DNA from: an uncultured Acidobacteriota bacterium
GTDB lineage: Bacteria > Acidobacteriota > Terriglobia > Acidiferrales > UBA7541
Length of the DNA stretch: 64,000 nucleotides
Direction of reading: 5' to 3'
Assembly (NCBI GenBank): GCA_963781995.1
Contig: CAWAHR010000001.1
Location: forward strand, 761,744-825,743
The position numbers and the translations under genes are program-made. Shown piece by piece: positions 1 to 64,000 of the stretch (positions are counted from its first letter, which is position 1; every line of letters begins with the position of its first letter). Below the pieces are notes generated by a model that saw only the letters and a list, made by a program, of their open reading frames with translations, had not been told where the DNA came from and did no database searches.

Positions 1-882
1 CGCCACTCGCTGCGCCGCGAAGCCAGCAAGCGCTGGGGCGTGGCCGAAATCGCCGCGCGCCTGAATCCCACTCCCCTGGCGGCGGCAGCAACAGCAATGG
101 CCTCCTCGCCGTCGATGGCGACTGTCTCGCCGCTCAGCGTTCCGCTTTCCGCCGAGCCCGCGGTCCCGCTCTCGAAATTACCCGCCGCTGAGGAAAGTCC
201 CCTGCGCCGGGAACCGCCGCCTGCGAAACGCCACAACGCTTCTCTGTTCGACTACACCGTTCCCGTGCTCTTGGGCGCCGCGGTGATTGCCGGACTCATT
301 TTCGCCGCTCCCAAGCTCCGCAACTTTCACAGTCAGCCGGTTTCCTCGGCCAACTCCATAACCACGCAGAAATCCGCTTCCGCTAAACCAGCCGAAACTC
401 CCGAACCCCAGGCATCCACCGCAATCCCTGCCAGGCCACCCGAAAAAATTGCCGCCAGTGAACCACCGAACAAATTGTCGGAGCGTCCGGCCGAGGCTCC
501 CACGCCGGCTCCAGCCCCCGCCGTATTGCGGGATGATTCAAGAACTTCTCCGCGCGCAAAAACGGTTGAAGACTCCGTTGGTCGTGGCGAAATTTTGGAA
601 CAGGTCCTTCCCCACGTTTCGCCGAAAGCGCAGGCCACCATTCAGGGCACCATTCGGGTCCGCGTGAAAGTCCAGGTAGACCCCTCAGGCAACGTCTCCA
701 ACGCGGAGTTGGACAACCCCGGGCCCAGCAAATACTTCTCGGAGCTAGCCGAAAAGGCCGCCCGCCAATGGCAATTCGCCGGTGCCGAAGCCGATGGCCA
801 CGGCATTCCCAGCGAGTGGCTAATCCGCTTTGAATTCTCCCGGTCCGGCGTCCACGCGGCCGCGCAACAATCCGCACCATAG
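1..882 (+). CDS. 5'-truncated protein ending in a TM helix, Pro/Ala-rich linker and TonB C-terminal domain; possibly a Ser/Thr kinase-TonB fusion
   Basis: Frame 1 is open from base 1 (RHSLRREASKRWGVAEIAARL, resembling the end of a kinase domain). TM segment YTVPVLLGAAVIAGLIF. C-terminus IQGTIRVRVKVQVDPSGNVSNA...AARQWQF is TonB_C-like. Confidence 0.6.
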   Translation, partial: RHSLRREASKRWGVAEIAARLNPTPLAAAATAMASSPSMATVSPLSVPLSAEPAVPLSKLPAAEESPLRREPPPAKRHNASLFDYTVPVLLGAAVIAGLIFAAPKLRNFHSQPVSSANSITTQKSASAKPAETPEPQASTAIPARPPEKIAASEPPNKLSERPAEAPTPAPAPAVLRDDSRTSPRAKTVEDSVGRGEILEQVLPHVSPKAQATIQGTIRVRVKVQVDPSGNVSNAELDNPGPSKYFSELAEKAARQWQFAGAEADGHGIPSEWLIRFEFSRSGVHAAAQQSAP

Positions 883-950
883 AAAATCAGCGAGAGTCAT
901 TCCAGCGCGCATTGCCGCCGGCCCGCGATTTTCGCGCCATCCCTCGGAGT

Positions 951-1958
951 TCAATAGGAATTGTGGTCCTCGAAGTGCGCCACCGATCCGTGCGCGCCCA
1001 CGCCATAGCCCTTGCCGTTGATGAACACCAGCGCATTAAGACCTGCGGAATCGATATGCTGCCACTTTGTTCCGTCGCGGCTGATCTCCGAACCATTTGG
1101 CCCCACGGTCACAAAACCCGCGTCATAGGTGTCTACCCCCGAACGGAATCCGGTCGGGCGCTCCTGCTCCGCGGGCATGCTCCACGATTTACCTTCATCT
1201 GCCGAGTAGGCCTCGTTGTTCGACCGGTTCTCCGGATCCGCGTAATCGCCGCCCACTACCACGATCACATCGCCCGCTCGCGCGATGGAGAAAATACCCT
1301 GCGATGCTTTCGCGTGCACCATCGGCGTCTCCGAGACGTTCCACGTCTTGCCCAGGTCTGGCGAATGAAAAACGCGCGCGGCGCCGCCTCCCGTGCAGAA
1401 ATAGAGTTCGCGATCCCGGTAGATCAATAGCGCTGAGTTGCTTGCGGCGAACGCGCCCTCATTCGCAAGCGCCTCGGGCATGTGGTCGCGTGGCAATTCT
1501 TTCCAGTGTCGGCCGTCTTCGGTTGCCAGCAGCAGGAATTTTCCGCCAACCGGATCGCTCAGTGCAAAGCAATGCGTGGCGTCCCGGCAGGCCAGTGCAT
1601 CGAGGAAAAAGGCATGATCTTTTCCGGTGTACTGCGGAACCCAGGTGTGGCCCTCATCCGACGTTTTGTAGATCCGCGATTTTCCGCCTTCGCCGCTGGA
1701 CATCACGTAAGCCACGCCCGCGCCGAATGCCTGCACGCCCCGGAAATCGAGCGCGTCGCCGTCAGGAATCGCGATTTTCTTCCAGGAAGCGCCCGCGTCC
1801 GCGGAAAGAAGGACCGTGCCCTTCGAGCCTGTCGCCCATATCGTGGTTGGCGCCACCACGGAAACTCCGCGAAGGTTGGCGTCCGCACCACTCTGTTGAA
1901 CAATCCACCAGGAATCGCCGGGAAACACCAGCACAACAACCAGAATAAGGAAGCGCAT
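951..1958 (-). CDS. Secreted BNR/Asp-box beta-propeller protein (YCF48/sialidase-like)
   Basis: Signal peptide; repeated SxDxGxTW boxes (SADAGASW, TSDEGHTW, SPDLGKTW, SADEGKSW). Confidence 0.8.
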   Translation of the reverse strand: MRFLILVVVLVFPGDSWWIVQQSGADANLRGVSVVAPTTIWATGSKGTVLLSADAGASWKKIAIPDGDALDFRGVQAFGAGVAYVMSSGEGGKSRIYKTSDEGHTWVPQYTGKDHAFFLDALACRDATHCFALSDPVGGKFLLLATEDGRHWKELPRDHMPEALANEGAFAASNSALLIYRDRELYFCTGGGAARVFHSPDLGKTWNVSETPMVHAKASQGIFSIARAGDVIVVVGGDYADPENRSNNEAYSADEGKSWSMPAEQERPTGFRSGVDTYDAGFVTVGPNGSEISRDGTKWQHIDSAGLNALVFINGKGYGVGAHGSVAHFEDHNSY

Positions 1959-2035
1959 ACCCTGAAAGTCTAGCAGGTCGCGGCAATATCTCGAGAAGAC
2001 ACCGAATGGCGAAGCTTACCTTTGCAGGAGGAGTT

Positions 2036-2446
2036 CTACTTTTTACCTGGAGTGAACGAGTTCGTCGAGAGTATGGTGCGTGCCTCGGGATGTTTGGGCG
2101 ACCAGTCTTCCGGGGGGAACGCCACTCGCCAAAAACTTGGACGCGCGGCGGAAAATTCCAGCCCCACTTCCGCTTTGCCGGCGCGCACCGGCCCCAGGAA
2201 CGCCACGTGGCACTCCTGCTCCTCTTTCGTCAGGTTGTGCTGCAAGTGGATCTTGCTGCCGCTGGTGATGCGCGATTGCAGCAGCACCAGCGCGCCATGC
2301 GCATTGATCGCCAGCGTCGCGGTTTCTTCCTCGAACGCCTTGCCCTGCGCGTCGTTCCCGCGAATGCGCACGGCAACCTGCATCAACACCCGCTGGCTGC
2401 GGCGGCGCGGAGTTCCATTGGGAGGATTGTTCGGCGACTTACCCAT
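2036..2446 (-). CDS. PilZ domain protein
   Basis: RRRSQR (RxxxR) and INAHGALV (D/NxSxxG-like) motifs; C-terminal EVGLEF. Confidence 0.8.
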   Translation of the reverse strand: MGKSPNNPPNGTPRRRSQRVLMQVAVRIRGNDAQGKAFEEETATLAINAHGALVLLQSRITSGSKIHLQHNLTKEEQECHVAFLGPVRAGKAEVGLEFSAARPSFWRVAFPPEDWSPKHPEARTILSTNSFTPGKK

Positions 2447-2609
2447 AAGACCTCGTCTGCTCGACTATACCGCGCAGGCCCGGAAAGTCGAGCGCCACGC
2501 CAACCGTGCGTATGCAAAAAGGATACTCAAGGAAGCGGAGAGTTGCTTGGTAATCTCTTAACAGGTGCCTCATGTATCCGCAGGAAGTCCGGGCTTTCCG
2601 GGGCAATAT

Positions 2610-3950
2610 CTAGGCGCGCTGATCCATCGGCAAATAACTCCGTGTGTCATATCCCAGATAAATCTGCCGGGGACGCGCGATCTTCTGTTCCGCATCCAGC
2701 AGCAGCTCTTCCCATTGCGCGATCCATCCCGACATCCGCGGAATCGCGAACAGCACCGGGAACATCGTTGTTGGGAAGCCCATCGACTGGTAAATCAGTC
2801 CGGTGTAAAAGTCCACGTTCGGATACAGTTTCCGCTTCACGAAATACTCGTCCTCCAGGGCGATGCGCTCGCACTCCAGCGCGATCTCCAGCAGCGGATT
2901 CTTGCCCATCAGGTCAAACACTTCATACGCCACGCGCTTAATGATCCGCGCGCGCGGGTCGTAATTCTTGTATACGCGATGCCCAAAGCCCATCAGCTTC
3001 GTTTCGCCCGCCTTCACCCGCTTGATGAACTCCGGCACCTTCTGTACCGAACCGATTTCATGCAGCATGCGGACCACTTCTTCGTTGGCCCCGCCGTGCA
3101 GCGGCCCATACAGCGCCGCAATCGCCGCCGCGGTCGCTGAATAGGGATCCACGTGCGAGCTGCCCACGCCCCGCACCGTGTTCGTCGAACAGTTCTGCTC
3201 GTGATCGGCGTGCAGGATAAACAGAATATCCAGCGCTCGCTCCAGCGTCGGATTCGGCCGGTAACGCGTCTCGCTGGTGCGGAACAACATGTTCAGGAAA
3301 TTCCCGGGATAGCTCAGGTCGTTGTCCGGATAAACATACGGCATCCCCAGCGTGTGCCGATAAGAGAACGCCGCGATTGTGGGCATCTTCCCGATCAGCC
3401 GGTAAGTCTGCTTTTTTCGCGAACCTTCGTTGAAGATGTCTTTCGCGTCGTTATAAAAGGTCGATAGCGCCGCAATCGTGGAGATGACCATGCCCATAGG
3501 GTGCGCATCGTAGTGGAAGCCATCCAGGAATTTCTTGATGCTTTCGTGAATGAACGTATGATGCGTCACGTTGTACTGCCAATCCTTCAATTGCGCCGCC
3601 GTCGGCAACTCCCCGCGCAATAGCAGGTAAGCCGTCTCCAGATACGTCGATTTTTCCGCCAACTCTTCGATCGAATAACCCCGGTAGCGCAGAATCCCTT
3701 TGTCCCCGTCGATGTACGTGATCCGGCTAATGCACGAAGCCGTGTTGTTGTACGCCGGGTCGTAACCCATCATCCCAAAATCTTCCGGATGAACCTTGAT
3801 CTGCCGGAGATCCATGGTCTTGATGGTGTCGTGGGTGATCGGCAGCTCGTACGACTTTCCTGTGCGGTTGTCGGTTATGGTTATCGTGTCGCGGCGAGTT
3901 GCCCCGCCATCGGATAATTTGCTTTGCGTTGTCGGAAGTGCCGAGTCCAT
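2610..3950 (-). CDS. gltA: Citrate synthase
   Basis: LHADHEQNCST, GPLHGGANE, MGFGHRVYKNYDPRA and YPNVDFY motifs; start placed at MDSALP (ORF extends to 3980). Confidence 0.95.
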   Translation of the reverse strand: MDSALPTTQSKLSDGGATRRDTITITDNRTGKSYELPITHDTIKTMDLRQIKVHPEDFGMMGYDPAYNNTASCISRITYIDGDKGILRYRGYSIEELAEKSTYLETAYLLLRGELPTAAQLKDWQYNVTHHTFIHESIKKFLDGFHYDAHPMGMVISTIAALSTFYNDAKDIFNEGSRKKQTYRLIGKMPTIAAFSYRHTLGMPYVYPDNDLSYPGNFLNMLFRTSETRYRPNPTLERALDILFILHADHEQNCSTNTVRGVGSSHVDPYSATAAAIAALYGPLHGGANEEVVRMLHEIGSVQKVPEFIKRVKAGETKLMGFGHRVYKNYDPRARIIKRVAYEVFDLMGKNPLLEIALECERIALEDEYFVKRKLYPNVDFYTGLIYQSMGFPTTMFPVLFAIPRMSGWIAQWEELLLDAEQKIARPRQIYLGYDTRSYLPMDQRA

Positions 3951-4142
3951 GCGGATATCCTCACCGGGAGCGGCGCACAATCCGCCGCATTCACTAACAC
4001 TTTACACCAAAGCAGGAACCCGTGGAAATGGAGCGGTACTCCGCCGGCCCGGCTGCCAAGAGCCACGGCGGCCCGGCAAAAGTGCGCAAGGGACTGAAGG
4101 GAAAGGAAATAGCCGCCAGTGGACGTGTTACGGACTAACCTC

Positions 4143-4171
4143 TTGACAATAGTCGTTATAACATATATTAT
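4143..4171 (+). promoter_or_regulatory. Sigma70 promoter of the pirin gene with a palindromic site in the spacer
   Basis: TTGACA (4143-4148), 17 nt spacer, TATTAT (4166-4171); GTTATAAC palindrome at 4155-4162. Confidence 0.75.
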
Positions 4172-4197
4172 CACCCTGCAAGTCAAGGAGGCAGGCC

Positions 4198-4896
4198 ATG
4201 ATTCTCATCCGTAAAAGCGACGACCGCGGGCACGCTAACCACGGCTGGTTGGATTCCCGCTTCACCTTTTCCTTTGCGGAGTACTTCGACCCGCAGCACC
4301 TCGAGTTCCGCACCCTGCGCGTGATGAACGACGATCGCATCGCCGGCGGCGGCGGTTTTCCCACTCACCCGCATCGCGATATGGAAATCGTCACCTACGT
4401 GCTCGACGGCGCCCTGGCCCATGAAGACAGCATGGGCAACGGCTCGGTTATCAAGCCGGGCGACGTGCAGTACATGAGCGCGGGCACCGGCGTGGCGCAC
4501 AGCGAATTCAATGCGTCCGATAAGATTCCAGTGCACATGTACCAGATCTGGATGTACCCGGACAAACAAGGGCACAAGCCAGCGTACGACCAGAAGCATT
4601 TCGACGCAGCGGAGAAGCGCGGAAAGCTGCGGCTGGTGGCTTCGCCCGACGGCAGGGAGGGCTCCGTGAAGATTCGCCAGGACAACGAACTCTACGCCAC
4701 GGTGCTGGCTCCCGGAGAAACGGTGAAGCATGCGTTGCAACCGGAGCGCCATGCCTACGTGCAGGTCGCTCGCGGCAGCGTGACGCTCAACGGCAGCAAG
4801 CTCAGCACTGGCGACGGCGCGGCCATCTCGCAGGAAAAGGCCGTCGAACTAACCGGCGTCGAAGACGCCGAAGTCCTGCTCTTCGACCTCGCGTAA
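4198..4896 (+). CDS. Pirin family protein (YhhW-like)
   Basis: GFPTHPHRDMEIVTYVL and HEDSMGN motifs, MSAGTGVAHSEFN; GGAGG RBS upstream. Confidence 0.93.
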   Translation: MILIRKSDDRGHANHGWLDSRFTFSFAEYFDPQHLEFRTLRVMNDDRIAGGGGFPTHPHRDMEIVTYVLDGALAHEDSMGNGSVIKPGDVQYMSAGTGVAHSEFNASDKIPVHMYQIWMYPDKQGHKPAYDQKHFDAAEKRGKLRLVASPDGREGSVKIRQDNELYATVLAPGETVKHALQPERHAYVQVARGSVTLNGSKLSTGDGAAISQEKAVELTGVEDAEVLLFDLA

Positions 4897-4948
4897 GGAA
4901 AGCGTCGCGATAACTCGCCGGACTGCGGGCTCTAAACAACAATCAGTA

Positions 4949-4984
4949 ACAGAAGAAGGTGGAAGCGATTCCGCCTTCTTCTGC
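4949..4984. terminator. Bidirectional intrinsic terminator between convergent genes
   Basis: cagaagaaggtggaa-gcga-ttccgccttcttctg hairpin (one G-T pair). Confidence 0.7.
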
Positions 4985-5025
4985 TTTGCTGCTTCATGAA
5001 ACTTTTAGCGCTTGTTCTTCGTCTT

Positions 5026-5065
5026 CCGCTAACCGCTAACCGCTAACCGCTAACCGCTAACCGCT
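5026..5065 (+). repeat. Tandem heptamer (CCGCTAA)5 plus CCGCT
   Basis: Read directly: ccgctaa x5 then ccgct. Confidence 0.95.
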
Positions 5066-5079
5066 TGCCGCGGTCCTTC

Positions 5080-5631
5080 CTACGCTGTTTTCGGTTTGGA
5101 AAACGTGGGAATGGAAGCGACCACGCCGAGGACGATCGCCACGCCGAGCGCAATCAGCGCTGACGCAAAGCCCTCCGGCTTGACGGTCATCAAATAAACG
5201 ATGCCCAGCGCCAGCAACACCCGCACGCGGATGAGCGTGGGCAACGCCGGCGCGTGCAAAAGATCGGTGGCATTCACCGGGAGGGCGCCGTTGCCTTCGG
5301 GCAGGGCGGCGCGGAGGGCCCGGACGTGCGGCAGGATGAGCAAGAAGCCGATGCCAAGCGCGAGAACAATCGCCAGCGTCGAAACCAACAGCCAGCCTTG
5401 CTTCATTCCGCCGGAAAGTTCGGCCAGGTAGCCTCCGCTGAGGATCAGGAGCAGCAGGCCCGGGCCAGAAATGGGCAGCGACGTCTGGTAGACCCGCAGC
5501 CACGCGCGCACCTGCTCGGTGGTGGTGGCGCGACGCAGGAGAGACGAAACGATCCACTCCAGGCCGTAGCCGACAAAGAGCGCCACCAGTCCCACGAAAT
5601 GAAAGAACAGCGCCAGCGTGTAGTTGCTCAT
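5080..5631 (-). CDS. Multi-pass membrane protein (DUF2269-like)
   Basis: Four to five hydrophobic segments, N-terminal LFFHFVG, C-terminal YLMTVKP. Confidence 0.65.
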   Translation of the reverse strand: MSNYTLALFFHFVGLVALFVGYGLEWIVSSLLRRATTTEQVRAWLRVYQTSLPISGPGLLLLILSGGYLAELSGGMKQGWLLVSTLAIVLALGIGFLLILPHVRALRAALPEGNGALPVNATDLLHAPALPTLIRVRVLLALGIVYLMTVKPEGFASALIALGVAIVLGVVASIPTFSKPKTA

Positions 5632-5655
5632 AAGCAGTTCAGTGTACCGGACTCC

Positions 5656-6819
5656 TCATCCCCGCGCGCGGTGAAACTCCTTCATGAAATGGGTGAGCGC
5701 TTCGACGGCGTCCAAACCCACCGCGTTGTATAGCGAGATGCGCATGCCTCCCACCGAGCGGTGCCCCGGCGTACCGACCAGATTCGCGGCGGCCGCCTGT
5801 TTGGCGAAGTCTTTTTCCAAATTTTCGTCACCGATTTGGCTGGAGCTGCCACCTACGCGAAACACCACATTCATCAGCGACCGCGAAGCCTGCTCCACCG
5901 GGCAGGTGTAAAAACCACCGCTCGCTTCGATCGTGTCGTACAGCAGCTTGGCTTTTGCTTCGTTGCGCTTCTGGATTCCGGCCAGGCCGCCTTCGCTGGC
6001 GATCCATTCGGTGACCAGGCCCAGCGTATAAACCGCGAACGTTGGCGGCGTGTGGTATAGCGACTTTTCCTTGATGTGGGTGCGGTATTGCAGCACCGTG
6101 GGCAAATTCTTGTCGGCGCGTTCGGCCAGGTCCTTGCGCACGATCACCAGCGTGACCCCGCTGGGCCCTAGATTTTTCTGCGCTCCGGCGAAAATCAGCC
6201 CGAATTTGGAAACATCCATCGGGCGCGAAGCAATGTCCGAAGACATGTCCGCCACCAGTGGCGCGGCGGAGGCGGGCAGCGCGTGATACTGCGTGCCCTC
6301 AATGGTATTGTTGGTGCAGAAATAGGTGTACGAAGCGTCGGGGGAAAGCTTGATCTCTTCGGCGCGCGGCACCCGCGTGAATTTGGCGGCTTCGGTGGAC
6401 GCGGCAATGTTGTGCCCCGTGAGATTCGGAATGCCGCCCTTTTTCAATTCGGAGATGGCCTTCGCGGTCCAAGCGCCGGTGTGCAGCACGTCCACCGGCT
6501 TTCCAGGCAGCGCCAGGTTCATCGGCACCATGGTGAACTGCATGCTGCCGCCCCCCTGCACGAAAATCACCGCATAGTCGTCGGGAATCGCCAGCAGCTT
6601 GCGCAGATTCTGCTCGGCGGCGTTGTTGATGGCTTCAAACTCCGGCGAGCGGTGCGAAAGTTCCATCACGGACATCCCCGTGCCGCGGTAATCCAGCAGC
6701 TCTTCGCGGATGCGCTCCAGCACGGAAAGCGGCAAGGCAGCGGGTCCGGCATTGAAATTGAAAGCGCGCTTGGCAGTGGTGTTTGGAGCCAAAGGGACGT
6801 TTCTGACAGAAGTGCTCAC
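5656..6819 (-). CDS. serC: Phosphoserine aminotransferase
   Basis: FNFNAGPAALP, ELSHRSPEF, QGGGSMQF, GAQKNLGPSG (PLP lysine), GHRSVGGMRISLYNA. Confidence 0.95.
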   Translation of the reverse strand: MSTSVRNVPLAPNTTAKRAFNFNAGPAALPLSVLERIREELLDYRGTGMSVMELSHRSPEFEAINNAAEQNLRKLLAIPDDYAVIFVQGGGSMQFTMVPMNLALPGKPVDVLHTGAWTAKAISELKKGGIPNLTGHNIAASTEAAKFTRVPRAEEIKLSPDASYTYFCTNNTIEGTQYHALPASAAPLVADMSSDIASRPMDVSKFGLIFAGAQKNLGPSGVTLVIVRKDLAERADKNLPTVLQYRTHIKEKSLYHTPPTFAVYTLGLVTEWIASEGGLAGIQKRNEAKAKLLYDTIEASGGFYTCPVEQASRSLMNVVFRVGGSSSQIGDENLEKDFAKQAAAANLVGTPGHRSVGGMRISLYNAVGLDAVEALTHFMKEFHRARG

Positions 6820-6929
6820 GATGGAAAACCTTTCGATGCGAAATTTGCGGCGCGCCCGGAGCGGATGACCAAGGAGTGGACCGCTCCATAGAATAGCAGA
6901 AGAGGTGGGTGCTGATTGGTGACTGGTGG

Positions 6930-7510
6930 GGCAGGCACTCTTGCCTGTGTTCTTGTAGCGGCCCCCGATCGGGCCGGGGGTGAATTTGGCTTGTGTAGTG
7001 GCCGAACTTTAGATCGGCGACCGCGGCCTTGAATTGGTCGGACCATAGGGGGTACCCCCGGGTTTTTGCGAAAGAGTGCGCAACGAATAGACAGGGCGGG
7101 AGATAACTGTGATCCAAAAAATGAAAGAGTGCGCAAGTTCCTGAAAACACAGAGAGGCGGAAGGGAAGAATTCGTGGGAAGAGCGAGGTTTTGCAAAATG
7201 CCGGCGCGCCGACATTTCAAGTAAGACTTGAAGGTTGAAGGAAGCGAGACCCCCCACCCCACGGGTATCGCGTGTGTGCGGGAATAATTGGAGTTACAGG
7301 AGGATGGCTCGTAGGTCTGGGAATGAATGAACTTAGTGGAGTGGGCCAACGGGAGGGAGGAGTTGGAGAAGAGCCCTTCGGCAAGCTCAGGGTGGATATC
7401 CTTCGTCGGATATCCGCTGCGGACGGACTCAGGCCCAAGTGTCACACCCTATTATAACACAGGAGTAGTAACGTTGGCACTAGTTAATTAACTGGTACTG
7501 TGTTCGAATG
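6930..7510 (+). repeat. Composite intergenic repeat cluster, left arm of the island
   Basis: GTAG-tagged palindrome gtagtggccgaactttagatcggc (6995-7018); twice-repeated gaaagagtgcgcaa block; cccacccc...gggaataattggagttac module (~7251-7300); 70 bp core at 7441-7510. Related modules occur inverted at 11730-12155. Confidence 0.7.
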
Positions 7511-7632
7511 GCTGGGCGTTTGAAGGGCGGCATGGGACGAAGGCAGTGATCAGCGATCAGGAAACGAGGAAAATCAAGACCCACCCTTACACATCAAGGG
7601 CGGGGCACCCGCAACTCTGCAACTCCAAGGAT

Positions 7633-8100
7633 TCAGGCGGTGGCGGTCCGATAGTTCTGTGGTGAGAGGGCCCAGAAAAGATCCGCCGCCGACGTAAATC
7701 GCAAGATACCGATGGCCCGGTAAAATGCGTCCCAGGTATCACATTTGACCGAGATGAGGAATTTTCCCTCCACCACGCGGTTGTCGGCCCAATCAGCCGG
7801 AACTCCCATGTCTCTTAGAGCGGTGGGTAAGGCGCCCTGACGCGGTTCATTGCCCATGTCCAGAAACCCGCCCGTTCCGTCCAGCGGGAGGTTTGCGGCC
7901 GGACCCGCATCGATTCCGGCGGGAACTTGCATTTTTTTCCGGTGGGCGAATTCTCTTGTGTCTTCATTCTTTGGGTGAAGGACAAAGATGCGGTTGATTG
8001 GGAAGCCATTGCCGGCCAGGGCGTCGAAGGCTTTCTCGACCAACGCTACTGTGTCGTAGATACCGAAGACTGTATTTACATCCGTCGTTATGTAAGTCAT
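7633..8100 (-). CDS. Hypothetical protein resembling general-stress/heat-induced proteins
   Basis: N-terminus MTYITTDVNTVFGIYDTVALVEKAFDAL resembles that family; start set at ATG 8100 because the ORF extension to 8388 runs through heptamer repeats. Confidence 0.55.
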   Translation of the reverse strand: MTYITTDVNTVFGIYDTVALVEKAFDALAGNGFPINRIFVLHPKNEDTREFAHRKKMQVPAGIDAGPAANLPLDGTGGFLDMGNEPRQGALPTALRDMGVPADWADNRVVEGKFLISVKCDTWDAFYRAIGILRFTSAADLFWALSPQNYRTATA

Positions 8101-8697
8101 TTTGAAAACCCAGCCATCCAGGAGCCTTGAGTCTAGGAGGCGGCCTGCAAGGCGTCTATCCCCTTTCGTACACTGCAAAGTTTCAAATTTGGGCGCGTTG
8201 CTTGCTTGCCGTGAGTCCGTCCGAAGGGTCACGCCGGATTGCCGGTCATCCGGGGCACCCGCCGAAATTTGCGGTGCGTCCGGAGCGGGGAAACTGTGGA
8301 GTGGACCGCTCCCTAGAATAACAGAAGAGATGATTGGTGATTGGTGACGGGCGGCCAAAGATTGGTGGCTCGCCACTATGGTTACCAAAAGAATACTGCT
8401 TCCTATGTTACGTCGAAGCGGTAATTGTCCTTGCTAAGTGAGAGGTACTGGTATATTTGAGTTACGCTATCAGCGTACTAAGTACTGCGCCCGGTAGCCG
8501 GAGCTTTCGTGAAACCGCACCGCCTATCGGCGACCAATCGGCTAGTTCATCCCGGCATGAGAACTTTTGCGTTTTTGCCTGTGAGTTCGTGTGAATATCG
8601 GCGAATCTCCACAGTTTTTCCAAACAGTTTTCCTCTCTCAAAAAATGCTTCGTTGCGACCAGTTAAATGGCCGATTAGCATGCCTTATCGAACCGTT

Positions 8698-9570
8698 ATG
8701 GCCAGAAAAACCAAGAATTTGGGGCAAATCGTGCTTTTTCCGGGGGCTCCGGGGGAGGCAAAGGGTGACTCTGCTGAGCTAGTTTCCGGAGCCCTCGTGA
8801 ATAGCGCTGCAACAGCACCAGCTTTTCACTCAATTGAACCTGTTTCCGAACCTGCAGGATACCAGGTGGTGCTGTCAGGCTCCTACAGGAAGGATTTTGA
8901 GTCCCTTAAGGCGACCTACGAAGAATTGCGCGATCTCGGGTGCCAAGTCTTGTCCCCCAGTAACGTAACGGCTGTCCGCGAGACGGACGGCTTTGTATTC
9001 ATGAAAGGCGAAGAACGTGAATTGCCTGATGCTATCGAGGCGCGCCATCTTGAGGCAATTCAGAAGGCAAATTTTGTTTGGTTGCATGCCCCACAGGGCT
9101 ATGTTGGACCGACCGCATCATTGGAGATCGGTTTTGCGCGGGCCGTGGGTGTTCCGGTCTTTGCGAGGGAGCAAGTCAAAGATCCGGTTATTCATTCTTT
9201 CGTGGAAGTTTTGTCTTCGCCTGCTGTTGCCATCGACGCGATTAAGAGCCAAGGTTTTCCTATCCCAAAGCCTGCCCTCGCTGCTTTCCAGAACTATTAT
9301 CGCCGCGTTGCACTGCAGAGAGGCTACAAGTCCGAAAGCCCCAAAGATTGTCTCTTGTTGATGGTCGAAGAGGTCGGTGAGCTTGCTAGGGAAATTCGCA
9401 GGCAGGAGCGTTTAGTACGGCACGGTCCATCTTCTCAATCAAGCGAGAGCCGAGAGCTCGCTGACATATTTCTATATGTGGTTCACATGGCAAATGTGTT
9501 GGACGTAGATTTGTCAAAGATCGTCCAAGAGAAGGAGCTAGTCAATCTACAGAGATTCTTGCGAGGATAA
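8698..9570 (+). CDS. Fusion of a nucleoside 2-deoxyribosyltransferase-like domain and a MazG-like NTP pyrophosphohydrolase
   Basis: N domain: VVLSGSYRKD...HLEAIQKANFVWLHAPQGYVGPTASLEIGFARAVGVPVF (NDT-like, candidate catalytic Glu). C domain: LMVEEVGELA...ELADIFLY (EExxE...ExxD MazG metal motif). Start at ATG 8698 is uncertain; the ORF opens at 8509. Confidence 0.8.
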   Translation: MARKTKNLGQIVLFPGAPGEAKGDSAELVSGALVNSAATAPAFHSIEPVSEPAGYQVVLSGSYRKDFESLKATYEELRDLGCQVLSPSNVTAVRETDGFVFMKGEERELPDAIEARHLEAIQKANFVWLHAPQGYVGPTASLEIGFARAVGVPVFAREQVKDPVIHSFVEVLSSPAVAIDAIKSQGFPIPKPALAAFQNYYRRVALQRGYKSESPKDCLLLMVEEVGELAREIRRQERLVRHGPSSQSSESRELADIFLYVVHMANVLDVDLSKIVQEKELVNLQRFLRG

Positions 9571-9586
9571 GACGCCGCGATCAAAT

Positions 9587-11716
9587 ATGTTCGAGCAATT
9601 CGTCGAATGCCGTCACCGTCTTCAGGAATTCTGCAAGCTTCATTATCCGAGCTTGGAATATTTTAGCGGCGGACTAAGCTTTGCCATCTATAGAAGCGAA
9701 ATCGATTCCAAGAATTTTGGCCCCGAGGACGTTAAACACCTAACTTCCAGCGCAACCTGCTACGGCTCTTTGCAAGGATGCCCAGACCGACTTCGTCCTG
9801 GTGACGCCAGAGACATTACTTTCGAATCCCGACGCTACGCGATCGCCGCCTTAAACAGAGACCCTGCCAAATGGACCTCCGACGGTTCGGCTCCAATCTA
9901 CTGCCGCTGCCGGACGCTACCTTTTGTTGTTCATAACATCCCGGAGTGGAATGCAATCATAGAGACCCACATCGAGACCATCCTTAAACAAATGGACGAA
10001 CCCGGAAGGTTCGCTATCGGTGAGGCAGACCCACTAGACAAGCCCAATAAGTGGTATCGCCCCAACGCGTACCACACTTACTGGGCACTCGAGTTGATAA
10101 ACTCAGTTCGTGTAAAGAACCCGCGACAATATGAGAAACTTGAAGCTAGATTGGAGGTGGGCAGGCGCGTCGCGCAGATGGAGGACTGGGCGCGTGCGGC
10201 TTTGGGCTATCAAGTCTCACTACACTCAGCTGGCTCGACACTGCTCGACTCTGACCAACTCGCTTGGGCTCTGGCAATCCTCACGCGGTCACCACAGACT
10301 TTTCGCTCAAATCCAGCGGAGCAAGACTTTATCAGACACGCCTACAAGTGTCTCTTCGGAACGCAACAGAAAAACGGAAGCTGGCAGCACTATGCTCCAC
10401 TCTTTCATTATGTTGATACCGGAAATGCATATTGCTATATATTTGAAAGTTTTGCGTCGTTACTCAAGCACGCACTTGCGACGGGTGCTGAATTCATTCG
10501 CACAGTACTCAAAGACAATTTCTCGGACTTAGTTGAGCTTTGGGAATACGCGCAGTCGATTCAAGTTGTCATACCGGGGAAGAACAAGGCTCTAGCATGG
10601 TCATCCGGCCACAGGACAAATAACGCAGATGTGGAAAGCTGGGCAACAGCCAGCGTATTCGCTTACGCGCAGTCTCTCCGTCGTTTAGTGGGCATTTGGA
10701 CTCGCGAAGAAGCTCTCGCTAATTTGCCAAGGCGAACCTACTTTACCTCAGTGGCATCCGCTTCCAAAGCTCTCGAGGAGAGAACCCGAACCTGGACTTC
10801 CGATAATGAACTGACCGACAAACTAAAAAGCCTGTTTATCACCCCGGCGGTAGATAAGAGCCCGTACGATCTCCTCGAACCGGACAATCTCCCAATCGAT
10901 GAAAATTCTGCACGCTCAGCAATCCTGTTCGGCCCACCCGGAGCAAGCAAGACCACAATTGTCAGGGCCTTGGCCGGGGCTATCGGTTGGGATTACGTTG
11001 AATTACACGCTAGTCACTTCGTTGCAAACGGCCTGCCAAACGTTCAAAGCAAGGCAGACGAGATCTTCGCCTACCTAATGGAGCTTGATCATGCAATCGT
11101 CCTGTTCGACGAAATCGACGAATTGGTTCGAGAAAGAGAGGACGAACCGGATGCCTTTGGCCGATTTCTCACAACTAGTATGCTGCCGAAGCTGGCGGAA
11201 CTGTGGAAGAGCCGCAAAATCATGTACTTCATTGCATCGAATCACATTGGCTACTTTGATCGAGCCATCATACGAAGCGAACGATTCGATGCTGTAATCT
11301 TCGTCAGCCCACCCTCCTTTGAGGCGAAACGGGAGGAGCTGCTAAAGCTCTTTCTCGAGAGGCACGGAAAGACAGTGAGCTTCGATGTTCCAAAAACCAT
11401 TATCGACCGGGCCATGCCTAAGTTTAAATCCAATGCAGATCCGAAAACTCTGGCAAAGAAAGCGTTGTCACCTGCCCATGCTCTGGCAAAATTTGTCCTG
11501 TTACGCTGGGATGAATTAGCAGAACTCGCCTACTACCTAAACATCTCCATCCCTGAAGGCGGCAAAATTGAGAAAGAAGATCTCAAGGGCGCCTTACAGT
11601 TGCTTCGCGACGGCCGATGGAGAACACAACGGGAATATTTTGAATATGTGCGGGGGCCCGCTTACGAACGCAGAGACTTTGGAAAGACACGCAAGTGGGA
11701 CGTCAGCAATCCCTGA
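9587..11716 (+). CDS. AAA+ ATPase with a large N-terminal helical domain resembling a prenyltransferase/squalene-cyclase alpha-toroid
   Basis: Walker A GPPGASKTT, Walker B IVLFDEIDELV, SRH IASNH..FDRAIIRSERFD. N-terminal region has TQQKNGSW (QW-repeat-like). Confidence 0.8.
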   Translation: MFEQFVECRHRLQEFCKLHYPSLEYFSGGLSFAIYRSEIDSKNFGPEDVKHLTSSATCYGSLQGCPDRLRPGDARDITFESRRYAIAALNRDPAKWTSDGSAPIYCRCRTLPFVVHNIPEWNAIIETHIETILKQMDEPGRFAIGEADPLDKPNKWYRPNAYHTYWALELINSVRVKNPRQYEKLEARLEVGRRVAQMEDWARAALGYQVSLHSAGSTLLDSDQLAWALAILTRSPQTFRSNPAEQDFIRHAYKCLFGTQQKNGSWQHYAPLFHYVDTGNAYCYIFESFASLLKHALATGAEFIRTVLKDNFSDLVELWEYAQSIQVVIPGKNKALAWSSGHRTNNADVESWATASVFAYAQSLRRLVGIWTREEALANLPRRTYFTSVASASKALEERTRTWTSDNELTDKLKSLFITPAVDKSPYDLLEPDNLPIDENSARSAILFGPPGASKTTIVRALAGAIGWDYVELHASHFVANGLPNVQSKADEIFAYLMELDHAIVLFDEIDELVREREDEPDAFGRFLTTSMLPKLAELWKSRKIMYFIASNHIGYFDRAIIRSERFDAVIFVSPPSFEAKREELLKLFLERHGKTVSFDVPKTIIDRAMPKFKSNADPKTLAKKALSPAHALAKFVLLRWDELAELAYYLNISIPEGGKIEKEDLKGALQLLRDGRWRTQREYFEYVRGPAYERRDFGKTRKWDVSNP

Positions 11717-11729
11717 ATGTCGTTGGCGG

Positions 11730-12189
11730 CATTCGAATAATATACCTACAAATTAATTATTAACTAAGTTACTATTCTTGTGCTATCAAGGATTGTGACA
11801 GTTGGGCGCCAGGCTGTCCGGACCCCACCGGGAACCGTTTCTCCCGCCTCCACCCTTCCGCACATTCGCAAGAATCCAGCTAAGTCCCATGTTTCCGCCA
11901 CTTCAAAACTGATAGAAGCCAAACGACTTCAAGTCCATTCTTTCGATCACTTACAAAAAACAGGGGGGAGGGGGAGATACCACTTGGTACACCCCGCGCA
12001 TCTTCCTGTCCGCAGTGCGCCTCATTTAAATCCAATGATTCCCACACCTGCGATCCGTTCTCCCGTAACCCCAATCATTCCCACACCTACGATCCCCCCG
12101 GGTGGGGGGGTATACCTAGATTTTGCGGATGCCGACCTGAAGGTCGGCCACTACAACGGCAAGAGGGCACGGTTTACCGTGCCCCTACA
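11730..12189 (-). repeat. Composite intergenic repeat cluster, right arm of the island
   Basis: 70 bp core at 11730-11799 is an inverted copy of 7441-7510. Duplicated ccaat[gc]attcccacacct[ga]cgatcc unit at ~12033-12086. GTAG palindromes at 12131-12154 and 12165-12189. Confidence 0.7.
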
Positions 12190-12225
12190 GATAGAGGAGA
12201 CGAAGCGGGCGGCACCAGGCGGCGG

Positions 12226-12396
12226 CTACTTGAGCATTACTTCGCGGGCGAGCCTGCTCATGACCACTTCGCGAAGATCGTTGCGTTTCCTGCCGGCATC
12301 GATCATGGCGTCTCGCGAGCCGTAATGCTTAGCGGCGATGGTTGTTGCTTTGGCGTCGAGGCCGTCGATCGCGGCGTAGTTCGGATACAGGAATCC
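12226..12396 (-). pseudogene. Start-less 3' gene remnant (56 aa)
   Basis: Reads GFLYPNYAAIDGLDAKATTIAAKHYGSRDAMIDAGRKRNDLREVVMSRLAREVMLK* directly after an in-frame TAA at 12397-12399; protein-like composition, no start codon or RBS at its 5' edge. Confidence 0.5.
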
Positions 12397-12459
12397 TTAA
12401 GTCATTCGGGGTAGACTCCCAACTGCGCACTTTAGGCATGTAACGGGAGGAGACAGGTC

Positions 12460-13425
12460 ATGGATATTTTCAAGCAAGGGCGGGGAGAACATTCGGAGTT
12501 CACGCTGCGGCCGCAGATTCCGGGTTTGCGGAATATTGTGATTGGCGCGGTGGTGCTGTTGGTGGTGCTGTTCGTGTTGTCGTTTGCGGTGCGCGTGACG
12601 CGCATAGAAGCGGGCCACGTGGGCGTGGAGATCAACCTGGCGGGGAAGCAGCGCGGCGCTTCGGATATTCCGGTGCGCACGGGCTGGGTGCTGTACTCGC
12701 CGCTGACCACGCAGATCATCGAGTTCCCGACGTACGTGCAGACGGTGAAGTGGACCCGGGACACCAGCGAAGGGCACCCGATCAATGAGGAGATGGGATT
12801 CAATTCCAAGGAGGGGATGGAAATTTTTGTGGACGTTTCGCTTTCGTACGCAATTGATCCAATGAAGGCGCCGGAGTTTTACGTGAAATATCGCGTGGAC
12901 GATTTGGACCGCTTCACGCATGGAATTTTGCGGGACATCGTGCGGAACTCGCTGAACGAAGTGGCGTCGACGTATGTGGTGGAGGACATTTACGGTGAAG
13001 GGAAAGCAGAGTTTCTGCACAAGGTGGAGGCGATGATCGAATCGAAAGTGGCGCCGGTGGGCGTGGGCGTGCAGCAGTTCGGGTTCATTGGAGCGCCGCG
13101 CGTGCCGCAGGTGATCGCGACGGCGATCACGGCCAAGGCGCAAGCGATCCAGCAGGCGGAGCGGGCGCGGAATGAGTTGGCAACGACGCAGGCGGAGGCG
13201 GCGAAGAAGATTGCCGAGGCCGAGGGAGACGCGAAGTCGATGGTGACGCGGGCGCAGGGCGAAGCGGATGCCAACCGGATCCGGCAGAATTCACTGACGC
13301 CGCAATTGCTGGATTTGCGGCGGATTGAGAATTCGCGGGCGCTGATTGACAAGTGGAATGGGCAGTTGCCGACGGTGGAGTCGGGGCAAGGCGGCGGGAT
13401 GATTTTGCAGTTGCCGAAGCCGTAG
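12460..13425 (+). CDS. SPFH/Band 7/prohibitin family protein
   Basis: N-terminal TM, RIEAGHVGVEINL, SPFH core, AQ-rich coiled coil; GGAG RBS. Confidence 0.9.
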   Translation: MDIFKQGRGEHSEFTLRPQIPGLRNIVIGAVVLLVVLFVLSFAVRVTRIEAGHVGVEINLAGKQRGASDIPVRTGWVLYSPLTTQIIEFPTYVQTVKWTRDTSEGHPINEEMGFNSKEGMEIFVDVSLSYAIDPMKAPEFYVKYRVDDLDRFTHGILRDIVRNSLNEVASTYVVEDIYGEGKAEFLHKVEAMIESKVAPVGVGVQQFGFIGAPRVPQVIATAITAKAQAIQQAERARNELATTQAEAAKKIAEAEGDAKSMVTRAQGEADANRIRQNSLTPQLLDLRRIENSRALIDKWNGQLPTVESGQGGGMILQLPKP

Positions 13426-13450
13426 AAGTGAGTGCCGAGTGGCCGGTGGA

Positions 13451-15970
13451 TCAGGAGGAGGCGAGAGCGAATTCGACGCGGCGGCGGATGGGGTCGATGC
13501 GTTCGGCGCGCACGCGGATGCGGTCGCCGAGTTTCCAGGTGAGTTGCAGCGTGGATTTGCGGCGGCCCGGGCGGCGGCCACGGCCGGAATCGCCGCCGGT
13601 TACGGCGACGATGGCGTGGTCGCGCTCGCGATAGACGCAGCGGGCGTCGGCGGCTTCCTCGATGGCGGTGATGGGCAGAAGACCTTCGACGAAAACTTCA
13701 AAGAGCTCGACGAAGCAGCCGTATTTCTGGACGGAGATGATCAGGGCTTCGTATTCGTCGCCGAGATGCTGCTCCATGAACTGCGCGGTTTTCCAACTGA
13801 CGAGTTCGCGCTCGGCGCCGGCGGCGCGGCGCTCGGTTTCGGAAGCTTCCGCGGCGATTTCCTCAAGATGCTTTAAAGAATAGATGGCGGCTTCGGTGCC
13901 AAGCGCGGGCTTGATGTGCGTCGGCGCGGGGGCCTCGGGGTGCGCGAGCGCCCATTTGAGGACTCGATGGACGATCAAGTCGGGATAGCGACGAATCGGC
14001 GAAGTAAAGTGGGTGTATTCCTCGAAACCGAGAGCGAAGTGGCCGAGAGTTTCGGCGGAGTAGCGAGCCTGCTTGAGCGAACGCAGCATGAGGTAGGAAA
14101 GAATGCGCTCCTCGGGTTTGCCGGAGAGCTTTTGCACCAGGCGCTGGTAGTGCTGCGGGGTGAGATTGATGTCCGATGCGGGAAGAACGGCGCGCATCTG
14201 GCGCTCGCGGCCGTGGCCGCGGGTTTCGGGGCGCCCTCCTTTAGCGGGTGAGGGAACTTTGCCGTGGCGGACGGCAACCTCGCGTTGGTGGAGATTTTCT
14301 ACGCCAAGTGAGTAGCCGAAGGCGCGGGCGAGTTCCTCGAATTCGAGGACTTTGCGGGCGTCGGGCATTTCGTGAACGCGATGCAGCGCGTGCAAGCCAC
14401 GCTGAATGAGGTACCGTGCAACGGCGCGATTCGCGGCGAGCATGAATTCCTCAATCAGGCGATGGGCGATGTTGCGTTCGCTGCGGCCGATGTTGGTCAT
14501 TTGCTGCTGGTCGTCGAATTCGATGACCGGTTCGGGAAGATCGAAATCGATGGAGCCGTTTTCGGCGCGACGGGCGTTCAGGAGAAGAGCGAGTCCCTTC
14601 ATGGCGCGGAAGTGGTGGCTCAGATGGGCGTAGCGCTCGGACATTTCGGCGTCGCCTTCGAGAACCTTGTTGACGTTGGTGTAGGTCATGCGCTCGGCGG
14701 AGCGGATGATGCCGGAAGTCATCCAAGAGTTGAGCATGCGGCCGGAGGAATCGAAGTCCATGATCGCGCTGAGGACCAGGCGCTCTTCGCGTGGTTTGAG
14801 GGAGCACATGCCGTTGGAGAGAGCTTCGGGAAGCATGGGAACGGCGCGATCGAGGAAGTAGACGGAATTGCCGCGGAGGCGGGCTTCACGATCGAGCGGG
14901 GATTCGGGCGTGACGTAGTGAGCGACGTCGGCGATGTGCACTTGCAGGAGCCAACCGCCGTCCTCGCGGCGCTCGACGTAGACCGCGTCATCGAAGTCGC
15001 GGGCGGTTTCGCCGTCGATGGTGACGATGGGGAGGCTGCGAAAATCCTCGCGGCCGGGTAGATCGGATTCGGAAACGGGGCGGGCAAGCTGTTCGGCTTC
15101 GTGGGAAACTTCCGGCGGGAAGGTGTGTGGGAGATGGTGCTTGCGGATGATGATCTCGGTATCCACGCCGAGATCGCCGGGGCGGCCGAGAATTTCGATG
15201 ACCCGGCCGACCGGAGCGGCGCCTTCGCGGGCATAACGGACGAGCTCGGCATTGACGACGGCGCCATCGAGTCTCGGGATGTGCGGGAGACGGATGGGTT
15301 TGCCGGCGCGGTCTTTTTCGCCAGGGAAGAATTGTTCGCGCAGAGCGGGAGAAAGTTCATCGCCGGCGGGAAGCTCGATTTCGTGTTGGACGCGAGGATC
15401 GTAAGGAACGACGACGCAGCCGCGGGAAGTGTAGCGGAACAGGCCGACGACGGCGGGGTGGGCGCGGGCAACGACGCGAAGGATGCGGCCTTCGGCGCGG
15501 CGGGCGCCGGGCATGCCACTGAGGCGGGAGATTTTGGCGACGACGTGATCGCCGTGCATGGCGTCTTCGACGTAATCGCGCGGGATGAAGAGGTCTCCAT
15601 CGAGATTCGGGATGGCCACGTCAGGAACCACAAAGCCATAGCCATCCTGGTGCAGGACCAGGCGGCCTCTGATTTCGTCGCGGGAAAACGTTTTGTGCTG
15701 GGGGAATTTTTCGGCGGGCAGTTCGGCGGGTGGCCAGGGCCTTGTGGTGGGCTGTTGCGGGCGGAGAGTCTGACGAAGGAGGAAGCGGCCGTGGGAAAGT
15801 TCTTCGACCAGGCCGCGCTTTTTGAGCTTGGCGAGCATCTGGAGCAGGGCGCGACGGCTGGATTTTTTGACCTGGAGGGAGCGTGAAAGGTCTTCAAGGG
15901 ACACGGCGCTATTCCTAAGTTGCAGAAAACGAAGGATGTTATCAGGACTTAGGTGCGACGGCCGAGACAT
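13451..15970 (-). CDS. rnr: Ribonuclease R
   Basis: N-terminal HTH, cold-shock domains (HQDGYGFV), RNB motifs TIDGETARDFDDAV and HFTSPIRRYPDL, C-terminal S1. Confidence 0.93.
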   Translation of the reverse strand: MSRPSHLSPDNILRFLQLRNSAVSLEDLSRSLQVKKSSRRALLQMLAKLKKRGLVEELSHGRFLLRQTLRPQQPTTRPWPPAELPAEKFPQHKTFSRDEIRGRLVLHQDGYGFVVPDVAIPNLDGDLFIPRDYVEDAMHGDHVVAKISRLSGMPGARRAEGRILRVVARAHPAVVGLFRYTSRGCVVVPYDPRVQHEIELPAGDELSPALREQFFPGEKDRAGKPIRLPHIPRLDGAVVNAELVRYAREGAAPVGRVIEILGRPGDLGVDTEIIIRKHHLPHTFPPEVSHEAEQLARPVSESDLPGREDFRSLPIVTIDGETARDFDDAVYVERREDGGWLLQVHIADVAHYVTPESPLDREARLRGNSVYFLDRAVPMLPEALSNGMCSLKPREERLVLSAIMDFDSSGRMLNSWMTSGIIRSAERMTYTNVNKVLEGDAEMSERYAHLSHHFRAMKGLALLLNARRAENGSIDFDLPEPVIEFDDQQQMTNIGRSERNIAHRLIEEFMLAANRAVARYLIQRGLHALHRVHEMPDARKVLEFEELARAFGYSLGVENLHQREVAVRHGKVPSPAKGGRPETRGHGRERQMRAVLPASDINLTPQHYQRLVQKLSGKPEERILSYLMLRSLKQARYSAETLGHFALGFEEYTHFTSPIRRYPDLIVHRVLKWALAHPEAPAPTHIKPALGTEAAIYSLKHLEEIAAEASETERRAAGAERELVSWKTAQFMEQHLGDEYEALIISVQKYGCFVELFEVFVEGLLPITAIEEAADARCVYRERDHAIVAVTGGDSGRGRRPGRRKSTLQLTWKLGDRIRVRAERIDPIRRRVEFALASS

Positions 15971-16063
15971 GCAATGACCCCTTTCCGGGGAGCGAGGAAA
16001 CGCCCATAGATTCTAGTCATTTTTTTGAAATTGGATGTAACTTTTTTCGGGGTTTGGGAGTTT

Positions 16064-16175
16064 CATAGCCAGGCCAACACACGACCGATTAGCCGCCCTC
16101 CGTCAGGCTAATCGGATTCCCCGATAGGGGAATAACAGGGAGGCGAGAAGACCTGGCTCGCCTCCCTTTCTTTTT
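16064..16175 (+). ncRNA. Candidate stand-alone structured small RNA with its own terminator
   Basis: Hairpins ccgattagcc/ggctaatcgg (16085-16115) and attcccc-gata-ggggaat (16116-16133), then terminator gggaggcgag/ctcgcctccc plus U-tract (16138-16175). No + strand ORF follows. The 5' end is an estimate. Confidence 0.55.
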
Positions 16176-16318
16176 AGTCATCGCCGGATTTCCGCGCTAG
16201 CTGGAGTTATGGGTACGGGGGGAACTTGTCTGTTTAGCCGACTTACCAGGAGTTAGGCGACTCCAGCCACAGTAGTGCGCTGTGTATGGCGGAGTGCTCC
16301 CGAGAGTATACGTTTCAC

Positions 16319-17848
16319 TTAAAGTGAACTGAGAAAAGCGATAAGTTCCGCTTTTTCCTGGTTGGTCAGGTTCATCTGGAACCTTTGGTTGTAGAAGTTC
16401 ACCAACTGGTTCAGATCCTGAGCCGCGCCGTTATGAAAATAAGGGGCACGCGCCGCGAGCCCACGCAGGATCGGGCCCTTGATGCGATTGACGTCGCTGC
16501 ATTTTCCGGTAAGCAGAGCCTTGCCTGGGTCCGTGGTGTAGCTGACATAGGCCGTTGAATCCCCTGGATTCGCAAATGGATTCGGGCAGCCGGTGATCTC
16601 GAAGACCGGCAAGGCGGGGAAACCCAACTGGGAAAGACCATTCGCGATCGATGGATCGGCTTCGTTTGCGGGACTGTGTCCGGTGCCGATATCGAGAGGC
16701 AATGGGAGCGAGTGATTCCCCACATTTGGCGTGTCGTGGCAGGTGGTGCAGGTGCCTTGGATGGAGGCGATGGGAACTGCGCCAAGGGCGGAATTGTCGT
16801 TCAGGCCGCGGACATTCGTGATGGTCAACGCGCGCGTATTGAAGAGCACTTCACCGGCGGCGATCATGCGACGTGCCTCAACCTGATCTTCGCTGTCGCC
16901 GGTGGAATACCCCTGGCGAGAAGGGGCGTTTGCCCAGTTCTGAAAAATCGTGAAAGCAGAGGGATTGAACGGATTTCCGTTGGGATCGTGACCGAGAGAA
17001 TCGTTGGTGCCGGGATGATACTCCTGGGCGTACAAATTCGTAGGGCCGCCGAGGGCGCCGCCACCGGAAAGTAGTCCGGCGCGAAAATCCACCGCCTGCG
17101 CGGAGGTAAGACCCAGCTCGAAATTGACGATCGCCGTCTGTTGATCGGGGGTCGGTGGCGCAAGGGCTTGGGCGTGACCAAGGGTGGCGTCCACTGCCTG
17201 GTGCATGAGATCTGTGACCAGATTGGCGGAAAAAGTTTGGGCATTATTCAACGGTTCAACGGTTTCACGGCCGTCAAACATCACGGCGCTGAGGAAGCGC
17301 AAATTGGTGGAGGGTAGAGGGCGACGGTAAACCGAAATGGTCTGCGCGCCGGTGTTGGGGTCAATGACGTTGGCGCAGCCGTAAGGATCGTACGACGTCG
17401 CGATGGAGAATTCGGGATTGGCGGGGAGTGTCAGAGCAACTCGAATGAGCCCATTGTTGAGAAGGAGGCTGTGGTCCGCAGGATTACTGGGCGAGCCATT
17501 CGGACAATTAGCGCCATCCACGGAGGCAAATAATGGGTCATTACCATGCGAGCGGGCAAAGTGCCGGCGCACGCTGGTAACACTGAGCCCGAAGGCATCG
17601 CTGGAGAGGTGGCAAGTGGAACAGGAACGGCCGTTGGTGCCGAGGCTCAGGAAGAAGGGATTCGTTTTATCGATTGGGCTGGCAGTGTTATAGGTGGCCT
17701 CGAAACCGGTCGGGTCGGAATGGATATCGAGTAGGACCAATGCCGAGGTCCCGACAGAGAAAACCAGCAGGCCTACGGCAGTCAGGCAAGCTCTTTTCTT
17801 GGTGGCAGCGGAACCTAATCTTTGCCTGGCGCCCGGGATGAACCACAT
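16319..17848 (-). CDS. Secreted di-heme cytochrome c peroxidase/MauG-like protein
   Basis: Two CxxCH motifs (CSTCH, CTTCH), VMFDGR, C-terminal LRGLAARAPYFHNG; start set at MWFIP. Confidence 0.8.
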   Translation of the reverse strand: MWFIPGARQRLGSAATKKRACLTAVGLLVFSVGTSALVLLDIHSDPTGFEATYNTASPIDKTNPFFLSLGTNGRSCSTCHLSSDAFGLSVTSVRRHFARSHGNDPLFASVDGANCPNGSPSNPADHSLLLNNGLIRVALTLPANPEFSIATSYDPYGCANVIDPNTGAQTISVYRRPLPSTNLRFLSAVMFDGRETVEPLNNAQTFSANLVTDLMHQAVDATLGHAQALAPPTPDQQTAIVNFELGLTSAQAVDFRAGLLSGGGALGGPTNLYAQEYHPGTNDSLGHDPNGNPFNPSAFTIFQNWANAPSRQGYSTGDSEDQVEARRMIAAGEVLFNTRALTITNVRGLNDNSALGAVPIASIQGTCTTCHDTPNVGNHSLPLPLDIGTGHSPANEADPSIANGLSQLGFPALPVFEITGCPNPFANPGDSTAYVSYTTDPGKALLTGKCSDVNRIKGPILRGLAARAPYFHNGAAQDLNQLVNFYNQRFQMNLTNQEKAELIAFLSSL

Positions 17849-18064
17849 AGTCGTTTTCCTCCATCGCTCAACTTCCGAGGTTTCAAAAGCCGCTGGGACG
17901 GTAGCGCTCCCGCGATTTGTCGCATGCAAGGCTATTCAAGGCAATGGATAGGAAGCGAAATAAATGTGAAGGGCTAACTACCTGAATTCAGGAAGGATGT
18001 GGAGTGCTAGGCTGCTGCAGACGGCGTTTACATTTGGGCCAGTATGTAATACTTTGCGTAACCA

Positions 18065-20857
18065 ATGACCGCGCACAGCCAGTTCGGTCCCTATGAACTG
18101 CGCCGTTCCTCCCGCGAGCTACTCAAATACGGCAGGAAGCTCAAGATTCGCCCGCAGCCGCTGCACGTATTGAGCATTTTGCTGGAGCATCCCGGAGAGG
18201 TTGTCACCCGCGATCAGCTCCGGCAGCAGCTCTGGCCAGCGGATACTTTCGTCGACTTTGAACGGGGCTTGAATACGGCGATTAAGGAGCTTCGGGCTGT
18301 CCTGGACGATTCCGCCGCGGAACCCAGCTACGTTGAAACCATTCCCAAACTGGGATATCGGTTCATCTTCCCGGTAATGGCTTCGGTTGCAGCCTCGCCC
18401 GTGCCTGATCCGACCGAGACACAATCCTCGGGGGCAAACATTGTTTCTGCCTCGGTGCCGAGCGTTCCGCTGCATGTCTCCCGGCGAAGGAATTTGCTTT
18501 GGCTCGTGGCAGCTGCCGTGCTTGTTTGCGGGATCGGGCTCTCGATGTGGCGCATGGGAGTGTTCCGTACTTCCTACGGCGGGCCAACTTACGCAGCGAT
18601 TAAACCGCGTCCCTCCATTGCGGTTCTCGGGTTCAAGAATCTGTCCCGCAAACCCAAAGAAGATTGGATGTCTACGGCGATGGCCGAAATGCTTGGGGCC
18701 GAACTGGCTTCCGGTCAGGAGATCCGCGTGATTCCCAGCGAGAACATCTCTCGCATGCAGCACGATCTTTCACTGGCGCCCACGGAAACTTATGGCCAGG
18801 AAACGCTCGGCAAGATTCACAATCAACTCGGCACGGACATGGTGGTCTCCGGCTCGTTTCTCGCTCTGCCGTCTGGCACAAACATCAAGCTCCGCATCGT
18901 CCTGCAAGTGCAGGACACACGCACCGGCGAAACGGTCGCAGCTTTCACCGAAGATGGCACGGAGTCCGACCTGCCGCAACTCATCTCCGCCGGCGGCGAC
19001 AGTCTACGACAGACATTCCGTGTGGGCGCACTTTCGGCGACGGCGGTGCGTGAAGTGCGCGCTTCCATCCCTGCCAACTCGGAAGCCGAACGGCTCTATG
19101 CCCAGGGCTTGGCGAAGCTCCAATCTTTCGACGCATTGGCGGCCCGCGCTTTGTTGGAGAAGGCTGTGGCCGCCGACCCAAATCACGCGCTCTCTCACTC
19201 GGCGCTTGCGGATGCCTGGTCGCGCCTGGGATACGACGTCAAAGCCCAAGCGGAGGCCAAGAAAGCCATGGACCTATCCACAAATCTCTCGCGCGAGGAT
19301 CGGTTGTCCATTGAAGGACGCTATCAGGAACTCACGCACGATCATCCCGCCGCAGTCGAGGTCTATCGCACACTCCACAATTTTTTCCCCGACAATCTGG
19401 AATACGCACTCCGCTATGCTTCTGAACAAAGTGCAGCGGGACATGCTTCCGACGCTCTGGAGACGGTCGCGGCCATGCGCAGGCTTCCTGATCCGATCGG
19501 CAAGGATGCACGCATTGACCTGGCTGAAGCTTCCGCTGCGGAGCGTCTTGGGGAAATGCGACGCAGTCAGAAGGCAGCGGCCGCCGCCGCGGAGCGCGCC
19601 CAAGCGCTTGGCAGCAACCTGTTACTCGCGAGCGCCTTAAACGCAGACTCCTGGGCCCGGCTGAACCTCGGTGAAATTGACCAGTCCATCGCGGAAGAAA
19701 CCCGGGTTCGCGAGTTGCGAATTGCCGCGGGCGACAATTATGGGGCGGCGGCGGCTCTCCACAGTCTTGGGGATCGACTGAGGTATAAGGGCGACTTTCC
19801 GGCAGCTCGAAAGGCGATGGAAGAGGCGCTGTTGGAATTCCGACGACTTGGCGCGCAATGGGCGATCGCTTCCTGCTCCCACAATCTTGGCATGCTGCTG
19901 ACCAATCAGAATGACCTGCAGCCGGCCAGCGCTTACATCGAAGAAGCGCTGGCGATTCAGCGATTACTGGATGACAAGCGAGGGGTGGCATCGGACCTCG
20001 ATGATTTGAGCAACGTCCTCCTCGGGCTGGGGCAGTTGTCGCGCGCGAAACAGATGAAACTGGAAGCGCTGCAAGATTTTCGCGACCTGGGCGACAAGCG
20101 GGGCGAATCGATAACGCTGCTGAACCTTGGGGAAGTGCTTCTCCAGCAGGGCGATCTTGCAGCCGCGAAGCAAAATTACGAGCAGTCAAAAGCCATCAAG
20201 GAGCAGCTCGGCTTTAAATCGGGAATTGGATATGCGCTCATCGACCTCGCCGTGGTCGCGGCTGAGCAGGACCAATTGGACTCTGCCTGGGCGCTGGCGC
20301 AGCAATCCCTGGAGGTCCGCACACAAAATAAGGAGGGGGTATTTTCCGCGGAATCGGGTGTTCAACTTGCGGTTATTGCCCTGGAACAAGCACGACCTGT
20401 TGAAGCCGAACAATTCGCGCGAAAGGCAATCGGTGTATTCGAGCAAGAAAAAGCTCCAGGGTCCGCGTCGATAGCCTATTCGGCCCTTGCGCGTTCGCTA
20501 GCCGCTCAGGGAAAGTTAGCCGAAGCGCGTGCTTCCGCCTACCGCGCGGTGTCTCTCGCGCAGGAGGGCAGCGACCGTATGATTCGGATGCGAGCGGAGC
20601 TCGCTTTCGCTGAAGTCGGAATTCAATCCGGCCATGCTCGCGAAGCCGCGCGCCAAATTGAGGGTCTCCGGCAACAGGCCAGTCGAGATGGCTACACTGT
20701 ATATGATCTTGAAGCGCGCCTTCTCCTCGCCAAAGCTCAGCTTAAGGCTGGGAATGGCGCCGTAGCCCGTGCCAGCCTGGAAAAGCTCGAGAAGGACGCG
20801 CGCTCCAAGGGCTTTCTTCTGATCGCTCGACAAACAAACGAATTGCTTCATTCTTAA
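18065..20857 (+). CDS. CadC-like winged-helix regulator with TM, TolB-like domain and TPR repeats
   Basis: Trans_reg_C motifs (VVTRDQLRQQLW, YVETIPKLGYRF), TM helix, SIAVLGFKNLS, multiple TPR-like repeats. Confidence 0.85.
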   Translation: MTAHSQFGPYELRRSSRELLKYGRKLKIRPQPLHVLSILLEHPGEVVTRDQLRQQLWPADTFVDFERGLNTAIKELRAVLDDSAAEPSYVETIPKLGYRFIFPVMASVAASPVPDPTETQSSGANIVSASVPSVPLHVSRRRNLLWLVAAAVLVCGIGLSMWRMGVFRTSYGGPTYAAIKPRPSIAVLGFKNLSRKPKEDWMSTAMAEMLGAELASGQEIRVIPSENISRMQHDLSLAPTETYGQETLGKIHNQLGTDMVVSGSFLALPSGTNIKLRIVLQVQDTRTGETVAAFTEDGTESDLPQLISAGGDSLRQTFRVGALSATAVREVRASIPANSEAERLYAQGLAKLQSFDALAARALLEKAVAADPNHALSHSALADAWSRLGYDVKAQAEAKKAMDLSTNLSREDRLSIEGRYQELTHDHPAAVEVYRTLHNFFPDNLEYALRYASEQSAAGHASDALETVAAMRRLPDPIGKDARIDLAEASAAERLGEMRRSQKAAAAAAERAQALGSNLLLASALNADSWARLNLGEIDQSIAEETRVRELRIAAGDNYGAAAALHSLGDRLRYKGDFPAARKAMEEALLEFRRLGAQWAIASCSHNLGMLLTNQNDLQPASAYIEEALAIQRLLDDKRGVASDLDDLSNVLLGLGQLSRAKQMKLEALQDFRDLGDKRGESITLLNLGEVLLQQGDLAAAKQNYEQSKAIKEQLGFKSGIGYALIDLAVVAAEQDQLDSAWALAQQSLEVRTQNKEGVFSAESGVQLAVIALEQARPVEAEQFARKAIGVFEQEKAPGSASIAYSALARSLAAQGKLAEARASAYRAVSLAQEGSDRMIRMRAELAFAEVGIQSGHAREAARQIEGLRQQASRDGYTVYDLEARLLLAKAQLKAGNGAVARASLEKLEKDARSKGFLLIARQTNELLHS

Positions 20858-21014
20858 CTGCGATACAGTCAGGGCTCCCGTTACTGGATGCAAGGAGGCC
20901 AACTCGCGATCGCGTCTCTGCCGTTGCCGCCACATGCCGCTTGTCGGCGGGGTAGGCATGGGATTCTGATACAGCCGTCGAAGCATCATCGATACGCGCT
21001 TCGCGATAGACGCT

Positions 21015-21037
21015 TAAGTCCTGATTAACGACTTACC
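21015..21037 (+). repeat. TAAGTC...GACTTA palindromic motif, directly repeated at 22991-23014
   Basis: taagtcctgattaacgacttacc versus taagtcttgattaacgcggttacc. Confidence 0.55.
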
Positions 21038-21329
21038 AGTAGTTGATCGTCAGTTACCGCGCATCGAAATCCGAAACGCAGCCGATTCTGACGCGATCAG
21101 CTGGCCCGGCTTTCACTCGCTGGCAAGAGGAGGGTGATCCACGTCACCGCTTTAATCGTCGCAATTATGATAACGAATAAGTGCTTGCCTCCCTCAAGAG
21201 CTACTCCCCTTGCGGACGCAACTCCCCCCGAGACAAGTGAGCTTCCCCAGGATCATTTAGAGCAAAAGTGTGGCGTTTTGAGATCAAGGGAAGTTTTCCG
21301 TCCAAATTGCCCGCTAAGAGGGGAGGCTG

Positions 21330-21767
21330 GTGTTCAAAGATTCCCAATCCAAGCAGCATCGCCCATTCGTCAAGGTTTCACTTCTTTTGTTTGTTTTCGT
21401 AATCGCGTTGCTGCTTACGGTTTCTTTGAGCGCCGCCCAGGAGTCTCCGGCTGCTGCCACGCAGGGAAAAGATGCCGGGAGCGCAGTGAATCTTGTAAAC
21501 GGACGCCGGGTCAGCATGCAGGTGCCTGCCGGCCATCACGTAATCACGACGAAAGACAAAGTGAGCGGCGCTGAGATCGATATCGAACCGGGAGCGAGCT
21601 ATTACATCCGAGCAAGCTGGGGTGAAGAAACCCTGTCAGGTTCAACCCATCAACTCGTCACATTGGTGATGAAGGAACAGGCTGTCTACGAAATGCGACA
21701 ACTGAAGCCTTTGGACGAAAAGGACATCAGCTGGCCTCCCCCGAGCAAGCTGGTACCCGAGAAATGA
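21330..21767 (+). CDS. Secreted hypothetical protein (short, DUF2846-like)
   Basis: Signal peptide; IDIEPGASYYIRAS...EMRQLKPL tail typical of that family. Confidence 0.5.
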   Translation: MFKDSQSKQHRPFVKVSLLLFVFVIALLLTVSLSAAQESPAAATQGKDAGSAVNLVNGRRVSMQVPAGHHVITTKDKVSGAEIDIEPGASYYIRASWGEETLSGSTHQLVTLVMKEQAVYEMRQLKPLDEKDISWPPPSKLVPEK

Positions 21768-21916
21768 TAGCGGATTTAGAGGAGCTCAGCGTAACTCAAA
21801 GTTAGTCAGTACAGATTGGGTCGCTACGGCGACGAGGAAGCTTCGAAGCGAGGGACCCGGCACGGAACAAATTGCCAGAGTCTCCGCCGGTACCGGAAGA
21901 AAGGAGTAGATGGAAC

Positions 21917-22432
21917 ATGAAAACTGTCATTCTGATCGTAGGGCCAATCTTGTGCTTTGCAATATCCGCGCAAGCACAATCAACGGATAAACCAGGGGTG
22001 GAACTGTTCGGCGGTCCATCCATTATGCGCAATGGCGTCAGTGCCTCAAGTTATTCAGTGTACGGCGGCTGGCAGGCCCAGGCTGATTTCAATTTTCTCA
22101 ACCATGTTGGACTCACGACTGACTTCGGTGGACAGTATCGCAGCATTCACGGCCAGATGATTTCCCAGTACGAATACCTGTTCGGCCCGCGTTTCATGAT
22201 CCGCTGGAGCCCGGCAACCTTATTTGCGCATGCATTGATTGGCGCAAATACTCTGCACGTGTCAGGCGCATCCACAAACGGGTTCGCCTGGGGAGTAGGT
22301 GGGGGAGTTGACTACAACGTGAACCGCCGGGTCGCAATCCGTCTCATTCAGGCCGACTACCTCCGAACGCGGGTGAGTAACGCCTGGTTTAATGACGCAA
22401 GGATAGGAGTTGGCGTCGTTGTGAAATTCTGA
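21917..22432 (+). CDS. Outer-membrane beta-barrel protein
   Basis: Signal peptide, amphipathic strands (YEYLFGPRF, FAWGVGGGVDY), C-terminal Phe; AGGAG RBS. Confidence 0.8.
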   Translation: MKTVILIVGPILCFAISAQAQSTDKPGVELFGGPSIMRNGVSASSYSVYGGWQAQADFNFLNHVGLTTDFGGQYRSIHGQMISQYEYLFGPRFMIRWSPATLFAHALIGANTLHVSGASTNGFAWGVGGGVDYNVNRRVAIRLIQADYLRTRVSNAWFNDARIGVGVVVKF

Positions 22433-22465
22433 GAAGGAAGGTTCGAGCAAGACTGTCATCCTACG

Positions 22466-22972
22466 ATGAGAATAGAACTCAAACCTCAGACCCGTTACAA
22501 GGCATTTTGGATTGCCGTTTTCGGGTTTTTTCTTCCAATCCTTCTTGGGCTACTCTTCCGCTTCTACTATCTACTCCGGGGACAGCCAGTCACGGCGAAT
22601 GAATTGGCTTGGACTTTTTACCCTAACACTATGATGGTCATGCTACGCAGTTTTCTAATTGCAGACTTCCCGTTCATGATCGCCTGGGTGATCGCACGAC
22701 GCCTACTTCGGCTGGAACCTACATCTACTGCAACGACTCGGGTCGCGAGTGTCGTGGGAATGGTAATCGGAACCTCCATTTCTTCAATCGCATTATATTG
22801 TGAGGTGTGGAGGTCGCATTATTGGGAGGACTTCTTTTTTATGGACGGCACCCTTGTGTCACTCCCCATTACTTTGACGGGCATGATCCTCGGTCTCGGC
22901 CTGGGCTGGATTGTGGGACGACTGCTCCAAAGCAGGGAAAATCAGAGATTGCGATCCCAACCCTCACACTGA
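22466..22972 (+). CDS. Hypothetical membrane protein
   Basis: Four hydrophobic segments; no recognisable motif. Confidence 0.6.
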   Translation: MRIELKPQTRYKAFWIAVFGFFLPILLGLLFRFYYLLRGQPVTANELAWTFYPNTMMVMLRSFLIADFPFMIAWVIARRLLRLEPTSTATTRVASVVGMVIGTSISSIALYCEVWRSHYWEDFFFMDGTLVSLPITLTGMILGLGLGWIVGRLLQSRENQRLRSQPSH

Positions 22973-23380
22973 GAAATGCGAACAGTCCACTAAGTCTTGA
23001 TTAACGCGGTTACCGGACAAGCGAGTACTGGAATCTACTCTTGTTCTGACATCTCTGCGATGCCGTGCCGTACTCGGATTCGCTCGACATTCTTTTCGGC
23101 ATCTCGGCGTTCCTGCCAAGGAGAAGGCGATCCAGTGAGGTACGGTTTACGTTGAAGCAGTAAAAGGGGCGCTTGTGAGGTTACCGAGCGCCTCTTTCTT
23201 TCTCCCGCCTTTCCGAATTCCATGTGATTTCAACAATTGATTCAACGTCTTATCCCTGACCAGTGTTTAATTGACGCGGTGATCCGGAACTGGTCCATAA
23301 CAGGTGAGTGGGATTCATGGATTGTCAGGGTGGAGGGTTTTCGGATATTGTGCAGGATTCTGGTTGCACGGAGAGAGCCG

Positions 23381-23971
23381 GTGAAGAGGAAAATACTGTT
23401 CGCGGGTGTGCTGATTTTGTTGGCGGCGCTTTTTGGGGCGGAAGGTTTGCGGGCGCAGGGTTCGCCGGAGAATTCGAGCCGGGAATGCCAGATTTGGACG
23501 GGCGGAGGGCACGGGATTAACGGGAGCACGTCGGAAACGGGCGTGTGGAACCTGGGATTGCGGTACGGACTGATTTTGACTAGTCCCCACGGGCCGGGAT
23601 TTTTGAAGGGGCAGTTGGAGTATGCGTTTGATGTGGTGCCCGCGTGGGCGATCGTGCAAAAGAACAGTACGGCGTATGGCGGGGGAGTGAATCCGTTCGC
23701 GTTCAAGTGGATATTGTCGCAGCCGAAGAAGGTGAAGCCGTATTTCGAGATCGAGGGCGGGACGCTGTTTACGAATGTGAAGGTGCCGGACAATATTTCG
23801 CAGATTAATTTCACCACCAGCGGGGCGTTGGGAATGCATATTTTGGGGGAGAAACACAATTGGAGCGCGGAAGTGCGGTTCATGCATATTTCGAATGCGG
23901 GGATGACCACGCCGAATCCGGGGATCAATACGGTGCAGGTGCGGATTGGGTGGGGGATTTTTCGAAAGTGA
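23381..23971 (+). CDS. Acyloxyacyl hydrolase/PagL-like lipid A 3-O-deacylase
   Basis: Signal peptide from GTG 23381; C-terminal RFMHISNAG...NPGINT motif. Confidence 0.8.
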   Translation: MKRKILFAGVLILLAALFGAEGLRAQGSPENSSRECQIWTGGGHGINGSTSETGVWNLGLRYGLILTSPHGPGFLKGQLEYAFDVVPAWAIVQKNSTAYGGGVNPFAFKWILSQPKKVKPYFEIEGGTLFTNVKVPDNISQINFTTSGALGMHILGEKHNWSAEVRFMHISNAGMTTPNPGINTVQVRIGWGIFRK

Positions 23972-24090
23972 AGTGGTGGCTGGTAAATAGTGATTGGCGA
24001 AGAACGTTACCTGCCCAGGGAAATGTGACTTGGTGCTGCCGGGTACTGCGCTTTTATGCTCTCAAACTGAAAATTGCGAGGAGATTTGAG

Positions 24091-24135
24091 GTTGAGATCC
24101 TTCGCGCATCCTCGTCGGATGCGCTCAGGATGACA
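24091..24135 (+). repeat. TGTC-tagged palindromic repeat, copy 1 of 9
   Basis: gttgagatccttc-gcgcatcc-tcgtc-ggatgcgc-tcaggatgaca. Other copies at 26488, 28028, 30419, 32900, 32971, 35614, 49009 and 49078. Confidence 0.9.
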
Positions 24136-24151
24136 AGCCTCCTTGATGGGG

Positions 24152-25195
24152 TCAATGGGCGGCCGGGGATTGGTGGGAGTTTAGGAAATCTTTCACGGCT
24201 TGGGGCATGAAGTTGGCGGTACTGAAAGCGTGGGGCAGGGCGGCTTCGAAGGTAGTGGCGCGATAGTGGCCGAGGCCGTCGGTGATGATCAAGGCGATGG
24301 GAGATTTTCCGGCTTCGTGATTGAAGCTGCTGGATTCGAAGCCGTACTGGCGATCGCGGTAGTTGACGACGGGCCACTGGCCTTTTTCTCCGACGACAAC
24401 AATGGCACGCAGGAAGTAGTCGCGCTCGGTGGCGGCTTGCTGGAGGAGTCCGCCGATGGGGAAGCGATAGTGGAAAGCGGCATCGTCGCTGCCACCCGCG
24501 CGATAAATTTTTCCGGAATACGAGAGGCCCGCGGCGCCGGTGTGGCGCGTAGTGGTGAAGAGAATGACGCCGCCGAGGCGCGCTTCAGTGGCGGATTGCG
24601 TGAGCTGCGCGAGTTCGCCGGGAGAGATGGAGAGGGAATCGGGGGTGGCGGCGGGGAATTTGTCTTCGTCGACGAGTTGATCGGCGAAGCGGGTGACGCG
24701 AACGGAGTGATCGGAAGATTGGCCGCAGACGATCAGCAGGTGAGCGTAGTCGGTGACCGCGTGCTGATAGTCGCGACAGTCGCCACAGCTTCCGCTGAGG
24801 CCGCAGCGCTGGGAAAAGAAGGCGACGAAGCGGACGGCGTGGCGCGTGGCGTCGGCGCCATAGAGCGTGGTGACGTGATTGAGCAACGAGGATTCGCCAT
24901 GGATGGCTTCGGGGATTTCGTATTCGGTGTTGCCGCCGAGGACGACGTGGTCCTCATTGTTGAGCGTGACGACGGTGGCGGCGCGGACCTTGAAGTGCGA
25001 GATGGACGGATCGGTTCCGGCGTTTTCCGCGGCATCGAGCGCGCGGAAGATTTGCGCGCGAAGAGCGGCGTCGGGGACCAGCGCTTCGGATTCGGACGTG
25101 AGGTGCCAGGACGCCGCGGACGGCGGCGTGGAGGCAGCTAAAGCGGCGAGGATGGCGACGAAAAAAAGAATGCCTGAAGCGATGTAGCGGCTCAT
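24152..25195 (-). CDS. Two-domain cytidine deaminase-like protein with an N-terminal signal peptide
   Basis: FKVRAAT, GGNTEY, IHGES (HxE), SCGDCRD (PCxxC-like); degenerate second domain; N-terminus MSRYIASGILFFVAILAALAA. Confidence 0.75.
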   Translation of the reverse strand: MSRYIASGILFFVAILAALAASTPPSAASWHLTSESEALVPDAALRAQIFRALDAAENAGTDPSISHFKVRAATVVTLNNEDHVVLGGNTEYEIPEAIHGESSLLNHVTTLYGADATRHAVRFVAFFSQRCGLSGSCGDCRDYQHAVTDYAHLLIVCGQSSDHSVRVTRFADQLVDEDKFPAATPDSLSISPGELAQLTQSATEARLGGVILFTTTRHTGAAGLSYSGKIYRAGGSDDAAFHYRFPIGGLLQQAATERDYFLRAIVVVGEKGQWPVVNYRDRQYGFESSSFNHEAGKSPIALIITDGLGHYRATTFEAALPHAFSTANFMPQAVKDFLNSHQSPAAH

Positions 25196-25208
25196 GTTGT
25201 CGGCCTTT

Positions 25209-26342
25209 CTAGGCGGCGGATGTGAGACGCGCCAGAAGCAGGCGGAAGAATTTGTCGGGATCGACTTCAACAGCGACTTTGCAATTGGGTTTGAATTCCA
25301 CTTCGGGCGATTCAGGGGCGGGCAGGCCGGTTTCGAGCGGCGGGGAGCGGCGAATGGGTCCGTGGGTGTAGCCGACGGTTTCGCCCGCAGTGATTTCTCC
25401 GGAGGTTTCAATTTCCACAAAATAGTCTTTCAGGGTGACGACAGAGGGATCGATGAGTTGCGCGACGGTGAGCGGATCGTGCATGGCGAAGCCGGCGACG
25501 GCGCTGGTCTTGCTCAAGCGATTGAAATTGGCGCGCAGGATTTTTCCGGCAGCCTGGCTGACGGGATTTTGCGCGGCTTCCAATGCGCGTACCTGTTCAT
25601 CGTGGATGACGACTTTGCGGGTGACGTCGAGGCCGACCATGGTGAGAGGGACGCCGGCATCGAAGACGATGCGCGCGGCTTCGGGATCGACGTAGATATT
25701 AAATTCCGCGGCGGGAGTGACGTTGCCGCCGCTGAGCGAGCCGCCCATGATGACGATGGATTTGATCAAAGGGGCGATGGTGGGATCGGACTTGAGGACG
25801 GTGGCGACATTGGTAAGCGGGCCAATGGCGACGATGGAAATTTCGCCGGGATTGGCGCGGACAATGCGGCAGATGAGTTCGGTGGCGGTTTCGGCGACCG
25901 GCTTGGTCTTGGGCTCGGGAAAATCCACGCCGCCGAGGCCGTTGCTGCCATGGGCGTATTTGGCGGTGACCAAGCGGCGAACGAGTGGAGTGGCGGCGCC
26001 GGCAGCAACCGGAATGTCGGAACGGCCGGCAATTTCGAGAAGGCGGAGGGCGTTGGGGAGAGTGAGGGAGAGGGGAACGTTGCCGGAGACGGGGGTGACG
26101 GCTTCGACTTTAAGTTCCGGGGAGCGCAGGGTCAGGAAGAAGGCGATGGCGTCGTCCACGCCGGGATCGGTGTCGAGAATGATGCGCTGGGGCTTAGAGG
26201 GATTTGGAAAAAAGGCGCTCGCGGAGTTTTTGTTGGTTGCGAAGAGCGACGCGGGGAAGGTGGGAAGAGCGCCGGCGGCCAGGGTTACGGCGGAGGTGCG
26301 GAGAAAATCTCTGCGGTTACGGAAAAAAGGATTGGAGCGCAT
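25209..26342 (-). CDS. IU-type nucleoside hydrolase with a twin-arginine signal
   Basis: ILDTDPGVDDAIA, HGSNGLG, AEFNIYVDPEAA, MHDPLT; N-terminal RRDFLRTSA. Confidence 0.9.
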   Translation of the reverse strand: MRSNPFFRNRRDFLRTSAVTLAAGALPTFPASLFATNKNSASAFFPNPSKPQRIILDTDPGVDDAIAFFLTLRSPELKVEAVTPVSGNVPLSLTLPNALRLLEIAGRSDIPVAAGAATPLVRRLVTAKYAHGSNGLGGVDFPEPKTKPVAETATELICRIVRANPGEISIVAIGPLTNVATVLKSDPTIAPLIKSIVIMGGSLSGGNVTPAAEFNIYVDPEAARIVFDAGVPLTMVGLDVTRKVVIHDEQVRALEAAQNPVSQAAGKILRANFNRLSKTSAVAGFAMHDPLTVAQLIDPSVVTLKDYFVEIETSGEITAGETVGYTHGPIRRSPPLETGLPAPESPEVEFKPNCKVAVEVDPDKFFRLLLARLTSAA

Positions 26343-26487
26343 CGGGAGCCTCGGATGAAAAATGAATTCGAGTTAGACGTTAGCTTATTAGGAGAGGGGC
26401 TGCAATACGGTGAAGAGTAAGGAGCGTCCCGGGAAGAGCACCAGGGCGAACAATTGCACGGATTCGGGAATTGCAAAGGGGTTGCGG

Positions 26488-26530
26488 TGAGGTCCTTCGC
26501 GCATCCCCGCCGGATGCGCTCAGGACGACA
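26488..26530 (+). repeat. TGTC-tagged palindromic repeat
   Basis: tgaggtccttc-gcgcatcc-ccgcc-ggatgcgc-tcaggacgaca. Confidence 0.85.
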
Positions 26531-26619
26531 AATTTTGGGAACGAATAGCGGCCAGAATTACGCGGAGGATTTGGGAAACAGATGCGATGAAGTTGCGGGA
26601 CGGAGGCCGGAGAGAGCGA

Positions 26620-26648
26620 TTGACAGTGGGGCGGGAGAACTCTAGAGT
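26620..26648 (+). promoter_or_regulatory. Sigma70 promoter of the NCS2 permease
   Basis: TTGACA (26620-26625), 17 nt spacer, TAGAGT (26643-26648). Confidence 0.65.
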
Positions 26649-26663
26649 GGCGGCTCATTCGGA

Positions 26664-27974
26664 GTGAAGGAGAGCGCGTTGCTCGAGCGAATTTTCAGGT
26701 TGCAGGAAAATCAGACGACGTTGCGGCGGGAGATGCTGGGCGGGCTGACTACGTTCATCACGATGGCGTACATCATTGTGGTGAACCCGCAGATATTGTC
26801 GCAAGCGGGGATGCCTGCGGAAGGCGTGGTGTTTGCGACGTGCCTGGCGGCGGCGGTGGCGACGCTGGTGATGGGGCTGTATGCGAATTATCCGATCGCG
26901 CTGGCTCCGGGGATGTCGCTGAACGCGTATTTCACGTACACGGTTTGCATCGGGATGCATGTGCCGTGGCAGACGGCGCTGGGGGCGGTGTTTTTTTCCG
27001 GCGTGCTGTTCGTGCTGCTGACGGTGACGCGGGTGCGGGAGCAGATCGTGAACGGGATTCCGCTGGGGTTGAAGCACGCGACGGCGGGCGGGATCGGGAT
27101 GTTCATCGCGTTTGTGGGATTGCGGAGCGCGAAGCTGGTGGTGGCGAATCCGGCGACGTTTGTGAGCCTGGGAAATTTCGCGGACCCTTCGGTGCAGGCG
27201 GCCTGCGTGGGGATTTTGCTGACGCTGGCGCTGATGGTGCGGCGGGTGAACGGGGCCATCCTGCTGGGGATTTTGGGGACGGCGGTGTTTGGGATATTTC
27301 GCGGGCTGGCGCACTTACCGGAACATTGGGTGGCATGGCCGCATGCGTCGTCTACATTTTTGAAGATGGATTTGCGCGGGGCGCTGCATTTGGGATTGCT
27401 GGAGATTATCTTCATTTTTCTGTTTGTGGATCTGTTCGACAACGTGGGAACGATGGTGGGGGTTTGCGAGCAGGGCGGGTTCGTGAAGGACGGAAAAATA
27501 CCGCGGGTAGGGCGGATGCTGCTGGCGGATGGGATCGGAACGATTTTTGGGGCTATGACGGGGACATCGACGGTGACGAGTTATATCGAAAGCGCGGCGG
27601 GTGTGGCGGCCGGGGCGCGGACCGGATTGAGCAACGTGATGGTGGCGGGGCTGTTTCTGGCGGCAATGTTTTTTTCACCGGTGGCGGCGGCGATTCCGGC
27701 GTTCGCGACGGCGCCGGCGCTGGTCCTGGTGGGCGCGCTGATGACGGAATCGATTGCGCAGGTGGAGTGGAAGGAATTCAGCGAGGCGTTTCCGGCGTTT
27801 GTGACGCTGGTGGCGACGCCGCTGACGTTCAGCATTGCGACGGGATTGAGCTTGGGAGTGATTTCGTACACGGCGGCGAAGGTGGCGGCGGGGAAGTGGA
27901 GAGAGGTCAGCGTGTTGCTGTGGATTTTGACCGGGTTGTTTGTGGTTAGGTATGCGGTGCTGGCGGCGGAGTGA
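26664..27974 (+). CDS. NCS2/AzgA-family nucleobase permease
   Basis: GLTTFITMAYIIVVNPQIL, ALAPGMSLNAYF, DLFDNVGT, TSYIESAAGV..GARTGL. Confidence 0.92.
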   Translation: MKESALLERIFRLQENQTTLRREMLGGLTTFITMAYIIVVNPQILSQAGMPAEGVVFATCLAAAVATLVMGLYANYPIALAPGMSLNAYFTYTVCIGMHVPWQTALGAVFFSGVLFVLLTVTRVREQIVNGIPLGLKHATAGGIGMFIAFVGLRSAKLVVANPATFVSLGNFADPSVQAACVGILLTLALMVRRVNGAILLGILGTAVFGIFRGLAHLPEHWVAWPHASSTFLKMDLRGALHLGLLEIIFIFLFVDLFDNVGTMVGVCEQGGFVKDGKIPRVGRMLLADGIGTIFGAMTGTSTVTSYIESAAGVAAGARTGLSNVMVAGLFLAAMFFSPVAAAIPAFATAPALVLVGALMTESIAQVEWKEFSEAFPAFVTLVATPLTFSIATGLSLGVISYTAAKVAAGKWREVSVLLWILTGLFVVRYAVLAAE

Positions 27975-28027
27975 GGAGTGGTGACTGGTGGGGGGCTTCG
28001 ATTTTTGGTGAGCGGCAAGACGCGGGG

Positions 28028-28072
28028 GTTGAGGTCCTTCGCCTATCCTTGTCGGATAGGCGAAGGATGACA
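28028..28072 (+). repeat. TGTC-tagged palindromic repeat
   Basis: gttgaggtccttcgcctatcc-ttgtc-ggataggcgaaggatgaca (perfect 14 bp stem). Confidence 0.85.
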
Positions 28073-28115
28073 AGTTTTCTATGCCGAGGGCAGCGAGAAG
28101 GAATCGCAAAGTGAT

Positions 28116-30338
28116 TTAGTTGGCGTCGACTACACAGCGGAAGCCGATGGTGGCGGCGCGGTCGCGGCTGGGGGCCATGAGCAGGAGTTTCTGGTGTTCG
28201 TCGAGGCGGTAGGTTTGGGGGAAATACCAGACAGAGCCTAGGGGTTGATAGGCGGCGGCGCCGCGGAGGATGGCGGCACGGGTGTGCTCATCGCGGAATT
28301 CGTCGGTCCACTGCGAAACGTTTCCGATGAGGTCGAGTAGGCCGAAGGGGCTGGCGCCCTGCGGGTGTGCGTCCACGTTGGCCAGCGGGGCGCGGGTGTG
28401 GCCGCGATCGGCGGCGGGAACGTTGGCAGAGTTCCAGTCGTTGCCCCAGGGATAGAGGCGCGCGTCGGTGGATTGCGCGGCGTATTGCCACTCCCATTCG
28501 TGCGGGAGGCGCTTGCCGGCCCAGGCGGCGTAGGCACGGGCGTCTTCGAGCGAGACCCAGGTGACGGGCTTGGCATCCCAGCCAGCGGGGAAATTGCCGT
28601 TCGACCAATCGCGCAGAAAATTGTGATCGTCGGCAGGATGGTAGTGGGTGGCGTCGAGGAACTGCTTGAATTGCGCGTTGGTGACGGGCGTGCGGTCGAT
28701 GTAATAGGCGTGGAGATGCAGGCGGTGGAGATGGGAACGGCGCGGAGAATTTTCCCAGGGATATTGCACGTCGACGCCGGGATCGTTGCCGCCTTCGATT
28801 TCGATGCCGCGGACGGAGAAGTCGAAATCGCCTTCGGGGATTTTGATCATGCCAGGAGGAGCGGTGGCGGCGGGTTTGGTGGGAGGAATGTCGACGATGG
28901 TTTGCGAGACGACGGACCAGGTGCGGGGATATTCGCGGAGAGATTTCTTGCGAGCGATCGGCCATGAAGGGGAGGAGTTCGCTGAGCGGCGCGGAATTAG
29001 CGTCTTCGGTGGTGGCAAGGATGGCGCCGTAACCGAGGCCTTCGAGAGAAAAGCTGAGCGTGGCCTACTGGCGCGTTGATGCTGGGGTGGAGTTCGACGC
29101 CGTGCCAGAAATCGTAATAGTGAAGGCCTGCGCGATAGGGAACGCGGAGTTGCTGGCCGTCCACGTCGAATTCGTTGCGATTGACGATGGTCCAGAGAGT
29201 GCGCTGCGAAAGAGGAAATTTGCTGGCGAAGACGCCGGATTGGAGAGTGGGCGTGTGCGGCTCCCAATCGGGGCTGCCGAGATTCGCGGCGAAGGCGCGT
29301 TCGACGCGGGTGATGCGGAGGACGACTTCGGCATCGCGCGGATTCATGGGATACCAGAAGCCCCACAGATTTTCGAGCGAGGCGTAGCCGCTGCCGTTGA
29401 AGAAGGCGTGCTGCAGACTGTCGGTTTTGTCGCGCGTGAAGCGGTCGGTGACGTTGACCATGTGGCGCGGTTCGAGCCAGCGCGTCTTGCTGACCATGGG
29501 CGTGAAGGGATACGGCACGTCTTCCCAGGTGACCCAGTCGTTCCAGCCGAGGGTGCTCCAGGCGAGGGATTCGTCGCGGATTTCGAATTGCGGTTCGAAG
29601 GCGAGGCGATGTCCGGCGGCGATGGAGGCGGCGCGAAAATCGGCGGGGACGCTTTCCAGGGTGTCGAAGTTGATGCCGTCGGCGCCAATCTCTTTCAGAA
29701 GTTGCGTGATTGCGGTCCGAGGGCGGAGTGGATTCTTCGCGGGTGCCGGAATCCCAGGCGAGGATGGGAAAAAAGACTTTCACATTGTGGCGATGAAAAT
29801 CGTTGACAAGTTTCTTGAGAGCGGGGAGGCCGCCGGGGAGATCGCGGAGGAGATCGAACTGATTGCGGTCGTCGACGCCGAGGTTGGGATAGACGTGCCA
29901 GAGGAGGACGGCGTCGATGGGGCCGAGGCGGCGCTCGGTTTCGGCGAGGAATTTTTCGGGCGTGTACTGGCGGGTTTCAGGGTCGTAGATGGAGCGGTCC
30001 CAAACGAGGAGTTGGACCTGGGAGAACGATTCGCTGGGTCCAGGCTAGATCGGGATCGCTGTAGTCGGAATCGTTCGAGACGCAGTTGCGTGCGGCGTTC
30101 TTTGCGCCAGGCTTGCATTCCGGCGAGCCAGGATGGGAAATCAGAGGGATCGGCGGGACCGGCGAAAGAAGACTTCGGAGGGCGAGGGAGGGATGGTGAG
30201 GGTCATGGTGCCGTTGGGAGCGACGAGGGCGTGGCGGGCTTTCCATTCGTCGGAGCGGAGAGGGACGGCACAGGCGAGGATGAAGATTGAGAAGAGGGCC
30301 GCCGACCAGGAACGGGTACGGCCATGAATGTGGTGCAT
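28116..30338 (-). CDS. Secreted protein with a C-terminal formylglycine-generating-enzyme (FGE-sulfatase/SUMF1) domain; several apparent frameshifts
   Basis: C-terminal YYIDRTPVTNAQF, KRLPHEWEWQYAA, LDLIGNVSQW, IGFRC. Upstream pieces (WHVYP-type region, KVFFPILAWDSGTR, LQHAFFNG) are spread over different frames. Confidence 0.7.
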
Positions 30339-30418
30339 AGGGAAGAAGAATACTCGAAGCGGGAGAGAATTCAGCGGGGGTTGGAAATGTCCAACGACAA
30401 TTTTGTGGAGGGATTTAA

Positions 30419-30463
30419 GTTGAGGTTCTTCGCGCATCCTCGTCGGACGCGCTCAGAATGACA
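30419..30463 (+). repeat. TGTC-tagged palindromic repeat
   Basis: gttgaggttcttc-gcgcatcc-tcgtc-ggacgcgc-tcagaatgaca. Confidence 0.85.
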
Positions 30464-30531
30464 GCGCCTAGCAGTGGAGGTGGCGGAGGGGCGAAAGTGG
30501 GTGGCACGGAAAACGTCTGAGGAAGAATAGA

Positions 30532-30618
30532 TGGTGCCCGAAAGAGGACTCGAACCTCCACTACCGTGAGGGAACTAGCTCCTGAAGCTAGCGCGTCTGC
30601 CAATTCCGCCATTCGGGC
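30532..30618 (-). tRNA. tRNA-Leu (anticodon CAG)
   Basis: Reverse complement GCCCGAATGGCGGAATTGGCAGACGCGCTAGC-TTCAGGA-GCTAG...GGTTCGAGTCC...TTCGGGCACCA; long variable arm, encoded CCA, 87 nt. Confidence 0.97.
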
Positions 30619-30753
30619 ACAGTAGCAAGGACTAAAGATGCAGGACTTAGTTTGGGGCGGGGAAGGTGCGTTTGTCAACGAAAGGGCGACCCGACGAAGG
30701 GCCGCCCTGGAATTGCCGGTGTAAGCTGGTGTCCCAGCTTTTGTTAGCGATTC

Positions 30754-31230
30754 CTATATCTTGTCGTAGACCGCCGAACTGGTCGTTGCTCGGCCGGCTC
30801 CGTCTGTACCCTGTGCCGTAACCGTCGTGACTTTCCCATCCTTGGAGATTTCGCTCTTGGATGTTCCAATCACCTTGCCGGCTTTTGTCAAAGTGGCTTC
30901 AAACGTGTTGGCGTCGGTCCGCTTAATCGTGATGGCATCCGCTCCCCCCGGCATTGAACCAGTGATCGGAGATTCCTTGCCGTCAAACGCAACCGTAAAG
31001 CTATAAGCGACGCCGGTGCCTTCCGCGCTGACACCCTCGAAGCTATACTTAACGTTGTCGCCCTGTGCCTCAAGCGTGCGCGTCAGGCTCTTTGGTGCCG
31101 GCCCTGGATTATATTTTGATTTCTCAACATTGAGCTTCCATGTTCCTACTGCTGGATTGCTTTGCGCGAATGCTGGAGCGCAAGCAACTGCAACCAAAGC
31201 AAGAATAGAGGCAAATTTCAACAATCGCAT
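30754..31230 (-). CDS. Secreted hypothetical protein (lipocalin-like beta protein)
   Basis: Signal peptide, VGTWKLNVEKSKY motif, AGGAG RBS. Confidence 0.75.
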   Translation of the reverse strand: MRLLKFASILALVAVACAPAFAQSNPAVGTWKLNVEKSKYNPGPAPKSLTRTLEAQGDNVKYSFEGVSAEGTGVAYSFTVAFDGKESPITGSMPGGADAITIKRTDANTFEATLTKAGKVIGTSKSEISKDGKVTTVTAQGTDGAGRATTSSAVYDKI

Positions 31231-31694
31231 GATGTTTCTCCTTAAGTCCTATCAGATACTTCGGCTAGTCATTCCAATGAGGTGAGAGGCGAGAGGAGAG
31301 ACACATTCCGGGCCAGGCATGGATTCCGACTAAATCTCTCTTTCTCACGATCCACCCCTACCCTAAGGATTTTCTAACCCCCTGCCTATCCTCTTTGACA
31401 CAGTTCCGCAATAATCTTCCTGGTGGGCAATGGGCCGTGGAAAAGGGTGTTCATGACGGCGATTCATCCCCTGGAACTCGGCGATTTGACCACCGAGTGG
31501 CCGATTCCTACCCTCCGTCCTCTACTTCCTTATCAACGCGGTTACCGGAAATTGACCAGCTACCCCACCAGGGGTAGGCGGGGGTTCCGTTAGGACCGGG
31601 CGACTAGCATTCCCAAGCCAGAGTGCTATACTCCGCCTGAAATGCCTGCCTACAGTCGAGGGCAGGCACCGGACGGGTTCCAACGGAGGTTGCA

Positions 31695-31988
31695 ATGGAC
31701 GCCATGGAATCGGCGTTTTCGGGGCCACTGCTGTATCTTCTGATCGTCTGGGGAGTTGTGACCGCCATCTTTCTGCTTTTGATTGCGTGGCGTAGCGTGC
31801 TCTCCAGCCATGAAGACGATCAGATCTTCATCGACGCAGCCGAAGAACATATGGCCAGAGAGCAGCGCGAACTGATCAAGAAGATCGAGTCGCTGGGGAA
31901 GCCGCTGATGATGAGCGGGATCACCTCGGGCGTGCTGCTGCTGGTGATTGCCGGGATGTTTGTGTACCACGGGCTGAAGAACTTCTAG
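31695..31988 (+). CDS. Small two-TM membrane protein
   Basis: GGAGG RBS; two hydrophobic helices around HEDDQIFID. Confidence 0.75.
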
Positions 31989-32024
31989 CCGCGGAGCGCG
32001 GCGAATTCAGGGGCCGGTGGCGGC

Positions 32025-32598
32025 TCAGGACTTTGCGGGTGTAGCCGCAGGTGGTTGTGTTGCGGAGCCGTTCGCCTGAGAAGCCTGGATCAATGAAGTG
32101 TGATTGTGAACGATGAGCCACGACATCGTTGCGTTTTTCAAAGACCAAGTGTGGTCTGCCCGAAGGCCGAAGTCGGAACTCCATCCACCACGGCTGAAAA
32201 TTCCCATTGATAACAGGCCCAGGCCGAGGTGCCGCCCGGCGCCAGGCGGATCAGAGTGTTGCTGCGGTCCAGGCGAACCTGCTGGGAGCGGGCGCGCTGC
32301 GATTGATAGCTCAGCAGATAGTTCGGCCAGCCGACCACGGGCGGAGCCCACATGCCGTTGACGACGTCCACATCGTCGGCGTAATGCGCGTGAAGCTTTT
32401 CGATGTCGCCGAGCTGCCAGGCGCCGAGCATTTCGCCGATGGCGTTGTCGAGTTTCTGCTCGTCGGGGAGCTGGACGACGGGCGTAGGCGTGCGCGGAGG
32501 TATCGTCTTTCTTCTTTTTCTTTTGCGCGGAGGCGGTGGAGGCCAGGCCAGGGTGAGAAGCAGTAAAAGAGTAAAAGAATGGGCGCGGCGGGCAACAT
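32025..32598 (-). CDS. NTF2/SnoaL-like secreted protein; apparent frameshifts
   Basis: AWQLGDIEKLHAHYADD...WACYQWEF...GQTTL continues in another frame as WLIVHNHTS; start uncertain. Confidence 0.65.
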
Positions 32599-32899
32599 GG
32601 ATTGCTGGAAGGTCTTTCCGGAAGATTTCATGCTTCGATTCACTCTCCAAAAATTTAGGCGCTTCCGTTTGCGTTTCGAATGAGAGAAGCGCGGAAAACG
32701 GCGTTGTGCTGGACAGAAGAGAGCATAACGCAGCGCAAAGGACGCGGCGTTGGTGCTTGTGTCCAGTTGGTTTACTGAGGTTCGCTGTGATCGTATTTGT
32801 AAGGGCGGCGTTCTGAGGCTGTCGGTTTTTTGTTTGAGTGGGTGGTGGTGGCACAGCGGCCCGTCCGCCGCGGCGGACGGGTTCTACATGAAGCGTGAA

Positions 32900-33013
32900 T
32901 GTCATCCTGAGACTATCCGATGAGGATAGCCGAAGGATCTCAACGTTTGAATTTTGCACGATGGTTTCGATGAGATCCCTCGGGCCGCAAACGACGTGGC
33001 CCTCAGGATGACA
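32900..33013. repeat. Inverted pair of TGTC-tagged repeats (BIME-like)
   Basis: 32900-32944 on the minus strand and 32971-33013 on the plus strand. Confidence 0.85.
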
Positions 33014-33061
33014 ATGTTTTATTTTGGGTGACGGATGACGATGCGCAGTTCGAAAGCTTAG

Positions 33062-35581
33062 TCAGCGCGCGGATTGTGAGGCGCTGAGTAGATTGACGAA
33101 GAGGCGATAGGCGCCGGGGACGCCTTCGGGGAGTTCGCGGAAGAAGGCCAGGCCGGTGTAGATGTAGACGCCTTTGCCGAGATGCGTGTAGACGAGGCCG
33201 CCGTTGAGATCGCTTTCGCCGGGATCGTGCATGGAGAGGAGCGGGGTGTATTTGCGAATCGAAGTCGCTCCAGTAGTAGAGGCCGCGTTCCTGGACCCAG
33301 TTCTTGAAATCGTCGGGGGTGATTTTGTTGGGCCGTTCAGCAGCGGGTCGTCGGGCTTGAGGAATTTTACTTCGGCGTTTTCGTCGGTGATGCGCGGCGT
33401 GGGATTGCCGATGGTGGCGTGATAGGGAGCGGGCAGGAATTTTGTTCCAGATGAAGTCGCGATTGTACTGGACGACGAGCGTGCCGCCGTTCGAGACGTA
33501 GTCGAGCAGGCGCTTGTTGGCGCTCGCGAGTTCGGGGCGGAGTTCGTAGGCGCGGACACCGACGACGATGGCAGTGTATTTCGAGAGGTCGCCGAAGGTG
33601 AGAGCGTTGGCGTCGAGCATTTCGACGTTGATGCCGAGACGGTTGAGGGCGTCCGGAATCGGTTCGCCTTCGGCGGAGATGTAGCCGACGCGGAGATTGG
33701 CGGGAACGTTGATGTCGAAGGCGTGGACGACGGTTTGCGCAGGCTCGCTCCAGAGAATGGTGGGCATGGTGGGAAGTGGTTCAAGCGAGGTGGAGAATTT
33801 TTCGTCGCCGCGCTTAGCGTAGGCGGTGATGGTGAAGTTGCCGGGCGCAAGCTTGGCGGGTGGGGTGACGGTGAGTTTGGCGTATTGGTCGCCGATGCCG
33901 TCGAACGAGAGTTCGACGAGGCCGCTGGCGGTGAATCCGTCGGGAGTGTCGAGGCCGACGGAAACCTTGGCGGATTTCGTGGAATAGGAGTGGACGCGCA
34001 GAAAATACGTCGAAGGGTTTGTGCGTGGCAGAGAGAACTTCGATGGCTCTGAGTCGGTTCGACGGCGATGGTATAAGCAGGAACGATACGCAACGGAACC
34101 CTGCTTACCTGCGTGGAGGTCGTCGCTATGCTCGTGACGGGGAACGGTCGGTAGATCTCTGTCCCGGCGGTCACGTTACCACCAACTCCTTGCATGACCT
34201 CCAGAAGAGGGCGAGATTCGGGTAGCAGGCGCTCCAAAAGGGACGGATCAGCGGAAGAACTCTGAACTTCAACCGAGTAGTCTTGTACTGTGTCGGAGGC
34301 TTCTTTCTGTTGAATCCTGATACCCTTCGGTACCAAAAGGAAGCCTACCCTAGGACACTCGATGCCGCTGCGACACCGCTGAGTGATGCGCACTCCGAAG
34401 CTCTCTCCCAACACAATGTCCGGTTTGTCAGCAATTGCATCAACTTGCAATCCGTCCACCAATCCTTGGGCGGTCACAACGTGACTCCGTATGTCTTGCA
34501 GGGAAGTTTGAAAACGCTCTGGCAACTTGAGCTTTGGTGGACGGATATCTCCAGGCAATAGCTCTGTTAAGTCCGCTTGGGCCTGCTTCAGCGATTTGGA
34601 AGCCTTGATCCAATTCAGTTCCAAAGCAGCTTGCCTTGCCTCAGACAGTTTGACGTCGGCGAGCTTCAAGTTTTCGCAAAGCTTAGGATTCTTGTCGCAA
34701 CCAATGGATTGCGCGAACGCAACGAGGTTCTGGTTGAGTGTGGCGGGATCGAGCTTGCTGCCGTCCTCGGGGATGAGGGCGAGGGGGCGGCGCAGGAATG
34801 GGGAGCTGAGGAAGGCGGATATACCCTGGCTGCGGTGGTTGCTGAATGCATCGATGCCGATTTCGCGGTAGGACTTTCCGTAGAGAGGTGAGACTTCGTC
34901 GACCGGCAGGATGTAGCCCTTGGGATTGTCGGTGCCGCGCTCGACGTCGAGGATCTGCACGCCCGCGCCGTTGTTGTTCCACGCGGGGAAGTTTGCATCG
35001 GCGAGATACTTGGCATCGGCGGCGAGTTTCACGGCTTTCGGCGTCCAGAGGCCGGAAGTTTGGTGATGGCCATGGCCGGTGTGGACGCCGCCCCAGCCGT
35101 TGATGACGATGTTGGGGCGGAATTCGCGGATGACGCGGACCATGTCTTCCATGACGGGGTCGCCCCAGATTTTTTCGGTTTCTTCGGGCGTTTTGGAAAA
35201 GCCGAAATCTTTGGCGCGGGTGAAATAAAGTTTGACGCCGTAGCCGCGGGTGGCGGCGAGAAGTTCCTGGGTGCGGATGAGGCCGAGCTGCGGAGCTTGT
35301 TCGGGGCCGAGCGCGTTCTGGCCGCCTTCGCCGCGGGTGAGGGAGAGCAGGGCGACGTCGGCGTGCAGGCCGCGGGCGAGATAGGTGAGGGCGGCGGCGG
35401 ATTCGTCGTCGGGATGCGCGGTGATGTAGAGGATGCGGGTGGTGACGCGGGCGGCGTCGATGGCTTCGATGGTTTCGGGGAGGCCGGGGCCCGTGCCGGG
35501 GGCGGGAGGAAATTGGGCGTGCGTTGCGGACGAGAAGAGCGCAGTTGCGAGTAAGAGTGTTGCCAGGCAGATGCGGTTCAA
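33062..35581 (-). CDS. PIG-L/LmbE-family deacetylase with C-terminal accessory domains; compensating frameshifts near 33.25-34.0 kb
   Basis: ILYITAHPDDES, LTRGEGGQN, RAKDFGFSK, HGHHQ; C-terminal YTGLAFFRELPEGVPGAYRLFVNL. TTG start at 35581 follows a GGAGG RBS. Confidence 0.8.
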   Translation of the reverse strand: MNRICLATLLLATALFSSATHAQFPPAPGTGPGLPETIEAIDAARVTTRILYITAHPDDESAAALTYLARGLHADVALLSLTRGEGGQNALGPEQAPQLGLIRTQELLAATRGYGVKLYFTRAKDFGFSKTPEETEKIWGDPVMEDMVRVIREFRPNIVINGWGGVHTGHGHHQTSGLWTPKAVKLAADAKYLADANFPAWNNNGAGVQILDVERGTDNPKGYILPVDEVSPLYGKSYREIGIDAFSNHRSQGISAFLSSPFLRRPLALIPEDGSKLDPATLNQNLVAFAQSIGCDKNPKLCENLKLADVKLSEARQAALELNWIKASKSLKQAQADLTELLPGDIRPPKLKLPERFQTSLQDIRSHVVTAQGLVDGLQVDAIADKPDIVLGESFGVRITQRCRSGIECPRVGFLLVPKGIRIQQKEASDTVQDYSVEVQSSSADPSLLERLLPESRPLLEVMQGVGGNVTAGTEIYRPFPVTSIATTSTQVSRVPLRIVPAYTIAVEPTQSHRSSLCHAQTLRRIFCASTPIPRNPPRFPSASTLPTDSPPAASSNSRSTASATNTPNSPSPHPPSLRPATSPSPPTLSAATKNSPPRLNHFPPCPPFSGASLRKPSSTPSTSTFPPISASATSPPKANRFRTPSTVSASTSKCSTPTLSPSATSRNTLPSSSVSAPTNSAPNSRAPTSACSTTSRTAARSSSSTIATSSGTKFLPAPYHATIGNPTPRITDENAEVKFLKPDDPLLNGPTKSPPTISRTGSRNAASTTGATSIRKYTPLLSMHDPGESDLNGGLVYTHLGKGVYIYTGLAFFRELPEGVPGAYRLFVNLLSASQSAR

Positions 35582-35613
35582 ATGGCCTCCCTGATTGGCC
35601 GATAGTGTTAGAA

Positions 35614-35658
35614 GTTGAGGTCCTTCGAGCATCCTTATCGGATGCTCTCAGGATGACA
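35614..35658 (+). repeat. TGTC-tagged palindromic repeat
   Basis: gttgaggtccttc-gagcatcc-ttatc-ggatgctc-tcaggatgaca. Confidence 0.85.
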
Positions 35659-35672
35659 AATTGTGCATGTCG

Positions 35673-37064
35673 CTAGCCGGTCGCCGAACGCTGATCGATT
35701 GCCGGGGCGAAGGGCCATTCTCTCATTTCATGGGCGCGAATCAGAAATGCAGTGGCGCCCAGGGCGATTTCCAGCAGGCCCCACTTGCGGGCCGGGCCGG
35801 TCTGCCAGAAAAGCCAGGCCCAGCCGCACATCGTGAGCACCGCAGGCACTGGATAAAGCCACATCTTAAATGGCAGCCTTTCCGAGCCCAGGCGGTGGCG
35901 CAGCAGCATTACTCCAACGGCCTGGCCGATGAACTGCACGATCAGGCGCATGGCGAGAATGCCGGCGATGGCGGTTTCCAGTTTCAAGAATAATGCTGAA
36001 AAGGAACGCCAGCGCCCCGAGTATTAGCAAGCGAAATATGGGGAAAATGTTTCGTCGGATGTACCTTGGCGAAGACGGGGAAGAAATTGCCGTCAAGCGC
36101 GGCGGAATAGGGCACGCGGGAGTAGCCGAGGAGCAGAGAAAAGACGGAGGCCATGGCGATCCAGAGAACCATCCAGGTGACGAAGTGGGCCGCGCCGGAG
36201 CCATAGAGGCGCTCAACGAACAGGCTGGCGATGAACGGGGAGTTTTGTGCTTCGCGCCAGGGGACGACACCGAGAAGGCTGGTCTGCATGGCGAGATACA
36301 GAACGGTGATGCCGAGGATGGAAAGGAAAATGCCGCGCGGAATATTTTTTTCGGGATTGCGAATTTCGCCGCCTAGATGGCAGATGTTGTAGTAGCCCCA
36401 GTAGCTGTAAACGGTGTTGATCATGGCGGCGCCGAGTCCGGCGAACCAGATCGAAGAGAGATGAAACGCGCCGGGAGGAAAATCGAAAGCGAGTTTGGGA
36501 TCGAAGTGGCGAATGCCGCCCCAGATGAGCCAGAGCATGGTGCCGACCACGCCGAGCCAGAGGAGAACGGAAATTTTTCCAATGGTGGTGATTTTCCGGT
36601 AGAGGAGAATGACGAGAAAAATCACCAGGCTGCCGGAGATGGCTTTGGCCTGCCAGCAGCGTGAGCGGATGGAGATATCCAGCATAGCGCGCGAAGCCGA
36701 TGGAAGCGGAAGCTACGGAGAGCGGGGCCTGGACGAAGGTTTGCCAGACGAAGAGGAAGGACATCAGGCGTCCCCAGCGGCCGGGGCCGTAGGCTTCGCG
36801 AAGAAACACGTAGGTGCCGCCGGCTTTGGGCATGGCGGCGCCGAGTTCGGACCAGACGAAGCCGTCGAGCGTGGCAAGCAGCGCGCCGGCCAGCCACGCG
36901 ACGAGGGCTTGCGGGCCGCCCATGGCTTTGATGACCAGGGAGCTGACGACGAACGGGCCGATGCCGACGATCTCGATCATGTTCAGGGCGACGGCTTCCT
37001 TGAGGCCGAGGCCGCGCTCGAGGGCGGGCTGAGTTTCAGGGAGTTGGGAGGATGAAGTGGACAT
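35673..37064 (-). CDS. APC-family amino acid permease; apparent frameshifts near 36660 and 35990
   Basis: NMIEIVGIGPF, SELGAAMPKAGGTYVFLREAYG, YSYWGYYNICHLGGEI, YSRVPYSAALDG across three frames. Confidence 0.8.
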
Positions 37065-37245
37065 GCGCAGCGAGAATAACAAAAGGGCGGGAATCCTCCT
37101 ACGGAGAGGACGGAGGAAGAATTAGGAGCGTAACGCCGGACTTGTGCGGCGGCGAATTCAGGGCAGGAGGGCTTGCCGGGCTGCAGCCCCGCGCCTACAC
37201 TGCTGATTTGGAGAGCGCAGGCCCGCCACGGCTTTCCTTTCAATC

Positions 37246-38208
37246 ATGAAAAGAATTCTCACTTCGCTAGTGCTGGGCGTGTGTGCGCTGCTGCTGGCGC
37301 CGCGCGATTGCGTGGCGGGCAATCTTTCCCTGCCTCCAGCCACCGCGGGGATTTTGGAGCACATTTATTCGGGTCGCGGCGACCTGGCGATTCCCGAGGC
37401 GCAGGCGATGCAAACGGAGTTGCCGAAGAATCCGCTGGGATATTTGCTGGAAGCGGAGGCGCGATGGTGGGATATCTGGTGCTTGTCGGCGGAATACAAG
37501 TATGGGATGTCGTTGCCGCGGCACCGAGAAAAGCTGCCCACGGACCAGGAATATTTGAATCTGGTAGCGAGAGCGGAGGCGCTGGCGACGGCCAGCCTGA
37601 GGCAACACGAATCGGCGGAGATGCGCCTGTACGCGGGGATGGCGGAGGCGCTGGCATCACGCATGTATGGTTTGCGAGCGGAAAACCGTGCGGGGGCGCG
37701 CGCAGGGGTGCGTGCAAGAGAACATTTGCTGCGTGCGCTGGCGCTTGATCCCGGGCTCTACGATGCGGACACGGGCCTGGGTCTGTACAACTATTATGTG
37801 GACACGCTTTCGGGTTTGGCGAAAGTGCTGCGTTTTTTCATGGGCATTCCCGGCGGATCAAAGGAGGAGGGCATCCGGCAATTGCAGTTGGCCATGGAGC
37901 ACGGGCAACTGACTCCGGCGCTGGCGCGATTTTACCTTGCGGTGTGCCTGCACAATTACGATCTGAAATACGAACAGGCATTGCAGGTGGCTGAGCCTCT
38001 GGTGGAAAAGTATCCGGAGAATGCGATATTCCGGCTGGTGCGCGGCGACCTGTATGCGAAGCTGGGAAGAAAGGCTCTGGCGATTGCGGATTATCGCGCG
38101 GCAGCGGGCGAACCGCTAACCGATCCGGCATGCCGGAGGAAGATCGCGCAGCTTGCGCGGGAGTCCCTGGCGGCGCAGGGAATGGGGGCAGGAGCCGCGG
38201 CGGAGTAG
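37246..38208 (+). CDS. Secreted TPR protein
   Basis: Signal peptide, TPR-like repeats, DADTGLGLYNYY. Confidence 0.75.
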   Translation: MKRILTSLVLGVCALLLAPRDCVAGNLSLPPATAGILEHIYSGRGDLAIPEAQAMQTELPKNPLGYLLEAEARWWDIWCLSAEYKYGMSLPRHREKLPTDQEYLNLVARAEALATASLRQHESAEMRLYAGMAEALASRMYGLRAENRAGARAGVRAREHLLRALALDPGLYDADTGLGLYNYYVDTLSGLAKVLRFFMGIPGGSKEEGIRQLQLAMEHGQLTPALARFYLAVCLHNYDLKYEQALQVAEPLVEKYPENAIFRLVRGDLYAKLGRKALAIADYRAAAGEPLTDPACRRKIAQLARESLAAQGMGAGAAAE

Positions 38209-38428
38209 CCAGGTGAGTCGGCGCTTTGAGTGCGGGGCGGCCTGGGTCATAATATGGGGCTGGGTTTGTGGGCAGCAGTTGGGTAGCCGGGCTCCGGGGG
38301 AACCTGTGGGGTCCGGTCAACGCGGCCACGCTATTTCGCATCTCAACCCAATCAGTCAGGCGAAGTGCTTTTCTCCCTGGATGGCGGAGAATCGGACGCA
38401 CACGTTAGTGTCGGGTGAAGGAGTATCC

Positions 38429-39925
38429 ATGAAGCGGTTTTTGACAGCGATGGCTGTCGCAGGATTGGCATTCGGGTTGTTGGCCGGATGCAACGATTAC
38501 AACAATTCGATTCAGTACAACACGGGTGCGTCGGTGTCGAACATTTCCCCGACCGGGCTACCCGCGGGGAGTCCGGCATTCCTGCTTACGGTGAATGGGC
38601 TTGCGGCCAACCCATTCGCAAACAACACGGTGATTCAGTGGAACGGGCAGAAGTTGACGACGACGGTTGTGGACACTGTAACCCTGACCGCAATGGTCCC
38701 TGCGACTCTGCTGACCAAACCGGGGATAGCCTACGTCAACACGCTGACGCCGCAATCGGGGCTGGGCTACAACGGGCTCTCGAATACGCTGGCGTTCAAC
38801 ATTTATGGTGCGCCGAATCCGCTTCCGACGCTGGCTTCGGTATCGCCAAATTCCGCGCCGGCTTGCGGAACGAGTTGCACGAATGTTTCCGTGTCGATCA
38901 CCGTGACGGGGACCAATTTTTTGCCGGCCTCGAATAACGGAGGCACGTTGGTAACTCTGGCCGACCAACTGACATCCCAACAGCAACCAACGGCCCTGAC
39001 GATCACCAGCTTTTCGGACACGCAAATCAAAGCGGTGATCCCGGGCATGTATTTGGCGAATCCGGACACGGCGAGTATCCAGGTGGTCAATCCGCCAAGC
39101 GGTTTATGCACCAGTCCCAGCTGCCTGCCGCTGGTGGGTGGAGGTTACAGCGGAACTCTCCCGTTTCTGATCGGAGGCGGGGCGCCGGCGGCAGCGGTTG
39201 GGGAAGAGACGCCGGCGATCAGCCAGGATGGGCGGTACGTCGTGTACGCGTCGCAGCAAAATCAGGTGAATCAGATTTTGTTGAAGGATACGTGCATTGG
39301 AGTGACCAGCGGATGCACCGCGAGCACGCGGATGGTTTCCGCAGCGGCCGATGGCACGGCGGGAAACGCGGACAGCCACAACGCGGTAATTACGCCGGAT
39401 GGCCGGTACGTGGCCTTTGGTTCCGCGGCGACGAATCTGGTGGAAGGGTCGCCGGCGGGTCGCCAGGTCTACGTGCATGACACGTGTATTGGGGCCACGA
39501 ATTCGTGCAAGAGTACGACGACGCTGATTTCGACGGACGCGCAAGGCGCGTTGAACGGAACGGAAAGCATACTGCCGTCGATCAGCACGTCGGGGCGGTT
39601 CGTGGCATTTGTGGCCATTATCCCGAGCAACACGCCGAAGGTGCCCGCCGGCGCTGCTGCGAGCGCGCAGGCTGCTCCCAACAGCGGATTGCGGCAGGTA
39701 TTCGTTCGCGATACCTGTCTCGGAGAGGCGAATTGCACTCCGAAAACGACGCGGATTTCGCTGGTGCCTGGGGACGCTCCCGCCAATGGGACGAAGCCCG
39801 CCGGGCCAGCGATCAGCGGACTGGCCAAGCAGATTGCGCTGGTGGAGGGAAAGACTTCGACGGTGTTTACGCCTACGGTGGCGGTGGATGAGGGCGTGAT
39901 TTTGGCGGTGCCGAAGGAACAGTAA
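38429..39925 (+). CDS. Lipoprotein with IPT/TIG and TolB-like (PD40) domains
   Basis: Lipobox LLAGC, two IPT-like modules, PAISQDGRYVVY / TPDGRYVAF / SISTSGRFVAF repeats; AAGGAG RBS. Confidence 0.75.
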   Translation: MKRFLTAMAVAGLAFGLLAGCNDYNNSIQYNTGASVSNISPTGLPAGSPAFLLTVNGLAANPFANNTVIQWNGQKLTTTVVDTVTLTAMVPATLLTKPGIAYVNTLTPQSGLGYNGLSNTLAFNIYGAPNPLPTLASVSPNSAPACGTSCTNVSVSITVTGTNFLPASNNGGTLVTLADQLTSQQQPTALTITSFSDTQIKAVIPGMYLANPDTASIQVVNPPSGLCTSPSCLPLVGGGYSGTLPFLIGGGAPAAAVGEETPAISQDGRYVVYASQQNQVNQILLKDTCIGVTSGCTASTRMVSAAADGTAGNADSHNAVITPDGRYVAFGSAATNLVEGSPAGRQVYVHDTCIGATNSCKSTTTLISTDAQGALNGTESILPSISTSGRFVAFVAIIPSNTPKVPAGAAASAQAAPNSGLRQVFVRDTCLGEANCTPKTTRISLVPGDAPANGTKPAGPAISGLAKQIALVEGKTSTVFTPTVAVDEGVILAVPKEQ

Positions 39926-40091
39926 AGGAAGATTGAACCTGGAGTCGCGTTCCGCGACTCCGGGGTATTCGTTGGCAACTTGCTTGGCGGATGGTTGGCC
40001 GGTTTGGTGTTAGGGTCAAAAGCAAAAGCTGAGCTTCCCTTCGGCTAGCTCAGGGTAAACCCTTCGTTCCTCAGGGCAAGCCGCATTCGAT

Positions 40092-40125
40092 AAAAAGAGC
40101 GTCCCGCTCTGGTGGGACGCTCTTT
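40092..40125. terminator. Bidirectional intrinsic terminator
   Basis: aaaagagcgtccc-gctctggt-gggacgctctttt, between convergent genes. Confidence 0.8.
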
Positions 40126-40149
40126 TGCTTTGGGGTGCGCTCTGGAAAC

Positions 40150-41509
40150 TTAGCCCATGAAGCCGAGATTGCTGGTCGGAAAATTCGCCAGGTTGGGAAA
40201 AATGGATGGCAGGTCGGTGGCCTGCACTCCGAACCAGGTGGCCAGCGTTGCGGCGTACTGGTCGAGGGCAGTAGTGGGAATCCAGCGGCCGTTGTTGCCG
40301 GCATCATCCGGGCCACCGAGCGCGAGCGTGGGGAAGGTGCCGTAGACGTTGTTGCCTTTGACCGCGTCGCCAAGGATCAACTGGTGGCTGCCCCAGGCGT
40401 GGTCCGTGCCGCCGTTGGTGCCGGGCTGCAAGGTGCGGCTGAATTCCGAAAGAGTGAAGGTGGTGACCTGATTGGAGACGCCGAGTTCCTGGGTGGCCTG
40501 GTAGAAGGCGGACATGGACTGGCTGATTTTGGTCAGGAGATCGATCTGCTGGGTGAGCTGATCGCTGTGGGTATCGAAGCCGCCATAGGAGCAGAAGAAA
40601 ATCTGACGGCCCATGCCGAGGGCCGCACGCGTGGCGATGACCTGAGCCACCTGTTGAAGCTGCTGCGCGAGGTAGTTGTTGGGGAAAACGGTTTGCAAGG
40701 GAGCGATATTTTTCAGGGCGTCGGCGAGAACGACGCTGTATTGCACGGCCTGGCTGGTGACCGAGTTTGCGGATTGCACCAGGGAGAGGCCGTTGTCGAA
40801 GGTGAGCAGTTGCTGGGTGGCGAGAAAGCGCGCCTGGCCCGCGGCGGAAGAATCGAATCCCTGTAATCCGGGCGTTTGCCCCGGATTCATGGTGAAGGGG
40901 CGGGTCACATCTCCGGTGGAAAAGACGGTGTTGCCGGAGACCGAAAGAACGGGAGGAAATTGCGCGGCGCTATTGAAGGAGCTTTGCACCTTGTCGGCAA
41001 CTTTGCCGGCCCAGCCGGCGTTGGGCGTGCCCGGCAAGCTGGGCGCTCTGCCATTGATCCTGCTGGTCGGAGTGAGAATAAAGATTTTCGGGAAGATTCT
41101 GATATTGCTGATAGGCCTGCTGCGTGGTGGGCTGGACAAGCGTGCCCACATTCGAGAGCACGGCCAGATTTTTCTGGTTGTTGAAGAGGGATTGCAGTTC
41201 GGGCATGTTGGGATGCAGGGCGTAGTTGGCCTGGCCTCCGATTTGCAATGGCAGCAACAGGTTTTGCGGCAGCGCGAGAACCGAACGCGCCTGCTGATAT
41301 GCGGTGTAGCGGGAATCGATGGGCACGATCATGTTGTTGGAGTCATTCCCGCCAAAGAGAAAGATGCAGACCAGAGCTTTGTAATCGGTGGCGCCCTGGG
41401 CAAGGGCGCTGACCAAACCAAATTTGCTGAGTCCCGCGAGCATGGAAGCGCCGGCGGCGGAACAGCAGGCCAGCCGCATGAAGTCTCTTCGTGAGTGGTG
41501 ATTCATCAT
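40150..41509 (-). CDS. DUF1501 family protein with a Tat signal; apparent +1 frameshift near 41030
   Basis: SRRDFMRL, YKALVCIFLFGGNDSNN, GGFDTHSDQ, SEFSRTL..GGTDHAWG, GRWIPTTALDQY. Confidence 0.85.
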
Positions 41510-41524
41510 GGTCTCCTATGCGCC

Positions 41525-44500
41525 TTAGTGCTGAACCTGGTACATCGAAGAAGAAGTGACCAGGTAGATCGCAGCCTTGGCTTGCCCCTTGGTGTCGCTG
41601 GAATCCACAGTATTAACGGCAGTGAGAATATTCTGGCGCATGGTGTCGGGCATGGTGCCGTGCATGAAAAGAGTGTTCAGCCAGTCCATCATTTGATCGG
41701 GAGTCCCCGCGTTGATGACCGGAGTAAAATTGAACTGCGTGCTTGAACCAACCGCGCCATAAACGACGTCATCAATAAAGTTGGCGCGAGCAAGGCTGGA
41801 GTGAGTGTCAAAGATCGCGAATTCGGGGCCGTTGAGGGTGCTGCCAGCAATCGGACTCGTGGGCGGGAAGAAGTTGAACACGGTCGCCGGGAAGAAAACG
41901 GTTTGTTCCATGTTGCCGCCTTCATTCGGGAGGCCGGCAGCGTCCGTTTGCGCATGGAAGGCGCGCAGAATGCTGGCTTCCATGACGATCGGCTCACGAA
42001 GTTTGCCGTCGGTAGCGACGGAGGTGTTGGGGTCGTCGCCACGGCGCGCTTCGGGGTCGAGCAAGATCGCGGCGATGGTGGCCTGCATGTCGCCGCGAGT
42101 ACCGCCGCCATAGGTATTGAACTTGCCGGTGTTGAAGGCTTGCGCAACGCGTTGAATATAGGCGGAGCTCGGGTTGCTGGTGACCAGGCGGAGAATCAAC
42201 TGCCGGGCGACGAAGGGACCAACATTCGGATGATTGAAGATGGTGGTGAGTGAGGAGTTGAGATCGTTCACCGCGGTTTGCCCGGCGGGTATGGATTGGC
42301 CGAGCAAAGTCTTGGCTTCCATGTCGTGGTTGGAATCCACCGCCACCATCGGCCCACCGTAATACTCCGGATTATGCGTCTGCTGGCCGGCGCCCGGTTT
42401 GGCCGGGTAGGTCCAGCCGGTGAAGGCGAGACCCAGGGCCATGACGTCGTTCTGGGTGTAGGTTGGCACGGGATTTCCGGAGGTGTCCAGAACCGGAGTG
42501 CCATCGGGATTGAGTTGATTTAATCCTAAGGTGAAAAGCTGCATGATTTCACGGGCATAGTTTTCGTTGGCGTGCTGGCCAACGGCGCGGCTTGTCGTTG
42601 TCCACCATGTCGAGATAGTGGCCCATCGCCGGAGTGATGGTGATGTCTTTCATGATGTTGTAGTAGTTGGTGAAGGCATCCTGGTCGAACGTAGTGAGGT
42701 AATTGGTGTAACCGGTGGGGTCGCTGACTTTGTCGCCGGCGACGACCCAGAGCTCGTTGAGAGCGAGGGAAACGCGGCGGCGGAGTTGATCGCCACCCAT
42801 TGCGGCGTTGAGGAAGAAGGGCTGCTGGAGATTGTAAACGGATGGATTGATCGCCGGATTGAAAGTGGGAAAGATGGTGCTGGGAGAGGTGAACTGGTTC
42901 TGAAGATAGATATCGAAGCCAAGTTCCTGAACCTGATCGATGGATTCGGTATTGGGGCCGAAGGAGGATTGTTCAAGGAAACGGACGGCTGCCGCAGAGC
43001 TGACGGGGGAGCCGTTGGCGGTAACCGTGACGCTGGCGGAAGCGGAACCACCGCCGCCGGGGCCCGGATTGGTGATGGTGATCGGAACGGTGCCCGGAGT
43101 CGCACCGGTGCCGATGGCGGTGATGAGGTTCGGCGTAGCGTAGAGAACCTGGAGCTGCTGGCCGGCGAAGCTGACGGTGGAGGTGTTCACGAAGTTGCTG
43201 CCGTTGAGCGAGATTTGAAACGCGCCAGGACCGATGGTGCTCGGGGAAACCGTGTCGAGAACGGGAGCGGGGTTTAGCAGTGCGACGCCGGCGTTGCCGG
43301 ACTTCGTGGTGTCTGCCTCGCTGACGGCAGTGACCGTAACCGAGTTTCCATTGGGCAGATTGTCCGGTGCGACGTACACGCCGTCCATGCTGACGTAGCC
43401 GACCTGGCTGTAGCCGCTCTGAACGCCATTCACTTCCCAAGTGACCGTAGTGTTGGTGGTGCCGCTAACGGTCGCGGTGAATGCTTGCGAACCGCCGGCG
43501 ACTATCAAGGTGACGTTGGCGGGCGCGACCTTGACAGAGATGTTCGAATTCGGCTGGGTCACCAGAAGGTTTAGTGAGTTGGAAGGAGCCGAGCCTGGAT
43601 TTGGATTGACGACGGTGACGGGGACGTTGCCCACCTGGCCGGCCGTGAGCGTGGTGGTGGCGGTGAGCTGGGTGGAGGATACGTAGATGGTGGTGAGATT
43701 CTGACCGCCGAGATTGATCACCGCGCCGTTGAGAAACAAACTGCCGGTGACGGTGATCGTGGCGCTGCCGATCGTAACGGAGACCGGATTGACCTGGCTG
43801 AGAACCGCAAGCGGATTCTCGAGCGTAACCGCGGAGTTGCCGAAGGCGGTGTTGTCGGCCACGCTGGTGGCGGTGACCTGAATGCTGTTTGGATTCGGGA
43901 CGACGGGCGGCGCGGTGTAGACGCCATTCGCGGTAACGAAACCAAGCGCAAAGCTGCCGCCGGCGATGCCATTGACGGCCCAAGTGACGCCGGTATTGGA
44001 GTTGCCGGTCACCGTGGCGGTGAATTGTTGCTGCAATCCCGAGCGAACGGAGAGAGTTGGGGGCGCAACGTTTACGACAGTGCCGGTTTTGGTGATCCGC
44101 ACACTGATGCTGCTGGAAGAAGCGGAACCCGGGTTGGGATTCGTGACCATCAGGTTGGCGTTGCCAACCTGATTCAGCTCGACGGCGCCGGTGGCTGTGA
44201 TTTGCGTGGAAGAAATGAGCGTGGTGGCGAGTGGCGTGCCGCCGAGATAAACGGTGGCGCCCGGCGCGAAATGAAGGCCGGTGATATTCACGGTGATAGC
44301 GCCCACGGCAAAGGACATGGGAGAGGCGGTGGAAATTTGGGGGATGGGATTCTGCAGGGAGACCTTGGCGGTGCCATATTTATTGGAATCGGAAGTGACC
44401 TGCGCCGTGACGGTGATGGAGTTGTTTGCGGGAGGAAATTCAGGCGCGACGTAGAGCCCGGAAGCACTGATTGTCCCGGTTGTGGCGGAGCCGCCGGCGA

Positions 44501-44711
44501 CGCCGTTAACCAGCCAAGTGAGAGCCGGATTTGAGCCATCATCGGCTTTGGCAGTGAATTGCTGCGAGCTCGTGCCGTGGAGCGTTGCGCTCCCGGGGGT
44601 GACCGCGAGGCCGAAGGATTGCGCACCCCCGCCACCGCTGGTGTACAGGGAGGAGCATCCACCCAGGACAATGGAGAGGAGCAGAAAAAGCATAAGTTTT
44701 GTGCGGTTCAC
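41525..44711 (-). CDS. DUF1800 family lipoprotein with three tandem Ig/IPT modules; apparent frameshift near 42590
   Basis: Lipobox LGGC; AAVRFLEQSSFGP, DQLRRRVSLAL, NENYAREIMQLFTLG, HPNVGPF, LVTSNPS. Confidence 0.85.
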
Positions 44712-45029
44712 CGCAGTCTCTCCCCTAAGACAATTCCGCCAAGAAGAAAACGATCAGGGTTGCCCGATTCTTCTCGTTTTGATTCCGGCGGATGGCAGGA
44801 CTGGTTGGGGAAGAGTAGAAGCAGAGAGCGAATTGCACTACTGGCCAGCGGGACAGAAATGGGATAGCTGTTCGGCTGTACTTGCGAGATTCAAAATAAA
44901 ACGCGGGCGCAATGGGAACCTGTAGATTCTCAGGCCTGGCAAACCTGAGGGTTTTCGTAGCCACGAATCAATCCTGCCAGCGCCGTGGAAACCCTCGCCC
45001 CTCGAAGGGGCGAGCTACAGGAACGCGAT

Positions 45030-46017
45030 TTAGTTGAAACGGACTTTGATGTCGGGACGTTTTTCCAGGCGCACGGAGTCCACGAAACGCACCTGGCGCT
45101 CGTCGAGCGTAAGAATCATGGAAGAGGTGCGGATGCCTTCGCCGAAGAAGCGCACGCCTTTCAGCAATATTTCCGTCGGTGACACCGGTGCAGGCGAAAA
45201 TGATTTTTTTGCCTGGGGCGAGATCCTCGGTGTCATAGATGCGCTTGGTGTCGGTGACGCCCATTTTTGCCAGGCGCTCGGCATCCTGGGGCTTGCTGAT
45301 GACCAGACGCGCGAGAATCTGCCCGTTGAGGCAGCGCAGGGCCGCGGCCGTGAGCACGCCTTCAGGAGCGCCGCCAGTGCCCATGAGCATGTGAACGCCG
45401 GTGCCGATGACGGCAGCGGAGATGCCAGCGGACAGATCGCCGTCGCCAATGAGGCGGATGCGCGCGCCGACCGCACGGATCTGCTCGATCATTTTTTCAT
45501 GGCGGGGGCGGTCCAGGACCATGACGACCAGGTCTTCGACGTCGCGGTCCAGGCGCTTGGCAACGGATTTGAGATTGTCGGCGACGGGAGCGTCGAGATC
45601 CACGGCGCCCTTGCACGATGGACCGACGACAATTTTTTCCATGTACAGATCGGGAGCGTGGAGCAGGCCGCCCTTTTCGCTGGCGGCGAGCACGGCGATG
45701 GAATTGGGCGCGCCGGTGGCGCAGAGATTGGTGCCTTCGAGCGGGTCAACGGCAATATCCACCGAAGGAAAAAGTGCCTTGGGCGCGTGCTGGGCGAGGC
45801 CGACTTTTTCGCCGATGTACAGCATGGGCGCTTCGTCGCGTTCGCCTTCGCCGATGACGATGGTGCCGTCCATCTCCACTTGGTCCATGGTCTTGCGCAT
45901 GGCTTCGACGGCAACTTCATCGGCTTTGTGGCGATCGCCGAAGCCCATGGTGCGGGCCGCAGCGATGGCGGCATTTTCGACGACGCGCAGAAATTCGAGA
46001 CTTAGTTGTTCTTCCAT
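45030..46017 (-). CDS. glpX: Class II fructose-1,6-bisphosphatase; apparent frameshift near 45170
   Basis: [43 protein letters not shown]; the C-terminus LLKGVRF...VRFN lies in another frame. Confidence 0.9.
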
Positions 46018-46138
46018 GTTGGCGCCCTCCGCGGACGCTTATCTTAGGGCAAAGCGCGGCTTAAGGTCGATACAGATGATGGATGCGATGGAGCGAAGTC
46101 GGCACCCGCAATGGGTAATGAACACCGTGACTTGGATT

Positions 46139-47422
46139 CTATGGCAAAGCGTCCCTGGAAGGAAGCGCACGGATGGTGGCATTGATGAGAAACGGGTCGG
46201 TGAACTCGGTGCGTTCGCCGGCGTGCTTGCCGGCGACGGGGAGCAGGCGCGCGGAGAGCGGCTTGCTCCATTTGACGGAGAGCGTGGCGACATCGCCGAT
46301 GATGCGGGCGAGATCTTCGACGGTGGTGTCACCGGGAAGAGGAATGGTATCGAGACCGGTGGCGCAGACGGCGGAGTAGCTGAGCAGGGCATCGAGGGAC
46401 ACGCGGCCCTGATTCCAACGTTCGGCGAGAAGCGGATCTTCCATGACAGGTAGCATGATGCCGGAGTAGCCGGTGCGGCGAGCGCCGATTTCCTTGATGG
46501 CGGACGTGATGGTGCCGACGGCGGTGAGCGTGCCGCTGGCGCCGAAGGGCTGCTTGGAGATGGTTTCAATGGCCGCGCCAATGGATGCGTCCTGCGAGGA
46601 AGCGGGAGAGAGATCGAGGCCCAGGTAGGTCCAGCCCTGTTCGCGATCTACCCGGTGTGCGGCGTCTTCCACGTCGAAGCTCGCGTTGAAGAGGGCGTCG
46701 ATGATCTGGCGGCGGGCGGCGGCGAGGTCGGGAGCGTTTTGCGCGGCGGTGGCGATGAGGCCGGCAGAAGCCAGGCCGATGGCGAACTGGTGGCCATTGC
46801 CGGTGTGATACGCGCCGGGGAAGAAGGCAGAGTAGGGTGGCACACTGGCATTGGCGGCGAAATGGAAATTGCCTTCGCTGTGGTCGGTGGTTTCAGAAAG
46901 CTTTTTCATGATTCGGGCGGCGGCGTTTACGGCCGGCCAGTTGATGCCGGAATCGTTGGTGACGGCGAGGCTGCCGAAAATAAATTTCGTGTTTTGCAGG
47001 ATGGCGGCAAGGAGATCGGCCTGGGCGTCGCCGTCGCTGCCGGTGAGATAGGCGGAGCCGACGGCCAGGCGGAATTTATTTTGTTCGGCGATGCCATCGA
47101 GATTTTTGAAGAAGCGGATGGCGTCGTCGGTGGAGAGGCCCTTGGTGTATTCGGGGAAGGGCTGTGTGACGATGCGGAGGGTGTCCACGGTGTAGCCGCG
47201 GGATTCGAAGACCGTTTTTGCGTAACCGAGAAATTTGGAGGTTTCGGCGAGCTGCAGTTGGTATTGCGTGCGATCGAGATTGATGAAGGCGGTGATGGTG
47301 CGGACGTGGGGCTTCGGATTTTCAGCAGCCTTCGGTGGCGGCGCCGATTGCGCGTAGAGCGAAGGAGCGAGGGCGGAAATTGTGAATAAGCAGAAACCGA
47401 GAGCTTTTGAGAGGTTTTTCAT
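46139..47422 (-). CDS. DUF711-family protein with a signal peptide
   Basis: [51 protein letters not shown]. Confidence 0.75.
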
Positions 47423-47427
47423 GGGGA

Positions 47428-48601
47428 TCACATAAAGGCGGAGATGCCGGTGATTTTTTCTCCGATGATGAGCTTGTGGATGTCGTTGGTGCCTTCGTAG
47501 GTGTAGACGCTTTCGAGATTATTCATGTGGCGCATGATGCAGTAATCGTCGACGATGCCGTTGGCGCCGAGGATGTCGCGGGACTTTGCGGGCGGTTTCG
47601 AGCGCGATGCCGACGTTGTTCATTTTGAGCATGGAGATGTGCGAGGCGTCGGCTTTGCCGTTATCTTTCAGGCGGCCAACTTGCAACGCAAGCAACTGAC
47701 CTTTGACGATTTCGGTGATCATCCAGGCGAGTTTTTCCTGTACCAACTGGTGAGAGGCTATGGGCTTGTTGGCGAATTGCTTGCGCGTCTTTGCGTATTG
47801 CAGCGCGGTGTCGTAGCAGGCCATGGCCGCGCCCAGAGCGCCCCAGCCGATTCCGTAGCGCGCCTGATTGAGGCAACTGAGCGGGCCGCGCAAGCCCTTC
47901 ACGCCGGGAAGAAGATTTTCTTCCGGGATGGCGCAATCGCTGAAAGAGAGGCCGGAAGTGACGGAGGCACGCAAGGACCATTTGCCGTGGACGTCCCAGG
48001 CTTTGAAACCGGGAGCGCCTTTTTCGACAAGGAAGCCGCGGACCTTTTCGTCTTCGGCTTTGGCCCAGACGACGGCGACGTCGGCGAGGGAGCCGCTGGT
48101 GATCCACATTTTTTCACCGTTGAGGATGTACTGGTTGCCCTTCTTCACGGCCCGGGTGAGCATGCCGCCGGGATTGGAGCCGAATTGCGGTTCGGTGAGG
48201 CCGAAGCAGCCGACGGCGTTGCCGGATTGCAGGCGCGGCAGCCATTTGTCTTTTTGCGCGTCGCTGCCGAAGGAGTGGATCGGGTACATCACCAGCGCGC
48301 CTTGCACGGAGACGAAACTGCGCAAGCCGGAATCGCCGCGCTCGAGCTCCTGCATCATCAGGCCGTAGGCGACGTTGGACATTCCGGCGCAGCCGTAGCC
48401 ATGAAGATTGGCGCCAAGGAAGCCGAGCTCGCCAAGTTGCGGGATCACATGTTTCGGGAAAGTGCCTTCGCGGCTGTGTTTTTCGATGATGGGGATGATT
48501 TCGTTGTCAACGAACTGACGGGCGGTCTGGCGGACAAGCTTTTCCTCGTCATTCAGTTGAGAATCAAAATCGATGAAATCAACACCGGGAAAAGAGGGCA
48601 T
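47428..48601 (-). CDS. Acyl-CoA dehydrogenase (glutaryl-CoA dehydrogenase-like); apparent frameshift near 47585
   Basis: [51 protein letters not shown]; tail ILGANG...[16 protein letters not shown] in another frame. Confidence 0.88.
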
Positions 48602-48737
48602 GAAAGAATCCTTCGTCGCGTCGCAGGCGCGACGAAGGAAGTGTAGCAAGGCGGTTGACGGGGCAGCAAGAAAGCGGAGTGGAGGCGGGAGAAATTTCTG
48701 CTACCGCGGGGAGTTGCTATCCTGCGGGGACGCAGGA

Positions 48738-48809
48738 TTAGGCGGTGTTCGGCAGCGAGTGCTTCGCCAGGATGGTCAGGAAGTAGGGAAAGATGAGGCG
48801 AAAGGTCAT
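48738..48809 (-). CDS. Candidate 23 aa small hydrophobic peptide
   Basis: AAAGGAG RBS, then MTFRLIFPYFLTILAKHSLPNTA*, followed by a tcctgcg/cgcagga hairpin. Confidence 0.35.
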   Translation of the reverse strand: MTFRLIFPYFLTILAKHSLPNTA

Positions 48810-49008
48810 CAGGGCGCTCCTTTGCTGGAAAGTAGGGAACCCGGGGCCTGCGCTGCGGAGCAACCGTTGCGCAGGCGAAATGTAAGCGGCGGAATGGTTG
48901 AAGGCAAACGCAAAGAATCGCTGGATTGCATTAACAAAGGTGAGAGAGCTGCCGTAGAGCAGGCTTCTTAATCGCAGGAGCACCAGCACCGAAACGCCAG
49001 TCCAAAAG

Positions 49009-49122
49009 TGTCATCCTAAGGGCATCCGACGAGGATGCCTGAAGGATCTCAGCTTATGCGCTTTGGGCGAATTTTGAGTTGAGGTCCTTCGCCTATCCTT
49101 GTCGGATAGGCTCAGGATGACA
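49009..49122. repeat. Inverted pair of TGTC-tagged repeats (BIME-like)
   Basis: 49009-49053 on the minus strand and 49078-49122 on the plus strand; the latter is nearly identical to 28028-28072. Confidence 0.85.
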
Positions 49123-49222
49123 ATCTTTTCCAAGTTTCGACGAAGGATGATTTTTCCTGGCTAAAAGGTCTGCTCTTAGTTGAGCCAGGTGAGGTCTGCA
49201 GCGGAGCGGGTACACTAGATAG

Positions 49223-49945
49223 GTGTCGGAAAGGAAACGGAACGTGGAGAAACGCGCAGTGCGAAAGGTTGATCCGGGGATTCTGATATTTGATGTGGAT
49301 GGGGTGTTGATCGATGTGCGGGAGACGTTTTGGCGGTCGGCGCTGCAGACGGTGGAGCAGCTCACCGGGAAAAAAGCGACGTGGGCGGAACTGCATGAGT
49401 GGAAACGCCATCCGGGGAATAACGACGACTGGATGATGGTTTCGCGGTGGGCCACGAGCCGCGGGGTGCCGACAACCTATGAAGAGGCGCGCGCGGCGTT
49501 TCAACCGTTTTATTGGGGGAGAAACGGAAAACCCGGAAACGTGGTCAAGGAAAAATGGCTGGTGACGCCGAGGCTGGTGGAAAAATGGGCGCGGCGGCGG
49601 GAATTGAATCTGTTCACGGGAAGGACGCGGCCGGAATTTGTGTATTCATTTGAGCGGTGGCCGGCGGCCAAACATTTCCGCAAGGTGGTGACCATGGACG
49701 ACGCGAGAAAAAAGCCGTTCCCCGATGGCTTGCTGGCGATTCTGGGAAAGCGCGATCCGAATTCAGCGTTGTACCTTGGTGACAATGTGGACGATGCGCT
49801 GTCGGCCCAGGCGGCGGCCGTGCCGTTCATGGCGATTCTGCCGAAGAGCGCTCATGACTACGAGGGACGCGCGAGGAGATTCCGCGAATTGGGATCGTTG
49901 GCGTTGCTGGAACGCGCGCGGGACCTGGACAGGTTGCTGGCATAG
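49223..49945 (+). CDS. HAD-superfamily hydrolase
   Basis: Motif I FDVDGVL, motif II FTGR, KKPFP, motif IV YLGDNVDD; start uncertain. Confidence 0.85.
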   Translation: MSERKRNVEKRAVRKVDPGILIFDVDGVLIDVRETFWRSALQTVEQLTGKKATWAELHEWKRHPGNNDDWMMVSRWATSRGVPTTYEEARAAFQPFYWGRNGKPGNVVKEKWLVTPRLVEKWARRRELNLFTGRTRPEFVYSFERWPAAKHFRKVVTMDDARKKPFPDGLLAILGKRDPNSALYLGDNVDDALSAQAAAVPFMAILPKSAHDYEGRARRFRELGSLALLERARDLDRLLA

Positions 49946-50098
49946 GGAGACCCGAGGCATCCTTCCAGTGAGTTTTAGGGATCACATGTGTGGGGCAGGC
50001 ATCGGGCCGGAGAATTTGCGTACGGAACTTTCGTGGGCTTTTAGAGGAATGGAATAGGGGGATTCCGCAGCAGGAGTCCCAGTCAGGAAAAGAAAACC

Positions 50099-50824
50099 AT
50101 GCAGAAGGGCAGCGGATTGATAATGGTCGCAAGCGTCGGCCTGTTATTCGCAGGAGTGGCGTTTGCACAAGCGCCGCCGGGGCCGATCGCGCCGGTGCCA
50201 TCGCAGACTTCATCGGCTGATGCGCGGCCAACTCTGCCGCCAGTGCAAATAGCGCCACGCAAGAATATTTTGGGTGCGTGGAAGCTGAATCGCGACGAAA
50301 GCGACGACCCCAAGGCCAAATCCAACCAGCGCCAGGTGAACAATCCGAGCGGCGGTCAGGGCGGATATGGGGGGCCCCACATCGGCTTCCCCGGCGGCGG
50401 AATGGGCGGAGGCGGGATGGGCGGCCCACCGCGCGGGAACGGATCGCAAAAGGACACCCCGGAAGACCGCGAACGCTACAACCAGTTGGTGGACCCTTCG
50501 GTTCGCTTGAAGCTGGAGCGAAAGGGCGACAAGGATCCGATTGTGGAGATGTTCGGCGATCAGGGGCGCAAAACGATTTTTTATACGGACGGGCACAAAC
50601 CGGATGCGCCGGCGGGAGTGGGAACGGACGTAGTGGAAGCGAAATGGGACGGCGCAAAACTGGTGAGCACGTCTCCACTGCCGAAGAAGGGGACGATGAC
50701 GCGGACGTACGAGGTTTCGTCGGATGGGTTGCAATTGTGGGAAGAGGTTGAGCTGGTGATTGGGAAGGACAAAAATCCGTCGAGGTTCCGGTTTGTTTAC
50801 GATGCGGTGGCGAAAGAGGATTAG
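50099..50824 (+). CDS. Secreted hypothetical protein with a Gly-rich insert
   Basis: Signal peptide, LGAWKLNRDESDD, GGMGGGG tract. Confidence 0.7.
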   Translation: MQKGSGLIMVASVGLLFAGVAFAQAPPGPIAPVPSQTSSADARPTLPPVQIAPRKNILGAWKLNRDESDDPKAKSNQRQVNNPSGGQGGYGGPHIGFPGGGMGGGGMGGPPRGNGSQKDTPEDRERYNQLVDPSVRLKLERKGDKDPIVEMFGDQGRKTIFYTDGHKPDAPAGVGTDVVEAKWDGAKLVSTSPLPKKGTMTRTYEVSSDGLQLWEEVELVIGKDKNPSRFRFVYDAVAKED

Positions 50825-50892
50825 GGGACGCGGAGTTCGTGAAGAGTGTTGCGAGGTTCGAAGAGGACAGGCAGGAGCGCCTGTGCCACCGA

Positions 50893-52059
50893 TCAGGCGT
50901 CTAGGATTGGCAGGGCTTGTTGAAGGTCGGCGATCAAGTCGTTGGTGGATTCCAGGCCGATGTTGAGGCGCACGATGCGGTGATCGTAAGGCGGCCGGCC
51001 GGGGATGCGGCCGATGTTGTAGGCGACGGCGAGACTGGTAACGCCTGCCCAGCTGTAACCCACCTTGAAAAGCTTCAGAGCGTCGACGAAAGCGAAGACC
51101 TGCTCTTGCGTCGGGCCAGGCTCGAACACAATGGAAAACACGCCGGAAGAGCCGAGGAAATCACGCTTCCAGAATTCGTGTCCCGGGCAGGAAGGGAGCG
51201 CGGGATGCAGGACGCGTTCAACTTCGGGGCAGTCCGCGAGCCAGTTGGCGATTTGCAGGGCGGATTTTTCGATATAGGAGAGGCGCACGGCGAGCGTTTG
51301 CAGTCCGCGCAGGGCGAGGCTGCAATCGTCGGGAGAAGTGGCGCAGCCGATCATTTGCTGCGCGGCGCCGAGGCGCTGATGGATGGCGTCATCGCGGACG
51401 GTGACGGAGCCGAGAAGCAGGTCGCTGTGGCCGCCGATATATTTGGTGACGGCTTGCATGGTGATGTCGATGCCGTGATCGAAGGCGTCGAAGAGCACGC
51501 CGGCGGACCAGGTGTTGTCGAGGACCACTTTGACGTTGCGCGCGTGGGCGGCGGCGGCGATGGCGGGAATGTCCTGGACCTCCATGGTGAGGGAGCCGGG
51601 GGATTCGGTCCAAACGAGGCGGGTGTTTTCCTGGATGAGCGCGGAAATCCCTTCGCCGATCAGCGGATCGTAAAACGTGGAAGTGATGCCGAAGCGGGAA
51701 AGAAGCTGGGTGGTGAGCTTGCGATTCGGGTAGTAGACGCTGGCGGGAACGAGGATGTGATCGCCGGCCTGGAGCAGAGCGAAATTGATCAGCGAGATGG
51801 CGGCCTGGCCTCCCGGAGCGAGGATGGTGTGCTTGCCGGATTCGAGTTCGCAGATGCGGGCGGCGAGTTCGAGGGCCGTGGGCGTGCCGTAGAGGCCGTA
51901 GGTGTAGCCGACCTTGTGCTGGTCCCAGGTGTCTTTGACAGCGGCAGCCGAAGGAAACACAGTGGTCGAGCCACGATAGACGGGCGTGGCCAGGGATTTG
52001 TAACCCTGCGGAATCTTGGCGTCCGAATGAATCAGCTTGGTCTGCCAGCATTTGGTCAT
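50893..52059 (-). CDS. metC: Cystathionine beta-lyase
   Basis: TPVYRGST, YGLYGTPT, WTESPGSLT, VLDNTW, VTKYIGGHSD (PLP lysine), GYSWAG. Confidence 0.9.
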   Translation of the reverse strand: MTKCWQTKLIHSDAKIPQGYKSLATPVYRGSTTVFPSAAAVKDTWDQHKVGYTYGLYGTPTALELAARICELESGKHTILAPGGQAAISLINFALLQAGDHILVPASVYYPNRKLTTQLLSRFGITSTFYDPLIGEGISALIQENTRLVWTESPGSLTMEVQDIPAIAAAAHARNVKVVLDNTWSAGVLFDAFDHGIDITMQAVTKYIGGHSDLLLGSVTVRDDAIHQRLGAAQQMIGCATSPDDCSLALRGLQTLAVRLSYIEKSALQIANWLADCPEVERVLHPALPSCPGHEFWKRDFLGSSGVFSIVFEPGPTQEQVFAFVDALKLFKVGYSWAGVTSLAVAYNIGRIPGRPPYDHRIVRLNIGLESTNDLIADLQQALPILDA

Positions 52060-52144
52060 GGAATGTCCCTGCTTCCTTCCGCCGTGCAGGCGGAGGGCCA
52101 GGCGAAAAGTATAACGAGGAATGGGGAAGGAGGATGAGACGGAT

Positions 52145-53787
52145 TCAGATCAGCGGTTTACGCGCCCAGAAAGTGCGGAAAAGCAGATAGACAAGCAGGA
52201 TGGAGAGCACCGCCGTGCAGAGAAGCCAACGGTAGTATGGGTTAAAAACGTAGAGAAAGAAACTCGCCGTGGAGATCAAAGAGAAAACGTTGTAGACAAA
52301 AATCCTCGCATCCGTGGCGTTGGCCAACAGGGAGTCCCGGAAGGCTCTCGCAAACGACTGATAGCTCAGGAGGAATATAAGCGACGAGAGGAATAGCACA
52401 GCCGGTGCATAGGAGGCCGAAAAGCTTAGGAGATGCTGGAAAGGTAACCGGACTTTGCGGCGAGCCAACGAACGGAGTTCGACAAAGGCAAGTCCGAAGG
52501 CGCTAAGAACGAGGCTGAGCAGCACAACAAATCCCGAGGACTGCACGGCGGCGGCCCTCCAGTTACCGCGTGGGACCCCCGCATTATCAACGTAGACTGG
52601 GCGAGTCCTGAAATGCATCCGGGCTTGGACGGAGGAAATTTGTGATGCCAGACGGTCGGCCTCCGAAAAACGGTCCGAGTTCGCATAGAGGGTGCGCAAT
52701 TCAGTTAGGCTTTTGCTGGAAATCTCCAGGCCGATGTATTTCTCGATGTCTGTTTGACTTCCCAGGGTCATCGCATCGCCGAATGCGGAAACACCGGTGA
52801 GAATGTTTTCAGCGTCGGCGCCGCTTCCGATTGACTCCAGGATTTCCGCCTGGCGAATCCGATGTTGGGCAAAGAGCCTGATGGGCGACAGCTTAGGGAT
52901 TCGTCGGGATTCCAGAAAAAAAGCCAAGGTCACCACCGAGATATCGCGGCGGCGGTTCCAGATGTCGCGCGCCAGCGCAATTCGGCGTTGTGAATAGCTG
53001 TCATAGCGCGGGGCGCGAAACGCGCGCTCCATGAGCGAGGCCCAGACAGGATCGGTCGGCAGTGAATTTTCGTCGAAGTTGACCCCGGCGCGCCGGTTGT
53101 GTTGATGTGCGCGGTGGCAACATTGTCCGCGCTAAGAAGATAAACGAACGCGTTGTCCGGATCCGATTTTCGCAGGCGCTGCATTTGATCGGCAGCTTCC
53201 GTTGCATCTTGCGGGGAAAGTTCTTGCGACGACTGGCGGCTGAAAATCCAAACGAAGGAAGGGTCGAGAGCCACGGCCCGCTTCCTGAGTTCAAGGGAGC
53301 GCTTCGCGTCGGATACGCGTAGCGCCACGAAGGCAACAGCCGCGGCATCCTTTTGTTTTTCCGCAGTTGCGGCGAGACGCTCCAGGTTCTGCTCGTCTTC
53401 CGCAGATAGCTCAAAGCCATTCCAGGTGGCGCGAACTGTGGAAACCGCTTCGCGGCCTTGCGGGAAGGAAAGCACGACGGCGGTGGCCAGCAGAAGCAGA
53501 GCAACCACGAAGCGTGGCACGCGCGGCGAAGGGGAAGCTGGTTGATCGGCGAAAGAAACGCCGGGGGGAAGTTTCAGCCACGCGAGAAAACGGGATCCCA
53601 CCGCACGCAGGAAAAAAAGCAGCCCGCCGAATATCCAACGAAATCCTTCCGACCTCCGAGTAATACTCGACAATTCCGCGGTGAGTGCGTGACCCCAAGA
53701 GCGAGAATCATCGGGCCAGAGACGCAGGGCCAGGTCGAGGCACCATTTCGCAAATCGCATCGCGCGTGAATCAGAGGGTTGCGTCAT
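52145..53787 (-). CDS. Membrane protein downstream of PadR; apparent frameshift near 53020
   Basis: N-terminal LALRLWP..RSWGHALTAEL is typical of PadR-partner proteins; TM helices at both ends; split over two ORFs. Confidence 0.65.
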
Positions 53788-53789
53788 GG

Positions 53790-54101
53790 TCAGGCCTCGT
53801 TAGTCGCTGGTTTCCAGAATTTGGCGGCGCGCGCGGCACGCAATTCTTCGCGGGCCCACTCCCTGCCGGAGCCAGTCAATCGGTACAAGTGACGCGGTGG
53901 ACGGCCGGGAGTCAGTTCCTCCTCCCAGCGGGTTTCCAGCCAGCCCAGTTTTTCGAGACGCATCAATATGGGGTACATCGTGCCGGAAGCCAGAGCGGTC
54001 CGCTGGCTGAGGGCGTAACCGTGGGACCACTGAGAGGGGTGGAGGAGCAGGGCTTCGAGGAGCAAGAGGGTCTGGCGCGAATTGCGAAGGCGAACGCCCA
54101 T
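53790..54101 (-). CDS. PadR-family transcriptional regulator
   Basis: HGYALS..T.L.SGTMYPILMRLE..GWL, RPPRHLYRLTGSG. Confidence 0.92.
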   Translation of the reverse strand: MGVRLRNSRQTLLLLEALLLHPSQWSHGYALSQRTALASGTMYPILMRLEKLGWLETRWEEELTPGRPPRHLYRLTGSGREWAREELRAARAAKFWKPATNEA

Positions 54102-54107
54102 GGTTTA

Positions 54108-54136
54108 AGTCTATCTATGTAGAGTTATTGTGTCAA
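54108..54136 (-). promoter_or_regulatory. Sigma70 promoter of padR, probably leaderless, with a palindrome in the spacer
   Basis: On the minus strand: TTGACA (54136-54131), 17 nt, TAGACT (54113-54108), 7 nt before the A of ATG. TCTA-TG-TAGA palindrome at 54114-54123. Confidence 0.7.
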
Positions 54137-54195
54137 GCCTGTTCGTGGCTTTTGTACTCACTGAGAATCCGCGATCCAACGTGCCTTGTGCTTCG

Positions 54196-54225
54196 TTGAC
54201 GGCGTGTCACGTGGGATGGTATAAA
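54196..54225 (+). promoter_or_regulatory. Sigma70 promoter of the atp cluster
   Basis: TTGACG (54196-54201), 18 nt, extended -10 TGG-TATAAA (54220-54225). Confidence 0.6.
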
Positions 54226-54323
54226 TTATTATTCTGTGAGGCGGCGCAAAGCCCACCGTACGCTCCTACCGGGTCAGGGAGTCGGTCAGGCTGCCTTCCT
54301 GAAATTATAGGCGAAACAATTTC

Positions 54324-54800
54324 ATGTCACATTTGGTTCACCAAATAGGCGAACTGTTCCTTCGGGCTGTGCCCGTAGCGGTCATCGTCCTCCTTTTTTA
54401 TTTCATCATGCGCTCGGTCTTCTTCGGGCCATTGCTGAAGGTGATGGCGGAGCGCGCCGCGCGGACGTTGGGCGCGCAGAAGGCGGCGGAAGCGGCGCAG
54501 GCAGCGGCGGCGGAAAAAGTGCGGCAGTACGAAGAAGCTCTGAAACAGGCGCGGGCCAAGGTGTACGCGGAGCAGGAAGCCGGCCGGAAGAAATTCATGG
54601 ACGAGCGCGCGGCGATTCTGAAAGACGCGCGTGGCAAATCGGATGCGGAAGTGAAGACGGCGAAAGAACGCGTGGCGGGAGAGTTCGCCGGCGCGAAAAA
54701 AGAGCTCGAAACCACCACGGGGCAACTGGCGGCGGAAATTGCGCGCCGCGTCTTGCTGGCGCCCCCGGCACCTGGGACTCCCACGAGAGAGGCGCGATGA
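54324..54800 (+). CDS. atpF: ATP synthase subunit b'
   Basis: N-terminal TM (FFGPLLKVMAER) plus coiled coil; first of two b-type genes. Confidence 0.85.
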   Translation: MSHLVHQIGELFLRAVPVAVIVLLFYFIMRSVFFGPLLKVMAERAARTLGAQKAAEAAQAAAAEKVRQYEEALKQARAKVYAEQEAGRKKFMDERAAILKDARGKSDAEVKTAKERVAGEFAGAKKELETTTGQLAAEIARRVLLAPPAPGTPTREAR

Positions 54801-55381
54801 AACGCGCGCGGAATATCTACCACAGTCTTTTTGTGCTTGCCTGCGGCTTGCTTTCCGGGACGGCGGCGTTTGGAGCGGAAGAAGGCGGCAGCCCGGTGGA
54901 ACGACCGATTGGGCTGACCTTCAAGTGGATCCACTTCGTCATTCTGGCGGCGATCGCCTACTGGCTGTTCGGGAAAGTGCTTCCGCCGTTTTTCCGCCGC
55001 AACGCGGACAACATCAGCGCGGCCATCAGCAAAGCCACGGCGGCGAAAGCGGAGGCGGAACGCAGGCTGCAGGAAGCGGTCGCGAAAATGGGCAATCTGG
55101 AACGCGAGATTGCGGAGTTCCGGGTTATGGCGCAGCACGACGCGGCGGCGGAGATCGAACGCCTGCGCGGCGCGACGGTTTTGGACGTGGAAAAGATTCG
55201 CGCGGCGGCCAGTGCGGAGATTAAAGCGGCAGAGCGCGCGGCACGCGTGGAATTGAAAGAGCTGGCGGCCAGGCTGGCCGTGGATGGCGCGGAATCGTTG
55301 GTCGCGAAACAGATGACGCCGGCGGTGCAGGAAGCAATGATCAGCAGCTTCGTGCAGAGCCTGCAGGGGAGGCCGAATTGA
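54797..55381 (+). CDS. atpF: ATP synthase subunit b
   Basis: FKWIHFVILAAIAYW TM plus coiled coil; overlaps both neighbours by 4 nt. Confidence 0.85.
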   Translation: MKRARNIYHSLFVLACGLLSGTAAFGAEEGGSPVERPIGLTFKWIHFVILAAIAYWLFGKVLPPFFRRNADNISAAISKATAAKAEAERRLQEAVAKMGNLEREIAEFRVMAQHDAAAEIERLRGATVLDVEKIRAAASAEIKAAERAARVELKELAARLAVDGAESLVAKQMTPAVQEAMISSFVQSLQGRPN

Positions 55382-55914
55382 GGTCGGCGAGCCTGCAATA
55401 CGCGACGGCCCTGGCGGACATCGCGCTGGAACAAGGCGCGGCGGAGCCGGTGCAGAAGCAATTGGAAGATTTTAGCGCGGCATACGAGGAGTCGGCGGAG
55501 CTGCGAAGCGTTTTGAGCAGCCCGGCGGTGGAGCGCACCACCAAGCACGGGGTAATCGAGAAGCTGGCGGCGCGGCTGGGCGCAAGCCGCATCATCCGGA
55601 ACTTCCTTTTTATCGTGGTGGACAATCAGCGGACGCATCTCTTGCCGGAAATTCTGCAGACTTTCGAAGCGGTGATCCGGCAGCGGCAAGGCATGGCGGA
55701 AGCGGAAGTGACGTCAGCGGCAGAACTGACAGCAGCGCAGAAAACGCAGTTGCAGCAGACGCTGGAGCGCCTGACAGGCAGCAAGATTGAAGCGAAATAT
55801 TCGCTGAATCCCGCGCTGCTGGGGGGCGCGGTGGTGCGGATCGGCGACACGATTTACGACGGATCGGTGCGCAACCGGCTGAATCAGATGCGGGCGCGGC
55901 TGACCGCGGAATAG
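55378..55914 (+). CDS. atpH: ATP synthase subunit delta
   Basis: YATAL, LLGGAVVRIGDTIYDGSVR; TTG start. Confidence 0.92.
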   Translation: MRSASLQYATALADIALEQGAAEPVQKQLEDFSAAYEESAELRSVLSSPAVERTTKHGVIEKLAARLGASRIIRNFLFIVVDNQRTHLLPEILQTFEAVIRQRQGMAEAEVTSAAELTAAQKTQLQQTLERLTGSKIEAKYSLNPALLGGAVVRIGDTIYDGSVRNRLNQMRARLTAE

Positions 55915-55935
55915 GCATTCAGGAACGGAGCAGGC

Positions 55936-57471
55936 ATGGCAAATATCAAAGCGGATGAAATCAGCAAGATACTTCGCGAACAGATCGCGAATTACGAGCA
56001 GACGGTTTCGGTGGACGAAGTCGGCTCGATCATCAGCGTGGGCGACGGAATCGCGCGCATTCATGGCCTGGAAAAAGTGATGTCTGGCGAGATGCTGGCT
56101 TTTCCGCACAATGTTTTTGGATTAGCGCTGAACCTGGAGGAAGAAGAGGTTGGTGCGGTGTTGCTGGGTGAGTCGTCGGAGTTGAAGGAAGGCGACGTGG
56201 TCAAGCGCACCAATACGATTATGTCCGCGCCGGTGGGCCCGGAGCTGATCGGGCGGGTGGTGAATCCACTCGGCATGCCGCTGGATGACAAGGGGCCGAT
56301 TGCCTCGAAGATACGGAATCCGCTGGAAAAACTGGCGCCAGGCGTTTTGGACCGGCAGCCGGTGCGCGAGCCGCTGCAGACCGGCATCAAGGCCATCGAT
56401 TCGATGATTCCCATCGGCCGCGGGCAGCGCGAGCTGATCATCGGAGATCGGCAGACGGGCAAGACCGCGGTCATTCTGGACACCATCATCAACCAGAAAG
56501 GCAGCGACATGATCTGCATTTATTGCGCGATCGGGCAGAAACGCTCGACGATTGCGCAGGTGATCAAGGCGCTGACCGATGCGGGCGCCATGGAGTACAC
56601 GATCATCGTGGCGTCATCGGCGGCGGAGCCGGCTTCGCTGCAGTACATTGCGCCGTACGCGGCTTGCGCGATGGGCGAATATTTCCGCGACAACAAGCGC
56701 CATGCGGTGACTTTTTACGACGACCTCTCGAAGCATGCACAGGCTTATCGCGAGATTTCGTTGCTGCTGCGGCGCCCTCCGGGACGCGAAGCGTTTCCCG
56801 GCGACGTGTTTTTTCTTCACTCGCGATTGCTGGAACGCGCGGCCAAGTTGAACGACAAGCTGGGCGCGGGCTCGTTGACTTCGTTGCCGGTGATTGAGAC
56901 GCAGGCCGGCGACGTTTCAGCGTACATCCCGACCAACGTGATCTCGATTACCGACGGGCAGATTTACCTGGAGTCGGATTTGTTCAACGCCGGCATTCGC
57001 CCGGCGATCAACGTGGGCATTTCGGTGAGCCGCGTGGGCGGCAACGCGCAGATTAAGGCGATGCGCCAGGTGGCGGGCAGTTTGCGGCTGGACATGGCGC
57101 AGTTCCGCGAATTGGCGGCGTTTGCGCAATTTGGCGCGGACCAGTTGGACAAAGTGACGCAGGCGCAGTTGCAGCGCGGCCAGCGGTTGACGGAAGTGCT
57201 GAAACAGGATCAGTTCGCGCCACTCTCGGTGGAAAAGCAGGTGCTGGTGCTGTATGTGGCCACCAGCGGCGGACTGGATAACATTCCGGTCGGCGAAGTG
57301 CGGCGCTTTGAAAAAGAATTTTTGCAGTTTGCGGAGACCAATTACGCGGGTGTGCTAAAGGAAATTGCGACGAAGAAGGCGCTCGACGACGGCATCAAGG
57401 CAACGATCAAGACGGCGCTCGACGGATTCAAGGAGCGCTTTACGGCCACGTTGGCGGCGACCGCGAAGTAG
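55936..57471 (+). CDS. atpA: ATP synthase subunit alpha
   Basis: [37 protein letters not shown]. Confidence 0.98.
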
Positions 57472-57498
57472 CACCGGAGCCAAGCTTAAGCAGAGACC

Positions 57499-59828
<2,330 letters not shown>

Positions 59829-59835
59829 GACCGAA

Positions 59836-60270
59836 ATGCTCCCTGAAGCCATTCAATTGATCGTTGTGACGCCGGAGCGGCAAGTGCTGCGGGAAACCGT
59901 GGTGGACGTGGAAATTCCCGGGCTGGATGGCCAACTGGGAATTTTGCCGGGGCACGCGCCGCTGATGACGGAGTTGGGGATCGGGGAACTGTCGTACCGG
60001 AAGAGCCCGTCAAGCCAGCCCGTCACGCTGGCGGTGATCCGTGGATTTGCCGAGGTGCTGCCGGATCGCGTAACCGTGCTTGCGGAGACCGCCGAGCGCG
60101 CCGAGGAGATTGACCTGATTCGGGCAGAAGAGGCCAAGGCGCGTGCGGAGAGACACCTGACGGCTGGCGATCCCAACATCGACTGGGATCGCGCGAACAT
60201 CGCTTTGCAGCGCTCGGTGATCCGCATTCAGGTAGCCCGCAAGTACCACGGCGCCCCCATTAATTCTTAG
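59836..60270 (+). CDS. atpC: ATP synthase subunit epsilon
   Basis: VVTPER, GILPGHAPL, GFAEV, AERAEEID. Confidence 0.95.
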   Translation: MLPEAIQLIVVTPERQVLRETVVDVEIPGLDGQLGILPGHAPLMTELGIGELSYRKSPSSQPVTLAVIRGFAEVLPDRVTVLAETAERAEEIDLIRAEEAKARAERHLTAGDPNIDWDRANIALQRSVIRIQVARKYHGAPINS

Positions 60271-60350
60271 CTATTCTTGCTTCTGCTGACGTTCTTTTCG
60301 GCGATGAGACGTCAGCGCACCCAGCCACATCTAACCCACTGGAGCATTGG

Positions 60351-60605
60351 ATGGAACCCGTAACGATTTACAGCACCGGCTGGTGCCCGGACTGCCGGCG
60401 GGTGAAAAACTTTCTGAACGAGCGCGGCGTGGAATTTCGCGAAATCAACATTGAAGAAGATGAGGAAGGCGAAGAATTGGTGCTTCGCGTGAACAATGGA
60501 AAAAGAAAAGTCCCCACGCTGAAGGTTGGCGAGCGGTATTTCGCATGTAGCCCCTTCAATGCCAGGAAACTTGCGGATGAGCTGCGCATTCCGCTGAACT
60601 CCTGA
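60351..60605 (+). CDS. Glutaredoxin/mycoredoxin-like protein
   Basis: WCPDC active site, NGKRKVPT. Confidence 0.88.
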   Translation: MEPVTIYSTGWCPDCRRVKNFLNERGVEFREINIEEDEEGEELVLRVNNGKRKVPTLKVGERYFACSPFNARKLADELRIPLNS

Positions 60606-60714
60606 AGCGAATTTTAGCCGCGGCGCCTTCTTGTGTCCCCCGCCTTTGGATTCCCTGCAAATGGTTTTTGATCTTCAATCAACGGACAAAATGGACAATT
60701 GTTCAGAGATGCCC

Positions 60715-63009
60715 TCAGTGCATTATTCTTTGCAGGTAGAGCCCTTTTTTGAGCTGCGTCGTGGCCACTTGCGCGGGTGCACCGGATGGTTGCGCCGGCA
60801 CGGCGCCAAAGAAAGCGTTGATTTGTGTGATGAGCTCAGGTTTCAACTCATTCCATTCCTGGTCAATACAGGCCTTTTCCACTTCGGTGAGGTGCCAAGT
60901 GAGCGGTGGGTCCTGCGGGCAGTCCACAGGGCTGGTGCTGCCGGTCGCCTGGTTCGAAGGAACATAGCGAGCCGTGAGCGTCGCGGCCTCATATCCGCGC
61001 AGGCTGAGGATTTGCAGCAGATTGGAGCTATCCGCAATATCACGCACCTGCTGTCCTTCGGACCGGACATGAAGAATGGCATAAGCGGGAGCGATGAGCT
61101 GATACGGCCATCGGTGAGGAGTGTCCGCGGGGCCGGTCCATTGCCCGTCGGGGAAAGCGTCAATGATCAGAATGAGGATTTTTTTGTTGGCGAGCGGCGG
61201 ACGAGGAACTCCGCCCGTTGGCGGCAAATCGGGAATGGCCGCCTTGAGCCATCTGGTCAAGGTGAAAAGGCCGGAATTGTCGAAATAACCGCCGTCCACC
61301 AGGTGCTCCGCGTTCCAGGGCGTATCGGGGCGCGCAGCGGGTGAAACATACGGAAAGGCAGCAGACATCCGCACGGCCGACTCGAGATTGACATCGCGGC
61401 CCAGGTAGACCTTATGAAAGCCGTGCAAGGCGTGATTGGGATCGGTGGCAGGCAAGGGCGCCGGAAAATCCGAATTGGTGAACACGATCGGATCCCCGGT
61501 GCGCACTTCGGTTGCGTTTAACAGGATAGTTGGCCATTTCTTTTGCAATTTGGTGGAAGCTAGAGGGCGATCCATCGGCGAGAATTGCGCATTTTTGCGC
61601 AAGGCGCGTTCCAGCGCCCACCCGCGATCCGCTCCCGGCCAGAGCAGCGCGTTGATCGGCAAGATGGCGTGGCGCAAATCGGGATGCGCCAGGCCCCAGG
61701 CAACCGCTTCCAGGCTGGAATTGCGAGCGGCCAACGCGCCCTGCATATCTCCCGGCGGCGATTCCAGACAGCGAAGATAGAACATCGTTCCGACCGAGCC
61801 GCCGGAAACGCCGCTGATGGCGAGAACGCTGTCGTTAAAAGAAGATCCGAGCTCCTTGCGCAAGCCGCAGAGCACTTCGCTGGTCCAGGCGGCGGATTGA
61901 ATGCCGCCGCCCGCCGCGGCGACAACGATGACGGGGTCTTGTTTGGCGGCCAGCAGATCCATCGGATTGGGCAGCGTCGCTTCAGCGGGGCGCTCTATTG
62001 TGTGAAACGCGTGATCGGACGGCCCGAGGCGGGAAGTGAGCAGCAGGATGAGCGCGATGGGAATGAGAACGGGTATCCGGAAGCGGTCAAAATAGAAGCA
62101 AAAGGCCGACATGGTCCAGCAGGCGAGCAGCAGAAGCAGAATTAGCTGCAGCAAGACCGCGTCGTACGGCCGCAGCGGCGAGTAAGCGGCGTCGGAAGCG
62201 AGTCGATAATAAACTCCGCGCCCCGCAAAGATATAAAGGCCGAAGCATATGGCGGCCAGAAATCCGGCGAAGCGGTGCCCGGGATAAATCTCCAGGGGAT
62301 TTCCGTGCTCGTCGAAGCGCCCGTAGCCGGGGCCCAAGATACGCACACATAGCAGGCTGAACGAGCTGGAACTGGAGAGGAGGCCCTCGAGGTGCAAGCG
62401 CCGGAGAGGGCGCGCGTCGCTGAGAAGTTTCAGGCTTCGCGAAAGCCAGCCTAATTTGCGAAACAGATAAGCGATGGGCAGGGCGAACACTTCAATCTGC
62501 GGGGCGCTTCGCGGATCGGAGATCAACAGGTCCAATACAAAAATGGCCACGATGAATAAGGTGCCAAGCAGGGTGCCGAGTCCTGCCTGGATCCAGAACT
62601 GCAGCGCGATTCCAGCCGGCTTCAGGTGTGCGGCGACCATGGTTTGCTCCACCCGCAGGAGGAAGCGCAGGAAGAGGAAACCTCCACCGATATAAAGGAG
62701 AGCGACGGTCCAATTCGAGAGTGGCAGGCGAAGGGGCATTTCGGCGGCTTCCGCAATCGCCGGGAGCGGCTGTCGCAGGCCATCGACCCGATCGCCGCCG
62801 TAGAGTAGAACGAGAAAGCAGCAACTGACCGCGCCGGAGAGCAGCAGGAAAGCGGCGAAGGTAACGAAGGCGACTTGATTGAATTCCAGATCCGCCAGGC
62901 CGTGAAGCATCGGGGTTTCCAGCGCGTAGGGAAAAAACAATCCGAGCACGAGCAGCATCAGGATGGGAACGCGCATGAGGTAGAGATGCAGGAAAATGCG
63001 TCGAGCCAT
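60715..63009 (-). CDS. Multi-pass membrane protein with a C-terminal patatin-like phospholipase domain
   Basis: AAAGGGIQSAAW, GVSGGS (GxSxG), DGGYFDNSG; many N-terminal TM segments. Confidence 0.8.
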   Translation of the reverse strand: MARRIFLHLYLMRVPILMLLVLGLFFPYALETPMLHGLADLEFNQVAFVTFAAFLLLSGAVSCCFLVLLYGGDRVDGLRQPLPAIAEAAEMPLRLPLSNWTVALLYIGGGFLFLRFLLRVEQTMVAAHLKPAGIALQFWIQAGLGTLLGTLFIVAIFVLDLLISDPRSAPQIEVFALPIAYLFRKLGWLSRSLKLLSDARPLRRLHLEGLLSSSSSFSLLCVRILGPGYGRFDEHGNPLEIYPGHRFAGFLAAICFGLYIFAGRGVYYRLASDAAYSPLRPYDAVLLQLILLLLLACWTMSAFCFYFDRFRIPVLIPIALILLLTSRLGPSDHAFHTIERPAEATLPNPMDLLAAKQDPVIVVAAAGGGIQSAAWTSEVLCGLRKELGSSFNDSVLAISGVSGGSVGTMFYLRCLESPPGDMQGALAARNSSLEAVAWGLAHPDLRHAILPINALLWPGADRGWALERALRKNAQFSPMDRPLASTKLQKKWPTILLNATEVRTGDPIVFTNSDFPAPLPATDPNHALHGFHKVYLGRDVNLESAVRMSAAFPYVSPAARPDTPWNAEHLVDGGYFDNSGLFTLTRWLKAAIPDLPPTGGVPRPPLANKKILILIIDAFPDGQWTGPADTPHRWPYQLIAPAYAILHVRSEGQQVRDIADSSNLLQILSLRGYEAATLTARYVPSNQATGSTSPVDCPQDPPLTWHLTEVEKACIDQEWNELKPELITQINAFFGAVPAQPSGAPAQVATTQLKKGLYLQRIMH

Positions 63010-63128
63010 GAACGCCTCCGGCTGACGGGATGGATCACGTTGCCGCATAGAGTAACTTGAATTCGAGTTACGGGGAAGAGCGGGCTGGCCCTCCTGAGGC
63101 GGGCTGGCTTGAAAGCCAGCGTCTACAT

Positions 63129-64000
63129 TTAAGCGGGAAGAGAGATGCCGCGGGTCCAGACCTGGGTGATGTTCAGGCCTTCCTCGAGGAGGAGGAGGTC
63201 GGCGTCGGCGCCGGGGCGGAGCGAGCCCTTCTTGAACTCGATGCCCAGGAGAGTGGCGGGATTTAGCGTGAGCATGCGCAGGGCGTCGGCGAGTGGCGCG
63301 CCGAGGCTGGCGATGTTACGCAGGGCGCGGTCGAGCGTCAGCGTGGAGCCCGCGAGTTTTCCTTCGGCGTTTCGGCAGACGCCGCCGCTGACCGTGACTT
63401 CAAAATTCCCCAGAATATATTTCCCGTCGGGCATGCCGGTAGCGGAGGTGCCGTCGCTTACCAGGATTACGCCGGCGGCGCCCTTGGCTTGCAGCAGCAG
63501 GCGCATGGCGGTTTCGTCGACGTGCACGCCGTCGGCGATCAACTCGGCGGTGATTTCCGGCGTGGTGAGCACCGCGCCGATGACGCCGGAATCGCGGTGT
63601 GAAAAGGGGCGCATGGCGTTGTAGACGTGGACGGCGTGGTGTGCGCCGCGAGCGATGGCGGCGCGGGCTTGTTCGTAATTGGCGTCGGTGTGGCCGATGG
63701 CGACGATCAGCCCCGCTTTGTGCGCGGCGTCGATGCAGGGCATGGCGCCCAAAAGTTCCGGGGCGATGGTGAGAATCCGTGCGTTGCCCTTAGCCGCGGC
63801 AATGAATTTTTCAAGCAGATCGGCGGAAGGAAGTTTGAGGAATTCAGAGGGGTGCACGCCCCGGCGGATGGAGCTGATAAACGGACCTTCAAAATGGATG
63901 CCGAGGATATCGGCGCGGGGATCATCGGACTGGTGCTGCCGGCAAATATAGCTGGCGATGCCTTCCGCGCTTTGGCAGATGGATTCTGTGCTGGCGGTTA
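63129..64000 (-). CDS. nagA: N-acetylglucosamine-6-phosphate deacetylase; 5' part lies outside the window
   Basis: ILGIHFEGPF, TIAPEL, GHTDA, HVYNAM, IADGVHV, LAGSTL. Confidence 0.93.
   Translation of the reverse strand, partial: TASTESICQSAEGIASYICRQHQSDDPRADILGIHFEGPFISSIRRGVHPSEFLKLPSADLLEKFIAAAKGNARILTIAPELLGAMPCIDAAHKAGLIVAIGHTDANYEQARAAIARGAHHAVHVYNAMRPFSHRDSGVIGAVLTTPEITAELIADGVHVDETAMRLLLQAKGAAGVILVSDGTSATGMPDGKYILGNFEVTVSGGVCRNAEGKLAGSTLTLDRALRNIASLGAPLADALRMLTLNPATLLGIEFKKGSLRPGADADLLLLEEGLNITQVWTRGISLPA

What the first reader, a model, noticed from the sequence alone, without database searches (positions are those of the whole stretch)
8698..11716. Candidate undescribed nucleotide-targeting defence/conflict module: NDT-MazG fusion plus alpha-toroid-AAA ATPase
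Seen: two same-strand genes 16 nt apart on DNA that is clearly lower in GC than the flanks (two hand-counted 60-nt lines gave 47-48%, a third 63%; lines in gltA and rnr gave 68-80%). They sit between two repeat clusters and interrupt a housekeeping backbone (serC ... SPFH, rnr). Established: NDT-fold enzymes cleave N-glycosidic bonds of nucleotides, MazG enzymes hydrolyse NTPs, and many anti-phage systems pair an ATPase sensor with a nucleotide-destroying effector on horizontally acquired islands. Inference: the ATPase senses or controls, and the fusion depletes or sanitises (modified) nucleotides or a nucleotide signal. I do not recognise this pairing as a named system.
Basis: partly seen in the sequence, partly recalled or inferred. 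Interest (0 to 1): 0.78.

Follow-up and report, generated by a model that had tools for sequence, protein, structure and literature searches.

The report
Mobile NDT-MazG plus AAA ATPase module
Two foreign-looking neighbouring genes, a two-step nucleotide-destroying enzyme and an unusual AAA ATPase, form a rare horizontally moving gene pair that stays together across four bacterial phyla and often sits beside known anti-phage systems, so it is a good candidate for an undescribed phage-defence system, though nobody has tested it.

Summary
Gene A (8698-9570) fuses a DNPH1/NDT-fold domain to a MazG pyrophosphatase. Gene B (9587-11716), 16 nt downstream, is a classic-clade AAA ATPase with a 435-residue all-helical N-domain that matches no known family.

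- **Composition:** the pair has 51% GC against 58.3% for the genome (lowest 0.3% of windows).
- **Distribution:** no full-length B was found in 64 other same-genus genomes, and B's N-domain was found in none of 400 other genomes of the phylum.
- **Linkage:** B is preceded by an NDT-like gene in 66 of 68 metagenomic loci. The pair also occurs in Actinomycetes, Chloroflexota and Verrucomicrobiae MAGs.
- **Subtypes:** 41 loci have NDT-MazG then B, 15 of them with a small P-loop kinase-like gene upstream. The other 25 have NDT-only, then B, then an HhH-GPD-like protein, often with a second NDT. The constant core is NDT plus B; MazG is optional.
- **Neighbours:** these include short pAgo/SPARTA, another pAgo, Shedu, Hhe, integrases and conjugation genes.
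- **Prior description:** PADLOC 2.0 has no model for A, and I found no paper describing the pair.

Most likely (about 0.55) it is an ATPase-controlled system that degrades nucleotides (dNTP to dNMP to free base). This is unproven. The "alpha-toroid" fold could not be tested. The scan has noted an NDT-MazG fusion before on other DNA, but not this pair.

The parts
8698..9570 (+). Gene A: NDT-like/MazG fusion protein (290 aa)
   Evidence: ORF and translation; start supported by alignment A1; 415 homologues.
8698..8853 (+). A residues 1-52: predicted disordered tail with a conserved N-terminal motif (M..Q-I-x-L-F-P) and a variable linker
   Evidence: pLDDT below 50. M1, Q10, F14 and P15 are invariant in 30 sequences. 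The motif is also present in the Bryobacteraceae and Verrucomicrobiae copies and absent in the Actinomycetes and Chloroflexota copies.
8863..9252 (+). A residues 56-185: NDT/DNPH1-fold domain with an invariant Glu in S-L-E-I-G (E143, nt 9124-9126)
   Evidence: Foldseek PDB top hits are RCL/DNPH1, NDT and BcmB; BFVD top hits are phage NDTs. PF05014 matches below threshold in 14 of 16 members. The Glu, the GYVG motif and the SG[ST][YF][RH] motif are conserved in both subtypes.
9271..9564 (+). A residues 192-289: MazG-type all-alpha NTP pyrophosphohydrolase domain (EEVGE...ELAD metal-binding motifs)
   Evidence: Pfam MazG 2.6e-6, above cut-off. A profile search of PDB finds 2q73 and DCTPP1/RS21-C6 at 6e-9 to 8e-7. 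E224, E225, E228, E253 and D256 are invariant.
9587..11716 (+). Gene B: AAA ATPase with a long N-terminal helical domain (709 aa)
   Evidence: ORF; more than 500 homologues; AF2 pLDDT 88, pTM 0.86.
9587..10891 (+). B residues 1-435: all-helical N-domain of an unnamed family, with many invariant His/Cys/Trp/Glu/Asn residues and one QW-like motif (QQKNGSW)
   Evidence: No Pfam or PDB sequence match. 627 clusters at 50% identity among 1.84 billion proteins; in full-length members (about 750-850 aa) the domain lies at the N-terminus. hhalign against this genome's squalene-hopene cyclase finds only a 26-residue QW-like match, probability 3%.
10904..11713 (+). B residues 440-709: classic-clade AAA module plus C-terminal helical region. 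Walker A is GPPGASKT (Ser in place of the last Gly), Walker B is LFDEIDE, a pore-loop-like HFVANGL is present, and the SRH reads RAIIRSERFD
   Evidence: PF00004 6.5e-20. Foldseek top hits are Drg1/AFG2, proteasome Rpt subunits, VCP, spastin and Msp1. Invariant columns are listed.
7433..7510 (.). Left inverted arm: a promoter-like AT-rich module facing left
   Evidence: Local alignment with the right arm scores 66, against 19 +/- 3.8 for shuffles. A minus-strand sigma70-like match, GTGCCA-18-TATAAT, lies at 7480-7451. The arm is conserved at 75% in sister genome G063, which lacks A and B.
11730..11807 (.). Right inverted arm, starting 14 nt after the stop of B; a degenerate inverted copy of the left arm
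   Evidence: No counterpart in G063. A third weak copy on contig C2 carries TTGACA-N18-TATGAT.
7633..8100 (-). 155-aa ORF of unknown function inside the variable segment; not part of the conserved module
   Evidence: No Pfam, PADLOC, NCBIfam or PHROG hit when scanned as the 251-aa ORF 7633-8388 that contains it, and no Pfam hit as the 155-aa ORF. Only 35-43% partial paralogues in the genus. No hit beside A/B in 80 metagenomic loci.
8263..8354 (.). Copy of a 92-nt repeat also found at 6839-6929
   Evidence: 81.5% identity.
11879..11992 (.). Dispersed repeat of about 110 nt, with at least 5 other copies in this genome
   Evidence: 81-90% identity on C1, C2 and C3.

Best explanation
A and B form the core of a horizontally mobile, self-contained conflict (probably anti-phage) module that acts on deoxynucleotides.

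Gene A is a two-step nucleotide destroyer. Its C-terminal MazG domain cuts (d)NTP to (d)NMP plus pyrophosphate. Its N-terminal DNPH1/NDT-like domain then breaks the N-glycosidic bond of the monophosphate, releasing the free base and (deoxy)ribose 5-phosphate, so the nucleotide cannot simply be re-phosphorylated.

Gene B is a hexameric, substrate-threading AAA ATPase of the Cdc48/Rpt/spastin type. Its large conserved helical N-domain would recognise a trigger, either a phage protein or a nucleotide or base ligand. ATP hydrolysis would then switch A on or off, possibly by engaging the conserved terminal peptide of A. The outcome would be either collapse of the dNTP pool or selective removal of non-canonical (phage-type) nucleotides, which blocks phage DNA synthesis.

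Shown here: domain identities, intact catalytic motifs, strict gene linkage, mobility and defence-island context. Inferred: substrate, direction of control by B, the trigger, and phage protection itself.
For: **Enzyme logic**
- MazG is above Pfam's cut-off with invariant EExxE/ExxD motifs, and is nearest to DCTPP1 by profile.
- The NDT fold is nearest to DNPH1/RCL and the CMP N-glycosidase BcmB. The Glu at the nucleophile position and an SG[ST][YF][RH] motif are conserved in both subtypes.
- A phage fusion with the same domain order (NDT-like then dNTP diphosphatase) has been shown in vitro to convert dATP to dAMP to adenine (PMC12884076).

**Linkage**
- An NDT-like gene lies immediately upstream of B in 66 of 68 metagenomic loci.
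- The same holds in all 5 genome loci carrying the full-length fusion, from an uncultured Acidobacteriota MAG, a Bryobacteraceae MAG, and Actinomycetes, Chloroflexota and Verrucomicrobiae MAGs.
- Identities of A and B fall together across loci.

**Accessory and mobile character**
- No full-length B was found in 64 other same-genus genomes or 24 wider relatives (DNA search). B's N-domain was found in none of 400 other phylum genomes.
- GC z = -3.3.
- In sister genomes the same serC-SPFH gap holds a Gp49/HigB-like gene and a DUF3800 gene, or IS110 copies.
- One copy of B is split by an IS. Serine recombinases and IS3 elements lie beside others.

**Defence context**
- In Acidobacterium capsulatum the pair lies on an integrase/ArdC element directly upstream of a TIR-APAZ plus short pAgo (SPARTA-type) pair (2e-175 and 1e-207).
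- Among 48 immediate neighbours from 27 loci there are strong PADLOC hits to pAgo, PDC-S37, Hhe and SduA, plus HipA, TrwB/TrwC and a restriction endonuclease (REase) family, MTES_1575.

**ATPase competence**
- Walker B, sensor, SRH arginines and a pore-loop-like motif are invariant, and the fold is classic-clade AAA.

**Wider family**
- Distant B-like ATPases also sit with nucleotide enzymes. On a Burkholderia conjugative plasmid the neighbour is DUF4406. In Parabacteroides the order is ThyX, B-like, HIT, PRA-PH, DHFR.
Against: - There are no functional data of any kind.
- The defence-neighbour enrichment has no matched control, and many neighbours are housekeeping genes.
- Several copies, including this one, sit alone among housekeeping genes.
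- The pair was not found on viral contigs or in PADLOC, which is neutral evidence.
- The Parabacteroides relative lies with ThyX and DHFR, which could mean the wider ATPase family regulates ordinary nucleotide metabolism.
- NDT-family enzymes can be transferases rather than hydrolases (DmtZ does both), so A might make a nucleotide rather than destroy one.
- Walker A has Ser in place of the canonical last Gly in this clade.
- The NDT assignment is below threshold by sequence, and residue-level equivalence of the catalytic Glu rests on motif position, not on a structural superposition.
Confidence: 0.55

Rival explanations
1. Biosynthetic or base-exchange module. A works like the phage enzyme DmtZ, as a phosphodeoxyribosyltransferase: MazG supplies dNMP and the NDT-like domain swaps its base for another. 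The kinase-like genes re-phosphorylate the product. The result is a non-canonical or toxic nucleotide used for self DNA modification, as a signal, or as a chain terminator.
For: - DmtZ, an NDT-family enzyme fused to a dNTP diphosphatase, both hydrolyses dAMP and transfers dR5P to another base.
- Recurrent nucleotide-kinase-like genes lie upstream: an AAA_18-type gene in 15 of 41 fusion loci and a thymidylate-kinase-like gene in 3 loci.
- In type 2, an HhH-GPD glycosylase-like gene and a second NDT accompany the core.
- Thymidine kinase lies nearby in L102.
- The Parabacteroides relative lies with ThyX and DHFR.
Against: - The kinase is absent in most loci, including this window.
- No base-synthesis gene is conserved with the pair.
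- No DNA polymerase or modification-dependent nuclease is linked to it.
- The closest structural matches are hydrolases (DNPH1, BcmB) as much as transferases.
Confidence: 0.15
2. Accessory nucleotide-pool sanitation. A removes damaged or non-canonical nucleotides (DCTPP1 plus DNPH1 logic) for the cell's own benefit, and B is a dedicated chaperone or regulator. There is no role in conflict.
For: - The nearest characterised relatives of both halves of A are house-cleaning enzymes.
- Some copies lie among housekeeping genes.
- Earlier scan notes found similar nucleotide-cleaning genes to be ordinary in other genomes.
Against: - The module is very rare and patchy: it was found in none of 400 other phylum genomes and in none of the 64 other same-genus genomes searched.
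- Its composition is foreign.
- It spreads across phyla and travels with integrases, conjugation genes and defence systems.
- A house-cleaning enzyme has no obvious need for a strictly linked 700-800 aa AAA ATPase.
Confidence: 0.12
3. Addiction (toxin-antitoxin-like) module of mobile elements. A is a toxic nucleotide-degrading enzyme and B keeps it in check. The pair stabilises the element rather than defending against phage.
For: - The pair is strictly linked and mobile, and sits in hotspots that hold TA genes in sister genomes (Gp49/HigB-like) and HipA beside other copies.
- B copies disrupted by an IS exist.
Against: - At 709-840 aa, B would be an unusually large and ATP-costly antitoxin.
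- In the IS-disrupted locus A remains an open frame, which argues against A being lethal without B. Whether it is still active is unknown.
- Many TA-like modules also act in defence, so this rival overlaps the main reading.
Confidence: 0.1

Closest known systems
DmtZ-DutZ (NDT-like domain fused to a Dut-like dNTP diphosphatase) of Z-genome phages such as Wayne (PMC12884076)
   Same: The domain order and chemistry are the same. An N-terminal DNPH1/NDT-fold domain is followed by a C-terminal dNTP-to-dNMP pyrophosphatase. Sequential dATP to dAMP to adenine conversion was shown in vitro.
   Different: Here the pyrophosphatase is MazG/DCTPP1-like. The gene is bacterial, was not found on viral contigs, and is strictly linked to a large AAA ATPase that the phage enzymes lack. 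Direct homology to DmtZ was not tested.
DNPH1/Rcl (dNMP N-hydrolase) and DCTPP1/RS21-C6 (all-alpha dNTP pyrophosphatase), the eukaryotic nucleotide-pool sanitisers
   Same: These are the best structural match for the N-domain and the best sequence-profile match for the C-domain. Fused together, their activities would give the proposed two-step reaction.
   Different: Sequence identity is only 15-23% in the fold matches, and the Pfam NDT score is below cut-off. In eukaryotes the two are separate housekeeping enzymes. Here they are fused, mobile and coupled to an ATPase.
RADAR (RdrA ATPase plus RdrB adenosine deaminase); comparison from my own knowledge of the literature
   Same: The logic is the same: a large ATPase paired with an enzyme that chemically ruins a nucleotide pool, encoded as a two-gene mobile defence operon.
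   Different: There is no sequence relationship; PADLOC gave no RdrA or RdrB hit. The ATPase clade, the N-domain and the effector chemistry (glycosidic-bond cleavage rather than deamination) all differ.
IetAS (Gao_Iet): IetA AAA ATPase plus IetS protease
   Same: This is the best PADLOC hit for B (4.6e-14), and both are classic AAA cores in a two-gene system.
   Different: The match covers only the AAA core (residues 391-600). IetA is about 330-395 aa and lacks the 435-residue N-domain. No subtilase partner is present.
Enzymatic dNTP-depletion defences: dCTP deaminase and dGTPase (own knowledge), and the PUA-Cal-HAD filament (bioRxiv 10.64898/2026.01.15.699771)
   Same: The proposed outcome is the same: starving phage replication of deoxynucleotides.
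   Different: The enzyme families differ. Those systems are single proteins or self-assembling filaments without an AAA partner.
Retron Ec86 (Retron-Eco1) NDT-like effector (bioRxiv 10.1101/2023.08.16.553469, listed)
   Same: It shows that an NDT-fold protein can be the effector of an anti-phage system.
   Different: That effector is controlled by a reverse transcriptase and msDNA, not by an ATPase, and has no MazG domain.
APE system (alpha-alpha toroid, ParA, effector; bioRxiv 10.64898/2026.10.19.760177)
   Same: If B's N-domain is an alpha/alpha toroid, this would be another case of a toroid sensor coupled to an NTPase and a variable enzyme.
   Different: The toroid in APE is a separate protein related to the complement TED domain, and the NTPase is ParA. 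hhalign of B's N-domain against a TED-containing A2M protein found nothing.

Membership tests
Nucleoside 2-deoxyribosyltransferase / DNPH1 superfamily (PF05014) | Score above Pfam's gathering threshold | tested here: not met
   16.3-18.3 bits against a 28.8 cut-off. 14 of 16 family members match weakly; best E 1.8e-4.
Nucleoside 2-deoxyribosyltransferase / DNPH1 superfamily (PF05014) | Flavodoxin-like alpha/beta fold shared with NDT, Rcl and BcmB | tested here: met
   The top 50 PDB Foldseek hits are almost all DNPH1/RCL, NDTs or BcmB (probability 0.99-1.00, TM-target 0.45-0.69; domain pLDDT about 85). Phage NDTs top the BFVD list.
Nucleoside 2-deoxyribosyltransferase / DNPH1 superfamily (PF05014) | Catalytic Glu nucleophile in an E-[LIV]-G motif after the central strand | tested here: inconclusive
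   E143 in S-L-E-I-G-F-A is invariant in both subtypes. Its equivalence to the DNPH1/NDT nucleophile is judged from motif position, not from a residue-level superposition.
Nucleoside 2-deoxyribosyltransferase / DNPH1 superfamily (PF05014) | N-glycosidase or transferase activity on (deoxy)nucleosides or nucleotides | not testable with these tools
   Needs an enzyme assay.
MazG / all-alpha NTP pyrophosphohydrolase (PF03819) | Score above Pfam's gathering threshold | tested here: met
   28.1 bits against 22. Profile hits to 2q73, DCTPP1/RS21-C6 and YpjD in PDB.
MazG / all-alpha NTP pyrophosphohydrolase (PF03819) | Metal-binding acidic motifs EExxE and ExxD | tested here: met
   E224, E225, E228, E253 and D256 are invariant in 30 sequences.
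Classic-clade AAA ATPase (PF00004) | Pfam threshold; Walker B; second region of homology with arginines; pore-loop | tested here: met
   72.3 bits. D508, E509, N552, R563 and R566 are invariant, as are F478 and V479 of a pore-loop-like motif. Fold matches are Drg1, Rpt, VCP, spastin and Msp1.
Classic-clade AAA ATPase (PF00004) | Canonical Walker A GxxxxGK[ST] | tested here: not met
   The window has GPPGASKT and the family consensus is GPPGTSKT (Ser replaces the last Gly); K455 and T456 are invariant. The distant Burkholderia relative has the canonical GPPGTGKT.
Alpha/alpha-toroid (terpene cyclase / prenyltransferase / LanC-like) domain | Closed barrel of paired helices, shown by fold comparison | tested here: inconclusive
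   The model is all-helical (about 17 helices, pLDDT above 90 over most of residues 1-420). The whole-protein Foldseek list is filled by AAA hits, and no further model could be made. hhalign against the squalene-hopene cyclase finds only one QW-like 26-residue stretch. There are no Pfam or PDB sequence hits.
IetAS (PADLOC IetA) | Full-length match to IetA and an adjacent IetS subtilase | tested here: not met
   The match is limited to the AAA core, and there is no protease gene.
Any PADLOC 2.0 system or candidate | HMM hit to gene A or to the type-2 and accessory components | tested here: not met
   No hit for A, the A. capsulatum A, the NDT-only protein, the HhH-like protein, NDT130 or DUF4406. 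The kinase-like gene gives only marginal VakA and dCTPase hits.
Anti-phage defence system (generic) | Patchy accessory distribution, horizontal transfer, and location in defence islands or on mobile elements | tested here: met
   The enrichment is not controlled statistically.
Anti-phage defence system (generic) | Protection against phage on expression | not testable with these tools
   Needs an experiment.

The most novel reading that the evidence does not exclude
The B-type ATPase defines a new, widely scattered class of immune or conflict machines. A ligand- or protein-sensing helical (possibly toroid) domain would gate a Cdc48-like unfoldase, which in turn controls interchangeable nucleotide-chemistry effectors: NDT-MazG, NDT plus HhH-GPD glycosylase, DUF4406, or ThyX/HIT/PRA-PH. 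The module would be aimed specifically at phages that use non-canonical bases. It would destroy their special dNTPs, and in type 2 excise their bases, while sparing the host pool.
Probability: 0.2. Interest if true: 0.85.

Novelty: new variant of a known kind. Interest (0 to 1): 0.7.

Why it matters
Attacking the nucleotide pool is an established way for bacteria and animals to stop viruses. The known bacterial examples use deaminases, triphosphohydrolases or ATP nucleosidases.

A system that runs dNTP to dNMP to free base, gated by a Cdc48-type AAA machine carrying a new 435-residue sensor-like domain, would add a new effector chemistry and a new control principle. It would also give a function to an unnamed domain family of about 600 clusters.

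The two subtypes and the distant plasmid relatives suggest a modular family in which one ATPase controls different nucleotide enzymes. The glycosylase and kinase accessories hint at specificity for modified-base phages, which can be tested directly with existing phage panels.

The same enzymes (an NDT-pyrophosphatase fusion, possibly with transferase activity) are also of interest for making nucleotide analogues enzymatically.

Tried and rejected
1. **Transposon reading of the arms.** The 78-nt inverted arms (7433-7510 and 11730-11807) are statistically real. However, the left arm and about 100 nt inside it are conserved in sister genome G063, which lacks A, B and the right arm. The arm also carries a sigma70-like promoter match, and a third copy elsewhere looks like a promoter. 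I therefore do not read them as transposon ends. Their role stays open.
2. **The 155-aa ORF (7633-8100) as a third component.** Rejected: no family hit, no co-occurrence in 80 loci, and only partial paralogues in the genus.
3. **ORF 11780-12325 as a gene.** It spans the right arm and dispersed repeats and has no family hit, so it is probably spurious.
4. **Naming B's N-domain by sequence.** This failed with Pfam on 6 members, a profile against PDB, and hhalign against a TED-containing A2M and against squalene-hopene cyclase.
5. **Linking DUF4406 of the Burkholderia operon to A's NDT domain by hhalign.** No signal. Its placement in the NDT clan is from memory only.
6. **Riboswitch or other known RNA in 6800-12500.** No Rfam match at E <= 1.
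7. **Viral origin.** No relative of B's N-domain in IMG/VR.
8. **Literature.** Seven searches found no description of the pair. The 2015 Burroughs et al. paper on nucleotide-centric systems is not held, so I could not check whether it mentions this neighbourhood.

Full report
**What is in the window**

Two + strand ORFs lie 16 nt apart: A at 8698-9570 (290 aa) and B at 9587-11716 (709 aa). A longer GTG-started frame from 8509 exists. However, 29 homologues align from the ATG at 8698 and share an N-terminal M-x8-Q-I-x-L-F-P motif, so 8698 is the start.

A+B have 51.2% GC, against a genome mean of 58.3% (sd 2.2 in 3-kb windows; z = -3.3; 0.3% of windows are as low). Their GC3 is 0.53-0.55, against 0.74-0.80 in the flanking genes.

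The flanks are a class-V aminotransferase (serC-like), an SPFH/Band 7 protein and RNase R. Both intergenic flanks are mosaics of short dispersed repeats that occur in many copies in this genome and genus.

**Gene A**

Pfam finds MazG above its cut-off at residues 214-277 and the NDT family below cut-off at residues 67-166.

The AF2 model built with 30 homologues is confident for residues 56-185 (pLDDT about 85) and moderate for the C-terminal four-helix part. Residues 1-52 are predicted disordered.

- The best PDB fold matches for the model are RCL/DNPH1 (dNMP N-hydrolase), bacterial NDTs and the CMP N-glycosidase BcmB.
- In the viral library the best matches are phage NDTs.
- A profile of the family finds the MazG-like protein 2q73 and DCTPP1/RS21-C6 in the PDB.
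- The MazG acidic motifs (EEVGE and ELAD) are invariant.
- In the NDT part, a Glu in S-L-E-[IV]-G, a GYVG motif and an N-terminal SG[ST][YF][RH] motif are conserved even in the most distant relatives.

So A is a DNPH1/NDT-fold domain fused to a DCTPP1-like pyrophosphatase. Sequence-level membership of PF05014 is not met, and I did not obtain a residue-level superposition.

A recently published phage enzyme has the same order of domains: NDT-like DmtZ fused to a Dut-like dNTP diphosphatase. In vitro it converts dATP to dAMP and then to adenine, and it can also transfer the deoxyribose phosphate to another base (PMC12884076). That is direct experimental precedent for the two-step chemistry proposed for A, and equally for the transferase rival.

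**Gene B**

The AF2 model is confident (pLDDT 88, pTM 0.86).

Residues from about 440 to 600 are a classic-clade AAA module. The best fold matches are Drg1/AFG2, proteasome Rpt subunits, VCP, spastin and Msp1. Walker B, the sensor Asn, the SRH arginines and a pore-loop-like H-F-V-A-x-G-L are invariant in 34 homologues. Walker A reads GPPG(A/T)SKT, with Ser where the last Gly normally stands. A distant Burkholderia relative has the canonical Gly.

Residues 1-435 are all-helical with many invariant His, Cys, Trp, Glu and Asn residues. They match nothing in Pfam or among PDB sequences. Against 1.84 billion representative proteins the domain finds only 627 clusters. In the full-length members, about 750-850 residues long, it lies at the N-terminus.

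The only hint is a single QW-like 26-residue match to this genome's squalene-hopene cyclase (probability 3%).

**Are the genes partners?**

Yes.

- In the species-representative genome collection, all five loci with a full-length fusion have B directly downstream. They come from an uncultured Acidobacteriota MAG, a Bryobacteraceae MAG, and Actinomycetes, Chloroflexota and Verrucomicrobiae MAGs. The Verrucomicrobiae copy has stops, probably from the long-read assembly.
- Starting from B's N-domain, 80 metagenomic loci were fetched. Of the 68 with at least 1 kb upstream, 66 have an NDT-like gene immediately before B.

Two subtypes appear:

- **Type 1 (41 loci):** the NDT-MazG fusion followed by B. 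In 15 of these an AAA_17/AAA_18 P-loop kinase-like gene of about 180 aa lies just upstream, as it also does in Acidobacterium capsulatum and two other contigs. Three loci carry a thymidylate-kinase-like gene instead.
- **Type 2 (25 loci):** an NDT-only protein of about 195 aa (32-40% identical to A's NDT domain), then B, then an HhH-GPD glycosylase-like protein, often a second small NDT, and often a divergent HTH regulator.

The constant core is therefore the NDT-like domain plus the B ATPase. MazG is an optional addition. Identities of A and B to the window copies decline together across loci, as expected for a unit inherited together.

**Is it accessory and mobile?**

- No full-length B was found in 36 same-genus and 24 wider relatives, nor by DNA search in 40 same-genus genomes.
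- B's N-domain profile found only the window's own genome among 401 genomes sampled across the phylum.
- In the closest relative (G063, 87% identical in serC), the same serC-SPFH gap is about 6 kb and holds other ORFs, among them a Gp49/HigB-like gene and a DUF3800 gene. In G023 the gap holds IS110 copies. The site is a variable hotspot.
- Elsewhere, one B copy is split by an IS. Serine recombinases and IS3 elements flank other copies. One copy is inserted between dnaA and dnaN.
- No relative was found on IMG/VR viral contigs.

**Defence context**

In A. capsulatum the order is: integrase, an AAA_13 ATPase, ArdC, the kinase-like gene, A, B, and then a TIR-APAZ protein and a short pAgo. PADLOC scores the last two at 2e-175 and 1e-207, which is a SPARTA-type system. 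A reverse transcriptase and NikA follow.

I scanned 48 immediate neighbours from 27 non-redundant metagenomic loci together.

- PADLOC gave strong hits to another pAgo (2.5e-134, directly upstream in L115), PDC-S37 (2e-296), Hhe (1e-144) and Shedu SduA (2e-62). Weaker hits included Mokosh, Ppl and pVip.
- Pfam gave HipA, TrwC, TrwB and the restriction endonuclease (REase) family MTES_1575.
- The rest were housekeeping genes such as a tRNA synthetase, GidB and GyrB.

This is clearly more defence and mobility content than ordinary neighbourhoods have, but I had no matched control, so it is suggestive rather than a statistic. Several copies, including the window's, are isolated insertions among housekeeping genes.

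**Is it already described?**

- PADLOC-DB 2.0 has no model matching A, the type-2 components or DUF4406. B matches IetA and TRIP13 only over the AAA core.
- NCBIfam and PHROGs give only generic names.
- Seven full-text searches found no description of the pair.
- The DefensePredictor paper lists MazG and a 'MazG-C' nucleotide kinase among predicted, unvalidated defence domains. It also validates systems containing a thymidylate synthase and a 5-hmdU kinase. Nucleotide-chemistry enzymes in defence are therefore an emerging theme, but this architecture is not reported there.
- The 2015 survey by Burroughs et al. could not be read.
- DefenseFinder could not be run.

**Wider family**

Distant B-like ATPases occur on plasmids (25-28% identity over part of the N-domain and the AAA core; hhalign probability 99.7% for the Burkholderia one).

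- In B. gladioli (conjugative plasmid) the gene is followed by DUF4406, a hypothetical protein and DUF6884.
- In Parabacteroides distasonis it sits between a long ThyX and HIT, a PRA-PH (MazG-superfamily) protein and DHFR.

So this ATPase family is repeatedly tied to nucleotide enzymes. The Parabacteroides case also warns that some members may regulate ordinary nucleotide metabolism.

**Most likely mechanism (confidence about 0.55)**

A destroys deoxynucleotides in two steps: MazG cuts dNTP to dNMP, and the NDT-like domain cuts dNMP to base plus dR5P. B is a threading AAA hexamer whose N-domain senses a trigger, and it uses ATP to switch A.

The conserved terminal peptide on a disordered linker in type-1 A proteins is a plausible handle for B, though this is inference. 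Type-2 proteins carry a C-terminal extension instead, which may play the same part. The kinase, glycosylase and second-NDT accessories suggest specificity for non-canonical bases.

Rivals are a DmtZ-like base-exchange or biosynthetic role (0.15), private pool sanitation (0.12), and a pure addiction module (0.10).

**The bracketing inverted arms**

These were noted earlier by the scan (e1-5281723). The arms at 7433-7510 and 11730-11807 align with a score of 66, against 19 +/- 3.8 for shuffles.

- The left arm contains a leftward sigma70-like promoter match.
- The left arm is conserved in G063 together with an adjacent terminator-like hairpin, while the right arm is not.
- A third weak copy on another contig carries TTGACA-N18-TATGAT.

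I read them as outward-facing promoter-like modules at the edges of a variable segment, not as proven transposon ends. This is unresolved.

**Limits**

- There is no fold test of B's N-domain alone.
- There is no complex prediction.
- The neighbour enrichment has no control.
- There is no experiment.

**Verdict**

This is a real, conserved, mobile two-gene core with two operon subtypes. It is a credible undescribed candidate for a nucleotide-targeting defence system. Its function is unproven.

Noticed in passing
window 7433-7510 and 11730-11807: A pair of 78-nt imperfect inverted arms brackets the variable segment. The left arm holds a leftward promoter-like site and is conserved in a sister genome that lacks the island. 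A third weak copy on contig C2 (L104, about 1500-1580) carries TTGACA-N18-TATGAT.
   Followed up: partly
window 6994-7024, 7191-7239, 12126-12159: Short REP-like palindromic units (25-45 nt) present in dozens of copies across all three contigs of the genome and in other species of the genus.
   Followed up: partly
window 11879-11992: A dispersed repeat of about 110 nt with at least five other copies at 81-90% identity in this genome, also present in the sister genome G063.
   Followed up: no
window 7633-8100 (-): A 155-aa ORF with its own terminator-like hairpin (7604-7580) and no family match. Only 35-43% partial paralogues exist elsewhere in the genus.
   Followed up: partly
L111 (G063:C254) 3200-9200: In the closest relative the same serC-SPFH gap carries other ORFs, among them a Gp49/HigB-like toxin gene and a DUF3800 gene. 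This marks the site as an integration hotspot.
   Followed up: partly
L011 (Acidobacterium capsulatum CP001472.1) 11477-14430: A TIR-APAZ plus short pAgo (SPARTA-type) pair lies directly downstream of the A/B pair, on an element with an integrase, ArdC, an AAA_13 ATPase and a reverse transcriptase.
   Followed up: partly
L195 (Parabacteroides distasonis NZ_OY725790.1) 3919-9205: An operon of a 539-aa ThyX with a 300-residue N-extension, a distant B-like AAA ATPase, a HIT/DcpS-like protein, a PRA-PH (MazG-superfamily) protein and DHFR.
   Followed up: partly
L196 (Burkholderia gladioli plasmid NC_015382.1) 5203-10301: On a conjugative plasmid, a distant B-like ATPase (841 aa) is followed by DUF4406, a 457-aa protein with no family, and DUF6884. 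DUF932 and LPD29 genes lie nearby.
   Followed up: partly
L095/L096 11034-14543: A B homologue is split by a DDE_Tnp_1 insertion sequence while the upstream A gene stays open.
   Followed up: no
L099 7309-14820: A type-2 module (NDT-only, B, HhH-GPD-like, NDT) is inserted between dnaA and dnaN.
   Followed up: no
L019 (Verrucomicrobiae MAG) 10001-12588: Both A and B homologues carry frame breaks or stops. This is probably long-read assembly error, but it could be decay.
   Followed up: no
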